A DNA stretch of 64,000 nt, taken from contig OZ244653.1 in the NCBI GenBank assembly GCA_965218795.1, positions 4,576,001 through 4,640,000 on the forward strand, written 5' to 3'. The notes below the pieces were generated by a model. It was not told where the DNA came from. It searched no databases and saw only the letters and a list, made by a program, of their open reading frames with translations. Shown here piece after piece: positions 1 through 64,000 of this stretch. The stretch comes from a bacterium (lineage in GTDB: Bacteria; UBA8248; JACPRG01; G963555815). Made by a program: the position numbers and the translations under genes. Position 1 is the first letter of the stretch. Every line of letters starts with the position of its first letter.

Positions 1-876
1 CCCATCCTCTATGCCGCGCTAGGTGAGATCTTGGTAGAGCGCGCGGGCGTGTTAAACGTCGGTATCGAAGGTGGGATGCTCATGGGGGCCCTCGGGGGAT
101 TTCTTGGCGCCTTCTATTTTCACAGCGTGTGGGTGGGACTGGCGGCGGCCATGGCTGCGGGAATCCTGCTCAATTGGATATTGGGCTACCTCTGTGTGAG
201 CCTCGGGGCCGACCAGATGGTCACGGGAATCACATTGAACCTCCTCGCGCTGGGTCTGACCTCTTTTCTCTTCCGCCTATTTTTCAAGGGCGCCAGCCAG
301 CCGCCTTCCGTTCCGCCCATCGCGAGGATTCACGTACCGCTGCTCGCGGATATTCCCTTCCTTGGGCCAGTTCTGTTCCAGCAAACCGCATTGCTCTATG
401 TCGCTCTCGCGCTGGTGGCCGTCCTATGGGTTCTTCTCTACCGGACGTCCGTAGGTCTGAATCTTCGGGTCGTGGGAGAGCATCCCCTGGCCGCAGAGAC
501 TGTGGGGATTCATGTGATCCGCACCCGTTACACCTGCCTTCTGATAGGAGGTGCGATGGCCGGGGTCGGTGGGGCCGCTATCTCACTGGGTGAGTTGAGC
601 CTGTTTTTGGAGAACATGACCGCTGGTCGCGGTTTCATCGCGCTGGCCATCGTCATCTTCGGGAGATGGGATCCATGGCGGGCGCTCGCCGGCGCCTTTC
701 TCTTTGGATGGGCGGACGCGTTACAGCTCAGACTTCAAGGCGTAGGGCTCAATATCCCCTTTCAGTTTCTGCTGATAGTTCCCTATGTCTTGACCATCGT
801 CATTCTCGTCGGACTCGTGGGCCGGTCCCAACCCCCTGCGGCCCTAGCCATGCCTTACGAAAAGGAAGAGGCCTGA
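1..876 (+). CDS. ABC transporter permease, BMP/nucleoside (BPD_transp_2) type; 5' end outside window
   Basis: Frame open from base 1 (PILYAALGEILVERAGVLNVGIEG); motifs GEHPLAAETVGI and MTAGRGFIALAIVIFGRW; hydrophobic. Confidence 0.9.
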   Translation, partial: PILYAALGEILVERAGVLNVGIEGGMLMGALGGFLGAFYFHSVWVGLAAAMAAGILLNWILGYLCVSLGADQMVTGITLNLLALGLTSFLFRLFFKGASQPPSVPPIARIHVPLLADIPFLGPVLFQQTALLYVALALVAVLWVLLYRTSVGLNLRVVGEHPLAAETVGIHVIRTRYTCLLIGGAMAGVGGAAISLGELSLFLENMTAGRGFIALAIVIFGRWDPWRALAGAFLFGWADALQLRLQGVGLNIPFQFLLIVPYVLTIVILVGLVGRSQPPAALAMPYEKEEA

Positions 877-936
877 ACGACCAAACCACTCCATAACACT
901 GCAAAGGGTGTAGGCGTCATTTTGGACTTGTATGAC

Positions 937-2107
937 TAGTGTTTCGTCTCAAGAATAAGTAGGCAAAAGTCATGTTTGTGCATAGGTTTCCTGATCACCC
1001 CTTTTTCAAGGAGGAACCTATGCCACGGGGACGCCCGCTGAAAGCTTTGGAGTTGAGCGATGATGCTCGACAGCAATTGGAGTCTATGGCCCATTCCCGC
1101 AGCCTACCCCATGGGCTGGTGCGCCGTGCCCAGATTGTCTTGTTGGCCGCCGATGGCAAGCCCAATCGTGCGGTTGGCGAGGCGCTTGGCGTGAATCGTG
1201 CCACCGTGGGAAAATGGCGCCAGCGGTATCTCGACCGCGGCCTGATCGGCCTGTATGACGAATTGCGGCCTGGAGCGCCGCGATCGATTGAGGATGAGCA
1301 AGTGGCCGAGGTCGTATACAAGACACTCAAAGAGCGTCCCAACGAGGCGACCCAGTGGACGGTGCGTTCCATGGCGCAGGCGACGGGTGTATCCAAAGAT
1401 ACGGTGCATCGCATCTGGCGTGCCTTCGGGTTGCAGCCCCATCGACAAGCGCACTTCAAACTCTCCACGGATCCCTTCTTCGTGGAGAAAGTACGCGACA
1501 TCGTGGGGTTATACCTGAATCCGCCCGAGCATGCCATGGTGCTGTGCGTGGACGAGAAGAGCCAGGTCCAGGCTCTGGAACGCACGCAGCCGTTGCTGCC
1601 CTTGGGCTTGGGCTATGTGGAAGGGGTCACCCACGACTACAGGCGCCATGGCACAACGACTCTGTTTGCCGCGCTGGACATCCAGACCGGAGAAGTCATG
1701 GCGCAGTGTAAGCCCCGCCATCGTCATCAGGAATTTCTTCAGTTTCTACGCCACATCGAGGAGCAGGTGCCGCCGGATTTGGACATTCATTTGGTGATCG
1801 ACAACTACGCCACCCACAAGCACGCCAAAATCAAGCAATGGTTGGCAAGACACCCACGGTTTCAACTCCACTTCACGCCGACGTATGCTTCCTGGCTCAA
1901 CCAAGTGGAAATCTGGTTTCACATCATCACGCAACGTGCGATTCGACGGGGCTCCTTCAACAAAGTGAAAGAACTGATCCGCCGGATTGACCGATTCACC
2001 GACCACTGGAACGAAAACGCCCAGCCGTTTGTGTGGACGGCCACGGCCGATTCCATCCTTGCAAAGATCAAACGCCTTTGTGAAAAAATTTCTGCGACAG
2101 TACACTA
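937..2107 (+). mobile_element. IS630-family insertion sequence, copy 1
   Basis: Imperfect terminal IRs GTGTTTCGTCTCAAGAA / TTTCTGCGACAGTACAC flanked by a TA duplication (937-938, 2106-2107) in CTAG context; matches the copy at 19176-20346. Confidence 0.95.
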
Positions 2108-2108
2108 G
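1020..2108 (+). CDS. IS630-family transposase
   Basis: HTH plus DDE motifs [29 protein letters not shown]; AGGAGG RBS before ATG at 1020. Confidence 0.95.
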
Positions 2109-2923
2109 GGCCTGTTAGCACTAGTGGTTGAGATCATGTTATCCTTTGCGGATGGAGATCACCCAAGCTCAGTACGAACGCATTGCACCCTCCCTGCCGG
2201 TGCAACGCGGCAACGTCAGCCTGTCGAACCTGCAAGTGCTCAACGCCATCCTGTACGTCGCCGAGCATGGCTGCAAGTGGCCGGGGGCTGCCGACCCGGT
2301 TCGGTAACTGGCACACCATCTACACGCGCATGAACCGCTGGTCCAGGAACGGCGTCCTCGACCGGGTCTTCGAGCAGTTGCAGCGGGAACGGATCGTGCG
2401 CATCCAGCTCGAGGCGGTGTCGCTGGACAGCACCATCGTCAAGGTCCATCCCGACGGTACGGGCGCGCTACAAAAAACGGCCCCCAGTCCATCGGCAAGT
2501 CCCGCGGCGGCTGGACCACCAAGGTTCATCTGGTTGCCGCGGATGCTCGAACGGCCCTGACGTTCTCGCTGTCGCCCGGACAGGCGCATGACGTGCCGGA
2601 AGGGCGCAAGCTGCTGAACCGCCTGGGTCGGCGGCACGGCAACCCGTCCCTGGTGATGGACCGCGCGTATGAGGGCAGCGAGACACGCCCACTGGCCTTG
2701 GCGCTGGGGTACGCGCCCGTGGTTCCGCCTCTCAAGACCCGGCTCGACCCTTGGGCGTACGACCGGGAGACGTACAAGAGGCGCAACGAGATCGAGCGTC
2801 TGTTCCGCCGATTGAAGGGCTTTCGCCGGATCTTCATCCGCTTCGAGAAACTCGACGCCCTGTACCTCGGGTTCATCCTGTTCGCACTCATCGTCGATGC
2901 ACTGCGCTAGGGTTAACAGGCCC
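2108..2923 (+). mobile_element. IS5-family (IS427-like) insertion sequence
   Basis: IRs GGGCCTGTTA (2108-2117) / TAACAGGCCC (2914-2923), TA on both flanks. Confidence 0.9.
2152..2910 (+). pseudogene. IS5-family transposase with A6 slip site and an additional frameshift
   Basis: MEITQAQYERIAP...NAILYVAEHGCKW, extra base near 2281, then RGLPTRFGNWHTIY...SLDST; A6 run at 2472-2477; DRAYEG and RRNEIERLFRRLKGFRRI. Confidence 0.85.
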
Positions 2924-2970
2924 TAATCAGCCACTTGAAGGATGGAGACTATTTTGAAGATGGATAAATG

Positions 2971-3370
2971 TGTACAGAGATGGTAATCACCTGACAGTCT
3001 GGCCGTCGCTCGCGACTGCGAGAGTCAGGCGCGCCGGCGGTGGCCACGCCGCTCCTGGAAGGGGTTAGGATCGTTTTTGCACAAACATCCAACCTTTCAG
3101 AAGAACGACATGACCACCCAGGACAAGATAGCACGGCGCAAGCTGAGCTTGCTCGAATTGGCCAACGAGATGAGCAACGTCTCCAAGGCATGCCGGATCA
3201 TGGGCTATTCGCGCCAGCAGTTCTACGAGATCAGAAGGAACTACCAGCGCCTGCGGCGCCGAAGGGCTGATCGACCGACGGCCCGGCACCAGAGGCCCGC
3301 ATCCCAACCGGGTCTCCGAACAGGTCGAGGCCGCCATCCTCGCCCGTGCCCTGGATCATCCGGCCCAAAG
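2971..3370 (+). mobile_element. IS481-family remnant (left end plus truncated, frameshifted transposase from ATG 3110)
   Basis: TGT-starting end TGTACAGAGATGGTAATCACCTGACA; MTTQDKIARRKLSLLELANEMSNVSKACRIMGYSRQQFYEIRR, then shifted PHPNRVSEQVEAAIL. Confidence 0.8.
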
Positions 3371-3375
3371 GGTAC

Positions 3376-4281
3376 TTATTCCGCAGCTTCCGCCGGCAAT
3401 TCGGGAATACGGCCTTCATAATAAGGAAGTTCGTCGATGCGGGGCTCCCAGCTGCCATCATCGATGCATTTCCGTACATGTCGCGCGATGTCCTCCATGG
3501 TGGCGAACCAGACGCCCCCCTTATCGAGCATGTACTCGATCATCTTGGCCACGCGGGCGCATCGGGCCAGCCGCCCTGAGACGAACGGATGCCAGACGGT
3601 CACCCAGAGTCCGCCGAACTCCCACATCGCCTCGAATTCCGACATGAAGACATTCATGGCTTCATCGGGCGCTTTGATCGGCATCATGTAATGCATGTCG
3701 ATGGAATGGGTGTAGTGGGGCCAGTCGTCCATTGCCCAATGCGACGGGAGTTCAATGATATCGCCCTTCTTCGTCCGCAGCACATAGGGGATATCGTCGC
3801 CCATCAGCGTCGCGTCATAGATCATTCCGGCGTCAATGAGCAGATCCGGAGAATCCTTTGAGGCATTATAAAGCGGACCGCGCCAGCCGCGCGGCTTCTG
3901 GCCGGTCACCTTCTCGATCACATCGACCTGCCGTTGGAGCCAGTACTGCTGCTTGTCCAGAGGTTGGCGATTGGGGTCCTCGTGCAGGTAGCCGTGAGCG
4001 GCGATTTCGTGCCCGTCCTTCAGGATCATCTCGACCATGTGGGGGTATCGCTCTATGCACCACGCAGGATAGAAAAACGTTTGCTTGAGGTTGTACCGCT
4101 TGTACATCTCAAGGATTCTTGGTATCGCCACTTCGTCGTATTTCAGCCAAGACATGGTCGACAACATCTCCGGCGCATTGTCGGTGTGCTCCAAATGCAG
4201 AATGCTGTCGGTGTCGATGTCGAACGTGATGGCGGCCGCGCAACGGGCCCCATCAGGCCATGGAACGGGATTCCTGATCAT
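3376..4281 (-). CDS. Polysaccharide deacetylase family protein (PuuE/allantoinase-like)
   Basis: WPDGARCAAAITFDID, HEIAAHGYLHE, GWRGP, DDWPHY, VWHPFVSGR. Confidence 0.85.
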   Translation of the reverse strand: MIRNPVPWPDGARCAAAITFDIDTDSILHLEHTDNAPEMLSTMSWLKYDEVAIPRILEMYKRYNLKQTFFYPAWCIERYPHMVEMILKDGHEIAAHGYLHEDPNRQPLDKQQYWLQRQVDVIEKVTGQKPRGWRGPLYNASKDSPDLLIDAGMIYDATLMGDDIPYVLRTKKGDIIELPSHWAMDDWPHYTHSIDMHYMMPIKAPDEAMNVFMSEFEAMWEFGGLWVTVWHPFVSGRLARCARVAKMIEYMLDKGGVWFATMEDIARHVRKCIDDGSWEPRIDELPYYEGRIPELPAEAAE

Positions 4282-5552
4282 GCTCCTTTTCCCTCCTGGC
4301 GGCATAGACGGTTGACCTGATTTGTAACGCTCGCGATCGTCTCGATTTCAATCAGCAGGTCCTCGTATGCAAATCCTGCGACCCGAACGGCCGTCGCCGC
4401 GGGCCCCGGGTCTGGAAGATACTCCATGCGGACCTTGGTCATTTTCTCCCAAAAGTCAGTGATATCCCCGCCTTCGCCCTCGAACTGATAGAATGTATTG
4501 AGCCGAACCATGTCGTCGAGGTCCGCGCCGCCCTCCTTGAGCACGCGGCGGATGGACTCGAATACGTTGCGTGTCTGCGCGGCAATATCACCGGGGCCGA
4601 CTGTTCGTCCCTGGTTGTCGGCTGAGATCTGGCCACCGACGAAGATCAAGTCGCCAACCTTCCAGCCTTGGGAAAGAGGGATCGGCATGCTCCAGTCCCA
4701 GTGATCCGCGGGCATCAGCCGCGTCTTTGGGCCCGTCGCGGCAATCGCTTCTATCTCAATCAGGAGATCTTCATAGGCAAGCCCCGCCACGCGGACAGCG
4801 GTGCCCACGGGTCCAGGGTCCGCGAAGTACTCCATGCGAACCTTGGTCATCTCTTCCCAGAATTCCGTTATCGCCCGACCCTCACCCGCATACACATAGT
4901 AGGTGTTGAGCTTGACGATGTCGGACAGGTCCGCGCCGGCCTCGTTGAGCACGCGGCGGATACATTCGAATGAGTTGCGGGTCTGAGTGGCGATGTCGCC
5001 GGCGCCGACCGTACGGCCCTTCTCGTCCGCCGATATCTGACCACCGACGAAGATCAAATCGCCGACCTTCCAGCCCTGCGAGAAGCTTACCGGCATGCTC
5101 CAATCCCAGTGTCCCTTGGGCATGATGCGGGTCTTCTTCACGCCGACCGCGGCAATGGCCTCGACCTCGATCAAGAGCCCCTCGTAAGCGAAGCCCTCGA
5201 CGCGGACGGCTGTCGCTGCGGGTCCGGGCTCCGGCAGGTATTCCATCCTGACCTTGGTCATTTCCTCCCAGAACCGGGTGAGTTCCGGGCCCTCGCCGTC
5301 GAACTGGTAATACGTGTTGAGCTTGACGATGTCGGACAGCTCGGCGCCGGCTTCGTTGAGCACACGCCTGATATGCTCGAACACGTTCCGGGTCTGGAGG
5401 GCGATGTCGGCTTCGCCGATTGTGCGGCCGCGTTCGTCAGCCGAGATCTGACCGCCAACGAAGATCAGGTTCCCGACTTTCCATCCTTGCGAAAATGGGA
5501 CCGGCATACTCCAGTCCCAATGGTTCCCCGGCATTATGCGGATCTTCGTCAT
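4278..5552 (-). CDS. Rid (YjgF/YER057c/UK114) family protein with three tandem domains
   Basis: Three repeats of HWDWSMP.P.SQGWKVGDLIFVGGQISAD...QTRN.FE.IRRVL...D.VKLNT...LIE.EAIA. Confidence 0.9.
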   Translation of the reverse strand: MTKIRIMPGNHWDWSMPVPFSQGWKVGNLIFVGGQISADERGRTIGEADIALQTRNVFEHIRRVLNEAGAELSDIVKLNTYYQFDGEGPELTRFWEEMTKVRMEYLPEPGPAATAVRVEGFAYEGLLIEVEAIAAVGVKKTRIMPKGHWDWSMPVSFSQGWKVGDLIFVGGQISADEKGRTVGAGDIATQTRNSFECIRRVLNEAGADLSDIVKLNTYYVYAGEGRAITEFWEEMTKVRMEYFADPGPVGTAVRVAGLAYEDLLIEIEAIAATGPKTRLMPADHWDWSMPIPLSQGWKVGDLIFVGGQISADNQGRTVGPGDIAAQTRNVFESIRRVLKEGGADLDDMVRLNTFYQFEGEGGDITDFWEKMTKVRMEYLPDPGPAATAVRVAGFAYEDLLIEIETIASVTNQVNRLCRQEGKGA

Positions 5553-5735
5553 GCCGATGGCGCCTCCCTCGTAGAACGCCTGACCGCTCACACAAAGTAT
5601 AGAAGCTTTCGGTTGCGTTGGATAGGCGCGGCAATCTAGTGGACACCATCCTTAATCTATGCTGATGTCCTCTTTTTCGTCCTGGTTGCGGCCTTTACAG
5701 GATACGGCCCCATGCCCCTTCAAGCCTTTTAGTCT

Positions 5736-5770
5736 CCCTCACCCTAACTCTCTCCCAGGGGGAGAGGGGT
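5736..5770. repeat. REP-like palindrome CCCTCACCCTAACTCTCTCCC..GGGAGAGGG
   Basis: Hairpin CTCTCCC/GGGAGAG next to the RAYT remnant; a related hairpin lies at ~24222-24250. Confidence 0.55.
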
Positions 5771-5967
5771 CTGCCTGTCCCCTCATGACGTCGTATCCTG
5801 TAAAGCTCTTTCTCGGATACCTCACCCAGAAGAAAGTCCTTCCGGTTCCCGACCCTTGCCAGCAGGGGATCGGCCTTCACCCGATCGTTGCCCCTGCCTG
5901 AGATATGCGCCGCTGCGTCACGTGATGGGGAACCCGGGCGCCACGCGACCCGCGCGGTCCTTGCCAT
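5770..5967 (-). pseudogene. REP-associated tyrosine transposase (RAYT) remnant, internally deleted
   Basis: N-terminus MARTARV..PGFPHHVTQR joined directly to C-terminal AAAHISGRG...PLLARVGN.KDFL...IRRHEGTGRPL. Confidence 0.7.
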
Positions 5968-5988
5968 ACGCGGCCATGCACGGACGCT

Positions 5989-6043
5989 CTGGATTCCTGT
6001 TGCAGGCCTGCCCTCGAATGTCTCAATCGGGGGCAGGAATGAC
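5989..6043. repeat. Dispersed palindromic repeat (CTGGATTCC...CCTGCCCTCGAATGTCT...GGAATGAC)
   Basis: Close relatives at 18413-18625, 21894-21945 and 22285-22310. Confidence 0.75.
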
Positions 6044-6174
6044 CGAGAGCCCGCCCCTGCATGGTTTCGGCAGGGGGCGCGCCAATCCGAAAGTCATTTC
6101 ATTACGTATGGTGTCCCTGGAAGCCAATGCCTCCTCACGGTCTTGCCTGCCCCGTCCCAACCGCTATGGCCCGA

Positions 6175-8085
6175 TCACGCCGGCATTGACCCGCTGGGGA
6201 GCACCTCCTTTTCCGGTGTCACGCGCCCGCGTTGAAGGAAGTAGACCCCGACGAGGACGACGAATCCCACCGTATCCGTCCACACGGAGCCGTGCAGCAG
6301 CGTCAACGCCCCCAGGAAGAGCAGGAGGCGATCCACCCAATTGGCCGGCCGGATATAATAGCCGGCCGTCGAGGCCGCCAGGCACACGACACCCATCACG
6401 GCCGTCAGCGCCGACCAGATGATAGCGACGAGCCCGCCTTCCAGAAGCAAGGCGTTGTTGAACACGAAGAAGTAGGGGACGAGAAAACCCGCCAGCGCGT
6501 AGCGAAAGGCGAGCCATCCGGTCTTCCAAGGGTCGCTCCCGGCGATGGGAGCTGCGGCGTAGGCCGCCAGAGCGACCGGCGGGGTCACGTTGCAAACGAT
6601 GGCGAAGAAGAAGACGAACATGTGGGAGGCTATCGGGGAGATGCCCAGCGCCTGGAGGGCCGGAGCGCCCAGGGTCGCCACGATGATGTAAGCCCCGACG
6701 GTGGGCATCCCCATCCCCAGGGTCAGCGAGGCGATCATCGTCAGAAACAAGGCCACGATCAGCACTCCGCCGGAGAGGTACTGAATCAGCTCGTTGAGCC
6801 GAAGGCCCAATCCTGAGATGACGATGAAGGAGACCACGATCCCGGCACAGGCCCCCGTGACACCCACCGAAACGACCCCGCGCCCCGCGCGGTCCAGTGC
6901 ATGCAGGAATTTTCGAGGGGTGATCCGGCTCTCCCGGCGAAAGGCCGTGACGATCAGAATCACGATGATGGCCCACATCCCCGCCTTGAGGGCGGTGAAC
7001 CCATTCACCAGGAAAAACACGATGGCGCCGACCGGGAGAAAGAGGAACCAGCCTTTTTTCAGGACTTGGCCCACCCGGGGGAGGTCCGATTTTTTGAGGC
7101 CCTCCAGGCCGAGGCGTCTGCAGATGAAGTGGACCACCATGCCCACGGAAAAGAAGTACAGCAGGGCCGGTATGAGGGCGGCCTTCATGACGTCCAGGTA
7201 GGACACACCCAGGATCGCCGCGATGACGAAGGCCGACGCGCCCATGATGGGCGGCATGATCTGTCCGCCCGTGGAGGCCGCTGCCTCCACCCCGCCCGCC
7301 ATCTCCGGCCGGTAGCCCATCCGCTTCATCATCGGAATGGTGAAGGAACCGGTCGTGACGACGTTGGCGGCCGAGCTGCCCGAAAGGGCTCCGATCAGCG
7401 TGCTCGAGACGACCGCCACCTTCGCGGGCCCGCCCGAGAGGTGACCCGCAATCGCGTTGGCCAAGTCGATGAAGAAGTTGACAGCACCCGTTTCCTCCAG
7501 AAACGAGGAGAAGATGACGAAGATGATGATATAGGTTGAAAGGACACCGATGATGAGGCCGAACAGACCGTCGGTGGCCATGAAATTCAGGGTGATGAGC
7601 TCTTCCAGGGAGAAACCGCCGTGCGCGATGGCCAGCGGGAAGATTCTCCCGTACAGCGAGTACAGGAAGAACACCAACGTCAGAATCACCATGGGCCAGC
7701 CCACGGCCCGGCGGGTCGCCTCCAGGACCAGGAGCAGCAACAACCCCCCCAGCCAGAGGTCCAGACGGGTGGCCTCTCCCGCCCGGATCAGGATTTCTTC
7801 GCTGTTCATTGCGCTGTAGGCGCCGATGACGACGACCAGCGCCAGGCACAGGAGGTCCACCCCCAGAAGCCAGCGGTTGCCCGAAGCTTTTCGGCTGACG
7901 GGGTAGATGAGAAAAACCAGCAGAAGGATGAACGTCAGATCCAGGGATCGCTGAAAATAGGCTTCGAAAATCCCGAACTCGGCGGTATAGAGGTGAAACG
8001 CCATGAAGACGATGGCCACGACGCTGGCGGTCCAACTCCAGGCCGCTCCCGTCTTCCCCCGGGGTTTCAACTCCTTGTCCGCCAC
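6175..8085 (-). CDS. TRAP transporter fused 4TM/12TM permease
   Basis: GGPAKVAVVSS, SGSSAANVVTTG, ASTGGQIMPPIMGA, GMGMPT, VTPPVALAAY. Confidence 0.95.
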   Translation of the reverse strand: MADKELKPRGKTGAAWSWTASVVAIVFMAFHLYTAEFGIFEAYFQRSLDLTFILLLVFLIYPVSRKASGNRWLLGVDLLCLALVVVIGAYSAMNSEEILIRAGEATRLDLWLGGLLLLLVLEATRRAVGWPMVILTLVFFLYSLYGRIFPLAIAHGGFSLEELITLNFMATDGLFGLIIGVLSTYIIIFVIFSSFLEETGAVNFFIDLANAIAGHLSGGPAKVAVVSSTLIGALSGSSAANVVTTGSFTIPMMKRMGYRPEMAGGVEAAASTGGQIMPPIMGASAFVIAAILGVSYLDVMKAALIPALLYFFSVGMVVHFICRRLGLEGLKKSDLPRVGQVLKKGWFLFLPVGAIVFFLVNGFTALKAGMWAIIVILIVTAFRRESRITPRKFLHALDRAGRGVVSVGVTGACAGIVVSFIVISGLGLRLNELIQYLSGGVLIVALFLTMIASLTLGMGMPTVGAYIIVATLGAPALQALGISPIASHMFVFFFAIVCNVTPPVALAAYAAAPIAGSDPWKTGWLAFRYALAGFLVPYFFVFNNALLLEGGLVAIIWSALTAVMGVVCLAASTAGYYIRPANWVDRLLLFLGALTLLHGSVWTDTVGFVVLVGVYFLQRGRVTPEKEVLPSGSMPA

Positions 8086-8128
8086 GCTCGGCCCTCCATC
8101 GAAGAGGAGGCGTTCACCTCCATCTCAC

Positions 8129-8160
8129 GGGCGCCGAGGGTTTCGAACCCCCGGCGCCCG
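8129..8160. other. GC-rich stem-loop between the TAXI receptor and TRAP permease genes
   Basis: GGGCGCCG..GGGTTTCGAACCCC..CGGCGCCC inverted repeat. Confidence 0.5.
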
Positions 8161-8195
8161 CGCCCTCGGATTCTGATCGCCGGATCTGAGGGTTC

Positions 8196-9179
8196 TTACT
8201 CGGACCGGACGGTGATCCCTTTTTCCTTGAAATAGCGCGCGGCGCCTTTGTGGAAGGGAGCCGGAATACCCTCCGTGGCGGTCTTCCAGCTCATTTTCTT
8301 CAACCAGGCGAGCTTTTTGAACGGCGCGAGGTTCTCGTAGATGGACCGGGTGATCTTGTATACCAGGTCATCGGGCAGGTCCTTGCTCGCCACGAGCAGG
8401 GTGTTGTCGGAAATGGTCCAGGCGTCCTGCTCCTGGCCTTTGTAGATCCCCTTGGGTATCTTAACGGCCATGTAGCCTGGGTAGGTTTTGGCCATCCTGT
8501 CGGCCACGGCCTTGTCCATCCCCAGGACCCGAACGGGGAACGAGGTTTCCAGTTGCATGATCAGGGGGTTGGGCGTGGATTGGGCGAGCTGGATGACGTC
8601 CACTTGGCGGTCCTTCATGAGAAGAACGGCGTCGCCCCAACCCACGTGGTTGACTTTTCCGCCGGACTTGCGGATTTTGTCAAAGCTGAGCCCGTGGGCC
8701 TCCAGAATCCGTGCGTAGGCCAGTGTCGAGCCCCAACCCTTCTTGCCGGCTGAGGTCCGTTTTCCCTTGATGTCCTGGAAGGTCTTGATGGGGCTGTTGG
8801 CGGGCACGGTGATTGCAAAGACGGAATCCATGAAGATCCCGATCGCCCTGAATTTCTGGTAGGGTTTCTTGAAGGCTCCCTTTCCGCTCCAGGCCTCGCC
8901 GATGACGCCCGCATAGGTCAATCCCAACTGAATTCTGCCGTTCTCGATGTTGCGTACGTTGGTGATGGCCCCGCCAGTGGTCACCGTGGAGATCACGCCG
9001 GGGACCTTCTGGTTGATGACGCTGGCCGTGATGGACATGCTGGGGAACCAACTGCCGCCCATACTGGAAGCGCCGATTTTCAGAAAGGTCGTTTTCTGAG
9101 CCAGCGACGGGCTTGCCGAAAATGCGCCCAGAGCCAGTACGGTCAGGACAGCCAGGCAGGATATCGTCTTCCGGAACAT
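8196..9179 (-). CDS. TAXI-family TRAP solute-binding protein
   Basis: Signal peptide; GASSMGGSWFP, TTGGAITN, PFHKGAARYFKE. Confidence 0.92.
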   Translation of the reverse strand: MFRKTISCLAVLTVLALGAFSASPSLAQKTTFLKIGASSMGGSWFPSMSITASVINQKVPGVISTVTTGGAITNVRNIENGRIQLGLTYAGVIGEAWSGKGAFKKPYQKFRAIGIFMDSVFAITVPANSPIKTFQDIKGKRTSAGKKGWGSTLAYARILEAHGLSFDKIRKSGGKVNHVGWGDAVLLMKDRQVDVIQLAQSTPNPLIMQLETSFPVRVLGMDKAVADRMAKTYPGYMAVKIPKGIYKGQEQDAWTISDNTLLVASKDLPDDLVYKITRSIYENLAPFKKLAWLKKMSWKTATEGIPAPFHKGAARYFKEKGITVRSE

Positions 9180-9449
9180 GAACTTTCCCTCCTTATCGGT
9201 TACGAGGCGTGCAAAGCTTCCCGGGCATTCCCGAAAGCCCCGCGCGACATTCCTCCTCCTTCGGTACATCAGTCCGGTCGAATCTTATACGCGCATCGTC
9301 AGAAGGGACGGAGACGATTGCCCACGAATACGTTGGGTGATCAGGTCCCTTTCACGATCGATACTTGCCACGGGGCCGGTTCAGGCCTGCCAGTCGGGAA
9401 GCAGGGATGCCGTGCGGCCCTATCTGTTTCGCACGAGGGCGAACCTGGC

Positions 9450-10739
9450 CTATTTGCCCTCAGGTCGTTCCAGATTGAAGAGCTTCAGCGAGGTCTCTCC
9501 CAAAATGTTCCGCTTGGCCTGGTCGGTCAAGAAGGGCAGATCGAGAATCATGCTCGGCAGATCGAAATCCCAGTGCGGCCAATCCGACGCATAGAGCAGC
9601 TGGCTTTCCGCGTTGATCATTCTGCATGTGACTTCCAGCGCGCCCGGGTCGTTTCTCTCCAGGGGCTGCGAGGAATAATACATCTCCCTCATGTATTCGC
9701 TGGGCAATCGCTTGAGGAGGGGCGCCTCGGAGGTGCGCATCAGATATTCGTTGTCCAGGCGCTGCATCATAAACGGAACCCAGGCCAGACCGCTTTCGAT
9801 CCACATGACTTTCAGGCCCGGAAAACGCTCCGGGACGCCATTGAGGATCCAGTTGCTCATATGGAGCATGTTCCAGAAGACAAAGCCCAGGGCATGCACG
9901 CCGATGAACCGATTGAGCTGGGCCATGGCTGGTTCCGTCCACGAATATCCGCCGTGGAAGGCGAGGGGCAGGCCCCGCTCCTGAAGGGCCGCATACAGTT
10001 TCATATACTGATTGTGGTGGATCGGCTTGTTCCGGACGCTGGTGACCATGAAACCGATCACGCCGGGCTCCCCGGCGAACTCTTCAATGGTCTTCAGCGC
10101 GGCGTCCGGCTCGCTGATCGGCAGGTACAGCATGGATTTGAGGCGGTGGTCGCTCTTGAGGATTTTTTCCACCAGCCAGCGGTTGTAGGCACGGGCGAGC
10201 AGAACCTCCATGTCGGTCTGGGGATGCATGCCCAGATTCAGCATCCCGGTCGGGAACACCACCATGTAGTCGATGCCGATACATTCCATGGCGCGCCGGG
10301 AGAGGACCACGTCCCTGTGCACGTCCGTCTCTTCGACGGCTTCCCGGCGATCCGAGTGATGCGAGATGCGCCCGCCCACGTCCTGGTACCGCATGCCCAG
10401 GTTTCCGTACATGCCATAGGGAGGGGCGCCCACCCTGGATTCGTGGTACTCCTTGGCTTGGTATCGGATGACGGGATCCTCGATGTATTCGACGACATCG
10501 TTCCATGAGGCCACCTCGACATGGTGGGAATCGATGTCGACGATCACGTAGTTTCCCAGGTTCAGCTCTTCCGCTTGCCGCTGAGCGTGAAGCAGGATGT
10601 CGCGCGTGTCGGTATAGACATCGAACTGTCTGACCGGCATTTCATGAATCGATTGGACTTCGGAACTCATCCGTTTCGTTCCCGTTTCTCCCGACAGTGA
10701 TTCCTGTGCAGGGATGGTGTTTACGCTTGGTCCGCTCAC
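9450..10739 (-). CDS. Amidohydro_2 family metalloprotein (possible dinuclear oxygenase)
   Basis: DIDSHH, RAYNRWL, FHGG, IESGLAW, ASDWPHWD; overlaps the Rieske gene. Confidence 0.85.
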   Translation of the reverse strand: MSGPSVNTIPAQESLSGETGTKRMSSEVQSIHEMPVRQFDVYTDTRDILLHAQRQAEELNLGNYVIVDIDSHHVEVASWNDVVEYIEDPVIRYQAKEYHESRVGAPPYGMYGNLGMRYQDVGGRISHHSDRREAVEETDVHRDVVLSRRAMECIGIDYMVVFPTGMLNLGMHPQTDMEVLLARAYNRWLVEKILKSDHRLKSMLYLPISEPDAALKTIEEFAGEPGVIGFMVTSVRNKPIHHNQYMKLYAALQERGLPLAFHGGYSWTEPAMAQLNRFIGVHALGFVFWNMLHMSNWILNGVPERFPGLKVMWIESGLAWVPFMMQRLDNEYLMRTSEAPLLKRLPSEYMREMYYSSQPLERNDPGALEVTCRMINAESQLLYASDWPHWDFDLPSMILDLPFLTDQAKRNILGETSLKLFNLERPEGK

Positions 10740-11155
10740 AGCGAAACGTAGACCTCGCCGTTACGCACGGTCACATCAAGCTTCTTGAGCCGAAGCTTCG
10801 CCTTGCCCGGATGGGCGCCGGTCTCCAGGTTGTATTCAAAACCGTGCCAGGGACAAACGATATGGATGTGATCCTCCGAGAATCTCAGCCCCTGACTGGT
10901 CCCATCCCGTGCCAGCACTTCTTCCACCTTTGGGATGATCTTGCCCTGGCAAACCGGGCCCCCTTGGTGAACACAGTGGTTGTGAAAGGCGTGAAAGGCG
11001 CCCTTGATGCGGAAGATTCCGATCTCCTGTCCGTCCATGATCAGGATTTTCCGGTCGCCTTCCTGATAATCTATCTCGCTCCCCGCATAGAGCTCCGGCA
11101 CGCGCAACTCCTTTGAGATTCCTGTTTGAGACTCTTGGGGTGTATGCCCTCCCAT
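10736..11155 (-). CDS. Rieske [2Fe-2S] ferredoxin
   Basis: CVHQGGP...CPWHGFEYNLETG. Confidence 0.92.
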   Translation of the reverse strand: MGGHTPQESQTGISKELRVPELYAGSEIDYQEGDRKILIMDGQEIGIFRIKGAFHAFHNHCVHQGGPVCQGKIIPKVEEVLARDGTSQGLRFSEDHIHIVCPWHGFEYNLETGAHPGKAKLRLKKLDVTVRNGEVYVSL

Positions 11156-11365
11156 TCAGCATCGAGACACAACCGCCTCACCATGAAGCATGCGCCCATC
11201 CGTGGTCATTCAACGAAAAGGCGATCATCTTCATGTCTCAACCGGAGAGACCTCCGCCCGACTCTCGTATGGTGATTTCGCCCGTTTAACCCATTTCACG
11301 GAGCCGTGTCAACAAGATTATTCGAGGCCCCGAGTGCGGCCGGTCGGAACCCCGTCTCCGGCCGG

Positions 11366-12379
11366 CTAATCGATCAGCTTCTCGGACAGGTAGGGCACCT
11401 CGATCTTGCCGGCCATCAGATCTTTCTCCATGGCCCGGATCCGTTGCGCAATGTCGGAAGAGACCTTGCGGTTGAACGGCGCCAGCGTGGCCCCGCCCTC
11501 CCGAAAGCCGAGCAGATAGGCCTTCTTGACATCCCCCTTCATGATGTCCAGAACGAGCCGCTTCAGGGGTGCATGCCAGCCGTACACAATGCTGGTGATG
11601 ACGGTGTCCGGCGCCGTGCCGTTCACGTCCAGATAGTCCCCAAGGGCGTACACGCCCCGTTCCTCTGCGGCCTTGATCGCCCCGAACAGCATCGGGCTGC
11701 CCGTTCCGACGACCACATCCGCGCCCTGGTCGATCATGGCGAAGGCGGCCTCCTTGCCCTTGGAGACGTCCGACCAACTGCTGATGAACACGGTATTCAC
11801 CTGGATGTCGGGGATCACCGCACGGGCGCCCAATTTATAGCTGTTATGCTCGGCGAATTGCTGGGGGATGGGGAACCCGGCGATGGAACCGATCTTCTTG
11901 CTCTTGCTCATCAGGGCGGACAGGGCGCCGGCCAGGTAAAAGGCCTCGTGGGGTTGAGGCCCGTAGGTCACCACGTTCGGAAGCCCCTCGGTCTGGAAGA
12001 AATAGGGCACGGCGAACACAGTCTTTCGAAATTCGCGGGCCACCTTGACGGAGGGCACCCCAAACTCGAAGCTGTGCCCGATAACGAGGTCGTATCCCTC
12101 CACGGCCCACCGGCGCAGCGTCCGCTCGATGTCGGGATTCTGGATTTTCTCGTGGAAGGTGAACGCCTCCAAGCCGGGGTCTTCCTTGAGCTTCACGGCC
12201 CCGTTATACCCGCTCTGAGCCCAGCCGAGATCCTTGATGGGGCCGTTGAACGCGATCCCCACGCGGAGCTTTTTCGCCGCGACACCAAGGCCGGCCATGA
12301 GCCCCCCTGCAAGTACGATGGCCAGCACTCCCGCGGCCTTACGGAAACCTCTACGGGAAATCGGCATGCGCTTCTTCAT
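11366..12379 (-). CDS. BMP-family ABC substrate-binding protein
   Basis: Signal peptide; GPIKDLGWAQSGY, FYLAGALSALMSKSKKIG, SWSDVSKGKEAA..MIDQGADVV. Confidence 0.92.
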   Translation of the reverse strand: MKKRMPISRRGFRKAAGVLAIVLAGGLMAGLGVAAKKLRVGIAFNGPIKDLGWAQSGYNGAVKLKEDPGLEAFTFHEKIQNPDIERTLRRWAVEGYDLVIGHSFEFGVPSVKVAREFRKTVFAVPYFFQTEGLPNVVTYGPQPHEAFYLAGALSALMSKSKKIGSIAGFPIPQQFAEHNSYKLGARAVIPDIQVNTVFISSWSDVSKGKEAAFAMIDQGADVVVGTGSPMLFGAIKAAEERGVYALGDYLDVNGTAPDTVITSIVYGWHAPLKRLVLDIMKGDVKKAYLLGFREGGATLAPFNRKVSSDIAQRIRAMEKDLMAGKIEVPYLSEKLID

Positions 12380-12920
12380 GAGATAATCCTCCTCTCTATC
12401 CCGGCGTTGGGTAAGCGGCGCGATCCTGTCCGACCTGACCCGTCAGAGGCGCGCCAGAGCATTTCGTCGGCCGAGATGTCGCACCCCTTCAGATTCCATC
12501 CCCGACGCAGTCTATTGTGTCATGAACCGGGGACGCCGGATAGTCGTCCAGAGCCTGTCGTTCGCCTACGTCCCCGAGGGCGGGGCAGTGAAGGATGATG
12601 AAACGCCGCTTTGACTGGCGCCCCCCCTGGCCGAAGCCATTCAGTACCGCTCGCTCGACAGGGAAGTGATGGCGTGAAGGTGTCGTGAGAGGAAAGCCGC
12701 GCCGCCGCGGCTTGGCCCCGTGTTGGAACGCGACTCCGGCCCCGTTACCTGAAAGCGGGTCATACGGATCAGGTCTATCATTCGCCAATCAAGGACGTGT
12801 CCCCATCGAGACTCCGCTCTGTGGGGATTTCTTTGACCCGACTTCTCGGCGGAATGCATTCGGGAGACAGCGCCTGGGGGGGCGTGTTTGTCGTGAAGTA
12901 TTGACAAGGAGAGCCATGGA

Positions 12921-13706
12921 ATGACAGTTCTCGTTGAAAAGAAGGACCGGATCCTTACGTTGACCATCAATCGGCCGGAGGCGATGAACTCTCTGGATCC
13001 CGAGACGAGGAGCCGGCTGTGCGAGTGCTTCGATGAATATCGAGAGGACAATGACTTGTGGGTTGCAATCCTGACCGGGGCCGGCGAGCGATCGTTCTGT
13101 GCGGGAGCGGACATCAAGAAGACGATCGGCGCCTCATTGAGTCAGGACGTGTGGAGCCGGCGAAAACCCTTCGTTCACGCGAAGGATCTGTACACCGTTC
13201 TCGAGTCCGTGACCAAACCGGTCATTGCCGCCGTCAACGGCTATGCCCTCGGCGGTGGGCTGGAGTTGGCCCTTTGCTGTGATATCCGAATCGCTTCGGC
13301 AACGGCCGGCTTCGGTCTTCCCGAGGTGGGGCTCGGTATCATTCCCGGCGCGGGCGGGACCCAGCGTCTCTCGCGGGTCGTCGGGGTCGGCCACGCCTTG
13401 AACCTGATCCTGATGGGGAAGCGGATCGATTCACAGGAGGCTTACCGAATCGGTTTGGTCAGTCGCGTCGTCGCTCCGGGAGCGTTGATGGACGCGGCGC
13501 AGGACGCGGCCGAGACGCTCTGCAAGCGCGGACCGCTCGCAGTGCGATTCGCCAAAGAGGCCGTCCTCAAAGGGGCCGATATGACGCTGCGGGACGGGCT
13601 TGTGCTGGAGAACCTTCTGTCGAACCTTCTCCGGGGAACCGAGGACGCCGCCGAGGCAGCCAAGGCGTTCGCCGAAAAGCGGCCGCCCCAATTCAAGGGA
13701 GAATAG
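12921..13706 (+). CDS. Enoyl-CoA hydratase/isomerase
   Basis: FCAGADIK, GGGLELALCCD, PEVGLGIIPGAGGTQRL. Confidence 0.95.
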   Translation: MTVLVEKKDRILTLTINRPEAMNSLDPETRSRLCECFDEYREDNDLWVAILTGAGERSFCAGADIKKTIGASLSQDVWSRRKPFVHAKDLYTVLESVTKPVIAAVNGYALGGGLELALCCDIRIASATAGFGLPEVGLGIIPGAGGTQRLSRVVGVGHALNLILMGKRIDSQEAYRIGLVSRVVAPGALMDAAQDAAETLCKRGPLAVRFAKEAVLKGADMTLRDGLVLENLLSNLLRGTEDAAEAAKAFAEKRPPQFKGE

Positions 13707-13904
13707 TAAGTGTGCAAACGGAGCCGCAGTAGAAATGGGCTGCGTCCCATCGACGAGACAGGCGACGTCGAACTTGCTCACGCCTGATACCGGTCGTCCG
13801 ATCGCTCGGCAAACGCGCAAAACGCTTGTGCGGCCGGTGCGGCGTCAATCTCTTTGATATTCCCGCATGACCGTATTCCTCAAGCAGCACAACGATCGGC
13901 CTGC

Positions 13905-15146
13905 CTAAAAACTGTAACTCAAGCTCAACTCGACGAAGCTGTCGCGTCGCGTCTCATAGAGGGGGTCCGTTTCGCCGACAATGGGAAGAGCGAACGCCTC
14001 CAGGCGCAGAGACCACTGATCCGAGAGACGCCGGTTCAATTCGACAGTCAGAGCGCGCGTGGCATAGTCCGCGTCCCCCAGAAGGCCGGCGAGGAGTTCG
14101 GTGCTCTGAACGTCGTTGAATGCAAGGCGCACGGCCAGGAAGAGATCGTTCTGGAACTTATTGGTCGCATTTCGGCCCCGCCCGTCGTGATTCCATTCGC
14201 CGAGCAGGCCGAGATCGGCGGCCGAGCCCAAAACGGAATAGAAGGTGTATTCGCCGCCGAGAACGAAAGCGGCGTAGTCCTCTTCCTCGCCAAGACGGTT
14301 TCGGGCGCCGGCGCGATGAATGGCCTCCAGCTTGAACAACCACGCATCGGCCGTGAGCTGGGCGTCCAGTCCGAACTGGCGGATCTGCTCGTAGAACTGA
14401 ACCAGGACGACTGACGCATCAATCAGTCCAGGGCGCAGAAAAGGCTCCCGGCTGGTGCCGTCGAATACGCTCAGGCCGATATCGAAAGGGCCGAAACTGT
14501 GGCTGTAGCGCGCGGCGAAATCCCAATGCCATTCCTCCTCCGCGCTTTCATACTCGACATGCTCATCGTCCACGACGAGCGAGGAGCGCAGGCGGCCATG
14601 GCGGCCGGGAAAGGTGCGCGCGCGGTGATAGGGCAGGGCGAAAAGCTCCATCGCGCCCCAATCGCCGGACCAGGTGACATGGGCCATCGGCTGCCCGAGC
14701 TTGGCCTCTTCGTTTGGATGTTCGATGAGGTCGGTCTGGTTGACGATGTCGACCAAGTGGTGCGATTCGGCGACGCCCCAGAACACCCGGTCCACGCCCA
14801 GGCGCAACTCCCATTCGCCAGAGCCGATTTCACCGAATAGAAGAATGTAGGCTTCGCGCAGATCGGCATGGGTGCGGCGCGAGTCCGCGAGGTCGTAGCG
14901 AAAGAAGGGCGCCAGCGTCAGGCTCCAGCTCCCCTCGTTTTTCAGGTACATCTTCGGAGCTAAGACGAAGCCGCTCGCGTGTGGGCGCTGCTCGGAATGA
15001 GCGCCGGCTTCGGGATACCACCGGCTTTCGACGCTCACGCGCCCGGAAAATGCGTGCTCGATGCTCTCGGCCCCGTCGTCCGCTCCGGCGAAAAGGAGTG
15101 TGGCCAATATCAACAAGACGGCGACGAGCGCCGCGCGGTGCGGCAT
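13905..15146 (-). CDS. Putative outer-membrane beta-barrel protein (partner of the LolA-like/MMPL genes)
   Basis: Signal peptide from MPHRAAL; LREAY, VFWGVAESHHLVDIVNQTD; C-terminal LSYSF. Confidence 0.7.
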   Translation of the reverse strand: MPHRAALVAVLLILATLLFAGADDGAESIEHAFSGRVSVESRWYPEAGAHSEQRPHASGFVLAPKMYLKNEGSWSLTLAPFFRYDLADSRRTHADLREAYILLFGEIGSGEWELRLGVDRVFWGVAESHHLVDIVNQTDLIEHPNEEAKLGQPMAHVTWSGDWGAMELFALPYHRARTFPGRHGRLRSSLVVDDEHVEYESAEEEWHWDFAARYSHSFGPFDIGLSVFDGTSREPFLRPGLIDASVVLVQFYEQIRQFGLDAQLTADAWLFKLEAIHRAGARNRLGEEEDYAAFVLGGEYTFYSVLGSAADLGLLGEWNHDGRGRNATNKFQNDLFLAVRLAFNDVQSTELLAGLLGDADYATRALTVELNRRLSDQWSLRLEAFALPIVGETDPLYETRRDSFVELSLSYSF

Positions 15147-15964
15147 CAGCGCGCCCGTTTCAGCCCGGTCCTGGTGAAGTCGCGGTCTTTCAGTTGGGTG
15201 CGGAACTTGAAATCCTTCCAGGTCAACACGGTGCTCTTGCCCGTTAAGTGGTTCACCATCGTCATTTCGCCGGCCTGCCAGTAACGATCCAGGTACTGCT
15301 TGTAGTTCCCCACGGTGAGCGTCTTCAGATGCGCGTTCTTGCGGTCGTAGTACTGCACCTTCCAGACGCGAAGCTCGTCCTTGTCTTGCCAGACGATTTG
15401 GCGTCGGTAGCCCGACCTCTTGTTCACCGGGAAGCGTTCGGAGACCGTGCAGGTCAGTTTGCCGCAAGGCTCGTCGCGCAGATAGCGGTAGGTGTATTTC
15501 TCCACCTCCTGGGCGCCCATGTCCTCATAGGCGAATTCGCTGCCCATGAAGGAACCGGAGCGGTTCGACGAACTGATGCGCTTGACCCGCTTCAGAGCGG
15601 GCAGGTAGAGCCATTGATCATCGTTGGCCTTCCTGCGGGCATGGACGAGCAGCGCGGTGCCCTTGACGTCGCGCGGACGATCGAAGACGAACAGGGTCTT
15701 GTCGCCGGCTTCGGCGACCTCGAGAACCTTCACGCGGAGTTGGCGCCGGCTCTCCTGTCCATGCTTGTTGCGCAGCACCATGATCTGGTTGACCGTGAAA
15801 TTTCCGAAACCTCGCGCTCGCTCGCGGGTCTCGCGCGCGATCTTCAGTCCTTTTTCCTCGGGGGTCGCGGAACGCGCGAGTGGCGGCGCACCCAGACAAG
15901 CCAAAAAGGTCAGGCAAGGCGCGAGAAACAAGAGCGCCGATCGGGTGGAGAAAGCGGGAGTCAT
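15146..15964 (-). CDS. Outer-membrane lipoprotein-sorting (LolA-like) protein
   Basis: PRDVKGTALL, DDQWLYLPALKRVKRIS, FMGSEFAYED. Confidence 0.9.
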   Translation of the reverse strand: MTPAFSTRSALLFLAPCLTFLACLGAPPLARSATPEEKGLKIARETRERARGFGNFTVNQIMVLRNKHGQESRRQLRVKVLEVAEAGDKTLFVFDRPRDVKGTALLVHARRKANDDQWLYLPALKRVKRISSSNRSGSFMGSEFAYEDMGAQEVEKYTYRYLRDEPCGKLTCTVSERFPVNKRSGYRRQIVWQDKDELRVWKVQYYDRKNAHLKTLTVGNYKQYLDRYWQAGEMTMVNHLTGKSTVLTWKDFKFRTQLKDRDFTRTGLKRAR

Positions 15965-18255
15965 GATTGTTTCCTATCGATAGCCATCAGCAGAGGCGGG
16001 AGAAGCAGGAAATCGGCGAGGATTGCAAAGGCGAGCGTGATCGTAACCAAAAGGCCGAGCGCCCAACTGACCTCGAATCCCGAGAAGATGAACACCAGGA
16101 AGCCCGCAGACAGAACCGCGGTCGTGGTCCATAACGCGTGACCGACGGTGCGGAAGGTTGCGTGCACGGCCTCGGGCGCTGCAAGGCCCTGCTCGCGGCG
16201 CGCTTTCAGATATCTGCTCAGGAAATGTATCGTATCGTCCACGACGATGCCAAAGGCGGCGGCGGTGACCACCGAGGCGGCTATGCCCACACGGCCGACC
16301 AGATAGCCCCACAGACCGAAGCTCATGGCCGCGGGAATGAAATTGGGCACCAGACTGATAAGGCCTAAGCGCAAACTTTTAAAGACCCAGATCAGGATGA
16401 GCGAAATGAGGCACATGCCGAAGATTGTGCCGCGCAGCATGCCGTCGATGTTTCGCTTGGAAATATGAGCGAATATTACGCTGAGGCCCGAGGCTTCGGA
16501 GACCATATCGGGCGCGTTGGCCCGGAGCCACGTATCGGCGCGCGCGACCAGCTCGCGCTGCTTCCGGGCTGACAGATTGCGAGCCACGACGGTCATGCGC
16601 GTGGCGGACTTGGCGACGTCGATGCGGTTGTTGAGGTCGTTGCCGAACGGTAGCGACAGTTCGTAGAGCAACAGGTACTGCGCGGCGAGCTCCGGATTGT
16701 CGGGCAACCGGTAGTACGCTGGATCGTCGCCGTGCATGTTCTTGTTCAGACGCTTCATGATGTCCGGGAAGGCTTGGACGTGGCTCACTTCCGGCTGCTT
16801 CCGGTACCATTCGGCGAAAGCATCGACTTTGCGCAGGTAATCTGGACCCGTGACGCCGTCCTGGCGTCCCGCGCTGAGCGAATATTCCAGTGTTTCCATA
16901 CCGGTCAGATTCTCGATGACGAAGTCCGTATCGCGCCGGAACTCATAGCGCTTGTCGAAGTACCGCGTCCAGTTGTCGCTGAGCTCGTTGCGGGGGATAC
17001 CGGCGACCAGGCCGACGGCCAGGGCGACTACGGTCCACAGCAGGAATTTGCGGCGCGCGACGACGAAGGCGCCGAACCTGTCAAAGAACGCCGGCCGTTC
17101 AACGTCGGCGGAAGACGCGCGCAACGGCAGGATCGAAAGCATCGCCGGCAGGAGGGTCATGGAGTAGAAGAAGGCGCAGAGCACGCCGAACGCCACGAGA
17201 TTGCCCAAAACGTGAAAAGGCGGCGAATCCGAGAAATTCAGGCTGAGGAACCCGATTGCGGTCGTGACCGTGGTCAGGAGCACGGGATACGCATTGACGC
17301 GGAGAGATTCCACGATCGCCGCGTCTTTATCCAGACCCCGACGCAGACCCATCATCGCGGCCTCGATGATGTGAACCGCATGGGCGACGGCAACCGTCAT
17401 GACGATGATCGGCACGCCTGCGTTGGTGGGGCTGAACACCGTGCCAATCCAGCCTGCGAACCCCATGGTGGTCGTGACGGTGAATCCAAGGATGACAACG
17501 ACGTCGAGGGTGCCGAATGCCGAGCGCAAGAGAACGAGCATGGCGGCCACGATGACGAGGAAAACGATCGGTCCGAGGGTCGAGAGATCATCCTTCGTGG
17601 CGTCGGCGAAGGCGCGGTTCATGACGACATCGCCGGTCAGGTGATACTCGATGTCGGGATGGCGCGCGCGCGCTTCGTTCAGCATGGCGTGGAGATAATC
17701 GGTGATCTCCACCACCGCAGCGTCCGGGTTGTCGGGCAGAACGAAATTGATCGCCAATCCGGCCGTGCGTCCGTCGTGCGCGACCAGACGTCCGGCAATC
17801 TCGATTTCGTTCAGCGCTATCCTCTTGATGCGCGCCAAGTCGGCATCGCTCAGGGATTGTGCGCCATCGACGAGCGGCTCGACGATCAAATCGTCCCCCT
17901 CCGCCCGGCTGTGGGTATAGTTGGTAAGAGAGTCGACCCGGCTGGAATGAGGCGCCTTCCACGCGGATTCGGTCAACTTCTCGACCGCGCCCAGCGCCTC
18001 GCGGGTGAACGCCGTGCCCTCTCGGGGCGTGATGGCGATGAGCGCCGTATTGCTCTCGGAGTAGGTGTTCTCCAAGGCATTGAAAGCGGCGAGTTGCGGG
18101 TTGTCTTCGCCGAACATGATATTGCGATCATTGGTGACGACGATGAAGCGCCCACCGCTCGCGGTGAGTAACATGATCAGCAGGCTGAGCGCGGCGACCA
18201 GCCATCGATAGCGCAGAATGGCGGCGGCGTAGCGGTCCAATGACATAAGGGTCAT
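15961..18255 (-). CDS. MMPL/RND-family transporter
   Basis: Two periplasmic loops and 12 TMs; TTVTTAIGFLSL, GIVVDDTIHFL. Confidence 0.92.
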   Translation of the reverse strand: MTLMSLDRYAAAILRYRWLVAALSLLIMLLTASGGRFIVVTNDRNIMFGEDNPQLAAFNALENTYSESNTALIAITPREGTAFTREALGAVEKLTESAWKAPHSSRVDSLTNYTHSRAEGDDLIVEPLVDGAQSLSDADLARIKRIALNEIEIAGRLVAHDGRTAGLAINFVLPDNPDAAVVEITDYLHAMLNEARARHPDIEYHLTGDVVMNRAFADATKDDLSTLGPIVFLVIVAAMLVLLRSAFGTLDVVVILGFTVTTTMGFAGWIGTVFSPTNAGVPIIVMTVAVAHAVHIIEAAMMGLRRGLDKDAAIVESLRVNAYPVLLTTVTTAIGFLSLNFSDSPPFHVLGNLVAFGVLCAFFYSMTLLPAMLSILPLRASSADVERPAFFDRFGAFVVARRKFLLWTVVALAVGLVAGIPRNELSDNWTRYFDKRYEFRRDTDFVIENLTGMETLEYSLSAGRQDGVTGPDYLRKVDAFAEWYRKQPEVSHVQAFPDIMKRLNKNMHGDDPAYYRLPDNPELAAQYLLLYELSLPFGNDLNNRIDVAKSATRMTVVARNLSARKQRELVARADTWLRANAPDMVSEASGLSVIFAHISKRNIDGMLRGTIFGMCLISLILIWVFKSLRLGLISLVPNFIPAAMSFGLWGYLVGRVGIAASVVTAAAFGIVVDDTIHFLSRYLKARREQGLAAPEAVHATFRTVGHALWTTTAVLSAGFLVFIFSGFEVSWALGLLVTITLAFAILADFLLLPPLLMAIDRKQS

Positions 18256-18256
18256 C

Positions 18257-18776
18257 TGTATAACCAGGCTTCTTTCCTCACAGGTTGGATCAACTCTTGC
18301 CCGTGTCTATGGGGTCGGCTGCCCATGTTGCGACAGTCCTGATGAGGACGCTCGTTGTTGGAGAACTTCAGGTACTCGTCCAGGTCCTTCCCTCGCAACC
18401 CGCCCTATGTTGCCTGGATTCCTGTTGCAGCCTGCCCTCGAATGTCTTAGTCGAGGGGCCTGCCCCTGCACGCATTCGGCAGGCCAGCGGGAATGACGGG
18501 TTGGGAATCCTAGTGGCGGGTGTGGAGGCGTCGCCCCTGCAACCTGGATTCCCGCCACAGCCTGTCCCCGAAGGTTTTAGTCGGGGGCGGGAATGACAAG
18601 CGACTAAGACATTCGAGGGCAGGCCCCGATACGTTGCCCAGGGCCTCGGCTAGTTGCAGAGCGCTGAGTCGCTGCTTCACAACCTTCTTCTCTGCCATCC
18701 TCCTTCTCTGTCATCCGGGGGATCTCGCTCCCCCTTTGCAAGATATCATTTGTTCGGGAAGATGCCTGGAAGTACA
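18257..18776 (-). mobile_element. IS481-family remnant whose core is deleted and replaced by a palindromic repeat cluster
   Basis: IRs TGTATAACCAGGCTTCTTTCC / revcomp TGTACTTCCAGGCATCTTCCC; N-terminal QRLSALQLAEALGNVS and C-terminal DLDEYLKFSNNERPHQ..NMG fragments. Confidence 0.75.
18413..18625. repeat. Cluster of palindromic REP-like repeats
   Basis: Two CCTGGATTCC...GGGAATGAC units; 18601-18623 is the reverse complement of 18431-18453. Confidence 0.75.
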
Positions 18777-19174
18777 CATACCGGCTGGAAGCGGCGGCGG
18801 GCCCACCGACGCGAGTGCGCGCGGCCAACTGCGGATGACTTCGTTCCATCTGGCCGAATCTCTGCTTCCTGTTACCGTACGGAGTCGGTTGCGCCGCAGG
18901 CGCAAGCATTTTCACCATTCGATTGATTTTGATGTGTGGACGTGATCGGGCATCCGGTAACTCAGTCCCCCCTCGTCGTACACCGAGATTTGGAGAAGCT
19001 GAGTGAAATTTTGCGATCTGACGATCTGTTTCTTCTTCAGAAATCGCTGAAGGCGTTGTTTCATCCGGTAACTGAACAGTGTTATCAGTCTTTCTATGGC
19101 AGTGCCCTTTGGAAACCCGAACCCGTCAGCGAGTTCGTTTCCTATAAGCGATCGTGACAGGCGGTAGGCCAAAG

Positions 19175-20263
19175 CTAGTGTACTGTCGCAGAAATTTTTT
19201 CACAAAGGCGTTTGATCTTTGCAAGGATGGAATCGGCCGTGGCCGTCCACACAAACGGCTGGGCGTTTTCGTTCCAGTGGTCGGTGAATCGGTCAATCCG
19301 GCGGATCAGTTCTTTCACTTTGTTGAAGGAGCCCCGTCGAATCGCACGTTGCGTGATGATGTGAAACCAGATTTCCACTTGGTTGAGCCAGGAAGCATAC
19401 GTCGGCGTGAAGTGGAGTTGAAACCGTGGGTGTCTTGCCAACCATTGCTTGATTTTGGCGTGCTTGTGGGTGGCGTAGTTGTCGATCACCAAATGAATGT
19501 CCAAATCCGGCGGCACCTGCTCCTCGATGTGGCGTAGAAACTGAAGAAATTCCTGATGACGATGGCGGGGCTTACACTGCGCCATGACTTCTCCGGTCTG
19601 GATGTCCAGCGCGGCAAACAGAGTCGTTGTGCCATGGCGCCTGTAGTCGTGGGTGACCCCTTCCACATAGCCCAAGCCCAAGGGCAGCAACGGCTGCGTG
19701 CGTTCCAGAGCCTGGACCTGGCTCTTCTCGTCCACGCACAGCACCATGGCATGCTCGGGCGGATTCAGGTATAACCCCACGATGTCGCGTACTTTCTCCA
19801 CGAAGAAGGGATCCGTGGAGAGTTTGAAGTGCGCTTGTCGATGGGGCTGCAACCCGAAGGCACGCCAGATGCGATGCACCGTATCTTTGGATACACCCGT
19901 CGCCTGCGCCATGGAACGCACCGTCCACTGGGTCGCCTCGTTGGGACGCTCTTTGAGTGTCTTGTATACGACCTCGGCCACTTGCTCATCCTCAATCGAT
20001 CGCGGCGCTCCAGGCCGCAATTCGTCATACAGGCCGATCAGGCCGCGGTCGAGATACCGCTGGCGCCATTTTCCCACGGTGGCACGATTCACGCCAAGCG
20101 CCTCGCCAACCGCACGATTGGGCTTGCCATCGGCGGCCAACAAGACAATCTGGGCACGGCGCACCAGCCCATGGGGTAGGCTGCGGGAATGGGCCATAGA
20201 CTCCAATTGCTGTCGAGCATCATCGCTCAACTCCAAAGCTTTCAGCGGGCGTCCCCGTGGCAT
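19175..20263 (-). CDS. IS630-family transposase
   Basis: Protein identical to 1020-2108. Confidence 0.95.
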
Positions 20264-20346
20264 AGGTTCCTCCTTGAAAAAGGGGTGATCAGGAAACCTA
20301 TGCACAAACATGACTTTTGCCTACTTATTCTTGAGACGAAACACTA
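19176..20346 (-). mobile_element. IS630-family insertion sequence, copy 2
   Basis: Same IRs and identical transposase to copy 1; TA duplication at a GCTAGC target. Confidence 0.95.
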
Positions 20347-22029
20347 GCAACCCGTCCCTTTCAGCCGGATCCGTCACATTCGCAACTGTCGGAATGGCCT
20401 GGATCAACATATTCGCGACGGCTATCGAATCGGCGTCCGCCGCCGGCTCGCACATATAGCCGATCTTGTACATGTTTTCCGCGTCCGCAGTGTTGGTATA
20501 GAGGATGGTTTCAGGTATCCCCATGAGATAGCCGGCGTAGCGCCAAACACTCATAACACTCTCTTTCTCTTCCTTGCTGAATCTCGCGCCCACCGCCAAG
20601 GAGTATTCCAACAGACGCTTGGAAAAGACGGAGATGGCGAAACCCAGGTGCGCCGCGCTTACCGGCGTGCCCCAGGCTTCGTGATTCCAATCGTCGGATT
20701 CCGCCAGCAGACCCCTGATTCGAGAATGAATGAAGCGGATGCGCGTGGACAGCTTCCATCCATCGCCATTTCTGTGCAAGCCGCCGGGGAAAAATATTTC
20801 CAGCATGTGGCGGTTATTCTGCTGGAGGCGTCTTTTGGTCGACGCCACTCGCCCGGTAATCTTGAAAGACTTGGCGATCATTGTCGAAAAGCCTTCCACC
20901 AGCACCCCCGTAACGAATGCGACGAGCATGAGGTCTACGTTTACGTGGAAGGCGTGAATCCCCGGACGAAAGGATTCGTAATCGAGCCAGGGAGGTCCTT
21001 CTTCAAGATTTTTGAAGAAATCGCGCAGGGGCTGCGGTGCTTGGCGCAGAACCTCATCCTGCCGGTCTATGCCGGCTCCGATGAACCGGTGCAGCTCGTC
21101 AGGAGGCAAGGAGGAGAGTTCCTCCATAATCGGGTCCAACCCAGGGTCGCCAATGGTGGTGTGCTTGACATAGTTGTCGGCATCGGTTTGATTGTAGAGG
21201 CGGGCTTTCTTGTAACCCTCGGCGTACGCTAAAGGTATTTGTTCCACCTCACATCCTCCTGGGAGTCTGTCAGACTCGGTGAGCGATCTCCTCACGTAAT
21301 CAATAAGTTATCACAGACGTGTAGCGAATATCGCATACAAATTGATTGATCAATCCCGTCAAATGAACCAGTCAGCCAACCCCATACACTTCAGTCGGAG
21401 AAAAGTTCAAGAACTGCGGACCCAGATCCGCCCATTGCCAGGGAAACTGAAACGGGTCGGCGAGTTCGTCGCCGCCTTGGTCATCAGAGGTCGCGACGGC
21501 CAGCCCCAGGGCGAGGACGCCCATACAGCGCTCACTCACGCCCCGCTTCTTGTCTAGGTCTGAAGTCTGAAGTCTGGAGCGTATCATATTCATGAAATGC
21601 GAACAAGGCTGGGACGGACTAACAATCACTTGGAATGCTTCATGGGGTTGAGCGTTGGCGCGTGCCATTGTGGATAGCTTCGGAGCGATCACTCTACTCA
21701 AACCCGTGACCCGTTCGACTTGAAGCGCAGGGGCTGGCGGTTCTCGATAACCACCCAACCGTAGACTCCTATCAATATAATGTATTACATGAGGGTACGC
21801 AATGTAGTACGTGCAGTTATTTATTCGGGTGTTCTTTCCTTTGCTTCTGGCGATGTCTGCCCTTTCCCTCTGACTGACGCCAGGCCTTTTTTCCCGGATT
21901 CCCGTTGCAGCCTGCCCTCGACTAAAGCCTTCGGGGACAGGCTCAATCCGGTCACCCCTGCGTGCCCCCCGCCAAAAGCTCGCGGGGGCAGGCTCTGGGC
22001 AGGGGTCCACATCCCCGAGTGTATGCCGT

Positions 22030-22200
22030 TTTTTTTTGGATCTCCCCTGTCCTCGCAGGTCGATGCGTTTACCCATCTTGCTTGCAGCTTCCTCGATGAA
22101 TCGAGTACTCCCGGTGAGTTGTCCACGCTGCACCGCTTGTCGGATGAGCGTCCATTTCGTCTCCGGTACGGCGTCTGAAGAATAAATCCGTCCCCTTTTC
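22030..22200 (-). pseudogene. RAYT-type transposase C-terminal remnant
   Basis: KWTLIRQAVQRGQLTGSTRFIEE...GKRIDLRGQGR; flanked by palindromic repeats (21894-22010, 22285-22310). Confidence 0.6.
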
Positions 22201-22364
22201 TCTGCCTGGATTTCTGCTTGCTCAGGAGTGACCCTCGCCTGAAACCGCGGGGCGGGCTCGCTGGGGGACCGGCATGGTTCTGGTTGTCATTCCCGCGCAA
22301 GCGGGAATCCATTCCCCGACCTGAGCAGGGCCAGGCCCCCGCGAGCATCGATCGGAGGAAAGCG

Positions 22365-24143
22365 CTATGGGAGGACGGGAACGATCCTGTGCGCGCGGAC
22401 GTCCACGAGCCCTCGATCTGTCAGGCCGCACTCCGGAATGGTGGGAAGAGACACGAACGATAACGTCATGAAGGGGTTCGGAAGCGTGCAGCCCAAGCTG
22501 CGCGCGGCGGCCTTCAGTTCATTGAGACGCCTGACGACCTCGCTGACCGGGCGGTCGGAAAGCAAGCCGGCAATGGGGAGGGGGAGTCGCGCCAGGGCTT
22601 TCCCGCCATTGATGACAATCAGCCCGCCTTGCATCTTCCGAAGCTGTTGGATTGCTTCGAGGATTTCATCGTCCGATGCCCCGACCACAATCAGGTTGTG
22701 GTGATCATGGGCGACGGAGGACCCCATGGCTCCCGATTTCAAACCGAAGCCCCGGACAAGGGCGGTTCCGACGTTCCCGTGTCCGCTGTGCCGATCGACG
22801 GCCGCGATCTTCAGGATGTCCCGTCCGGTATCCGGATGAACCCCGCCTTCCTGAACCTTCACCTTGTGACTGCACATTCGAGTCGTTGGAAGGGTGGGAT
22901 GAACCTCGATGACTCGCGCAGCCGTGACGCCGTCCGCCAACTTTTTTCCTATCGAAATCTGCCGAGGCCTGATGCCTCCTGGGGGGAGCCGCACGGAGCT
23001 GACGGTCCAGGCAGGAGGTTTCCTCTCTTCTTGAAGGCGCCGGACCGGACCGCCTCCCTTCCACACGGGTTCGCCGCCCACGAGGACGCCCTGTACATCG
23101 AACTTCTTCAGACTTTTCACCAGAACGATGTCTGCCAGCCGACCCGGGGTCAGGGCCCCCAGATCTTTCTCCAAACCATAATGCGCCGCGCAGTTCCACG
23201 TCGCGCAACGAATCGCCTCGATGGGGTCCATCCCCAGGCGGACGGCCTCGCGAACGTGATGATCGATGTCCCCCTCGGATACGAGGTCATCGGGGTGCTT
23301 ATCATCCGTGCAGAAGCAGAGCCGATCGGTGGAGAGACCTTCCTTGAGGATCCTGGGGAGGATTTCATGCAGGCTTCTCTCCGTGGATCCTTCCCGGAGA
23401 AAGACGGTCATCCCGAGACGGAGACGATCGCGAACTTCTTCAAACGTCGTGCTCTCGTGGTCGTCCCGGATGCCGAGCGTTTGCAGGCAGGCCACATCCT
23501 CGCCCAGGACGTGCGGCGCGTGTCCGGCCAGAATTTTTCCGGTCGGCCGCGTCCAGCGGAGGAGGCGATGCTGCCTCGGGTCCTCTGCCAGCAAACGATC
23601 CCCATTGAACTCGCCGAAGGCGACCACCCCCGGCCATCGGGCCATCGCCTCGACCTCGGAACGGCCGAATTCGGCGCCGGAGGTCTCAAGGAGCGGGGCT
23701 GTGGGCACCTTGCAGGGGGCGATGAGAAACAGGCGGATGGGAAGCTTACCCGCATCGCGCAACATCCACCGGACGCCCTTGAGCCCCAGGACATTGGCGA
23801 TCTCATGCGGGTTCGCAAAAAATGTCGTGGTTCCGCCGGGCAGGACGGCCTCGGCGAATCGAGCCAGCGTCAGGAGCGTCGCCTCCGTGTGGAGGTGGGC
23901 GTCCATCAATCCCGGAACTGCGAAAGCCCTGTTCGCGTTGAGGATTTCGCGCCCGTTGCCTTTGCCGCTCGCCGCAATTCTCTGGATTCGGTCTCCAGCG
24001 ATTTCGATATCGGCGGGGTAGATTTCCCGAGAGAGAACGTTGACCAGCCGGCAATTCCGAATGACCCAATCCACCGGCTTTCCGGATGTCCGGCGAAGCC
24101 CCGTCTTGCGTGCGTGAGCGGACTTTGTGAGAGATGCCGTCAT
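22365..24143 (-). CDS. ade: Adenine deaminase
   Basis: DAHLHTE, NPHEIANVLG, GHAP, DDHES, REGS, CTDDKHP, SSVAHDHHN, LPLPIAGLLS. Confidence 0.92.
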   Translation of the reverse strand: MTASLTKSAHARKTGLRRTSGKPVDWVIRNCRLVNVLSREIYPADIEIAGDRIQRIAASGKGNGREILNANRAFAVPGLMDAHLHTEATLLTLARFAEAVLPGGTTTFFANPHEIANVLGLKGVRWMLRDAGKLPIRLFLIAPCKVPTAPLLETSGAEFGRSEVEAMARWPGVVAFGEFNGDRLLAEDPRQHRLLRWTRPTGKILAGHAPHVLGEDVACLQTLGIRDDHESTTFEEVRDRLRLGMTVFLREGSTERSLHEILPRILKEGLSTDRLCFCTDDKHPDDLVSEGDIDHHVREAVRLGMDPIEAIRCATWNCAAHYGLEKDLGALTPGRLADIVLVKSLKKFDVQGVLVGGEPVWKGGGPVRRLQEERKPPAWTVSSVRLPPGGIRPRQISIGKKLADGVTAARVIEVHPTLPTTRMCSHKVKVQEGGVHPDTGRDILKIAAVDRHSGHGNVGTALVRGFGLKSGAMGSSVAHDHHNLIVVGASDDEILEAIQQLRKMQGGLIVINGGKALARLPLPIAGLLSDRPVSEVVRRLNELKAAARSLGCTLPNPFMTLSFVSLPTIPECGLTDRGLVDVRAHRIVPVLP

Positions 24144-24249
24144 CCTTGGATTGTATAGCAATTTATTGTTTCAAACCTTTAATCACTTCCACATTGAGGG
24201 GAGTCGGCGAGACGGTGCTGATCCCCCCTCCCCCTCAAGGGAGGAGGAA

Positions 24250-24957
24250 TCAGAGGATGCGCTGGCGCGCCGGTGGGGGGGGATCGAATTCACGGGGCAA
24301 CAACCGGCCTTCCTCCATCCGGATCGGATCCACCCGGCACGCTTCAGCCAGCCCGTGATGATGCGTCGTGAAAATCAGGGATCGATGGCTCGATGAAATC
24401 CGCTCCATCACCTGTTCGACGCAGGCGCAGCTCTCGGCGTCCAGGTTGGAGGCGGGCTCGTCGAGCAGCAACACCTCAGGCTCCGGAGCGAGGGCGCGGG
24501 CGAGGGCCACCCGCTGGGCCTCTCCTCCCGAAAGGCCGTTGACCTTCCTCTCCTCGAATCCTGCAAGCCCGACCTCGTCGAGGACCCGCGAGGCCCTGCG
24601 AGTACTCTCCCGACGGCTCACGCCGCGCGCGCGAAGGCCGTAAGCGACGTTGAATAGAACAGTCCCCCGAAAGAGCCAGGGTGACTGCATCATCAGTGTC
24701 ATCTTTCGCCGGGATTCAATCTGCCGACCGTTCGTCGGAACCGGACGTCCCTCAAACCGAACCCCTCCCCGCGTGGGGATCAATAGACCGGCCAGGATGG
24801 AGATCAGCGTTGTCTTCCCGGCCCCGTTGGGGCCGACGAAGGCATAAGTCGCTCCCGCTTCCAGGGAAAGAGATGGAACATCGAGGGCGATTTTTTGGTC
24901 CACGGGCCGATCGCCGAAGATCACCCTCACCCCATCGAGGTCGAACAAATGACTCAT
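24250..24957 (-). CDS. tupC: Tungstate ABC transporter ATP-binding protein
   Basis: GPNGAGKT, LSGGEAQR, LLLDEP; downstream of tupB. Confidence 0.85.
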   Translation of the reverse strand: MSHLFDLDGVRVIFGDRPVDQKIALDVPSLSLEAGATYAFVGPNGAGKTTLISILAGLLIPTRGGVRFEGRPVPTNGRQIESRRKMTLMMQSPWLFRGTVLFNVAYGLRARGVSRRESTRRASRVLDEVGLAGFEERKVNGLSGGEAQRVALARALAPEPEVLLLDEPASNLDAESCACVEQVMERISSSHRSLIFTTHHHGLAEACRVDPIRMEEGRLLPREFDPPPPARQRIL

Positions 24958-25652
24958 CCCTTCATCACCTTGGCATGGAGGAAGCGCAACATCACGTTCA
25001 ACGCGACCACGAGGACCATGAGAATAAAGCCCAGGGCAATCCCGAACCCGAACTCGCCTTGAGCCGTCTCTAATGCAATGGCCGTGGTCAATGTCCGGGT
25101 ATACCCGCGAATGTTCCCCCCCAGCATCATGGCGACCCCCACTTCCGCCACAACACGACCAAACGCGGCCAGGATCGCCGCCATGACGCCGTACCGGGCT
25201 TCGGCCAGGACCGTCCTGGCGGTACGGAACGGACCCGCTCCCAGCGTAAAGGCCGTCAGACGAACCCGGGGATCCATTTCCTTCACTGCGGCCAGGACAA
25301 AAGCGGCGACGATAGGCGTCGCCAGGATGACCAGGCCGACGATGACTCCCTCTGGCGTAAAGAGAAGTCCAAGCCCGCCCAACAATCCCCGCCGGGAGAG
25401 AAACGCGTACGCCACGAGCGCGACCACAACGGTGGGGAGGCCCAAAAGGGCGTTGACCACCGTGATCGCTGTCTCTCTTCCTCGGAACTCGCGGACTGCC
25501 AGCAGATATCCGACCGGCAGGCCGAAAGCGCTGGCCGCCAGCGTGCTCCACCACGCCAGGTAGAGCGACGTCCCGGCCGCCGATACGACCTCGGGGTCCG
25601 CCCGCAGGATCAAACGGACCGCTCCGAATATTCCTTCCGACAAGAATTCCAT
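24954..25652 (-). CDS. tupB: Tungstate ABC transporter permease
   Basis: LPTVVV, FGRVVAEVGVAMMLGGNIRGYTRTLTTAIALET. Confidence 0.92.
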   Translation of the reverse strand: MEFLSEGIFGAVRLILRADPEVVSAAGTSLYLAWWSTLAASAFGLPVGYLLAVREFRGRETAITVVNALLGLPTVVVALVAYAFLSRRGLLGGLGLLFTPEGVIVGLVILATPIVAAFVLAAVKEMDPRVRLTAFTLGAGPFRTARTVLAEARYGVMAAILAAFGRVVAEVGVAMMLGGNIRGYTRTLTTAIALETAQGEFGFGIALGFILMVLVVALNVMLRFLHAKVMKG

Positions 25653-25660
25653 GCGAGAAT

Positions 25661-26497
25661 TTACGGGAGCGTCGCAGGAGTAAAAAGCGACTGCCCGGAA
25701 ACCGTGAACGCCCGGATGATCGCCTGTCCCCGGGGGGCGTTCACGTACTCGATGAGCGCCAGGGCCATCCGATGGCGGACGTGGGGATGACGGCTCGGGT
25801 TCACGGCGATGATCCCATAGGGGTTGAACAGGCGCGGATCCCCTTCCAGCAGAACCTCGAGGCCGATTTTGTCCCGAAAGGCGAGATAGGTTCCACGGTC
25901 GGAGAGGGTATAAGCCCGCCGCTCATCGGCGATGAGCAGGGTCTTCCCCATCCCCTGTCCGACTTCAAGGTACCAGGCCCCGGTGGGATGGCGTCCCGTC
26001 TTCTCCCACAATCGGCGCTCCTTTCGATGTGTCCCGGATTCATCCCCCCGGGAGACGAATGCAGCGCCCTTTTCCTTGATGAGGGACAAAGCCCTCACCG
26101 CATCCCGGGTCCTCCGGATCCCGGCGGGATCCTCCGAAGGACCCAGGACGACAAAATCATTGTACATGAACTGTCGCCGGTTGACCCCATGACCCTCTTG
26201 CACGAATCGGGTTTCCGCGTCCGGGGCGTGGACCATCACCACATCCACGTCGCCGTTTCGGCCGAGTTCCAGGGCCTTGCCCGTCCCTGCGGGGATCACA
26301 TCGACTCGGACACCGTGAGTCTTTTCGAAGGGCGGCAGGAGCAACCGCAGCAGACCGGAGTTGGCCGTGCTGGTTGTGGTCGCCAGGCGTATGCGGTCCT
26401 GCGCCTGAACCCCTTCGCCGAAGCTTCCGGCAAGAACCAGGTTGAAGCCCAAGGAGGTTGTGAGCAGCATCCATTTGAAGAATCGACTGAGGTTCAA
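25661..26497 (-). CDS. tupA: Tungstate ABC transporter substrate-binding protein
   Basis: ATTTSTANSGLL, GTGKAL, MYNDFV, FVSRGDESGTH, GQGMG, YTLSDRGT. Confidence 0.93.
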   Translation of the reverse strand: MNLSRFFKWMLLTTSLGFNLVLAGSFGEGVQAQDRIRLATTTSTANSGLLRLLLPPFEKTHGVRVDVIPAGTGKALELGRNGDVDVVMVHAPDAETRFVQEGHGVNRRQFMYNDFVVLGPSEDPAGIRRTRDAVRALSLIKEKGAAFVSRGDESGTHRKERRLWEKTGRHPTGAWYLEVGQGMGKTLLIADERRAYTLSDRGTYLAFRDKIGLEVLLEGDPRLFNPYGIIAVNPSRHPHVRHRMALALIEYVNAPRGQAIIRAFTVSGQSLFTPATLP

Positions 26498-26706
26498 TCA
26501 CGCCTCCTGTTCGCTCAAGAGGGGCTCAAAACGCTGTCGTCGGGCGATTCGGCCGCTCATTCTCCGATTTCGGGCGAGCCTCATGTTTCTTTTTGAGCGC
26601 CCTGTCTTGGCGCCCCTTGGCGAAATTCCCGCAGACCCTCCAGAAACCCGCGAGCAGCTTGAGACGTCATGGAAATCGGGTGGAGCCGAATCTGTTGAGG
26701 GGCAGG

Positions 26707-27010
26707 GTTGAGAAGGGGAGGGCGCGATGAGCGATTCTGGCTCGAATCTTCGAGCGTTTCGCCGACTTTTTCGAGCAGCTCCTTCTGACTGAAAGGTCTC
26801 CCCATGTAAGCAACGATGGGCAGATGGTTCATCTCCTCGTCCACCACCAGATTACGGATAGCCTGTGATCAGAATAACAGGACATCTTTCGCGATATCCG
26901 GAAGCGCGTGAAAGAACTCCAGCTTGGAATTGCGCGGCGTTTTGACGCCGGCAGTCAGGAGATCGAGCGAAAAATGGGTGGGCTTCTCTGTAGCCGACTT
27001 GCCGTCGGCC
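26707..27010 (-). pseudogene. Degenerate response-regulator receiver fragment
   Basis: Frameshifted pieces DLLTAGVKTP..., ILITGY, AYMGRPFSQKELLEKVGETL. Confidence 0.45.
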
Positions 27011-27096
27011 GCTGCATCGCATCGGCAGCCGTTTCTATCTTTTATTCACCGTCTCATTGTCTTGAGGATAAAATACTTGTTTCTCCTCAGAATCTC

Positions 27097-28404
27097 CTAC
27101 GCCTCCACGCCGCACCACCGTACCAAGAGGATGGCGAACATCTTGATAGCGGTCACGTAGGACTCGACGTCCACCCATTCATCCGGGCCGTGCCCCCCCC
27201 CGCCAAGCGGCCCGATATTCGCCGTCGCCATTCCCCCGTACAAGGCCGGCACCCGCATGTCGCTGCCGACGGGCGTCGCGCCGAGATGGGTCTTTTCCCC
27301 CGTGACGGATTCGATACTCCCCTGTATCGCCTTGACGAAAGGGTGTTCAGGATCACTCCGCGAAGGGCTGAACCTCATCGGAAGCCAATCGACCTCCGGC
27401 GGGTTCTCTCTCAGCCATGGGTCCGCCGCCGCGGCGGCCCGGATCGTATCCTCGATTCGCCGGACGTTGTCATCGAGGGATTCGTTGTTCGGAAAGGTGT
27501 ACACCCAGTCCATTTCGCAGGAGGGGGGCACCTGATATAACCACCCGCCTCCGTGACAGGCGCTCAGGTACAGATTGGCCGCCCGGACGGGCCGGCCGCT
27601 CTGGTAGAAGCTGTTCTCGGTCAACCCTTCCCGGCTGTTCACCCCGATATGACGGTCGAGTTCCTGGAGGGCCTCCGCAATGCGCCAGGCTTTCTCGATG
27701 GCGTTGACGCCCAGGTGGGCCTGGAACCCGTGGGTGGTCTTCCCTTGTACTTTCACCCGGAAGGAGAGCACGCCGGAAGAGGCGATCCAGACCATCGTGG
27801 GTTTCCCTTCGCCGGGATGCGGGTGGATTCCGGCGTCCGTCCGGAATCCCTGTTCAATGCAGGCCAGGATGCCGCCGCCGCCCCCGATCTCCTCCTCGAT
27901 GTTACTCACGCATAATACGTCTCCCTTGAGCCGGATTCCCGCGCCCATGCAGGCCTTGACCGCCAGGAACGAAGCCGCCATACCCGCTTTCATGTCGGCC
28001 GTTCCCAGACCATACATGCGGCCGTCCTCAATCTCCGCGGCGAACGGGTCGTGGGTCCACTCATCGCCGGGCGGGACCGTATCGATGTGCGCGAAGTACA
28101 TGATGGAGCGTCCGCCGCCCGTCCCCCTGTACCGTCCGACGATGTTGGGGCGGTCTTCATAGTTGCCGACGTTGATTTCCGGATCCACCGGAATGAATTC
28201 CGGGTGGCCTTCCAGGGCCTTCAAGTCCGCAACGCACGATTCGACCTCCAATCCCATCTCGGCCAGGGATTGCGACAGGAATCCCTGTGCCGGACCTTCC
28301 TCACCGGTCAGACTGGGGATGCGGACCAGTTCCTGAAGAAAACGGATGCTTTCCTCTCGATGAGAATCGATCCATTCGATGATGCTGGATTCCTCGTTTG
28401 ACAT
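27097..28404 (-). CDS. ArgE/DapE-family (M20) deacylase
   Basis: AHIDTVP, YGLGTADMKAG, IEEEIGG, GHGPDEWV. Confidence 0.92.
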   Translation of the reverse strand: MSNEESSIIEWIDSHREESIRFLQELVRIPSLTGEEGPAQGFLSQSLAEMGLEVESCVADLKALEGHPEFIPVDPEINVGNYEDRPNIVGRYRGTGGGRSIMYFAHIDTVPPGDEWTHDPFAAEIEDGRMYGLGTADMKAGMAASFLAVKACMGAGIRLKGDVLCVSNIEEEIGGGGGILACIEQGFRTDAGIHPHPGEGKPTMVWIASSGVLSFRVKVQGKTTHGFQAHLGVNAIEKAWRIAEALQELDRHIGVNSREGLTENSFYQSGRPVRAANLYLSACHGGGWLYQVPPSCEMDWVYTFPNNESLDDNVRRIEDTIRAAAAADPWLRENPPEVDWLPMRFSPSRSDPEHPFVKAIQGSIESVTGEKTHLGATPVGSDMRVPALYGGMATANIGPLGGGGHGPDEWVDVESYVTAIKMFAILLVRWCGVEA

Positions 28405-28496
28405 GGTTCGATCACCCCTGACGGTCGATCATGACCTTGTGAGAGCGGTTTGGACTCACTGCAGGCCCAGCCACCCGGGGGACAACCCGACTCCGC

Positions 28497-29303
28497 TTAC
28501 AAGGCCATCCAACCTCCGTCGACAGGAAGCGTATGACCCGTGATCAGGCCGGAAGCGTCCGAAGCCAGGAAGGTGGCCGCGCCTTTGATCTCCTCGGGCC
28601 GGCCCCGCCTCTGCATCGGCATTCGATCGGTAATCTGTTCCCGCATCTTCCTCTTCCATTCCGTATCGTCGCCGGGCGCCGCAAGCCGGGTTTCAAAAAA
28701 TCCCGGCGCGATGGCGTTGACGCGGATCCCATCGCGGGCCCATTCCACGGCGAGTTGCCGCGTCAGATTGACCAGAGCCGCCTTGGAGGAGGCGTAGGCG
28801 GCCGCCGGCATACTCGCGCTTGCTCCCAGCCCCCAGACCGAGGCGATATTGACGATTGCGCCGCCCCGGCGTTTCATGATGGGATACACCGCTTGGCTGC
28901 AAAAGAAAGGGCCGTCTAGGTTAACGGCCAGTACGGCCCTCCAGTGCTCGGGCGTCATATCCTGAGCGGAATACGGGCCCCCGTGGCTTTTCCCCCCGAC
29001 TCCCGCGTTGTTGATGAGAACGTCGATCCTCCCCGTCGTTTCGGCGATCTCCTCGATCACCGAAGACACGGCTTCACGGTCGGAGACATCCATCAATCGA
29101 AAATGCGCCCGGTGCCCGGACTCTCGAAGGGCGCGGACCTTCTCCTCTCCCGATTCGGGGAGAAGGTCCGTCAGGATGACTTCCGCGCCCGCCTCGGCCA
29201 GGCCCTCGGCCATGGCCCAACCGAGTCCTCGCGCCGATCCGGTGACGAGCGCCACCTTCCCGTCCAAGCGGAAGATTTGCGGAAATGTGGGATGTGAGGC
29301 CAC
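28497..29303 (-). CDS. SDR family oxidoreductase
   Basis: TGSARGLG, NNAG, YASSK. Confidence 0.93.
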   Translation of the reverse strand: MASHPTFPQIFRLDGKVALVTGSARGLGWAMAEGLAEAGAEVILTDLLPESGEEKVRALRESGHRAHFRLMDVSDREAVSSVIEEIAETTGRIDVLINNAGVGGKSHGGPYSAQDMTPEHWRAVLAVNLDGPFFCSQAVYPIMKRRGGAIVNIASVWGLGASASMPAAAYASSKAALVNLTRQLAVEWARDGIRVNAIAPGFFETRLAAPGDDTEWKRKMREQITDRMPMQRRGRPEEIKGAATFLASDASGLITGHTLPVDGGWMAL

Positions 29304-29338
29304 CGGCTTCCTTTCCGGAAGGGTTCTCCCCTGAACGA

Positions 29339-30139
29339 CTACGCCTTGAGGAACTCCGCGACTCGGGCGGCGAACTCTTCGGGCATCTCCTGGTGGACCG
29401 AGTGGCCGCAGTTCTCGATAGAAACCAGCTCGGCATCTGCAATGCCGGAGGCGTAAGCCTCCCCGTGCGCCGGTGGAATCAGCCGGTCATCCGCCCCCCA
29501 CAGAATTCGGGTCGGGCAGGTGATCCGATAGAGCCGGCGGCGCAGCGCGGGATTGCAAAGAAGAGGATTCCACCCCAGGTGGGCCAGTGTGTACCGTCCC
29601 CGGTACAGCTCCTGCTCGATCTCCTGGGTCGGCTCGAAGGCGGCCATGGCGGCCGCCTTCTCGGGATTCGCGAACAGATAACCGGGCATCTCATCCGGCG
29701 CGAGGGCGAACAAATCGGTGATGGGAGACCCCTCCACCTGAAGCCCCGGTGCGGCCGAGAGAACGAGTTTTTCAATCCGTTCCGAGTGGGATACGGCAAA
29801 CTCCGCCGCCAGCCACCCGCCGAAGGACACGCCGACCAGGTTGACCTTATCCAAATGGAGATGGTCGAGTAGGTCAAGGTAATGAAAGACCATGTCGTCC
29901 ATACCGTCCAGCCAATCCGGCCGGTCGGACTGACCGAAACCCGGATGGTCGGGCGCCAGGACGTCGAACTCGGCCGCCAGATGCTCCAAGGCCTGGAGCC
30001 AGATGCCGGTCCGGCCCGCCCCGTGAAGAAAGAGCAGGGGAGGTCCTTCGCCCCCTCGGAGAAGACGGGTTTTGACGTCGCGAACCTGTATGAATTCTGT
30101 GGCGTAATCCGTTGCTTGACTCATCTCATGCTCCTGCAA
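29339..30139 (-). CDS. Alpha/beta hydrolase
   Basis: FLHGAG, DHPGFG, GVSFGG, WGADD, CGH. Confidence 0.92.
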   Translation of the reverse strand: MQEHEMSQATDYATEFIQVRDVKTRLLRGGEGPPLLFLHGAGRTGIWLQALEHLAAEFDVLAPDHPGFGQSDRPDWLDGMDDMVFHYLDLLDHLHLDKVNLVGVSFGGWLAAEFAVSHSERIEKLVLSAAPGLQVEGSPITDLFALAPDEMPGYLFANPEKAAAMAAFEPTQEIEQELYRGRYTLAHLGWNPLLCNPALRRRLYRITCPTRILWGADDRLIPPAHGEAYASGIADAELVSIENCGHSVHQEMPEEFAARVAEFLKA

Positions 30140-30224
30140 TGACGAAGAAGTTGTTGAAAGACCTCATGTTCACTGGATTCGCAGCGCCCATGAGGACCCG
30201 GGGGACGCGAACCCCGGGGCCATT

Positions 30225-31103
30225 TCAGGCGCCCAGCGTGATGGTCCAAATCCCCAACACAACGACACAGGTTGCGCCAACCAGCCGCAGCGTGATGCGT
30301 TCGCTCTTTCTCAATAAGAGCCAGGATAGAATCAGTGCAAACAGGGGCGTCGTGTTGATCAAGAATGCGATACGCGAGAGATTGCCCCGTAACAGCGAAT
30401 CAAAAATCAGAAATCGCCCGGCGAGGGCGATACACGCCGCTATTCCAAATAGAATCACGCCTTTCGGGTTCAGGCTGATGCGCTGCCCTCTTGGGAAGAT
30501 CGGCGCCATGAATGCGAGCCCAATGAGTCCTCCCAAAGCGGCGACCACGACTCCATAGGCCAAATCAGGAACGTGGATGAGGCCCAGCTTTCTAAGCGCC
30601 GGTGCCAAGCCGAAGGCAATTCCCGCCAACAGGGGGAACAGGTACTTTCGGATCTCCACCCGGCCTTCCAATTTCTCAACCGATATGGCGACGACACCGC
30701 CGACAATCAACAAGCCCCCAACCCAAAGCGTCCATCCGGGTCGTTCGCCCATGAAGGCGATCCCGAGGATCACACTGAAGAAGGGCGACGCGGATGAGAT
30801 TGCGGAGGTTCGTGAGACTCCGATCCGGCGGGTTCCCAAGAACAAAAAGGTGATTGCCAGACCCGGGTGAACCAAACCGGAGAGAAAGAACCAGAGAGAA
30901 CCCTCCCAAGAGATCGCTTCCATCGGAAACCGGCTGGCGAGCCACGGCCCCACCAGCACGACCGGGACGAGGGCGAAGAGGAGCGACCCCGTGAGTGGGG
31001 GGGACTCCCTTAATGCTCCCCTGGAGACGATGTGAGCCAGACTCAGGATGAACGCCGCCAGAAGCGCCGTCATCTCGGGATGCATATGGCTCAATAGGTC
31101 CAA
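30225..31103 (-). CDS. DMT/EamA family transporter
   Basis: Ten-TM repeat architecture; IGVSRTSAISSASPFFS. Confidence 0.88.
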   Translation of the reverse strand: MDLLSHMHPEMTALLAAFILSLAHIVSRGALRESPPLTGSLLFALVPVVLVGPWLASRFPMEAISWEGSLWFFLSGLVHPGLAITFLFLGTRRIGVSRTSAISSASPFFSVILGIAFMGERPGWTLWVGGLLIVGGVVAISVEKLEGRVEIRKYLFPLLAGIAFGLAPALRKLGLIHVPDLAYGVVVAALGGLIGLAFMAPIFPRGQRISLNPKGVILFGIAACIALAGRFLIFDSLLRGNLSRIAFLINTTPLFALILSWLLLRKSERITLRLVGATCVVVLGIWTITLGA

Positions 31104-31154
31104 TCGAAACTCGGGTTCCCCCCGCCCTCCGCGCTTCCGTCCAAGGGACCGCCG

Positions 31155-32312
31155 CTACCGTGCCGCACCGACCGGTGCCTGCACCTGAAAGTGAGGCATG
31201 ACCTCGGCCGCGAACAATTCGAGGTTCTTCATCGTCAAATCATGCGGGAGGCTCCCAAAGTGCAGGAGGGTCACCAGGAGTCCGAATCCAGCCCCTTTGT
31301 AGTATTCCGCCAGCCGTTCACGGACCGTATCCGTGCTGCCCACGATAATGACCCCCTTCTCGTCCAGCTCCCGGGGTTTTCGGTCCCCGGCCATCTTGTC
31401 CGCTTTGGCAGCGAGGATCCGGGCCATGGATTTCTCCGTCAGATACCCCGGGGGGAAGAACTGGGGTCCCGGCCGCCGGAGGAGCTTGTTGAACAGGAAG
31501 GACAGATGCTTTTCCGCCTCCGCCCAGGCCTGCTCGTCGGTCTCCGCAACGTAGATGGGGACGGCCCAACCCAACTGCTCGGGCGGAGCCTGATACCCGA
31601 ATTTTTCCGCTTCCTCTTTGTACAGGTCGAGGATCTTCTTCATGCTCTCGAACGGGCTGAAGACCTGCATGTAGGGATATCGCCGCTCCGCCGCGAACTC
31701 GATCGTCTCCTGGCTGCCTTGCGAGGGCATCCAAATCGGTGGATGCGGCTTTTGATAGGGGCGCGGCCAGGGATTGACGTACCGGAAGTTGTAATGCTTC
31801 CCTTCAAACGAGAACGGCCCGGGCTCCGTCCAGGCGCGTACGATCAATTCGTAGGCTTCCAGGAAGCGGTCCCGTGATGTCGTGGGATCCATACTGAAGG
31901 CGGTGTATTCGTCCCCCACGCCCCGCACAAACCCGGAGATGATCCGGCCTTTGGTCATCACGTCAAGCATGGCCACCTCCTCGGCCACGCGGAGAGGATG
32001 GTCCCGGAGGCAGATGGCGTTGCCCAGGATGGCGATTTTGGCCTGTGTCGTCCGGCGCGCCAGGGCGGCGGCCATGATGTTGGGGGAGGGCATCAGCCCG
32101 TAGCAGGTCTGGTGATGCTCGTTCACGCAGATGCCGTCAAAACCCAGCGCGTCGGCCCGCTCGAACACGTCCAGGTAGTCGTTATAAAGGGTGTGACCCT
32201 TTTGCGGGTCGTACAGTTCGTTCGGGATTTTTGCCCACGAGGTACCGTAGGTTTCGATGTAATCCTCCGGCATATAGGGGTAGGGCATCAGGTGGAAAAA
32301 GTAGAACTGCAT
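31155..32312 (-). CDS. LLM-class flavin-dependent monooxygenase
   Basis: NEHHQ, PLRVAEEVAMLD, PRPYQKPHPPIW. Confidence 0.93.
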   Translation of the reverse strand: MQFYFFHLMPYPYMPEDYIETYGTSWAKIPNELYDPQKGHTLYNDYLDVFERADALGFDGICVNEHHQTCYGLMPSPNIMAAALARRTTQAKIAILGNAICLRDHPLRVAEEVAMLDVMTKGRIISGFVRGVGDEYTAFSMDPTTSRDRFLEAYELIVRAWTEPGPFSFEGKHYNFRYVNPWPRPYQKPHPPIWMPSQGSQETIEFAAERRYPYMQVFSPFESMKKILDLYKEEAEKFGYQAPPEQLGWAVPIYVAETDEQAWAEAEKHLSFLFNKLLRRPGPQFFPPGYLTEKSMARILAAKADKMAGDRKPRELDEKGVIIVGSTDTVRERLAEYYKGAGFGLLVTLLHFGSLPHDLTMKNLELFAAEVMPHFQVQAPVGAAR

Positions 32313-32689
32313 CTGGGCACCTCACGAAGCTCGTGGGACTACTTGATTTCCAGCCAAAATCCGATGGCCTTCGTGCTTCAATCGTCCAGGGCTGGATCCC
32401 CGGTTGTTTCTCCCCGCGTGCGCTAAGCCCCTCTTGCGACGGATGCGCGTCGGCTCGGCGAATTCAATTGTTCCAGAGGTCCGGTAGGCGTATGGTCCTT
32501 TCCCCGCAATGTGCCTGAGGAAAGGTCCGGGCGGCGAACCAGCCACAACGTTTCCACCGGTCCAGTATGGGAAAACAGTTGGCATTCTAACAAGAAGTTT
32601 CCCCCTCTACAATTGATCGCTCCGCTTTCATTCCAATGGGCTCGCTTCAGGATGACTCATGACGGAACAGGAAGGATCGGGGTAGCCCG

Positions 32690-32867
32690 CGTGCGGCTTT
32701 CCGACCGCGCGCCCTTCGGCGCCATCGGCAAGGTCGGCATCGACGCCACCAAGCCGCCGATCTATCGCGAAGCGGAACGCAAGAATGATGAGCGCATGAC
32801 GCCCGTGGGGTGTGAGGGAGGTTTTTCTGGGATCGTTCCTGAGGACCTGAACTTCGGCTCTGTCTAG
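32690..32867 (+). pseudogene. UbiD-family decarboxylase C-terminal fragment
   Basis: GKVGIDATKPP motif with no upstream gene body. Confidence 0.55.
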
Positions 32868-32899
32868 GCGCTCCAGAGCTTCAGGGGGTCCGGGGGGTT

Positions 32900-33630
32900 C
32901 CACCAAGTGTCCATCCCCTGGTCCTCAGTGGATCGCGCGCGCCGTGTTGTAGCCCGGTCCCCCGGTAAGAAGATCGCCGGGGTGCGTTGATCTGCCGGTG
33001 CAGGTACAGGCCCTCCACCGGCGTCTTGTAATTCGAAAGCTCGGGAACCGGCCGGTTCTCCAGAATCTGGGACCGGATCATCGCGCCGCAGTTGAAATCC
33101 CCCTCCTTCATGTTGACGACGGATCGCGCGATGTCGTACGGCGTGTACGTCGCCTTGCCCAGGATGTTTTTCCCATCCAGATTCGGCGCATAGTGCCGCC
33201 ACCGGGCGATACAGGTCTCCAGGTACTCCTCTTTGATATTCTCCCAGTGGACCGGGCCGCCGTCCTTCAAGTCGTAGGGCGCCACCTGCCACAAGAGGGC
33301 CGTGTGCTTTCCGTCGGGCGCCTGGCTGGGATCGAACAGGGTGAAAACGCCGCACTGCATCCCCGGCTGCTCGGGAGGCCGCCCTGCCTCCAGTGCCTTG
33401 AGGTGCGCGTCGAAGTCGTCCAGCGATTCATATCCGATACAGAGGTTGACGGCGTTTTGAATATCGGGGTCGAATTCGGCCGCCTTGTATTTCGGCGGCT
33501 CGTCCAAAGCCAAGTGCCCGCCGAACAGCTTCCATTGGCTGTACTTGAAATCCCGAACCTTTTCCAGGACGTTGGCGTCCAGAACCTGGCCTCCATCCAG
33601 CAGCTCCAGGAATGTCTGCTGCTGCGTCAG
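32900..33630 (-). pseudogene. Phytoene desaturase-like FAD oxidoreductase, 3' half only, frameshifted
   Basis: HLALDEPP, FDPSQAPDGKHT, YKTPVEGLYL; paralogous to 55490-57079. Confidence 0.8.
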
Positions 33631-33719
33631 ATATTTCTTCCGTCGCAGCTTCATGGGCTGACGAGTGCTTGCGGGCGGCGGTGGGTGAAGAGAATCTCTG
33701 CGGTTTGAGGTTTTCAGCG

Positions 33720-34074
33720 TCACAAAAGCGGCGCCCAGCGGGTCCACGGCCGGGACCCGAAGGCGATGTGTCAGGCGGCCCGCCGGGTGTTCGCAAAGGG
33801 GGGCGGGATCGTTCTGATGGAAAAGGAAAAAACGATCTTCGAGTATTCCCTTCCCGTCGGCGGTATGATGTGTCCCGAACCGTTCTCGACCGTTGCGCGC
33901 GAGATGACACGGTTGACGCGGATGTTCGAAAAACGCGGCTTTCGCTTCGGCGACCTGCTTTACTCCCAACTCTTCATGATATGCGATTTCCTCCCTGATC
34001 TGAAAATGACCCCGGTCGGATTGTTCAGGGTCAAGGAACGCGCCGTATTGCGTCCCGCCGAGCGTATCGGCTGA
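33720..34074 (+). pseudogene. Adenine deaminase C-terminal fragment
   Basis: GGGIVL...SLPVGGMM...FLPDLKMTPVGLF resembles the Ade C-terminal domain. Confidence 0.65.
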
Positions 34075-34134
34075 ACCCCCTTTGCGATTCAATGCAGGGC
34101 TGAGCAGGTTCAGAAATAACTGTAGAGGCGAGAA

Positions 34135-34174
34135 ATACCGTGGGATACCGTGGAATACCGTGGAATATCGTGGA
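34135..34174. repeat. Four tandem 10-bp repeats, ATA(C/T)CGTGG(A/G)
   Basis: ATACCGTGGG ATACCGTGGA ATACCGTGGA ATATCGTGGA. Confidence 0.85.
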
Positions 34175-34691
34175 AAAGGGCGATTTGGGGGACGAGATCT
34201 CGCTCCGCAATGTGCGCGTGAACGCCTGATCCTTCGCCCAAGATCCGACCGCCGCTTTCTTGCCTCAAACGCCTAATAATCGCGTAACAAGCGCCTTTTC
34301 CGGGACAAATTAAAGACATGAGGGGTTTGAACCGCCTTGGGGCCGGGATGGGCGGTCAGCGCTCCGCTGAGAAATACCGGACGGCCCACCGGAAAGACCC
34401 GAAAACCCGAATAAAATAACTGTAGATTATGACCGTGAAACGGTCGAAAAAGGCCCTTGCGACGCTCTTTTAATGGCGTTTCAAGGGCCTTTTCTTTCGG
34501 CAAAAAGTGGGAATTTCAGCACCCGAAAAGGGCGGTAAAAAACCCCTAAAAAGAGTCAGGGAATCCTCACATCTCACTTATGCTGGTGCTGTTCTTCTGG
34601 GGTGCGTTTTCCCGCCCATTCATCAGTAGTGGAGCTCATTCCAATCAAATTCCCACCATGCCAACCTACGGTTCAGCATCTCATTTTCTTC

Positions 34692-34967
34692 TTAAAGCCG
34701 CTTCAAAGTACGCCGATCAGATTCTGCTTTCTGTGGTCTTGGAAGGTCGGCAATTCTCCGTGGCCTTGTGCTGTCGAGCCAGTAGCTTGCCGATATTCCT
34801 TGGAGAGCATTTCTGAAGCGGCCAAATCTTTCCTCCTCCAACCTTTTAAGCATTCTGCGGGCACTGCTGCCTTCCGCCAACTCCCGTAGCTCAGCAACGT
34901 ACGCCTCCAAAGCCTCTCGCGCAATATTAGTTCCCGGAAGACTTCTTGCCGCGTACATACAGTTCAC
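34692..34967 (-). CDS. Hypothetical phage protein
   Basis: AAGGAG RBS; helical TNIAREALEAYVAELRELAE; no confident family. Confidence 0.35.
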   Translation of the reverse strand: MNCMYAARSLPGTNIAREALEAYVAELRELAEGSSARRMLKRLEEERFGRFRNALQGISASYWLDSTRPRRIADLPRPQKAESDRRTLKRL

Positions 34968-35004
34968 TCCTTCTGGTGCAAGCGCACCTGTATCCCAAAA
35001 AGTG

Positions 35005-35032
35005 TTGACATTGGAGCTTGAAGGAGTAAACT
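35005..35032 (+). promoter_or_regulatory. Sigma70-like promoter
   Basis: TTGACA-N16-TAAACT. Confidence 0.55.
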
Positions 35033-35065
35033 GAAAAGATTATATGGCTTTCAGTTACCCCTTGT

Positions 35066-35102
35066 AAAAGCTCCGGCTCCCTACCGGAGCTTTTGCCTTT
35101 TT
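35066..35102 (+). terminator. Intrinsic (bidirectional-type) terminator
   Basis: AAAAGCTCCGG-N7-CCGGAGCTTTT followed by a T-rich tail. Confidence 0.75.
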
Positions 35103-35285
35103 AGCCCTTTTCCCATTTACAGGCAAGAGAAAATAGGCGGCGACGACATCAGCGCCGCTTCATTGAGGATGCGTCCATGGATTCGAAGGAACTGTAGTCA
35201 AGCGACTCGTGGAGCGACGTTACTGGGTGTACCGTTGCCAGAAGGGGTGTAGCGAAACCCACAAGAATTATAAGGGAGACCGACC

Positions 35286-35315
35286 TTGACGCCGGATTGC
35301 CAGCCGTCGTATATT
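35286..35315 (+). promoter_or_regulatory. Sigma70-like promoter upstream of the structured RNA candidate
   Basis: TTGACG-N18-TATATT. Confidence 0.55.
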
Positions 35316-35321
35316 CTTATT

Positions 35322-35389
35322 GGCGTCTGAGTCAGACGTGATTACTTGAACCTTCGGGTCAATGGGGACGTCACGCACCCCCGGGCGCC
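35322..35389 (+). ncRNA. Candidate structured small RNA (closing stem, cUUCGg hairpin, pseudoknot)
   Basis: GGCGUCUG pairs with CGGGCGCC via G-U; UUGAACC-UUCG-GGUCAA; GGGG/CCCC stem whose loop GUCACG can pair with CGUGAU. Confidence 0.5.
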
Positions 35390-35447
35390 GCCCTTTTACT
35401 TCCCACCCAACTTCCGAAGCCTCCTCCTCGCGCTGAGAAGCCGTTTC

Positions 35448-36593
35448 TCATCTGTCAGGTGTTTCGTTCGTCATGTACGTCTCCTCCCCGTCCTTCGTGG
35501 TCTTGATCACCAGGCGCCAGAGCTCTCCGTCCTCCTCCAGAAAACCGATGGCCGACCGCGCCTTCTCGGCCGACCGAAACACCTCCCCTCGATCCAGCAC
35601 GCGCTGAACCCTCAGCCAGTCCTCCGGGCCGAAGTCCGCGAAGCGCGCGTGAGACCTCGCCGTCTCGCTCGATAGCCGCAGCGTCCTTGACCGCCCGCGG
35701 ATCGCGCCCAGAATCCTCTTGGGCACCACGGCCAACGGCCAGCTCCCGGCCTCCTTCCCGCCCAGAAAATCCGCAAGCCCCGGGTTGCCCGCGAAACTCC
35801 GGGCCGCGGCCCGGGCCAGATCCTCGGGCGCCGCGTCCATCTTCTCGATCGCCTGCTCCAGGGCCTCGCCGACCCTTCCCACACGGCCCACGTTGTGGTC
35901 CCATCCGGGATCGAGGCCCACGGGGATATGCCTCATTTCGCCGGTCCGCTTGTTCACCCATTCCCGGGTTTTGCCGGCGTTGCTCGGGACGTCCGTCACC
36001 TCGTAGCCGTACCGCTCCAGGTCGTCGTCGCCAAGCTGCTGGACGATGCACCGGCAGCCCCATCCGTTGGGCGGATAGTGGGTTTGCCAGAAGGGGTGAT
36101 CCACCGGCAGCACCGTCCCGTGCCAGCCCAGGTGCTCTTCCCGCGTCCGCTCGTCGGTCACGGCCACGTAGCGCAGATACGGAAGGTCCGCCTTGACGCG
36201 CTGGATCCGCTCCCACCGGCCCGCGCCGTAAGAGGCCCGCAGGTTGGCGTCGAAGATCGTCCGCAAACGGTGGGGGGAGCCGACTTGAACGATCCGGGTC
36301 TTTTTGGTCAGCGGGTCATATATCGGTTCACGGCCCCACCAGCCGCGCTTCACCAGCAACGGCTCGAGCTCGCTGCGGAAGGTATCAAGCGTGATCCCAT
36401 CGGATATGGCCCGGTCCACGGCCTTCCGGATGTCCGTGAGGATGTCCAGGTCCATGGCCTTGGCCACGGTGAAGGCCCGGGCGTGCAAGGCCGCGTCAGC
36501 GTCCTGCCAGGCGAACGTGATCTTGCGGCCCTTCTTGCGGAAGCGCCTCACCGCCTCAACGGGCGGGACGTTCAGGATTTCGGGGAGCGGCAT
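35448..36593 (-). CDS. Phage Mu gpF/SPP1 gp7-like (MuF) head protein with C-terminal extension (PBECR2-like nuclease?)
   Basis: AFTVAK, RLRTIFDAN, YLRYVAVTDERTREEH, FWQTHYPPNGWGCRC, GLDPGWDHNVG; about 140-aa extension ending WRLVIKTTKDGEETYM. Confidence 0.88.
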   Translation of the reverse strand: MPLPEILNVPPVEAVRRFRKKGRKITFAWQDADAALHARAFTVAKAMDLDILTDIRKAVDRAISDGITLDTFRSELEPLLVKRGWWGREPIYDPLTKKTRIVQVGSPHRLRTIFDANLRASYGAGRWERIQRVKADLPYLRYVAVTDERTREEHLGWHGTVLPVDHPFWQTHYPPNGWGCRCIVQQLGDDDLERYGYEVTDVPSNAGKTREWVNKRTGEMRHIPVGLDPGWDHNVGRVGRVGEALEQAIEKMDAAPEDLARAAARSFAGNPGLADFLGGKEAGSWPLAVVPKRILGAIRGRSRTLRLSSETARSHARFADFGPEDWLRVQRVLDRGEVFRSAEKARSAIGFLEEDGELWRLVIKTTKDGEETYMTNETPDR

Positions 36594-36621
36594 GGGTCAA
36601 TCACCACATGGATAGGGATGA

Positions 36622-36713
36622 ACATGGATAGACAGGATAGACAGGATAGACAGGATGAAAATTACAAATTTCTGTTTTTCTTTTCCCATCCTGTGCATCC
36701 TGTGCATCCATGT
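36622..36713. repeat. Inverted array of 9-bp tandem repeats (ACAGGATAG / CATCCTGTG)
   Basis: ACATGGATAGACAGGATAGACAGGATAGACAGGATG ... CATCCTGTGCATCCTGTGCATCCATGT. Confidence 0.85.
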
Positions 36714-36724
36714 CTGGTCTCCGG

Positions 36725-37546
36725 TCAGGGCTTCGCCGGGTCCCATACGATCGTCGCTATCTGCTCTTTGGTCAGCTTCGCCCGGTAGTGCTTCCGGTGG
36801 CGCTTGAGGTGAACAATTACCTTTCCGTTGATCTCAATCGGCGCGCTTTCCAGCACCGGATCGCCCCACACATGAAGCCAGCCCCACGGCGAAAGCATCA
36901 CAACCGGCTTACTACCGCCCTTGCGGTAAACAATCCCGTACTTGCTGGGCTGGCAATACACCGGTTTCCACCAGCACAGCCGCCTCTTTCGTGCAAATTC
37001 CACGGTCAGCGCGTAAAGAAGCGGTTCCTTTTCGGCTTCGGCCAGGCCGTCGTCTCCGGAGATCGCCGGTTTTCCCTCCGCGCCCTCAAGCGCCAGGTCG
37101 ATCATGTCGCCCACGGTTGTTTTGTAATACTGATTTCCGCCTTTTTTGTACCACCAGAACCGCAGGCTTCGGACCTTCGGCCCCGCCTTTCTGAGCCGGT
37201 CGCGCAGGGCGGCGGCCCCGTCGTGCTTGAGGCGCTTGCTCCACGCCTTCTTGGTCAACTCCCGGTTGAACTTTCCATTCGCCCCGAGGATAGGTATGGC
37301 GTCGGACAGGGCGGCGGAGTACAGGACGTTCCCGATCTTCCTGCAGTTCCCTCCGAAGCGGTCGAAGCGGTCATGGACCATCCACAGATCGCCGTCGGCA
37401 TTGTACTCGTACAAGTAGCCGCCGCCCGACAGGCTGGCATTCGGCTCGGGAGACCAGATCGGCAAATGGCCCTTGAACTGAAAGCCCCGGCTGAGCATGT
37501 TCCAGCGGAGGATCATATTAGAAACACCAAGTGTAGATTTTCCCAT
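36725..37546 (-). CDS. Hypothetical basic, Trp/Tyr-rich protein between portal and MuF
   Basis: GAGG RBS, ATG at 37546, 273 aa, co-oriented with the phage genes. Confidence 0.6.
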   Translation of the reverse strand: MGKSTLGVSNMILRWNMLSRGFQFKGHLPIWSPEPNASLSGGGYLYEYNADGDLWMVHDRFDRFGGNCRKIGNVLYSAALSDAIPILGANGKFNRELTKKAWSKRLKHDGAAALRDRLRKAGPKVRSLRFWWYKKGGNQYYKTTVGDMIDLALEGAEGKPAISGDDGLAEAEKEPLLYALTVEFARKRRLCWWKPVYCQPSKYGIVYRKGGSKPVVMLSPWGWLHVWGDPVLESAPIEINGKVIVHLKRHRKHYRAKLTKEQIATIVWDPAKP

Positions 37547-37563
37547 GTCAACCTCTGTCCGTT

Positions 37564-38520
37564 CTACGCTTCCCCGTCTGGATCGTCGGCGTTCTGTAGG
37601 CCAGCCCGGCCGGACAGCCAGGCGCTGAATGCGTTGGCCCGTACCCGCAGCGCCAGGGCTTCGTCGTCGAGCTGCTCCGCCAGGCCGCCGAAAGCCTCGT
37701 TGAAGTCCTCCAGGGTTTCGGCTTCGGCCGCCGCCGCAAGGATCGGCTCGATGATCGGGCCGGTCAGCTGCTCCCAATCGTTCGCCGCGTCGACCGCCGC
37801 GTCGCCAAGCGGATCGGCCGTTGTGTCGCCCTCGCGGGCCGCGCCCTGAAGGGCAGTACGCAGCGCCGGTTCTTGGTTCCCCGGCGCCGGTGGCGGATCC
37901 GGCGCCGGTTCCCATTCGCCGCCGTATACGGCCTCGACGTGCGCCTGCGTGGGCTTGAGGCCGGTCGTCTCGGAAATGATCCGCTCCCGTTCGGCCCGTT
38001 TGTCCAGGTCCTCGGGCGGTTCGGCGTCCCGCCGTATCCGGGGGATCGCCGCGCCGGGAAAATTCCACTCCGTCAGCCACCTTGAGATCGTGTGGTTCAA
38101 AGCGTCGTCCAGCATGTGGGCGTCCGCCGCGATCACCTCGTCCCGCACGTCCTTCTGGATCTCGGCCGTCCCCTTCCAGGGGCCTTGATCCGTGGTGGAG
38201 CTTTGGCCCAAAAGCGTCGTCGTAATGGCGCTGTCCAGGTACTTCACGAACACCTCGAAATCCGCGCCCGTCCTCCGGGCGGATTCCATAAGCTCGATGT
38301 CCTGCCCCTCCGGGAGCGCTACGCCGGAGCCCACCGAAAGGCCCTTGATCAGTTCCAAGAGCTTGTCAATCTCCTCCTGATTCGCGCCCTTGCGGTATGT
38401 GCCCTTGGGCGTGGGAGAACCGTACTTGTCAAGCGAAACCGCCCAAAACTTCAGGCCGTTCCGCTTTAGCCATACCGGCCAGTAGCACCAACGCGCCAGG
38501 CCGGGGCCGTGAGGGATGTC
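37564..38520 (-). pseudogene. DUF935 / Mu gp29 portal protein, 5'-truncated
   Basis: PHGPGLARWCYWPVWLKRNGLKFWAVSLDKYGSP...LLGQSSTT...VIAADA...EWNFPGA. Confidence 0.85.
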
Positions 38521-38735
38521 TGCCCTGCCGACAGAAAGAATCGGACCCCCACCGCTGGTAGGCCGGGCATCTTGCCCGGCATTGAGGACAAGCAGGCGGC
38601 TTGGGAACGGTCAAACCATCTCGAATACCCTGGACGAATGAATAGTCTCACAGTTCCATTTCCCGGCTGTCCCCTCTTTGAATTCCGGCCCCCCTTTTTC
38701 ATAGGATCCCAACTGAACATTTCAGAATTTTGGCA

Positions 38736-38790
38736 TTGACAGGGGAAATTGGGTATGTCATTTATAGATATATCATAAGGATATCTCTAT
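38736..38790 (+). promoter_or_regulatory. Putative promoter/operator of the GntR operon
   Basis: TTGACA at 38736 followed by AT-rich palindromes GATATATC and GATATC. Confidence 0.4.
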
Positions 38791-38804
38791 GATTTTCCTC
38801 TGGT

Positions 38805-39539
38805 ATGGAAGGGTCAGGTGTGTTTGCGGAAAGGCCCGAAGCCGCTGAATCCATCAAGGACAGAGTCTACGCCAGCCTCAAGCAGGACCTGATTTCGGGC
38901 GTTTTTTCTCCGGGGGAGATCCTTCAGGAGAAGGAATTGGCCCGGTCCTTCGGCGTGAGCAAGACTCCGGTTCGGGAGGCGCTTTCAGAGCTCGTCAAAG
39001 ATCGCTTTGTCAAGCTCCTGCCGCGAAAAGGCTACCTCGTCGCCCCTGTCGATCCCCAGGAGGTCGTTGAAAACCTCGAGCTTCGGGTCATTCTTGAATG
39101 CGCCGCCGTTGAATTGGCGGCCCGGCGGATTTCCGCCGAGGACCTGAACGAGTTGGAAAGCCTGATTCTCCCTCAGCCGCCCGCCGGCGATCGGTTGAAA
39201 GACAACGACCAGCTCGGAGCGTACCCCCGCACCAATATCCAGTTCCATCGAAGGCTGGCCGCCGCCTCGGGCAATCGCTCATTGGCGCGGGCGATCACGA
39301 AGGTCCTGGAGGACCTTCTCAGGGTGATTTTCATCAGCTACTCCCTGCCCGATCTGGAAGAGACCGGGAGCGATCATGTGGAACTCGTGGATGCCCTGAG
39401 GGATCGCGACGGTGATCGGGGCAGAAAAGTCATGGAGCGCCATCTCCAGGTCACGAGGCAGCGCCTGCTGGGCGCCTTGTGGGGCGGGAAGTCCCGGCGT
39501 GAGGAGGAAGACGCAGGGTTGACGGAGGCGGCTTCATGA
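38805..39539 (+). CDS. GntR (FCD) transcriptional regulator
   Basis: ELARSFGVSKTPVREAL; FH..LAAASGN. Confidence 0.93.
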   Translation: MEGSGVFAERPEAAESIKDRVYASLKQDLISGVFSPGEILQEKELARSFGVSKTPVREALSELVKDRFVKLLPRKGYLVAPVDPQEVVENLELRVILECAAVELAARRISAEDLNELESLILPQPPAGDRLKDNDQLGAYPRTNIQFHRRLAAASGNRSLARAITKVLEDLLRVIFISYSLPDLEETGSDHVELVDALRDRDGDRGRKVMERHLQVTRQRLLGALWGGKSRREEEDAGLTEAAS

Positions 39540-41335
39540 GCCGGCGGGTGACTCTCACCGTGGATGTCCTCGTCGTGGGGGCGGGTTTGGCCGGACTACG
39601 CGCGGCGGCCGAGGCCCGGCGATTCGGGGCCAAGGTCCTGTTGGTGGACAAGGGCCTCACAGGCCTTAGCGGAAACAGCGCGTTTGCCGGGGGCGGCTTC
39701 AAAACCTGTCTGCCGGGTATGGATACCCTCATCGAGAAGCAGTATCTGACCCCCGAGGGGCATTTTCAGGACACGATCCAGTACGGCGACTACATGAGCG
39801 AGCAGCCTCTGGTGGAGGCGCTGACCATCGAGGCGCCGGCGAGGGTCCTCGAGCTTGAGGACGTCGGGGTCAAAAACTTCATGTCCCTCTGTACGCAAGG
39901 ATCATCCGAGCACGGGGGCTATGACGTGACCAAGGCCTTCGCCTCCAGCATCAAGACCCAGAAAGTGAAGACGCGGGTGAACACCATCCTCATCGAGCTG
40001 CTGATGGAGGAAGGAGAGGTCGTCGGGGGTCTCTTTTTCAGCTTTTTCAACGAGAAGTTTCTTGAGATTCGGGCGAAGAGCGTCATCTTGACGACGGGGG
40101 GCGCGGGTGCATCCTTTGCCCGCAATAATGTCTCATCAGCCATCATCGGCGACGGCTACGCCCTGGCCTACGAAGCCGGAGCGGAGCTCATCGGAATGGA
40201 GTTCGTGATGTTCGATCCCTACATCCTGGATGAGCCCGGCCTGCCCATGTGGTACGTCCTCCCCTGTTTTGCAAGGTTTTACGGCAAGCTGGTCAATGCA
40301 AACGGCGAGGCGTTTCTACCCGACTATCTCAGGGTAGTGGGCAGCATGGACGATCCGTTCCCGGTCCGGTACGGGGCACTGCCCCCCGACGTTCGGGAAA
40401 CCATCTCTCGGGCCATCGCGACCGAGATTCACGAAGGGCGGGATGAGGATGGGGCGGTCTTTCTGGATTGCCGGGATGTTCCCGAGAGGTACTGGGAGGA
40501 GGACATCCCGGGCAGACACAACCGCGACGCTATCCTCCGAAAGTTTCCGATCCGCGAGAAATTGATGCGGGTGATCCCCGGCGCCATCACGAATCTGGGC
40601 GGAATTCACATCAACGATCGCTGCGAAACCAGTGTCACCGGCCTTTACGCGGCGGGAGAAGCCGCGGGTCTCGTGCACGGGGCTAGGCGCCTGGGCGGAA
40701 ACGCCCTGACCGATTGTCTCGTGTTTGGCGCGAGGGCCGGCCGACAGGCGGCGGAGCGGGCCCGGAACGGGTCGATTCGGACGGTTCCCGAAGAGCGGAT
40801 GCGGGAGTCCATCCGTGCCGTCACCCGGCTTCTGGAACGGGATTCTACGCCCGAAGGCGATCCGGATGAACTGGTGCGAGACCTGAAACGAATCGCTTGG
40901 GAAGGGATCGGCGTCATCCGGTCCGAAGACGGCCTCACCCGGTGCCTGGAAGCCCTGGAGGAGGTCAAGCTGACCCGAATGCCGAAGTTGTTCGCGCCGA
41001 GCGCCCGAAAACTTCGTGCGGCACTCGAGGCCCGATTCATGCTGATTTCGCATGAGGTGACCGCCCGGTCCTCATTGGCGCGCGCCGAAAGCCGCGGGAC
41101 GCATTACCGGGAGGACTGCCCTGAGATCGACAACGAGCGGTTCCTGAAGAATTTTGTCATCCGGAAGGGAAAGGAATACATGGAAGAGGCCGAAGTCTCC
41201 ATTCCGGTCACGCGGGTTCCGCTTCCTGCACAGCGCCATCGATCCTTTTCGGATCCGGCCGCGCAGGCCAGCCATCCCACGACCACGCGGGGCGGAGATT
41301 TGATCTGGATGAGAGAGGGAGCGCCGGTGGGATGA
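39536..41335 (+). CDS. SdhA/NadB/AprA-superfamily flavoprotein, copy 1
   Basis: GAGLAG, TTGG, GDGY, LGGI, GLYAAGEA..VHGARRLGGNAL, ESRGTHYR. Confidence 0.88.
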   Translation: MSRRVTLTVDVLVVGAGLAGLRAAAEARRFGAKVLLVDKGLTGLSGNSAFAGGGFKTCLPGMDTLIEKQYLTPEGHFQDTIQYGDYMSEQPLVEALTIEAPARVLELEDVGVKNFMSLCTQGSSEHGGYDVTKAFASSIKTQKVKTRVNTILIELLMEEGEVVGGLFFSFFNEKFLEIRAKSVILTTGGAGASFARNNVSSAIIGDGYALAYEAGAELIGMEFVMFDPYILDEPGLPMWYVLPCFARFYGKLVNANGEAFLPDYLRVVGSMDDPFPVRYGALPPDVRETISRAIATEIHEGRDEDGAVFLDCRDVPERYWEEDIPGRHNRDAILRKFPIREKLMRVIPGAITNLGGIHINDRCETSVTGLYAAGEAAGLVHGARRLGGNALTDCLVFGARAGRQAAERARNGSIRTVPEERMRESIRAVTRLLERDSTPEGDPDELVRDLKRIAWEGIGVIRSEDGLTRCLEALEEVKLTRMPKLFAPSARKLRAALEARFMLISHEVTARSSLARAESRGTHYREDCPEIDNERFLKNFVIRKGKEYMEEAEVSIPVTRVPLPAQRHRSFSDPAAQASHPTTTRGGDLIWMREGAPVG

Positions 41336-41622
41336 GCACGACTGGCGCGACCGGAACCAAGCGAAGGCCGGACCGGTCCGGATGGAAGCCGCCGCCCTAC
41401 GTTTCGTCGCCGGCGCTCGAAATTGATATCGACAAAGACACCTGCACCGGGTGCGACCTGTGCGTCATCGCCTGCCCGACCGATTGCCTTGAGCTGGACA
41501 CGGAGGTCCAGGTGGCTTACGTGGTGAGGTTGGACGCCTGTATCATCTGTTACAGTTGTGAAGAGGTCTGCAAGCCGGACTGCCTTCACGTACATCTCGA
41601 TACGCGGGGGAGAGAACCGTGA
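41332..41622 (+). CDS. 2[4Fe-4S] ferredoxin (AprB/AsfB-like)
   Basis: CTGCDLCVIACP and CIICYSCEEVC. Confidence 0.9.
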   Translation: MSTTGATGTKRRPDRSGWKPPPYVSSPALEIDIDKDTCTGCDLCVIACPTDCLELDTEVQVAYVVRLDACIICYSCEEVCKPDCLHVHLDTRGREP

Positions 41623-42482
41623 TGGATCAGGACGATCCGGAAGCGAAACCGGTTCAAATTCGGACGACCCAGCCTTCGGCCTGGGTCCGGATGATCTATC
41701 CGGTGGTGGCCGTCATCCTCGCCATCGCGCTCTGGGCGTTGGCGGTCCACTGGTTCAAGGTGCCGGAGTATATTCTGCCGGCCCCGAAGGCGGTCTTCCA
41801 TGCACTGGTCGAAAAGTACATGATCCTTCTCCGGCACAGCGGCGCAACGGTGAATGCGACCCTTGGCGGATTGGTGCTGAGCGTCGTATTCGGCGTGCCG
41901 TTCGCGATGCTGCTGGTCTGGTCGAAGACGCTCGAGCGGGCGATTATGCCCCTGCTGGTTTTCTCGCAATGTTTCCCGAAGATCGCTATTGGTCCTCTGC
42001 TGATTGTGTGGTTCGGTTGGGGGATTTTACCGAAGGTCTTGATTAGCTTCATCATCGCTTTCTTTCCCATCGTCATCCAAACGGCCCTGGGGCTGAAATC
42101 GGTGGAAAACGACGAGCTGGACCTGATTCGGATCATGTCGCCGAGCGCCTTGCAGGTCTTTACGAAGATCCGGGTTCCCAATGCGCTCCCTCATTTCTTC
42201 GGCGGGCTCAAGGTGGCGGTCACGCTCTCGCTCATTGGGGCCATCGTCGGGGAGTTCATCGGCTCTGACCGCGGCCTCGGATACCTCCTGCAATACGCGA
42301 ACACGGAACTCGATACGGAACTTCTGTTCGCGACGCTCGTTCTCCTGATGGTGGTCGGCGGAATCCTCTTCCTGGCGGTTACGAGGCTGGAGAAGTGGCT
42401 GTTGCCCTGGCACGTAGCGGTCCGTGACGAAAAGCAAGGAGGAGTTCGAATTTCCGAGGAGGCTGTAGAGAGCACAGCCTGA
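41619..42482 (+). CDS. NitT/TauT-family ABC permease
   Basis: PKIAIGPLL, AFFPIV, PNALPHFFGGLK, GEFIGSDRGLG. Confidence 0.92.
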   Translation: MMDQDDPEAKPVQIRTTQPSAWVRMIYPVVAVILAIALWALAVHWFKVPEYILPAPKAVFHALVEKYMILLRHSGATVNATLGGLVLSVVFGVPFAMLLVWSKTLERAIMPLLVFSQCFPKIAIGPLLIVWFGWGILPKVLISFIIAFFPIVIQTALGLKSVENDELDLIRIMSPSALQVFTKIRVPNALPHFFGGLKVAVTLSLIGAIVGEFIGSDRGLGYLLQYANTELDTELLFATLVLLMVVGGILFLAVTRLEKWLLPWHVAVRDEKQGGVRISEEAVESTA

Positions 42483-42537
42483 TTGCAGAACCCCGGAGCA
42501 TTGGGTTCCGGGGGATCCAAAAAGGAGGGGCGGAGCA

Positions 42538-43542
42538 ATGAAAGCACGGATGTGTCGGAAGCGGTTTATAAAGGCCCAAATGGCGATTCTTGCGGTGTTA
42601 TTCGTCTTGGCCGTCGGGTTGCCCGCCCCGGGCGGCGCGGCCGATGAGGTATCCCTGAGGCTGGACTGGAAGATCTACGGGACCCACGCGCCTTTCTTCA
42701 TGGCGGCGAAAAAGGGGTTCTACCGTGCGGGGGGGATGAAGGTCAAGATCGGGGAAGGCACCGGTTCGAGCAGTGTGGTCAAGCTGATGGGGGCCAAGAA
42801 CGACACCTTTGCCTTTGCGGCCGGCGTGAGCACCCTCCAGGGGGTCACGAAGGGAATCCCCGTCAAGTCGGTCTTCGGGATCATGCAGAAAAGTCCGCTG
42901 GCCATCATGTCGCTGACCAAGTCGAACCTCAAGACACCGAAGGATTTGCTGGGAAAGTCAGTCAGCACGAGCGGGAAGGGATCGGGGACGGCCCTCTTTG
43001 CCGCGTTCCTGAAAACCAATCAGGTGAATCCCTGCAAGGTGACACTGGCCGCCCTGGGACGGTCCGGTAAGTCGAGGGCCCTGCTCGCCGGAAAGGTGGC
43101 CGGGATGATCGGCTACAGCGTCACCGAAGTTCCCAGCCTCGAAGGAAAGGGGGCGAGGGTGCGCGCAATGCATCTCGGTGACTGGGGAATGAACGTTGTA
43201 GCGAACGGAATCATCATTAACACCGAGACCGAGAAAACCAACCCCAAGCTCATCCGTCGGTTTCTGAAGGCGGTGAAGAAGGGGATCGTCTACGCCAAGG
43301 CCCATCCGAAAGAGTCGGCGGATTTTTTGAAAGAGCGATTCCCCCACAAGAGGCGGGCCGTCCTGGGCAAGGAGCTCAAGTGGACGTTCAGCCTCCTGGT
43401 CAGCAAGGCCACTGAGGGTAAGCCGTTGGGATGGCAAGCCGATTCCGACTGGGCCAGGACCCAAAGTGTTCTTAAGAAAAACAACCTGATCAAGAAGACC
43501 ATGCCTCTCAGGAATTACTTCACGAACGCCTACATTCCCTGA
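42538..43542 (+). CDS. NMT1/THI5-SsuA-like ABC substrate-binding protein
   Basis: LRLDW...HAPFFMAAKKGFY, EGTGS, FTNAY. Confidence 0.9.
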   Translation: MKARMCRKRFIKAQMAILAVLFVLAVGLPAPGGAADEVSLRLDWKIYGTHAPFFMAAKKGFYRAGGMKVKIGEGTGSSSVVKLMGAKNDTFAFAAGVSTLQGVTKGIPVKSVFGIMQKSPLAIMSLTKSNLKTPKDLLGKSVSTSGKGSGTALFAAFLKTNQVNPCKVTLAALGRSGKSRALLAGKVAGMIGYSVTEVPSLEGKGARVRAMHLGDWGMNVVANGIIINTETEKTNPKLIRRFLKAVKKGIVYAKAHPKESADFLKERFPHKRRAVLGKELKWTFSLLVSKATEGKPLGWQADSDWARTQSVLKKNNLIKKTMPLRNYFTNAYIP

Positions 43543-43562
43543 GCGGGCGACGTATCGGATCG

Positions 43563-43598
43563 CGCGGGGAGAGAAGGGCCGATCCTTCTCTCCCCGCA
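43563..43598. other. Stem-loop after the SBP gene (mRNA stabiliser or attenuator)
   Basis: GCGGGGAGAGAAGG...CCTTCTCTCCCCGC. Confidence 0.55.
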
Positions 43599-43610
43599 GA
43601 TGGAATCGGG

Positions 43611-44522
43611 ATGACGCCAATGCCCGGTGAGTCTTCCGGAAAAAATCAGGCGGATTCGGCCATCGAGTTCTCCGGCCTGCGCATGGATTACCTCGACGGT
43701 GGAGAAGCGCTTTGCGCCCTGAAGGACATCGACTTTCAAGCGTCGGAGGGTGAGTTTGTTTCCTTTGTGGGGCCGAGCGGCTGCGGGAAGACCACGCTGC
43801 TGAAGATCACGGCCGGGCTCCTGTCGCCCACGGCTGGTGATGTCCGCATCCAGGGACACAGCGTGCGCGGTCCCACGCAAGATGTCGGCTTCGTCTTTCA
43901 AAGCGCGGTCCTGCTGAGGTGGCGGACCATCCTGCGCAACATCCTGTTGCAGGTGGAGGTCCGGGGGTTGGAGAAGCAGGAATTCACCCGTCGCGCCCGG
44001 GAGCTTCTCGAATTGGTCGGACTGGAAGGATTCGAGGACAAATATCCTTATCAGTTGTCCGGGGGAATGCAGCAGCGAGCGGCTATCTGCAGAGCCCTCA
44101 TCCACGATCCTCCGCTTTTGCTCATGGATGAGCCGTTCGGCGCACTGGACGCCTTGACGCGGGAGCAGATGCACCTGGAGCTGCAGGACATCTGGATGCA
44201 AAGCGGGAAGACCGTCCTGTTCGTCACCCACAGTATTCCCGAATCCATCTTTCTATCCGACCGAGTGGTGGTGTTCTCGGCCCGCCCGGGGCGCATCCGG
44301 GAAGTGGTCGAGGTGGATCTGCCACGCCCGCGGGAGGTGGGTATCGAGGCGGATGTCCGGTTCGGCCGGCTGATCAACCATATCCGCGGGTTGCTCGAGA
44401 CGACTCGTCCGAGGCGCCGCCCCCAGCTGGGCAAGGCCGTTCTCTCCGAATCCCGTACTGATGCGGAGGCACCCGATTCGGACGAATCTCCCCTGCGAAT
44501 CGTTCGCGGAGGCGAGCCATGA
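43611..44522 (+). CDS. NitT/TauT-family ABC ATP-binding protein
   Basis: GPSGCGKT, LSGGMQQR, MDEPFGALDALTR. Confidence 0.93.
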   Translation: MTPMPGESSGKNQADSAIEFSGLRMDYLDGGEALCALKDIDFQASEGEFVSFVGPSGCGKTTLLKITAGLLSPTAGDVRIQGHSVRGPTQDVGFVFQSAVLLRWRTILRNILLQVEVRGLEKQEFTRRARELLELVGLEGFEDKYPYQLSGGMQQRAAICRALIHDPPLLLMDEPFGALDALTREQMHLELQDIWMQSGKTVLFVTHSIPESIFLSDRVVVFSARPGRIREVVEVDLPRPREVGIEADVRFGRLINHIRGLLETTRPRRRPQLGKAVLSESRTDAEAPDSDESPLRIVRGGEP

Positions 44523-45028
44523 GTCGGAAATCCGGGCCGGTTCGAATTTCCGCGGCGCTGCGCGACTCGGGCGTACGGTTCATCGTGGGACTGCCCGAGA
44601 CCTGGCTGGCCCCCCTCCTGCGCCACCTGAAAGACCATCCCGATTTCGTGGATGTCCCCGTGGCCAGTGAGGATGAGGGCGTTGGCGTCTGCGCCGGCCT
44701 GGAGCTGGGAGGACAGGGCGCGGCACTGTTGATGCAGAACACGGGACTGCTCGCCTCGGCCAACGCCCTGACAACCCTCCCGCTCAAGCACCGGATTCCT
44801 CTTTTGATGCTGATCAGTCATCGGGGCGCCCCCGGGATGCCGGATGACCGGGACTACCACCTATTGGAGGGAGAGGTGACGCGTCCCGTGCTGGACGCGC
44901 TTCGGATCCCCGCATTTGAGGTTCAGCGGCCGGAGGATGCTGAAAAAATCGGAGCGGCCCGGGAGCGGGCCGAGCTCGGGAAGCAGCCGGTGGCGGTGCT
45001 CCTGGCGCGGGAGGCCTTGGTTCCGTGA
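44519..45028 (+). CDS. Sulfopyruvate/phosphonopyruvate decarboxylase alpha subunit (ComD-like)
   Basis: EDEGVGVCAG, MQNTGL..SANAL, LISHRG. Confidence 0.8.
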   Translation: MSRKSGPVRISAALRDSGVRFIVGLPETWLAPLLRHLKDHPDFVDVPVASEDEGVGVCAGLELGGQGAALLMQNTGLLASANALTTLPLKHRIPLLMLISHRGAPGMPDDRDYHLLEGEVTRPVLDALRIPAFEVQRPEDAEKIGAARERAELGKQPVAVLLAREALVP

Positions 45029-45600
45029 GCTCCGGGATGAAGCGCATGGATTGCCTGGCCGCGCTTGCCGAGCACGTGAGCGACGAGCTCGTGGTGGTCG
45101 CCGTGGGCGGACTGATTGACGAATGGCACCACCTTCGTCCGAGCGATTTGAATTACTACTCGGGCGGGATGGGTCTGGCCTCTTCCATCGGTCTGGGGCT
45201 GAGTCTGGCGCTCCCTGAGCGGAGGGTCATTATTCTGGACGGCGACGGCGCGCTCTTGATGAATCTGGGCTCCCTGACGACGGCGGGTCACCAGCGTCCC
45301 CGGAACCTCCTGCACTTGGTGTTCAACAATGGTACGTATGAATCATCCGGAGGATTCGCGCTGCCGGGAGCGGACGGCCTCGGGTTTGATGCTTTCGCGC
45401 GCGCGGCGGGGATTGAGGATGCGCGTGAGGTGACGGACCTTCAGGAATGGCGCGAAATGCTGCCGGGCCTGCTGAGCGCGCCGGGTCATGTCGTGCTCGA
45501 CCTGAAGGTTGGGCCGGGTGACCCGGTTCCGTCCATGACGGAGGACAAACTGGAGCGCCGATTCCGGTTTCAGCGGGCGCTGATGGAGGCGGCGCGGTAA
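45025..45600 (+). CDS. Sulfopyruvate/phosphonopyruvate decarboxylase beta subunit (ComE-like)
   Basis: GMGLASSIGLG, DGDGALLMNLGSL, NNGTYESSGG (TPP motif). Confidence 0.82.
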   Translation: MSSGMKRMDCLAALAEHVSDELVVVAVGGLIDEWHHLRPSDLNYYSGGMGLASSIGLGLSLALPERRVIILDGDGALLMNLGSLTTAGHQRPRNLLHLVFNNGTYESSGGFALPGADGLGFDAFARAAGIEDAREVTDLQEWREMLPGLLSAPGHVVLDLKVGPGDPVPSMTEDKLERRFRFQRALMEAAR

Positions 45601-45645
45601 CCGATATCCCCATCCGCCGAATGGGCCAAGGGATTCATTGAGCCG

Positions 45646-47421
45646 ATGAAAAGGCCGTGGGTTCAGCGAGAGACGGATGTTCTGGTGATCGGGACCGGTC
45701 TGGCCGGCCTGCGGGCGGCCATCGAGGCGCGGCGGTTTGGCCAGCGGGTGCTCCTGATCGACAAAGCCCTGATCGGCATCAACAACAATACGGCCATGGC
45801 CGGCGGCGGCTTCAAGGCGGCGCTCCCGAACTTTCTCGACACGAGCGTCGAAAAACAGTACGACACTCCGGATGAACACTTCCACGACACCGTCGAATAC
45901 GGAGAGTTCCTCGGCGACCAGGCCTTGGTCGAAATTCTGGCGATCGAGGCTCCCGGCAGAATTTTGGAGCTTCAGGAATTCGATATCCCCCACTATGAGG
46001 CGCTCTGCACCTACGGTCTGCCCAAGCCGATTGAATTGGCCGACGGCTCCACGAGCGTCGATGCCAACCCCTCCCGCGGGGGGCAAGTCGTGACCAAAGG
46101 GCTCGCTGAGGAGTGTAAACGCCTTGGGGTCCGCATGATGCCGGGGTGCGTTCTTCTGGACCTCCTGGTTGGGAAGGAGGGCGTGACGGGGGCGCTGCTG
46201 TATCGGATCTATCAGGGGGACTTTATCGTTTGCCGCGCCGCGTCAACGATTCTCGCCACCGGGGGGGCGGGGGAGCTGTACCGGATCAATTACACCGCCA
46301 ATGTCACGACGGGCGACGGGTACGCGGCCGCCTACCGGGCGGGCGCCGAGATGGTCGACATGTCGTTCGCCATGTTCTCCCCCCACACGATGATGGAGCC
46401 CGGCCTTCCAATGTGGTATCTCCTCCCCTGCACGGCCAGGCTTCACGCGGTGTACCGAAACGGGAGGGGCGAGGCGTTTCTGGATAGTTTCCTCACACCG
46501 ACAGGGGAACCGACCATTCATTTCCAGAGACGCTATGGGGAGCTTTCAACCGATGTGAGGGAGATCATCTCGCGGGCCATCGCGATTGAGATCTTCGAAG
46601 GCCGGGGCGACGGGGATTCCATCTGGCTCGATTTCCGCGAGGTTCCCGAGGAGCTTTGGGACGCCGACCTTCCCGGGCAGTACGATCTGCGGTGTCTGCT
46701 GAGGGGGTTCGACTGGAAAAACAAGCCCATCCGAATCTCCCCGGGTGCGATTACGCATCTGGGGGGAATCGGAATCAACGAATGGAGTGAGACCAATCTC
46801 CGCGGGCTGTACGCCGCCGGGGAAGCGGCGGCTCCAGTTCACGGCGCGCGGCGCAGGGGTGGGAACGCTTTTTCGGAGTGCCTTGTGTTCGGAACCCGTG
46901 CGGGAAGGGCGGCCGCAGAGCGCGCGCGCGACAACCCACGTCTCATCTCCAGTCCGGACTGGGGCCGCGGGGCGGTGGAGCAGAGGATTGCGGAGGTCGG
47001 GAGGTGGGACCGGACGCCCGATCACGAAGGCGACCCTGCCCGGATCCGCGCGGACCTGCAGCATACGATGTGGGAAAATGCGGGCCCGCTCCGCTCTGGA
47101 GAGCGGTTGGACAAGTGCCTGGCCGATTTGGAAGAACTGCGCCGGGATGGTCTTCCCCGTCTATCGGCTCGGACTCCCTTTGAAGTCAAAGCGGCGGTCG
47201 AGGCGGTGAATCTGGTCGAGGTGGGGGAGATCGTGACCCGCTCCGCCCGGTTTCGGACGGAAAGCCGGGGATGTCATTTCCGCACGGATTATCCGAAGAC
47301 GGATCAGGAGCGTTGGATCTGCCACGACGTGATCGTTCGGGGACGGGAGCCCTTCAAGAAAGAAGTTGACGTGACACGGATTCCTCTTCCCGTCGCAGCC
47401 GGGAGCACTGTGGGTGACTAG
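45646..47421 (+). CDS. SdhA/NadB/AprA-superfamily flavoprotein, copy 2
   Basis: GTGLAG, ATGG, TGDGY, HLGGI, HGARRRGGNAF, ESRGCHFR; paralogue of 39536-41335. Confidence 0.88.
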   Translation: MKRPWVQRETDVLVIGTGLAGLRAAIEARRFGQRVLLIDKALIGINNNTAMAGGGFKAALPNFLDTSVEKQYDTPDEHFHDTVEYGEFLGDQALVEILAIEAPGRILELQEFDIPHYEALCTYGLPKPIELADGSTSVDANPSRGGQVVTKGLAEECKRLGVRMMPGCVLLDLLVGKEGVTGALLYRIYQGDFIVCRAASTILATGGAGELYRINYTANVTTGDGYAAAYRAGAEMVDMSFAMFSPHTMMEPGLPMWYLLPCTARLHAVYRNGRGEAFLDSFLTPTGEPTIHFQRRYGELSTDVREIISRAIAIEIFEGRGDGDSIWLDFREVPEELWDADLPGQYDLRCLLRGFDWKNKPIRISPGAITHLGGIGINEWSETNLRGLYAAGEAAAPVHGARRRGGNAFSECLVFGTRAGRAAAERARDNPRLISSPDWGRGAVEQRIAEVGRWDRTPDHEGDPARIRADLQHTMWENAGPLRSGERLDKCLADLEELRRDGLPRLSARTPFEVKAAVEAVNLVEVGEIVTRSARFRTESRGCHFRTDYPKTDQERWICHDVIVRGREPFKKEVDVTRIPLPVAAGSTVGD

Positions 47422-47644
47422 GTCGGTTCACATCAGCGTTCTCGAGACCTGCGTGGATTGCGCCCTGTGTGTCCTGGCCTGTCCCGTCGATTGTCTCGGT
47501 TTTGATCAGAGGGAAAAGCGGCTTTTGGTATTAGCGGAAGACCCCTGCATCGTCTGCCTGAATTGCGAGGACGTTTGCCCGGTGGACGCCATCCGGATCG
47601 GTCTGGATGCCTATTTGCCGGAGTCGCGCCCCGTCGAAGTTTGA
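47414..47644 (+). CDS. 2[4Fe-4S] ferredoxin, copy 2
   Basis: CVDCALCVLACP and CIVCLNCEDVCP. Confidence 0.88.
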   Translation: MTRSVHISVLETCVDCALCVLACPVDCLGFDQREKRLLVLAEDPCIVCLNCEDVCPVDAIRIGLDAYLPESRPVEV

Positions 47645-47741
47645 GCGGGGCTCTCGCTCCCGGCAATCTCTCCCTTCATTTCTTCCAAGTTTGAACTCTT
47701 CCCGGCGGTCGGATTGACGCCGCTTCCAGGGAATCCTGCGC

Positions 47742-48737
47742 TCAAAGCTTCAGAAGCCTCGCGGCGTTGCCCCCCAGGATATTGTCCCGCGCCGGTCCCT
47801 CCGGGACGACCCGCTTGACTTGCTCTGCACAGCCGAAATCCGCCATGTCGAAGGGGTAGTCGCTCCCCAGGTAGACATGATCCTCACCGACGGTCTCGAT
47901 CAAGAACTTCAGGGCAGGGTCCCAATGGGTGATGTTGTCGAACCAGACCTGTTCCAGGTAGGCGCTCGGTTCCTTCGGCGCGAGCTTTCGCGCTTCCGGA
48001 CGCTCTCGGTAGCCGTGGTCCAACCGCCCGCGGATGAAGGGGTACTGGCCGCCCGCGTGGACCAGGCAGACCTTGAGCTTGGGGTGCCGCTCGAACACGC
48101 CCCCCAGCAGCATTCGCCCGATGGCGATGGTGGTATCGAGCGGGTTCCCAATCAGATTCGTCAGATAGTAATCCTGGTAACGCTCATGTCCGGCGACGTC
48201 GTGCGGATGGAGGAACAGCGGGACATCCAGCTCTTCCAGCTTATCGTAGAAGGGCTCATAAGCGGGGTGATCCAGATCCCTGCCGCCGTAATTGGTTTGA
48301 ATCATCGTTCCTTTGTGACCCAAGGTCTGTACCGCGTATTCCAGCTCGGCAATTCCCATGTTGACATCCTGCAGGGGAATCGTCGCAAATGCCCGGAACC
48401 GGTCCGGGTGCCGGGACTCCATCTCCGACATGGCCTCGTTTTGGATGCGCGAGAGGCGGGCGGCGTCTTCGCCAACGGCAAACGCGTGGTAGGACAGGGG
48501 CGAGGCCGCGAGGACGGACAGGTCGATGCCCATCCGATCCATATCGGTGAGCTTGATCTTGACATCCATCAGGCCCGGTTTGAATTCGGCCGATTTCTCG
48601 CGGTTGACCGCTCTCGATTCCTCCCCCTGAAAATCGACTCCGGCGCCCGTCGGATAGCGGGACTTGATCTCGGCCGCCAATGATTCCGCTTCCGCTACGA
48701 GAATATGAGAGTGCGCATCTATCACCGGTTGGCTCAT
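47742..48737 (-). CDS. Amidohydro_2 family protein (ACMSD-like decarboxylase)
   Basis: IDAHSH, FLHP, GNPLDTT, HAGG, GSDYPFDM. Confidence 0.88.
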   Translation of the reverse strand: MSQPVIDAHSHILVAEAESLAAEIKSRYPTGAGVDFQGEESRAVNREKSAEFKPGLMDVKIKLTDMDRMGIDLSVLAASPLSYHAFAVGEDAARLSRIQNEAMSEMESRHPDRFRAFATIPLQDVNMGIAELEYAVQTLGHKGTMIQTNYGGRDLDHPAYEPFYDKLEELDVPLFLHPHDVAGHERYQDYYLTNLIGNPLDTTIAIGRMLLGGVFERHPKLKVCLVHAGGQYPFIRGRLDHGYRERPEARKLAPKEPSAYLEQVWFDNITHWDPALKFLIETVGEDHVYLGSDYPFDMADFGCAEQVKRVVPEGPARDNILGGNAARLLKL

Positions 48738-49172
48738 CTGGGTTCCTCTCTGACCTTGGCCTGTAGAACCGTTTCTCGGCAATCGCCCGAGGGCGGTTAC
48801 GCCGGGGATCGGTTGACGGAAAGATTCGTTGAAGGCCCCTTATGGTCATCGGGTTGAAGAACATGATCCAGTGTCGTCCGGAACCACTCGTCTCTTGTCT
48901 TTGCGTTCCGCAGCTTTCGCGTTGAGGGACACTCTGCCGGGAGCGTCGTGATGGGGCCTGCGGGCTGCCAAAGGAATCGAACGGAAATTATATACAATAG
49001 TGCCCAAGGACGCTAAGCCTTCTTGGGCTTCGGGGTTTCCTGCCGCGGTGCGCGCCGCCCCTGACAGCAGCTTGCGCCAGAGCGGTCGGCGCGGTCGGTA
49101 TCCTCAGGTCTTCAGTCTCCTCCGTTTCCTCGGTGAGGTGCCGACAAGACGGCCATGCTGGAGAGAAGAGGC

Positions 49173-49544
49173 CTATGTGGATGGCTGGGTGAGCTCAATC
49201 ACGTTGCCGCAAGGGTCTTCACAGATAACCTGTTTGCCTCCGACGCCGTCCAGAATATCGTTCCTGAATTTGACGCCATTCCCCTTGAGTTTTGCGACGA
49301 CAGATTCCAAATCTTCGAAATCCAATACAATTCTGTTCCAGCCTCCCCCCGGACTGGGAACCGTGCCATCAAGCATTGGTTGGGAGGCGGACGCTCGTGG
49401 TCCTGACACCAAGAGGGTCAAGTCGCCAAGTGCCAATATGGATATCGCCGGAGCGGCGTCGAGTTCGATCTCAAATCCGAAGTTTGACACATAAAACTGA
49501 GCGACCGCTGCAACATCGTCCACGATATATCGTACTCTGGCCAT
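49173..49544 (-). CDS. VOC/glyoxalase family protein
   Basis: VRYIVDDV..FY, PGGGWNRI, EDPCGNVIEL. Confidence 0.88.
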   Translation of the reverse strand: MARVRYIVDDVAAVAQFYVSNFGFEIELDAAPAISILALGDLTLLVSGPRASASQPMLDGTVPSPGGGWNRIVLDFEDLESVVAKLKGNGVKFRNDILDGVGGKQVICEDPCGNVIELTQPST

Positions 49545-49871
49545 CGCGTTAGCTCCTCAGTGATCGATGTATTTCCACTTAACCATTCAGTCGGCGGCTA
49601 GGATGGCGGCAAGCCCAAATATTGTGGGTTGATTTCCCATGCCCCTCCTCGAGAGCGAATTTGTTTCAACAATACTAGACGAAGTTGGCTAGGTGACAAT
49701 GAATTCAGGCGGGATCGCTTGTGTTGCATCGACCGGTTGAGACGGCACTCGTTTTCAGGGCAGAACGCCAACCAGCACCAAAGGCACAGCCGGAACACCG
49801 CGCCCTTGACGCAACACGTTCAGCAAATCCCGCTCGTAGTAGGGAACGCCACTGGACATTTCCTTCCACAA

Positions 49872-50093
49872 TTATATACTTGAGACAGACGCCCACAAGA
49901 TATATATTCTAGGCATGGACACGTTGCCCTTAGATTTCAACTCCTTTTCCGAATCGTCTGACCTTTCCGCAACGATTTTGTCCACCTCTTTCATGATCCG
50001 TTTTCCGAAGATGCGCTCCATCAGATCGTGCGACGGAAGCTCGGTCGCATTCTTCGGCAATCTCCGTTTCCGCTTTTTGGGAGCCTGACCCAT
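49872..50093 (-). CDS. Small hypothetical protein inside IS1595, divergent from the transposase
   Basis: MGQAPKKRKRR...DLMERIFGKRIMKEVDKIV; no family recognised. Confidence 0.35.
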   Translation of the reverse strand: MGQAPKKRKRRLPKNATELPSHDLMERIFGKRIMKEVDKIVAERSDDSEKELKSKGNVSMPRIYILWASVSSI

Positions 50094-50094
50094 T

Positions 50095-50979
50095 ATGGAC
50101 CTCGTTTCTCTGATTGACAGATTCCCTTGTGACGACAAGTGCAGGGATTTCCTTGAAGATATCCGCTGGCCTCATGGACCAGCCTGCACCCGTTGCGGCG
50201 ATATGAGCGTCTTCGAAATTGACCGGCGCAATCAGTGGGAATGCAGATCATGCCGCTACCAGTTCAGTGTCACGTCCGGGACCATCATGCACGATTCCCA
50301 TCTTCCGCTCCGCAAGTGGTTTCTCGCCATCTACATGATGTGCGAATCCAAGAAGGGCATTTCGGCCAATCAGGTCAAGCGGACCCTGGGGATAACGTAC
50401 AAGACGGCATGGTATCTGTGCCATCGAATCAGGGAAGCGATGGGAAACGAACCCTTTGAGGGTCCGACATTGGTTGGTGTGGTCGAAGTCGATGAAACGC
50501 TTGTGGGCGGCAAGAAAAAGGGCAAGGGCCGCGCGTACAAGGGAAACAAGGTATGGGTCGCCGGAGCCATCCAGCGCGGCGGCAAAGTCCGCGTTGAGCG
50601 AATCTCGGACGTGAAGCGGCACACCATCCACGGCTTCATCCAGCGTGCCGTGAAGGACGAAGCCGAGGCCATCTATACGGACGAACTGAAATCCTACCTG
50701 GGGATTGCCGACCACAACACGCGCCACGAGACGGTCAATCACTCGGAAGAACAGTGGGTCATCGGAGACGTTCACACAAACTCCATTGAAGGGGTCTGGA
50801 GCCTGTTCAAGCGGTCTCTGATGGGTGCGTTCCACAAGATGAGCGCAAAGCATATGGACCGTTACCTCGAAGAGCTTGAATGGCGGTTCAACAACCGGGA
50901 TAACCCCAACATCTTCAACGAGACCCTCCGCCGGATCATGAACACCGAGCCCCTCGAATACAGGAAGTTGGTCGCATAA
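50095..50979 (+). CDS. IS1595-family transposase
   Basis: Zn ribbon CTRC..CRSC, VEVDET, IYTDE, HTNSIEGVWS, YLEELEWRFN. Confidence 0.95.
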   Translation: MDLVSLIDRFPCDDKCRDFLEDIRWPHGPACTRCGDMSVFEIDRRNQWECRSCRYQFSVTSGTIMHDSHLPLRKWFLAIYMMCESKKGISANQVKRTLGITYKTAWYLCHRIREAMGNEPFEGPTLVGVVEVDETLVGGKKKGKGRAYKGNKVWVAGAIQRGGKVRVERISDVKRHTIHGFIQRAVKDEAEAIYTDELKSYLGIADHNTRHETVNHSEEQWVIGDVHTNSIEGVWSLFKRSLMGAFHKMSAKHMDRYLEELEWRFNNRDNPNIFNETLRRIMNTEPLEYRKLVA

Positions 50980-50987
50980 TCAGTTCG

Positions 50988-51422
50988 TCATTCGTTTTGA
51001 ATCTCTCTGCATTCCTTCGAGCAAGTCACGATCCCTGGGTAACGTTCTGCTCTCTCAACGGGAATTTCATCACCACAGACTTGGCAATAGCCCTCGCCGC
51101 AAATCTGGCAAAACTCCCGCTCGGCATCTTCAGGGAGTAGATCGCCGCAGCTTATACAGACCGGACAATCCTCCTTGTCTTTGATGATGTAATCCCCATT
51201 CTGCAGAAACTCATCCGAGCATTTTTCCGAGCAAGTCACGGCCTCTGGGTTACGCTCGATTCGCTCGGCTGAGATTTCTTCGCCGCAGACCTTACAAGGG
51301 TTCTTTGTAAGTTGACGCATAACTTCACCTGCAACCGAAAGCCCTTTGGCAGCGCCCCTTAACACCTTGCGAATGCTCCTACCGATTGCCATTTCGTCCG
51401 TCCCCCATTCTCTGCCAGCCAT
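50988..51422 (-). CDS. Cys-rich protein with two DksA/TraR-like C4 zinc fingers (IS passenger)
   Basis: CKVCGEEISAERIERNPEAVTCSEKC and CQVCGDEIPVERAERYPGIVTCSKEC. Confidence 0.6.
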   Translation of the reverse strand: MAGREWGTDEMAIGRSIRKVLRGAAKGLSVAGEVMRQLTKNPCKVCGEEISAERIERNPEAVTCSEKCSDEFLQNGDYIIKDKEDCPVCISCGDLLPEDAEREFCQICGEGYCQVCGDEIPVERAERYPGIVTCSKECREIQNE

Positions 51423-51473
51423 AGAGCGATGTATTCAATGGTTCCTTCCATCCCATCATGAACATCGGCAAAC

Positions 51474-52160
51474 TCACTTTTCGTCAGCTGGTGGCTTGAG
51501 AATAGCCCTTGCGCCTTTCAGGTCTTCATTTCTTGCGAATTCAGTCAATTTCGACGCAAATATCTGCCATGAATCTTCATAGCCAATAATAGCGAAATAG
51601 CGGAGCGGAATACCTGGATGCTTTATATTAAAAGCATCACAAATTCCAGCAAGACCCCTTCTGGCTTTTTCGTGATCCGATTTGGCCTTTTGGTCGTAGA
51701 GGATATCCCGATACTCGCAAATGATTTCTTGTCTCTCTCCGAACTTGGCAGACTCTTGAGTATATTCCATGCTCAAAATGGCTCTTCTTCGTCGCTCTGC
51801 TCGATTCATGAAAGCGGTTTTGTTTCGTTTCCCCCATAGCCGTGATAACCACTGAGTACACCTTCTGCGCCAAGGCAATTGCGTTGAACCAACCGCTTTG
51901 CTTAATTTGAAGTTGAATTTGATGGGTTTGGCATCGCCCCCGAAGGCAGTTGGTTTTGTCTCTAGATTTCGCTTTCTCCATTTGGGTACAATTTTGTTTT
52001 CAAATAAGATCGTAATACACAATAAGATAACTCCTGTCCCTGCCAACATGAGCCATTTTGATGCCCCAATATCTGGAAACATTTTCTCTATTGCCCGTTC
52101 AATGAAGAAGAGAATAAGTGCGACAATGAGATATATATGGGGTTTCCTAATAGCATCCAT
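51474..52160 (-). CDS. Hypothetical membrane protein (IS passenger, AT-rich)
   Basis: Two N-terminal TM segments and a soluble C-terminal domain. Confidence 0.55.
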   Translation of the reverse strand: MDAIRKPHIYLIVALILFFIERAIEKMFPDIGASKWLMLAGTGVILLCITILFENKIVPKWRKRNLETKPTAFGGDAKPIKFNFKLSKAVGSTQLPWRRRCTQWLSRLWGKRNKTAFMNRAERRRRAILSMEYTQESAKFGERQEIICEYRDILYDQKAKSDHEKARRGLAGICDAFNIKHPGIPLRYFAIIGYEDSWQIFASKLTEFARNEDLKGARAILKPPADEK

Positions 52161-52712
52161 ACCCTCAGGCTACCCCTTGTAGGGGTCTGCGTCAAGTATA
52201 TAATTTCCTTTCCTTCTCCAACTCCTTCATCGGCAATACCTCAACACCTACGTCGATGATGTCCGAGACGTAGAAGCTTAGATGCTTCACGAAAAGGTCA
52301 TGCGCGACGAATGCGTATTTGCCGAACTGGATTTCCACGGCGACCCGCTTCTTCACGAAGTCGGTCTGATTGTACGACATGATCGGCGTGTGTCCCGCAT
52401 CCTCAATGGCCTGCTTCTGCTCCCGTTCCGGCAGCCGTGAATCCCGCACAATCGCTTTTCGTCGTCGGTTACTCAGAAGGTGCTTCGACACTCGCTCCAG
52501 CCGCGTGCCTGGAGCCTCTGCTGAAACGCCTCGTTCATGGCGCCCGGCGAATACAGCAGCCTTCCCCGCATGGTCTTTTCCCGTGAGACCTTCGTCTTGC
52601 AGGCTGTTGCATCGACTTCCGCTATGACTTCCTGAACCTCATTCCACAGTGCGCCGCGGTGGACCAACAGGTATTCTTCGCCGTTCAGGTGGGAGTAAGC
52701 GGGCGCCAATCC

Positions 52713-53618
52713 TCATGTATGCCCGCCGTTTGGCAGCGCCGGATCGTAAACCGGCTTTCCCATCGGGCGGGTTCGCAGGGTTCCGGCCTCTAACGCCTGT
52801 ACGCGCCGCCGGGCGATCTCGACATACTCACGGACGGTATCGCATCCATAGGCGTCCCTGCCGTGCATGAGCGCGGCGATCATGGCCGCCCCGACCCCCA
52901 TGTAGGGATCGAACACCGCGTCGTCTTCGTCCGTCATGGACAGCACCAGCCGTTCCACCAATTCGACAGGAAATTGGCACGGATGGATTGTCTTTTCCGG
53001 ATGGTTGCTTTTCACGTTCGGGAACACCCAAACGTCGCTCGGATTCTTCCCCTTCGGGTTCCCCGACAGCTTACCGATGTTCGGTCCCTTGAAGTGCCGC
53101 TTGCCGGGGTATTTCGCCGGCACGCGGATCGAGTCCAGATTCCACGTGTAATCGTCACCCTTGGTCCACCAGTTGATAGTCTCATAGCGGCCCGAGAGAC
53201 GCTTTGTGCAGTGCAGGCCGTGTCCGAAGTGCCAGACGATCCGGTTGCGAAGCTTGAGCCCCTGATCGCGGAATATCGGATAGAGGATCGTATCAAGCGG
53301 GACGATTGCCCCGTTCTCGACGTAATTCCCGACCTGCCAACAAAGCGAACCTTGCGGGTGCAGAAGCCGGACGCATTCCTGAATGACCCGCTCCTGCATC
53401 GCAAGGTAGGTGTCGAGCGGAGCCTTCCCTTCGTACTCCTTCCCCAAGTTGTAGGGTGGAGACGTGACGATCAGCTTGAATTTTTCGTCCGCCATGTCCC
53501 GCATGAAAGCGAGATTGTCCACGCAGGCCAGGGAGGGGCGATTGTTCGACGGAAAGAGGGTGTGCTCGCCCCGAGCGAGGTCTTCCACGACACTCACGCT
53601 GCCGGATCCTGGCAGCAC
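52713..53618 (-). CDS. Site-specific DNA methyltransferase (N4C/N6A, beta class; M.BglII-like)
   Basis: IVTSPPYN, NRIVWHFGHG, HPCQFP, DPYMGVG; stop overlaps the REase ATG; start uncertain. Confidence 0.9.
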   Translation of the reverse strand: MLPGSGSVSVVEDLARGEHTLFPSNNRPSLACVDNLAFMRDMADEKFKLIVTSPPYNLGKEYEGKAPLDTYLAMQERVIQECVRLLHPQGSLCWQVGNYVENGAIVPLDTILYPIFRDQGLKLRNRIVWHFGHGLHCTKRLSGRYETINWWTKGDDYTWNLDSIRVPAKYPGKRHFKGPNIGKLSGNPKGKNPSDVWVFPNVKSNHPEKTIHPCQFPVELVERLVLSMTDEDDAVFDPYMGVGAAMIAALMHGRDAYGCDTVREYVEIARRRVQALEAGTLRTRPMGKPVYDPALPNGGHT

Positions 53619-53996
53619 AACCGCGCCGATTGCTGTGTAACGTTCAGATCACGATGCAACTTCATGCTCGACACGCCCTTGAGGCTGTTCGTCAGCAGCG
53701 AGATTGCCGTCGTCCATACCTGATAGCCGAGATTGGAACTGTCCATGGCGGCCTTCGTGCGGATGCTGAACCGCTTCCGGCAGGACCGGCATCTGTAGGG
53801 CATGGTCTTGTGCTTCACCCCGCCCCGCACATGAATCGGTCCGCAATGCGGGCAGTGCGGACCATTCGGCCGGCGGATCTCGACGAACCGCTTTCCCGCC
53901 GCCGCGTCATCAGGGGGCATCTTGAGGGAATCTCTTGGTCAAATGAATCAGCGACATCCCTTTTCGGCGGCGCTTGCCGGGGGCTTTCCGTGACAT
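53610..53996 (-). pseudogene. IS1595-family transposase N-terminal remnant
   Basis: MSRKAPGK...; CPHCG, PYRCRSCRKRFS, KGVSSMKLHRDLNVTQ. Confidence 0.8.
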
Positions 53997-54277
53997 GCCC
54001 GGCTCTCTTTCGCGTCGGAAGAATCGTGCCCAAAATGCCGCATCATGTCAACTTCTTTCGGGCGCGATTGTATGGAATCTCCGATTGAACACGCCGGAAA
54101 GCGCCCGACAGCCATCTCTTCTTGGAGACGGGTGTGTTAGCCTGACGATCTACATGCTTTGGATCCCGAGGGAGCGATGGGAAAAAGGGAGCCGGGCCAC
54201 GCGCCTTCGGGCGCCGGGAAGAACGGGGATCAACGGGCCCCATCCGTAACCAGCGGGAAGCGAGGAGGGATCAGGGT

Positions 54278-55024
54278 TTGCGACTGAAAGACAGGGTGGT
54301 CATCGTGACGGGCGGCGCGCGCGGAATCGGCCGTTCTTACGTGCAGGCTTTGGCGAAGGAGGGGGCGAGACTGGTCGTGGCCGATATCGCGGACGCCGGG
54401 GAATCGGTGGAAGAGGCGCGAAGCGCGGGCGGAGAGGCCGTCGCGGTTCCCACGGATGTAACCGATGAGGACTCCACGCAGGCCATGGCGAAGGCCGCGC
54501 TGGACGCCTTCGGACGCATCGATGTCCTGGTGAACAACGCGGGCATCGCGGGCCGGTTCGCGCGCGTTCCGGTGGAGGAAGTGACCGTCGAGCTTTGGGA
54601 CCGTGTCATGGCCGTCAACGCCAAGGGCATGTTTTTGTGCGCGAAGGCGGTCCTGCCCGCCATGAGGGCTCAGAAGTCCGGAAGAATGATCAACATTTCC
54701 TCCCACACGTTTTACCTGGGTGCGTCGGGGATGATCGCCTACACGACTTCCAAGGGAACCGTCCTGGCCTTCACCCGTGCCCTTGCGCGCGAATTGGGGG
54801 ATGACGGAATCGCCGTCAACGCCCTGGCGCCCGACTTCATTCCGATGGATGACGATCTGGAATCCGTGCCCGAGTATGTCGAGAAGTCGATTCAGTCCCG
54901 GTGTTTCAAGCGTTCGCAAGAACCCGAAGACATGCTGGGAACGCTCATCTATCTGGCGAGCGACGACAGCGCCTTCGTCACCGGCCAGACCTTGCTGGTG
55001 AACGGCGGGTCGTATTTTCAGTAG
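54278..55024 (+). CDS. SDR family oxidoreductase
   Basis: TGGARGIG, NNAG, YTTSK. Confidence 0.93.
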   Translation: MRLKDRVVIVTGGARGIGRSYVQALAKEGARLVVADIADAGESVEEARSAGGEAVAVPTDVTDEDSTQAMAKAALDAFGRIDVLVNNAGIAGRFARVPVEEVTVELWDRVMAVNAKGMFLCAKAVLPAMRAQKSGRMINISSHTFYLGASGMIAYTTSKGTVLAFTRALARELGDDGIAVNALAPDFIPMDDDLESVPEYVEKSIQSRCFKRSQEPEDMLGTLIYLASDDSAFVTGQTLLVNGGSYFQ

Positions 55025-55050
55025 ACGGGTCATGGAGCTTTGGGAATTTG

Positions 55051-55132
55051 AGGGAGGGGCGCACGGCTGTGCGACCCTCCGTGATCCCCGGTTTTGACGT
55101 GAGTACTCTGGGGGCAGGCACCGCCTGCACCG
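55051..55132. repeat. REP-like palindromes
   Basis: GGAGGGGCGCACGGCTGTGCGACCCTCC and GCAGGCACCGCCTGC. Confidence 0.5.
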
Positions 55133-55489
55133 GTTTCGCCGGGCACAAGGGGTAATGATTTTCGATTCCGTGATTCAGCCCGGTTGCGGCCGCGAAAGCG
55201 CGGAGGCGCGTCGCCTCCCCCAAAGCCCGCCTGGAAAGGATCTCCAGAATCTCTGACGTCCGCTCAAGCTGGGGATCACCCAGCGTACACCCCTGCGGGC
55301 AAATCCGCCGGAATCTTGTCGTTGAAGGTTCGGTCCTGTCACTGAAGGCAGCGGTCTTAGACGGGGCTTCTTCTATCCCGCCCGGCCTTTTCCTTTGTTG
55401 GTCTTCTCGGATGCCTACTTCGTAGAAGCTTTCTTCGTTGATTCGCCTTTGGGCGAGGCGGACATCTTAACCGCCGCGGCCTTCGGCTT

Positions 55490-57079
55490 CTACGCGCTTT
55501 TTTCTTCCTTCACCCACCACTTCGGGATCTTCAGGTCATCGGCCATGACGTTGACGCAATTATAGCCGTTGGCCGCGTGGCACCCCCCGCGCGGGTGGGT
55601 GCTCGGCCCGCACAGATACAGGCCCTCGATCGGCGTCCGGTAGGGACGCTCGCCGGGCATCGGCCGGAGGATGCCCATCTGGTCCTGGGTCAGCCGGCCT
55701 CCCATCGTATCGCCTTTTACCATGCAGATGTTCGTGTTCCAGATGTCGCGGGGCGTGAACACCCTGCGGCCCAGCACGGCCGAGGCGCTCACGTTCGGGG
55801 CGTGTTGGCTCAACAGCCCCACGCACTCGTCCGCGTATTCCTCCTTGATCCCGTCCCACTTTTCGGGGCCGATCCGGAGGTCGTGCGGAGCATACTGCCA
55901 GATGGCGATGACGTGCTTCCCCGGAGGCGATTGGGTCGTGTCGAACCGGGTCGGATGCAGGACGGTGTAACAGGGCGGACTGACGAGGATGCCGTCTTCC
56001 ATCTGCCGGAATTCGCGCTTGATGTCCTCGAAATCCTCCCGGCCGAGGACGACGTTGTACGACTGGTTGACGTTGGGATTCTCGGTCCGGTAGTTCACGT
56101 CCTCGTCCAGCGCGACGTTGACAGCGAACATGCCGAAATAGTTCCACTGGAAGTTTTTGACCTTCTGGACATAGGCCTCATCGAGCGTCTCCTCCCCCAC
56201 GAGCTCGAGCATGAGCTGACCCGGCTCCACGTTGCTGGCAATGCCCGTCCGGGCGTTGATCCGGTCGCCGTTCTCCAGCCGGACCCCTACGGCGCGGTCC
56301 CCCTCGAGGATGACCTCGGAGACGTGCGCGTTCGTGATGACCTCTCCGCCGTGATGCTCCAGGAAGCGGGTCATGGCCTGGGTCAGGGTCCCCGCGCCGC
56401 CGATGCAGGTGGCGTTCCCCGTCGACAGGTGCTGATTCACAATCAGGGTGATCGGAACGGCCCCCGACCCCTTGGCGCCGTAATGGTTCAGCGTCTGGAG
56501 GCAATAGCCGAGGAAGAAGGTCTTGGTGCGCTCGTGCTCGAAGAGCTCATCCGCCACGTCTACCATGCTCATGAGCAGGTACTTCTGGACTTCCTGACCG
56601 TTCGGGAGCGCTTCGTAGAGCTCCATGACTTTCGACATGGGGAGCGGGGGCGCGAAAAAGGCTTTGGCGAACAGGGCGAACGCGTCCTTCATGGAGAGGA
56701 CCCAATCCTTGTAGGACTTGGCGTCCCGCTCGGAGAATTGTGCGATCTCTCTTGCGGTGTCATCGACGTCCCGGTATACGGTGATGCTCTTTCCGTCCTT
56801 CCACAAGTGCGACGAAATGATCGGGGGGAAGATGTACTTGCAGCCGTGCTTCTCGAGCTCGAGGTCCTTGTAAACCGGGCCGATGTGCACCCAGTGATGA
56901 TTCATCGCGTGCGTGTTCATGATGAAGCCCGGGATGAGCTCCTCCGAGATGACGCCGCCGCCGATGATGTCCCGCCTCTCCAGGACAATCACGCTCTGCC
57001 CCGCCTTGGCCAGGTAACCGGCCAAAGCCAGACCGTTGTGTCCCGCCCCGATCACGATGACATCGCAAGTTTCCGCCAC
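55490..57079 (-). CDS. Phytoene desaturase-like NAD(P)/FAD-dependent oxidoreductase
   Basis: GAGHNGL, LERRDIIGGG, YRTPIEGLYLCGPSTHPRGG. Confidence 0.9.
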   Translation of the reverse strand: MAETCDVIVIGAGHNGLALAGYLAKAGQSVIVLERRDIIGGGVISEELIPGFIMNTHAMNHHWVHIGPVYKDLELEKHGCKYIFPPIISSHLWKDGKSITVYRDVDDTAREIAQFSERDAKSYKDWVLSMKDAFALFAKAFFAPPLPMSKVMELYEALPNGQEVQKYLLMSMVDVADELFEHERTKTFFLGYCLQTLNHYGAKGSGAVPITLIVNQHLSTGNATCIGGAGTLTQAMTRFLEHHGGEVITNAHVSEVILEGDRAVGVRLENGDRINARTGIASNVEPGQLMLELVGEETLDEAYVQKVKNFQWNYFGMFAVNVALDEDVNYRTENPNVNQSYNVVLGREDFEDIKREFRQMEDGILVSPPCYTVLHPTRFDTTQSPPGKHVIAIWQYAPHDLRIGPEKWDGIKEEYADECVGLLSQHAPNVSASAVLGRRVFTPRDIWNTNICMVKGDTMGGRLTQDQMGILRPMPGERPYRTPIEGLYLCGPSTHPRGGCHAANGYNCVNVMADDLKIPKWWVKEEKSA

Positions 57080-57141
57080 TTCATCGCCTCCTTTGCTTGA
57101 GTCCCCTCGGGTATCGAAGATGGATCATTTCATTCGAGATT

Positions 57142-57960
57142 TCACTTGCCGCATGGGAGAAAATCCCGGCGTATCACCCGACAGAGCCAATCCACGCCCA
57201 GCTCGAATTCCTTCTCGCCTTTCTTGGCCGTCGCCAGGTCCGCCCGGCCCACGAATCCGGACGCCGAGACCTCGCCGAAATCCGCCGGGGGCGAGTAGAC
57301 GGCCCCGCCGTTCAGCACCAGCTCGTCATAAGCGATCTTTTCCTTCGATCCCTCCGGAAAGTAGCTTCCCGCAAGGCTCATATCCACCAAATTTGGATGG
57401 GAGGCCAAGACACGGGAGGTTTCCATCTCTCCGGCGTGACCGTCCGCGCCGGGCGAATCCGCGGTGGATAATTCATGCCGGGCGTCGTAATCCCCGACGC
57501 GCAGCCATCCCCACAAGACGGCCGTCCGGGCTCCCAATTCATCCACTAGGTCGCGGGCGACGACGAGGAGAGGACCATAGCTGTCCAGGTGGCAGACGAG
57601 CCAGAGTATCTTCCGAAACCCGTGCCGAAACAGACTTCGCCCCACGTCTCGGGCCAGGGCCGAAAAGGTGTCGTTGGAAAGTGTGAGCGTCCCCGGCCAG
57701 CGCATTCGGTCCGATGTCGGCGCATACGGAATGACCGTCCCGACGGCCGACTGCCCATCCTCTTGAAGACGGGCGATCACGCGCCGGCAGAGGGTTTCGC
57801 CGGAAAACGCGTCGGTCCAAAGCGGCAGATGCGGACCGTGTTGTTCGGTCGAGCCGGCTGCGACCAGGGCCAAGTCGGACGTCTTCAGCACGGCTTCGAC
57901 CTCGGGGGACGTCATCTCGCCGAGGAGTTTCGGACCCATGACGTTGTACAGGGGATCCAT
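57142..57960 (-). CDS. Creatininase family amidohydrolase
   Basis: GSTEQHGPHLPLWTD, GHAGEMETS. Confidence 0.88.
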   Translation of the reverse strand: MDPLYNVMGPKLLGEMTSPEVEAVLKTSDLALVAAGSTEQHGPHLPLWTDAFSGETLCRRVIARLQEDGQSAVGTVIPYAPTSDRMRWPGTLTLSNDTFSALARDVGRSLFRHGFRKILWLVCHLDSYGPLLVVARDLVDELGARTAVLWGWLRVGDYDARHELSTADSPGADGHAGEMETSRVLASHPNLVDMSLAGSYFPEGSKEKIAYDELVLNGGAVYSPPADFGEVSASGFVGRADLATAKKGEKEFELGVDWLCRVIRRDFLPCGK

Positions 57961-58395
57961 GGCAAGCAGTATGCGCAATGGGGTTCTGGGGGCGGCCCGC
58001 AAGTTCCCGCGTTGGAGTCGGATTCTCGTTCAATCTTGTTTTGGGTGCAGCCGCGGAATTTCGATTGACGCGATCCCATCTTGAATGCCGGGTTGCCGGG
58101 CTGTCAAGCGGCTGGAAGGCTTCGTGATCCTTGATTTTGAGGGTAGCGCTCTGGGGGAATATTTTGGAGGGAACGTGCCTCTGCGACTTCACGGTGGCTG
58201 GAGGCCAATCAGAGCATCAGATATCGACAACTCATATGCGCGGCGAAAACGGAGCAGGCCGTACCTGCATGCACTGATTGAGCCGTGCTGCATGAACAGA
58301 TTGAGTATGATTAGATCGTTGCGTCCGGCGAAACCGCGGCAGGCCGTGCCCGCCACCTTGGATACAACGTTCTTCAAGAATACAAACCTGGAACA

Positions 58396-59667
58396 TTGAA
58401 CATGGAATCGACCCGGATGAATCAATGGGACCTTATTCTGAAAAACTGTATCCTGCCTGACGGCCGGGGGCCGGTGGATATCGGGATCGGAGAGGAAGTG
58501 ATTGGGGAAATCGCTCCGTCTGCATCCCGACCCGCGAAGTCCGTCATCGAGACCGGCGGAAACCTCGTCGCCCCCGCATTCGTGGATGCGCACGTCTACC
58601 TCGACAAGGCTTTCCTCGCCGAAGAGGCCGAGTTTCTGCCCGATGCCTTCGGAGAAGAAGACCTCATCGATTTGACGCAGTCGGCGGCCGGGCCCATGAA
58701 CCTCGAGGCGGTCGAGAGGCGCGCGCGACGATTTCTCTCGCAGGCCGTTCGTCACGGGACGGGCGTCGTCCGGGGCGTGGCGGATGTTTATCCCGAAATC
58801 GGGACGCGGCGCGTGGAGCTTTTCCTTCGGCTCAAGGAGGAGTTCGCCCCGCGACTCGACCTGCAGGTTCTGGCCTATCCACAGCTCGGCGTGGTTCGGA
58901 CGCCCGGAACCCTGGATTTCTTGCGCGAGGCACTGAATCTGGGTGCGGACGTCCTCGGCGGGGCGCCCGCTTTCGATTCCGACCTGGACGCCCATCTCGA
59001 CAGCCTGTTCGACCTCGCCCGGTCGCTGGACCGCAGGCTCCATTTCTCCTTGGACATGGACCTCCCGAAGGAGATCCCGGCCGAGCGTCTGGAGGTCTGG
59101 AAGGTGATCGAGCGGGCTCGCGCGGCGGGCATGCAGGGGCGGGTGTCCGTGGGTCACCTCTGCGCGCTGGGTTCCATGACGCCGGGGGAGGCGGGCCGGG
59201 CCATCGAGGCCATTTCCGGCGCGGACTTGAACGTCCTCGTGTTTGCATCCTCCCAGCTTTACCGGCTGGGCCGGTCGGATGAGAAAGACGTGCGACGCGG
59301 GTTGACGCGGATCAAGGAATTACTGGCCGCCGGGGTGAACGTGGCCTATGCCTCCAACGACGTTCGCGATGCCTTCAACCCTTTCGGTAACGGAGACCTT
59401 CTGCTCGAAGGATTGACGGTTGCGCAGGCCGCGCACCTCGCTTCGGACGAAGAATTGGCGTCGGTCTTCGAGATGGCGACAAATAATGCGGCCCGCACAC
59501 TGGCGATTGGGGAATCGTACGGTCTGGGGACCGGCAAACGGGCGGATCTGGCGGTCTTTGATGCCCCGTCCGTGGCCGAGGCGATTCGCTCGCAGGTCGA
59601 GAAGACGCACGTCGTCAAAGGCGGCAAACTCGTGGCGCGAAATCAGCGTACCAGTGAATTGATGTAG
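58396..59667 (+). CDS. Cytosine deaminase-like amidohydrolase with altered metal ligands
   Basis: FVDAHVYLDK, QVLAYPQ, GLTRIKELLAAGVNV, DAFNPFGNGD. Confidence 0.82.
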   Translation: MNMESTRMNQWDLILKNCILPDGRGPVDIGIGEEVIGEIAPSASRPAKSVIETGGNLVAPAFVDAHVYLDKAFLAEEAEFLPDAFGEEDLIDLTQSAAGPMNLEAVERRARRFLSQAVRHGTGVVRGVADVYPEIGTRRVELFLRLKEEFAPRLDLQVLAYPQLGVVRTPGTLDFLREALNLGADVLGGAPAFDSDLDAHLDSLFDLARSLDRRLHFSLDMDLPKEIPAERLEVWKVIERARAAGMQGRVSVGHLCALGSMTPGEAGRAIEAISGADLNVLVFASSQLYRLGRSDEKDVRRGLTRIKELLAAGVNVAYASNDVRDAFNPFGNGDLLLEGLTVAQAAHLASDEELASVFEMATNNAARTLAIGESYGLGTGKRADLAVFDAPSVAEAIRSQVEKTHVVKGGKLVARNQRTSELM

Positions 59668-59876
59668 AATCGGCCCCGAAGGATTCGATATTGCTGGATG
59701 TGAATGGGTGTTTTGGCGGGGCGCCCTGAAGCGTTGGCCGGATGGGTCGGTCCCCTCGAAGTCCCCACCCGAAGGATTCTGCCGAGCCTGAGACCCAATC
59801 TCATTGCTCCGCCCGGTTGCTGAGAGAATCAGCGGGCACAGGTTTTACCGGAACGCCTTGAAGGGAGAGGTAATCG

Positions 59877-60698
59877 ATGAAAGTCCGAGTGGCGGCGGCG
59901 CAGCCGCTGACCTTTCAAAAAGAACGGGAGCCGGAAAACTTGCCGGTGGCGCTGGATTACATCCGGCAGGCGGCGGAGGAGGGAGCCCATTTCATCTGCT
60001 TTCCGGAGGGCTATCCCGGCCCGTACTCCGGCGCCATGGATTTCGACCCGACCGGTGACTTGGCGGCGGCAGCCAGGAAGCACGGCATCTATGTGATCGC
60101 GGGCGGATTGGAAGAGGCCGGTCCCGACGCCTTCTACAACCTGCTGGATTTCTACTCGCCGGCCGGAGAAAGGCTCTACCGGTATCGGCGTTGCCAGAGC
60201 GCGGGGGACGGCGTGGATGTGCCGCTCTTCGGACGGCACATCCAGGAGGGGGGGGAACTCAAGGCGTTGGAGACGCCTTACGGCAACGTAGGGCTTCAGG
60301 TCTGCTCCGAGGTGTTTTCTCCCGAGATGTCCCGAGTGCTGGCGCTGGAGGGGGCGGACATAATTTTCTATCCCGCGGGCGGGATGTTCTACGAGGTTTC
60401 GGAATCGTGGCGGATTCTGGTCCGCGCCCGGGCCATCGAAAACTACGTGTACTCCGTGATGTGCCAGAACCTGTTCGGGATGGAGAGGGGGATCGCGGCG
60501 ATTGCCGCGCCGGAGGGATTGTTGGCCGAGGGGGACTCCCCTGGATTCGTTATCGCCGACCTCGACCTGGACCGGCTGAAATTCCTGCGGGAGACGAAAG
60601 AAGACCTCGTCATGCCCAAGCCGTACAAGACCATTCCAGGCCTGATGGATTCCTGGCGCAAGCCGGAGCTGTATGGGCGGATTGTGGAGCGGAATTAG
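59877..60698 (+). CDS. Carbon-nitrogen hydrolase (nitrilase superfamily)
   Basis: CFPEG, GLQVCSEVFSPE, RARAIEN. Confidence 0.88.
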   Translation: MKVRVAAAQPLTFQKEREPENLPVALDYIRQAAEEGAHFICFPEGYPGPYSGAMDFDPTGDLAAAARKHGIYVIAGGLEEAGPDAFYNLLDFYSPAGERLYRYRRCQSAGDGVDVPLFGRHIQEGGELKALETPYGNVGLQVCSEVFSPEMSRVLALEGADIIFYPAGGMFYEVSESWRILVRARAIENYVYSVMCQNLFGMERGIAAIAAPEGLLAEGDSPGFVIADLDLDRLKFLRETKEDLVMPKPYKTIPGLMDSWRKPELYGRIVERN

Positions 60699-60699
60699 A

Positions 60700-61120
60700 T
60701 TTCAGGACAATGCTGCGCTCCAATCCGAAATCGCTGCAAACGCTGATGACCATGACCTTGGCAAGACGAAAATTGCTTCCGATATCATGAAGAAACCGGA
60801 CAGGCTGTCTGATGACGAATGGAAGCTGATGAAGGCTCATTCCGGATGGGGGGTGGACATACGAAGAGGAAATGAAATTGAGGATCCGGTGATCATGGAA
60901 ATGACCCGCTTCCACCACGAACGATTGAATGGTCGAGGGCGCCCGGATGGTTTGAAGGAAAAAGCCGTAACTGATCTTGATGAAAGCCTCCGGAATCGTC
61001 GACTTCTTTGTCGCAATGACGACCGATTGGCCTTACGAACACACCCTTTCGATCTTCGATGCGATGAACAAGCTGAAGCGGGAGAACGCGAACGGCGAGC
61101 TTTTTTGATAAAGATCTGTT
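60700..61120 (+). pseudogene. HD-GYP phosphodiesterase fragment
   Basis: HDLGK..I...I.KKPDRLSDDEWKLMKAH, HHERLNGRGRPDGL, then a frameshift; no start. Confidence 0.75.
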
Positions 61121-61257
61121 CCAAGGGGATCCGTACGGATGATGGCGGAATAGGAGTGGCTATTTCGTTCAACGCCGGACACCTGAATCCAATCAAGGGT
61201 CCTGTTCATCCACCATCAAAGAACCTGGAGTTCAATCATCGTGAGACAGCTTTTACC

Positions 61258-62616
61258 TCAGCCGTCGGCCGCCTTTTGGACCAGCTTGAGCGCCATTTCA
61301 TTCTGCCGGGCGATCACTTCGTCCAGGTCGACGCCGAGGACCTCGCCCCGGTCGACCCTGAGCTCCCCGTTCACGAACGAGTAATCCACCTTCGGGACCC
61401 CGCAAAAGACCAGCGCGGCGATATAGTCGTGATTCGCCCCGGCAAACTGAATCTGGTTCAGGTTGACGCCGATTACGTCCGCCGCCTTGCCGGGCGCGAG
61501 GGTTCCGATGTCGTCCCGGCCGAGCACCGCCGCCCCGCCCTTGGTCCCCATTTTGAGGACGTCCCGCGCGGAGATGTCGGATTCCGAATAGCGGATTCGC
61601 TGGATCAAAAGACTCTGCCGCGCCTCGTTGAAAAGGTGGGAGCTGTCGTTGCTGGCGCTGCCGTCCACGCCGATGCCGACGTTCACGCCCGACCGCATCA
61701 TGTCCACCACCGGCGCGATGCCTGAGCTCAGGCGCATGTTGCTCACCGGACAATGCGCCACGCCGCCGCCCAGACCCGCCATCCGCTTGACCTCCGGGTC
61801 GTTCAGCCAGACGCTGTGGGCGTGGAAGCACCGTTCGTCCATCCATCCCACCTCCTCCATGAAGTCGAACGGACGCTTGCCGAAGTGCTGGGCGCAGTAC
61901 TCGTCCTCGTCTTTGGTTTCCGCCAGGTGCGTGTGGCATTGCACCCCCGGGTAGCTGTCGGCCATCTTCCTCGATTCGCGGTAGAGGTCTGCGCTGGCGT
62001 TGAAGGGCGCGCAGGGGCCGACGCAGATCCGCGTCATACCGTTCGGCTCCGCCTCATGCCACTCCTCGATGAGCGCCTGGGTGACCCGGTGAACGGCGTC
62101 ATCCTCTTCCACAATCTCGGGGTCGAGGTCGAATCCGGGGGAAAGGGCGCCCCGGGCCAGATGGAAGCGAAGACCGATTTCCTGCACCGCGCGAATTTCG
62201 TAAGAAGCGATCTCGGGCGAGGACTTCGGATGCACGTAGCAGTGATCCACGGCCGTCGTGCACCCGGACAGCAGCAACTCAACGGCAATCGTCCGGCCCG
62301 CGGACGCTGCCATTTCGTGATCCAAGTTGCGCCACACCCTGAAGTTTTCAATGATCCAGTCGAAGAGCTTCGCGTCCTGGGCCTGAGGCAGGTTGCGGGT
62401 CAGCGACTGGAAGAAGTGATGGTGGGTGTTGATCAAGCCCGGCATGAAGAGGTGTCCCCGCCCGTCGATCGTCCGATCCGGCTTCGCGTCGGCCGGAACC
62501 TCTTTCCCCATCGACTGGATCTGGTTGCCCTCGATCAATACGTAGGCCCCCTTGAGGGGCGCCTCCTCGACGTCCGTGACCAGCAGGTCGATATCCCGGA
62601 TCAGGGTTGTGCTCAT
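61258..62616 (-). CDS. 8-oxoguanine deaminase-like amidohydrolase
   Basis: INTHHHFFQSLTR, HTHLAET, AHCPVSNMRLSSG, GVDGSASND. Confidence 0.88.
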   Translation of the reverse strand: MSTTLIRDIDLLVTDVEEAPLKGAYVLIEGNQIQSMGKEVPADAKPDRTIDGRGHLFMPGLINTHHHFFQSLTRNLPQAQDAKLFDWIIENFRVWRNLDHEMAASAGRTIAVELLLSGCTTAVDHCYVHPKSSPEIASYEIRAVQEIGLRFHLARGALSPGFDLDPEIVEEDDAVHRVTQALIEEWHEAEPNGMTRICVGPCAPFNASADLYRESRKMADSYPGVQCHTHLAETKDEDEYCAQHFGKRPFDFMEEVGWMDERCFHAHSVWLNDPEVKRMAGLGGGVAHCPVSNMRLSSGIAPVVDMMRSGVNVGIGVDGSASNDSSHLFNEARQSLLIQRIRYSESDISARDVLKMGTKGGAAVLGRDDIGTLAPGKAADVIGVNLNQIQFAGANHDYIAALVFCGVPKVDYSFVNGELRVDRGEVLGVDLDEVIARQNEMALKLVQKAADG

Positions 62617-62623
62617 CGGTGCC

Positions 62624-63559
62624 TCAATCCTTTGTGTAGGGCAGGGTGATAGCCGCGGGCATGCGAGTGCTGCCGACGACCCCGGCGTACACCAGCAGCG
62701 TCAACAGATACGGCAGCATCCGAAGAATCTGAAATGAGACCGGGAAGCCCAAGGCTTCTATCCGCAGGCTCAACGCTTCAATAGCGCCGAACAGCAGGGC
62801 CACGCCCGCCGCCCGGTAAGGAAACCACTTGGCTACGATGACGATCGCCAGTGCGATGAATCCCCGGCCGCCCGTCATGCCTTCCACGAAGGAATCCAAC
62901 TGGCTGATCGACAGATAAGCGCCTCCGATTCCCGCCAGCATACCGGAAATGATGATGGTGAGGTATCGAACCCCCGGGACCGACACGCCCAGGCTGTCGG
63001 CGGCGCGGGGATATTCGCCGACGGCGTTGATGTGGAGGCCCCAGCGCGTCCGAAACAATATCCAACTGGCGATCGGCAGGATGAGGAACGCGAGGTAGGT
63101 GAGCGGCGTGTGATGAAAGAGGATCTCCCCAACCACGGGCAGGTCCGTCCATCCCTTGATGTTGATGGCCTGGAAGGCTGATACCTTTGGGTTCTTGCCG
63201 ATGCCCCACAGGGTCCGGCTGAGGAACGTGGTCAGCCCAAGTGCGGCGATATTCAGGGCGATGCCGGTCACGATCTGATCGCCCGCCAGCGACACGGCCA
63301 CGTAGGCCAGAAGGGCCGCGAATATCGCGCCCGCAACGATCGAGAACAGGACGCCCGCCCAGGGGCTGCCCGTGGCGAACGTTCCCGCCACTGCGGCGAA
63401 GGCCCCGAATAACATCATCCCCTCCAGGCCGATGTTGACCACTCCCGATCGCTCGGCGAACAGCTCGCCGACGCTCAGAAAGACCAGGGGGATGGAGAGC
63501 CGGATCGTCGCCGAGATGAAATCGACCGAAAAGAAGAGCTGTTCAATTGAGCCGAGCAT
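62624..63559 (-). CDS. ABC transporter permease, BMP/nucleoside type
   Basis: ERSGVVNIGLEG, GEYPRAADSLG, GGRGFIALA. Confidence 0.92.
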   Translation of the reverse strand: MLGSIEQLFFSVDFISATIRLSIPLVFLSVGELFAERSGVVNIGLEGMMLFGAFAAVAGTFATGSPWAGVLFSIVAGAIFAALLAYVAVSLAGDQIVTGIALNIAALGLTTFLSRTLWGIGKNPKVSAFQAINIKGWTDLPVVGEILFHHTPLTYLAFLILPIASWILFRTRWGLHINAVGEYPRAADSLGVSVPGVRYLTIIISGMLAGIGGAYLSISQLDSFVEGMTGGRGFIALAIVIVAKWFPYRAAGVALLFGAIEALSLRIEALGFPVSFQILRMLPYLLTLLVYAGVVGSTRMPAAITLPYTKD

Positions 63560-64000
63560 GCCGTAATTCCTGTCGTTTCAAGAGGACGCGCATCAGGTAT
63601 TGGGAAGAAGCCGCAATCAGCAAAACGATGGCCAGTCCCTGAACCACCTGAATGACCGCGGAGGGGACGCCCATCGTCTGTTGCAGGTTGTCGGAGCCTG
63701 AATCCAGCATCCCGAACAATAACGCGGCCAGGATCACGCCGAAGGGCTGGGTCCGCCCCACCAAGGCGACGGCGATCCCCGTGAATCCATAGCCGGGCGA
63801 GAAGAAATCGCTCAGGCGCAACTGGACGCCGTGGACTTCCGCGGTTCCCGCAAGCCCGGCCAACCCGCCGGCGAAAAACATCGCCAGGGTCGTTGTCCGA
63901 AGAACGCTGATGCCGACGAACCGGGCCGTGGAGACGCCGGCTCCCGTCGCCCGGATCTCGAATCCGACCCGGGTATGCCAAAGAAAGATGTACACGAGGA
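63543..64000 (-). CDS. ABC transporter permease, BMP/nucleoside type (5' end outside window)
   Basis: GFEIRATG, GLAGLAG, GYGFTGIAVALVG. Confidence 0.88.
   Translation of the reverse strand, partial: LVYIFLWHTRVGFEIRATGAGVSTARFVGISVLRTTTLAMFFAGGLAGLAGTAEVHGVQLRLSDFFSPGYGFTGIAVALVGRTQPFGVILAALLFGMLDSGSDNLQQTMGVPSAVIQVVQGLAIVLLIAASSQYLMRVLLKRQELRHARLN

Follow-up and report, generated by a model that had tools for sequence, protein, structure and literature searches.

What is the function of a locus that encodes two succinate dehydrogenase-like flavoproteins, each with a small ferredoxin, together with an importer and a split thiamine diphosphate (ThDP) enzyme? We examined this for a block of ten tightly packed genes at positions 38805 to 47644 (forward strand) of the window, i.e. 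the whole stretch of 64,000 nucleotides analysed. From the list of open reading frames and Pfam domains, the following features were delimited, in this order:

38736..38793, forward strand: candidate promoter and operator, putative from sequence, inverted repeats and conservation
38805..39539, forward strand: GntR-family regulator with FCD ligand domain, 244 aa (Pfam GntR, FCD)
39536..41335, forward strand: FpA1, SdhA-superfamily FAD flavoprotein without the active-site His residues, 599 aa (Pfam FAD_binding_2 and Succ_DH_flav_C, residue mapping, tree, fold)
41332..41622, forward strand: Fd1, 2x[4Fe-4S] ferredoxin subunit of FpA1, 96 aa (two cluster motifs, complex model)
41619..42482, forward strand: ABC importer permease (Pfam BPD_transp_1, 103.7 bits)
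42538..43542, forward strand: NMT1/THI5-type periplasmic substrate-binding protein with signal peptide, 334 aa (Pfam NMT1, 163.5 bits)
43611..44522, forward strand: ABC importer ATPase (Pfam ABC_tran, 116 bits)
44519..45028, forward strand: PYR-domain subunit of a ThDP enzyme, ComD/RhiE-like, 169 aa (Pfam TPP_enzyme_N)
45025..45600, forward strand: PP-domain subunit of a ThDP enzyme, ComE/RhiF-like, 191 aa (Pfam TPP_enzyme_C)
45646..47421, forward strand: FpA2, paralogue of FpA1 and likewise a His-less SdhA-superfamily flavoprotein, 591 aa (Pfam FAD_binding_2 and Succ_DH_flav_C, residue mapping, tree)
47414..47644, forward strand: Fd2, 2x[4Fe-4S] ferredoxin, presumed FpA2 subunit, 76 aa (Pfam, two cluster motifs, alignment)

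Starts and stops overlap by 4 nt between the genes for GntR and FpA1, FpA1 and Fd1, Fd1 and permease, ATPase and ComD-like subunit, and ComD-like and ComE-like subunits, and by 8 nt between those for FpA2 and Fd2. Pfam detected no SdhB, SdhC or SdhD domain among the ten ORFs filling the block, and the SdhA-like gene of this genome that has an SdhB-like neighbour is located about 400 kb away. Domains and gene overlaps bear out an earlier note on this DNA, made from sequence alone, in that two SdhA-superfamily flavoproteins are each coupled to a small 2x[4Fe-4S] ferredoxin in an uncharacterised operon devoid of SdhB/C/D.

Conservation and mobility of the block

The block is rare, being present in four of 51 genomes of its phylum, and its gene combination is unique within the genome. 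An identical ten-gene order occurs in two other genomes at 69-86% protein identity and with differing flanks, so its arrangement is not a matter of chance. The full unit is conserved in G000 and G004/G006, again between different flanks, while in G040 the genes for FpA2 and Fd2 lie at a contig edge. The surroundings include mobile-element genes: G000 has Mu-like genes and IS1595, and G004 has a DDE transposase. Judging from gene neighbourhoods in these three to four related genomes, the block is mobile and moves as a unit. In metagenomes, FpA1 orthologues formed nine clusters at 69% identity or more. ComE-like orthologues formed 12 clusters at 58-78% identity, followed by a gap down to 50% or less, which sets this group apart from a family with over 1300 proteins. 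Two of the ComE-like clusters share their longest-contig sizes (12517 and 37403) with FpA1 clusters. Short contigs from two RNA-seq libraries matched the genes for the binding protein, ATPase, FpA2 and Fd2 with no or one mismatch, although these might be carried-over DNA and FpA1 was covered over 19 nt only.

Flavoproteins and their ferredoxin partners

FpA1 and FpA2 are 46% identical. According to HMMER alignments of the translations to E. coli FrdA and SdhA, the His that binds FAD covalently is replaced by Asn in both proteins, the QFHP position reads MFDP in FpA1 and MFSP in FpA2, and the HYTMGG position reads ITNLGG and ITHLGG, respectively; all three His losses described in the earlier note are therefore real. 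The lost residues are replaced by Asp/Tyr in FpA1 and by Ser/His in FpA2, which is reminiscent of the residues that bind the ring in urocanate reductase. In place of the polar Sdh/Frd loop TEGCRGEGG there is an aromatic, hydrophobic one, GLPMWY.LPC. The catalytic Arg (in DVRE) and the carboxylate-clamp Arg (in HGA(R)RLGGN), corresponding to Arg287 and Arg390 in FrdA numbering, are retained in both proteins, a feature on which the earlier note was silent. The clamp Arg is present in 116/116 aligned family rows and the catalytic Arg in 114/116. An additional Arg stands ahead of the clamp Arg in FpA1 and FpA2 (HGARRLGGN or HGARRRGGN).

In a tree that included E. coli SdhA, FrdA and NadB, the SdhA of this genome and a Cupriavidus AsfA homologue, FpA1 and FpA2 formed a well-supported clade (SH-aLRT 98-100) separate from all of them. 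On the sdhA model they scored 256.1 and 295.3 bits against a cut-off of 567.3. FpA1 was the lowest of eight genome paralogues on both the sdhA and nadB models, and no gene in the genome exceeded the nadB cut-off. The best matches in the PDB were nevertheless SdhA/FrdA, both by sequence (E 1e-49 to 1e-57) and by fold, FpA1 being closest to FrdA and Sdh1 (TMq 0.75-0.76) in a search with a predicted model of mediocre quality (pLDDT 67.2, weakest around the flavin loops), from which pocket geometry is not readable. The sub-cut-off scores, the lost His residues and the separate clade support the earlier view that these proteins are not SDH, FRD or NadB.

Fd1 carries two CxxCxxCxxxC motifs and is extended by about 30 aa at its N-terminus, and all eight Cys are invariant in the six aligned Fd1 and Fd2 sequences. 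The modelled FpA1-Fd1 complex reached an ipSAE of 0.66 (runs 0.69, 0.66 and 0.63; best control 0.00), which passes a mark that 58 of 80 solved complexes attained, as did 2 of 110 mismatched pairs, though the modelling used small custom alignments and the pass may reflect resemblance to solved AprAB-type complexes. Partner pLDDT was at least 78 and contacts agreed between runs to at least 84%. The modelled interface comprises FpA1 residues 40-50, near the lost covalent-His position, and both cluster motifs of Fd1. This supports docking of Fd1 next to the FAD of FpA1, and together with the overlapping genes it shows that the two-subunit layout is real. Fd2 is presumed to be the corresponding subunit of FpA2; their genes also adjoin each other in G004 and G040.

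Regulation, import and possible function

The regulator matched Pfam GntR (69.3 bits) and FCD (90.8 bits) and reached no NCBIfam equivalog (best phnR_burk, 91.7 vs 271.5). Upstream of it, TTGACA at 38736-38741 is followed by a palindromic AT-rich block (AGATATATCA..TATCT), with inverted repeats at 38763-38793 immediately 5' of the gene. TTGACA and the core of this block are kept upstream in G004 and G006, in diverged neighbouring sequence, and may represent the promoter and operator. Neither the enzymes nor the transporter components of the block reach a curated NCBIfam cut-off. The importer, which we place in the NitT/TauT family, had been called sulfonate-type; this label is not supported, as its components fell below the cut-off for every named sulfonate system. 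The permease matched SaoP, TauC (88 vs 342) and SsuC best, the ATPase gave 230 vs 360 for SaoA and 223.9 vs 357 for TauB, and the binding protein, with a hydrophobic N-terminus ending GGA/ADE that reads as a signal peptide, gave 65.5 vs 163.5 for SsuA_fam. Solved relatives of the latter are 4nmy, THI5 and a ThiY-type FAMP binder (3ix1). Since the genome encodes about 54 such proteins, the NMT1 fold says little about the ligand.

The label ComDE was not sustained either, because both halves of the ThDP enzyme miss their cut-offs (ComD-like, TIGR03845, 110.3 vs 147.95; ComE-like, TIGR03846, 119.5 vs 221.5), as they do on the Ppd model (122.7 for the PP half and 84.1, vs 312.5). The genome holds 12 such pairs including this one, none above the ComDE cut-off, which was exceeded in two of 14 control genomes. 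The best PDB match of the PYR half was RhiE (9iz3_A, E 1.4e-14), in an alignment that pairs up the Glu of the xEDx motif, and that of the PP half was RhiF (9iz3_B, E 4.9e-21). With this Glu and an intact GDG...NN diphosphate motif, the enzyme is, on its sequence, intact.

The operon probably breaks down an organic acid. We give a probability of about one half to the more specific model of a self-contained accessory operon by which an imported small carboxylic acid is catabolised oxidatively, with a 2-oxo or 2-imino acid as intermediate. According to the model, the GntR/FCD regulator would occupy the conserved palindrome of its promoter until it is released by the substrate or an intermediate, and the ABC system with its NMT1-type binding protein would import the compound. 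Two paralogous cytoplasmic heterodimers, each consisting of an SdhA-like subunit with non-covalent FAD and a dedicated ferredoxin beside the flavin, would oxidise a C-H bond adjacent to the carboxylate. The substrate would not be a 1,4-dicarboxylate, as the residues that would hold the second carboxylate in succinate, fumarate or aspartate have been exchanged. Most likely, both heterodimers would converge on a single 2-oxo or 2-imino acid, taking for example two stereoisomers, or 2-hydroxy and 2-amino forms; alternatively, they might act before and after decarboxylation. The split ThDP enzyme would carry out non-oxidative decarboxylation to an aldehyde or imine, which would enter general metabolism; the conserved block encodes neither an aldehyde dehydrogenase nor any other enzyme for later steps. 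Electrons would exit via the ferredoxin subunits to an acceptor encoded outside the operon, and the organism has a haem-copper oxidase (COX1, 510 bits).

The earlier note had instead proposed import, decarboxylation and flavin-mediated redox or desulfonation of a sulfonate. In its fuller form, which we regard as rather improbable, sulfolactate and/or cysteate (or phosphonolactate/phosphonoalanine) would be imported, converted by the flavoproteins to sulfopyruvate or phosphonopyruvate and decarboxylated by the ComDE/Ppd-like enzyme, with release of sulfite or phosphate possibly by flavin chemistry. Among characterised proteins, the ThDP enzyme is indeed closest to RhiEF (phosphonopyruvate) and ComDE (sulfopyruvate), and it ranks first of the 12 paralogues on the Ppd model (121.1 bits). 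Moreover, taurine and sulfonate systems belong to the family of the importer, the extra pocket Arg could bind a sulfonate or phosphonate group, the flavoprotein and ferredoxin layout is common to AprAB, a methanogen PAPS reductase and AsfAB, and the RNA libraries with fragments are labelled sponge metagenome, sponges being a sulfonate-rich habitat. However, no result points to such a substrate in particular, and the proposal lacks specific support. Apart from the sub-cut-off scores of the ThDP enzyme and the far better fit of the binding protein to NMT1 than to SsuA_fam, neither Xsc (sulfoacetaldehyde acetyltransferase; best 338.4 vs 676.4) nor phosphonatase (best 33.6 vs 220) was found in the genome, though it is 98.9% complete on one contig. 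No member of a sulfite exporter or sulfite dehydrogenase family was recognised among the ten block genes (Pfam, NCBIfam), whereas two sulfonate-linked-looking plasmid clusters do carry TauE. Sulfonate-sulfur regulons generally use LysR-type regulators, while the regulator here is GntR/FCD.

An N-heterocyclic or aromatic carboxylate, also an unlikely substrate, would be taken up by the NMT1/THI5-type system, oxidised or reduced by the flavoproteins at a ring C-N or C-C bond next to the carboxylate to give a cyclic 2-imino acid, and decarboxylated on the ring. The precedent is LumK/LumL, described as two co-expressed ThDP-binding proteins forming a 1:1 complex that decarboxylates a quinoxaline carboxylic acid, in a paper that also cites those on RhiEF and ComDE (PMC12746152). 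The FAMP binder and THI5 among the relatives of the binding protein fit this substrate, as do the aromatic, hydrophobic loop, which would suit a ring, and the replacements that recall urocanate reductase. On the other hand, this biochemical precedent is a single one, likened by description, and about 54 NMT1-type proteins make the fold barely informative. The conserved block has no ring-cleavage or amidase gene, and the ACMSD-like amidohydrolase adjoining it is not conserved in G004 or G040.

Quite unlikely, in our view, is that the flavoproteins work reductively, i.e. that reduced ferredoxin subunits would pass electrons via FAD to a carboxylate-adjacent C=C or C=N bond, as in fumarate or urocanate reductase, the operon being a reductive branch of degradation or an electron sink. 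Ferredoxins of the 2x[4Fe-4S] type are typically low-potential and would accept electrons poorly from the oxidation of C-C or C-N bonds, which makes this direction possible. Within NCBIfam, both flavoproteins match the reductase TfrA best, albeit at 321.5 and 330 bits, under half of the 718-bit cut-off. Their wider clade includes proteins of MAGs named Bathyarchaeia and Chloroflexota, and Thermodesulfobacteriota was the commonest phylum in the nearest look-alike cluster of a language-model search. Against this, the organism has a haem-copper oxidase, the operon has no donor gene for the ferredoxins, and the 2-oxo acid needed by the ThDP decarboxylase would more simply be supplied by oxidation.

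That the flavoproteins are ordinary SDH, FRD or L-aspartate oxidase paralogues is hardly credible given the missing His residues, the last rank of FpA1, the separate clade and the ferredoxin partner, even though FrdA and SdhA are nearest in fold and sequence and some paralogue might serve as NadB, no gene passing that cut-off.

Comparison with known systems

The importer shares its domain families and subunit set with TauABC, SsuABC and ThiXYZ; it differs from TauABC and SsuABC in the scores given above, and the solved relatives of its binding protein are THI5/ThiY-like, not SsuA- or TauA-like. As for the ThDP enzyme, ComDE, RhiEF (9iz3) and LumK/LumL likewise consist of PYR and PP subunits encoded by two overlapping genes, with intact ThDP motifs and no middle domain. 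The operon enzyme differs in that it is under all curated cut-offs, is one of 12 paralogous pairs, belongs to the 12-cluster orthologue group and has no PEP mutase or sulfolactate genes beside it in the block.

The earlier comparison with AprAB and AsfAB holds for the two-subunit layout and not for kinship. The AprA model failed to match FpA1 and scored FpA2 at 21.5 bits vs 641.75, and the aprB model gave 29.7 vs 135.65. Both flavoproteins have Ile at the FrdA His355 position, where AprA carries its catalytic His. The adenylyl-sulfate context is absent. The APS-reductase-like PAPS reductase of Methanothermococcus thermolithotrophicus (8a8o) combines an alpha subunit of the fumarate-reductase family, with non-covalent FAD, and a ferredoxin-like beta subunit with two [4Fe-4S] clusters (PMC10322725). 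Its chain 8a8o_B was fold match 16 of FpA1 (TMq 0.67) and AprA (1jnr) match 38, at about 20-21% identity in the fold alignment, and Fd1 is similarly placed beside the flavin in our model.

For AsfAB of arylsulfonate-utilising bacteria, a role as a reductase-ferredoxin electron chain has been proposed. The pair compared is that of Cupriavidus metallidurans CH34, named Rmet_4334/5 (PMC2864759), with which we equate the CH34 ORFs by position, as the record carries no annotation. There, too, the flavoprotein and 2x[4Fe-4S] ferredoxin genes overlap by 4 nt and an ABC permease gene is nearby. The AsfA sequence is remote (27% identity, 20% gaps and 76.6 bits to FpA1, compared with about 171 bits for E. 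coli FrdA; 60.5 bits to FpA2 over the N-terminal 236 residues only), lacks the HGARRLGGN motif and forms a long branch outside the clade.

By fold and sequence, the flavoproteins come closest to the SdhA/FrdA subunits of complex II (1kf6, 1nek; M. smegmatis Sdh1, 7d6v), sharing both Pfam domains and the catalytic and clamp Arg. They differ from these in their lost His residues, replaced loop, sub-cut-off scores and separate clade, and their partner is a 2x[4Fe-4S] ferredoxin of 76-96 aa in place of SdhB, with no membrane anchor.

Gene content, distribution and probable mobility of the operon

Ten ORFs on the + strand fill window 38805-47644, and their domains agree with what the earlier note had described (ORF coordinates and Pfam). 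Neighbouring ORFs overlap by 4 nt at five junctions and by 8 nt between FpA2 and Fd2, and the three intergenic gaps measure 45-68 nt.

Genes of the operon (window 38805-47644), with the basis of each assignment in brackets
Gene 1, +, GntR/FCD regulator (Pfam)
Gene 2, +, flavoprotein FpA1, 599 aa, FAD_binding_2 and Succ_DH_flav_C (Pfam)
Gene 3, +, ferredoxin Fd1, 96 aa, two CxxCxxCxxxC motifs (sequence)
Gene 4, +, ABC permease (Pfam)
Gene 5, +, NMT1-type periplasmic binding protein (Pfam)
Gene 6, +, ABC ATPase (Pfam)
Gene 7, +, ComD-like protein, TPP_enzyme_N, 169 aa (Pfam)
Gene 8, +, ComE-like protein, TPP_enzyme_C, 191 aa (Pfam)
Gene 9, +, flavoprotein FpA2, 591 aa, 46% identical to FpA1 (Pfam, alignment)
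Gene 10, +, ferredoxin Fd2, 76 aa (Pfam, sequence)

Judged from its domains, an N-terminal GntR wHTH (69.3 bits) and a C-terminal FCD (90.8 bits), both over their Pfam cut-offs, the regulator is a member of the FadR/FCD subfamily of the GntR family. The hexamer TTGACA and an AT-rich palindrome, candidate promoter and operator, lie 5' of its gene; the core of this region is kept in two orthologous operons and the neighbouring sequence diverges. An ACMSD-like Amidohydro_2 gene at window 47742-48782 (-) (E 7e-54 to ACMSD structures; one of ~24 Amidohydro_2 paralogues in the source genome) was considered as a further member and rejected, being convergent and having no counterpart after the block in genomes G004 or G040 of the same phylum.

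Four of the phylum's 51 species genomes gave matches at E <=1e-100: the source genome, G004, G006 and G040. None was detected at this threshold in G001, a 93% complete genome of the same genus. G004 and G006, which were the only two loci returned by a scan of genome contigs, have the same gene order at 69-86% identity and flanks unlike those of the source genome (the G006 contig stops within FpA2); in G040, a 3.3-kb contig opens with FpA2 and Fd2. Phage genes of Mu type (Mu F, portal) and an IS1595 transposase flank the operon in the source genome, and a DDE transposase follows it in G004. Taken together, the operon is real, conserved, rare and probably mobile.

Features flanking the operon
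Window 27097-28404, -, M20 peptidase, upstream of the phage genes
Window 30225-31103, -, EamA transporter, upstream of the phage genes
Window 31155-32312, -, luciferase-like monooxygenase, upstream of the phage genes
Window 35448-36593, -, Mu F-like protein, upstream of the operon
Window 37564-38358, -, portal fragment, apparently truncated or frameshifted because its match is confined to profile positions 192-335 of 336
Window 50095-50979, +, IS1595-family transposase, downstream
Window 52713-53618, -, N6/N4 DNA methylase, downstream

The Mu-like genes at window 35448-38358 (-), which directly precede the operon, may represent a prophage remnant. Past window 49000, GC content falls from ~0.62 to 0.48-0.55.

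FpA1 orthologues of at least 69% identity formed nine clusters, the remainder of the 120 matches listed being at most 50% identical. FpA1 and FpA2 clusters had longest contigs of equal length in four cases (165145, 37200, 10981 and 37403), as did ComE-like and FpA1 clusters in two (12517 and 37403), which suggests further co-location of these genes. A metagenome scan based on a 31-sequence alignment, whose patterns AGLRAA[IAT]EA and [VLI]HG[AS][RG]R[LR]GGN were too generic, gave 599 stretches, 440 of which encode relatives; the 80 kept are ordinary SdhA-like genes, because all are at most 36% identical, and they held no neighbourhoods of the sister clades (45-50% identity). No close homologue was seen on a cultured replicon of the plasmid collection (502 matching records, all below 60% identity, best rows 27-31%), and look-alikes in the protein atlas were limited to generic 'FAD-binding protein' clusters.

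Part of the operon was found in 20 of the 24 rows listed in a search of sequencing runs, from eight studies. One study, labelled sponge metagenome, includes two RNA-seq libraries whose short contigs match the genes for the binding protein, ATPase, FpA2 and Fd2 with 0-1 mismatch. A third run, presumably also RNA, has contigs on the genes for the binding protein, ATPase, ComD, ComE and FpA2; operon parts lacking such cover are uninformative. These contigs give a weak hint of transcription and could be carried-over DNA.

Proposed route and its substrate

We favour, with a probability of about 0.5, an oxidative route of open substrate class. A compound would be imported by the ABC system of the operon, oxidised beside its carboxylate to a 2-oxo or 2-imino acid by the two FAD/Fe-S heterodimers, and the resulting acid would be decarboxylated by the ThDP enzyme, that is, the split pair of ComD-like (PYR) and ComE-like (PP) proteins.

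The best solved relatives of the ThDP enzyme were RhiE (E 1.4e-14) and RhiF (E 4.9e-21). The Glu of the ComD-like PYR domain aligns with that of RhiE, and the ComE-like sequence contains GDGALLMN...VFNN, in which GDG...NN is the motif for ThDP diphosphate and Mg. On these sequence features the pair is a ThDP enzyme in the general sense, its cofactor motifs intact. RhiEF is the split phosphonopyruvate decarboxylase (PMC12141560). A narrower name could not be upheld: the earlier note had labelled the pair 'ComDE-like', ComDE being a sulfopyruvate decarboxylase, and the cut-offs of the ComD model (TIGR03845; 110.3 vs 147.95 bits), the ComE model (TIGR03846; 119.5 vs 221.5 bits) and the Ppd model (TIGR03297; halves 84.1 + 122.7 bits, or 82.5 + 121.1 in the genome search, vs 312.5) were all missed. 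Twelve ComDE-like loci occur in the source genome, with 86-141 bits on the ComE model and none over 221.5, a value exceeded in 2 of 14 control genomes; the operon's copy ranks fifth of the 12 on this model and first of the 12 on the Ppd model. Its ComE-like orthologue group comprises 12 clusters at 58-78% identity, followed by a drop to at most 50%, and the wider family counts at least 1350 proteins at E <=1e-20. A literature search on PDB 9U8Q, a second split ThDP structure (9u8q-9u8s), returned only unrelated papers.

Similarly, the 'sulfonate-type' designation of the transporter in the earlier note was not sustained, as permease, binding protein and ATPase each stayed under the cut-offs of the models for taurine, sulfonate, nitrate and Sao systems. 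The binding protein scored 163.5 on Pfam NMT1, over the cut-off of 20.5, and 65.5 on SsuA_fam (TIGR01728), under that of 163.5; among solved structures, it is related to 4nmy, THI5 and the FAMP binder. Because ~54 paralogous NMT1-type binding proteins exist in the source genome (crude gene calls, tblastn), the fold says little about the ligand.

Besides these binding proteins, the split ThDP enzymes and the Amidohydro_2 family, three markedly expanded groups, the source genome carries eight SdhA-like flavoproteins, and this gene stock suggests a wide repertoire for small organic acids. Its other SdhA-like and ComDE-like loci lie in unrelated contexts and gave no hint of a substrate. One of them, at G000:C1:4727880-4731928 (-) of the source genome and outside the window, is a tandem pair of SdhA-like genes which are mutual closest relatives (SH-aLRT 100) and adjoin an Amidohydro_3-like gene; no ferredoxin was seen beside the pair.

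As for the substrate, the organosulfonate or phosphonate pathway put forward in the earlier note has only family-level resemblance as its positive evidence, and sub-threshold labels such as 'sulfopyruvate decarboxylase' and 'sulfonate ABC transporter', drawn from huge paralogous families, are no evidence of sulfonate metabolism. Neither Xsc (best 338.4 vs 676.4) nor phosphonatase (best 33.6 vs 220) was found in the source genome, which is 98.9% complete and on one contig, and the ten operon genes gave no match to sulfite exporter or sulfite dehydrogenase families. Two plasmid clusters that contain a distant SdhA-like gene do, by comparison, carry UxaA-family, Ldh-family and TauE genes. We consider it unlikely that the route acts on a C3 sulfonate or phosphonate. 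A literature search on a sulfopyruvate decarboxylase of sponge symbionts brought up nothing relevant.

The two plasmid clusters, L024 of Methylobacterium radiotolerans pMRAD01 and L025 of a Haloarcula sp. GH36 plasmid, each combine a distant SdhA-like 'FAD-binding protein' and an SdhB-like subunit with two-subunit UxaA-family hydrolases, an Ldh-family oxidoreductase and a TauE/SafE sulfite exporter. The Methylobacterium cluster additionally contains a full-length ThDP protein and fumarate-hydratase subunits. In the tree, the flavoproteins of the two clusters group as sisters (SH-aLRT 100), and this gene set, common to a bacterium and an archaeon, looks sulfonate-linked.

In PMC12746152, LumK and LumL are two co-expressed ThDP-binding proteins which decarboxylate a quinoxaline carboxylic acid, and the RhiEF and ComDE papers are among its references. 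These citations suggest that LumK/LumL may belong to the ComDE/RhiEF enzyme type, which in that case would not be confined to sulfo- or phosphonopyruvate. A version of the route with a heterocyclic acid as substrate seems rather improbable to us. Still less can be said for a reductive version, to which we give a slim chance; a haem-copper oxidase is present in the source genome. It is very doubtful that FpA and Fd form a new, AprAB-like functional class which, with the ThDP enzyme, would strip a C3 sulfonate or phosphonate of sulfite (or of phosphite/phosphate) independently of Xsc, via a flavin-N5 adduct or elimination from the ThDP-bound enamine.

Flavoproteins FpA1 and FpA2 and their ferredoxins

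The oxidative route assigns its oxidation step to FpA1 and FpA2 of the SdhA superfamily, members of which are usually read as SDH, FRD or NadB. When the two proteins are aligned with E. coli FrdA and SdhA by HMMER, Asn replaces the covalent-FAD His (FrdA H44) in both, and Ile replaces H355 in both (ITNLGG and ITHLGG, respectively); at H232, FpA1 has Asp (MFDP) and FpA2 has Ser (MFSP). The loss of the covalent-FAD His and of two substrate-carboxylate His, as claimed in the earlier note, is thus confirmed (N/D/I in FpA1, N/S/I in FpA2). The loop TEGCRGEGG is swapped for GLPMWY.LPC. The catalytic Arg (DVRE; R287) and the carboxylate-clamp Arg (HGARRLGGN; R390) are kept, an additional Arg preceding the latter; every one of 116 aligned family rows has the clamp Arg, and 114 of them have the catalytic Arg.

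Scores of the flavoproteins on family models, in bits (FpA1; FpA2; cut-off)
TfrA: 321.5; 330; 718
sdhA_frdA (TIGR01812 sdhA_frdA_Gneg): 256.1; 295.3; 567.3
nadB (TIGR00551): 194.7; 236.5; 452.75
aprA (TIGR02061): no match at E <=0.001; 21.5; 641.75

The likely SdhA of the same genome reached 510.7 bits on the sdhA_frdA model and is followed by an SdhB-like gene. In the operon, neither an SdhB-type iron-sulfur subunit nor a membrane anchor was seen, only the 2x[4Fe-4S] ferredoxins of 76-96 aa. One search of the source genome with the nadB model gave no gene over the cut-off (best 276.5 vs 452.75).

In a quick maximum-likelihood tree (56 rows, SH-aLRT supports), FpA1 and FpA2 fell into separate subclades of a 29-row clade (SH-aLRT 100), itself nested in a 43-row clade (SH-aLRT 98). 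E. coli FrdA, SdhA and NadB, the other six SdhA-like paralogues of the genome and the two plasmid SdhA-like proteins all lie outside the latter. The operon's flavoproteins belong to a well-separated clade stripped of dicarboxylate-binding residues. They cluster with neither NadB nor Frd, in line with the earlier note, which had judged them unlikely to be SDH, FRD or NadB; that they are ordinary members of these families has next to no probability, even if the FpA1 AlphaFold model (pLDDT 67.2, pTM 0.73; flavin-loop confidence too low to read the pocket) is nearest in fold to FrdA and M. smegmatis Sdh1 (TMq 0.75-0.76). In the same ranking, the alpha subunit of the Methanothermococcus PAPS reductase came 16th, AprA 38th and NadB 42nd or lower.

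All eight cluster Cys are invariant in the six aligned Fd1 and Fd2 sequences. The predicted FpA1-Fd1 complex had a median score of 0.66 (runs 0.69, 0.66 and 0.63; best of three controls 0.00), with partner pLDDT of at least 78 and between-run contact agreement of at least 84%. Among solved complexes, 58 of 80 attain such a score, as do 2 of 110 mismatched pairs; these counts are only rough because our own alignments were used for the model. The modelled interface joins FpA1 residues 40-50, which surround the position of the covalent His in complex II enzymes, with both cluster motifs of Fd1. The model supports binding of the two proteins, and its score may stem from likeness to solved AprAB-type complexes; it is consistent with an alpha-beta enzyme whose ferredoxin would pass electrons to the flavin or take them up from it.

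In the copies examined, the flavoprotein adjoins a small ferredoxin, not SdhB. None of the 120 relatives listed is named beyond generic terms in its source, and searches of the literature yielded no characterised member of the clade. In the operon, a probably mobile unit, two such flavoenzymes are combined with a regulator, a dedicated importer and a ThDP-dependent decarboxylase, and it therefore offers a compact system in which to assign a first function to this clade.

Comparison with AprAB, AsfAB and PAPS reductase

The earlier note had likened the FpA-Fd pairs to AprAB and AsfAB. The two-subunit layout indeed resembles that of AprAB and is shared with AsfAB, whereas orthology to AsfAB is absent. 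With respect to AprAB, both flavoproteins are far under the aprA cut-off, and Fd1 scored 29.7 vs 135.65 bits on the AprB model (TIGR02060). As for AsfAB, Rmet_4334/5 are named as the reductase-ferredoxin pair AsfA/AsfB in PMC2864759. On the CH34 megaplasmid (unannotated record), a 549-aa flavoprotein ORF overlaps a 111-aa 2x[4Fe-4S] ferredoxin ORF by 4 nt, and these two ORFs probably correspond to Rmet_4334/5. Orthology was here judged by pairwise similarity and the tree. FpA1 is 27% identical to the CH34 flavoprotein with 20% gaps (76.6 bits), FpA2 matches its N-terminal 236 residues only, and Fd1 is 35% identical to AsfB over 57 residues; in the quick tree, a long branch beyond the 43-row clade carries the Cupriavidus AsfA homologue.

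The closest solved analogue of the FpA-Fd layout is the PAPS reductase of Methanothermococcus. As described in PMC10322725, this enzyme is an alpha2-beta2 assembly of a FAD protein of the fumarate-reductase family (alpha) and a ferredoxin-like subunit with two [4Fe-4S] clusters (beta).
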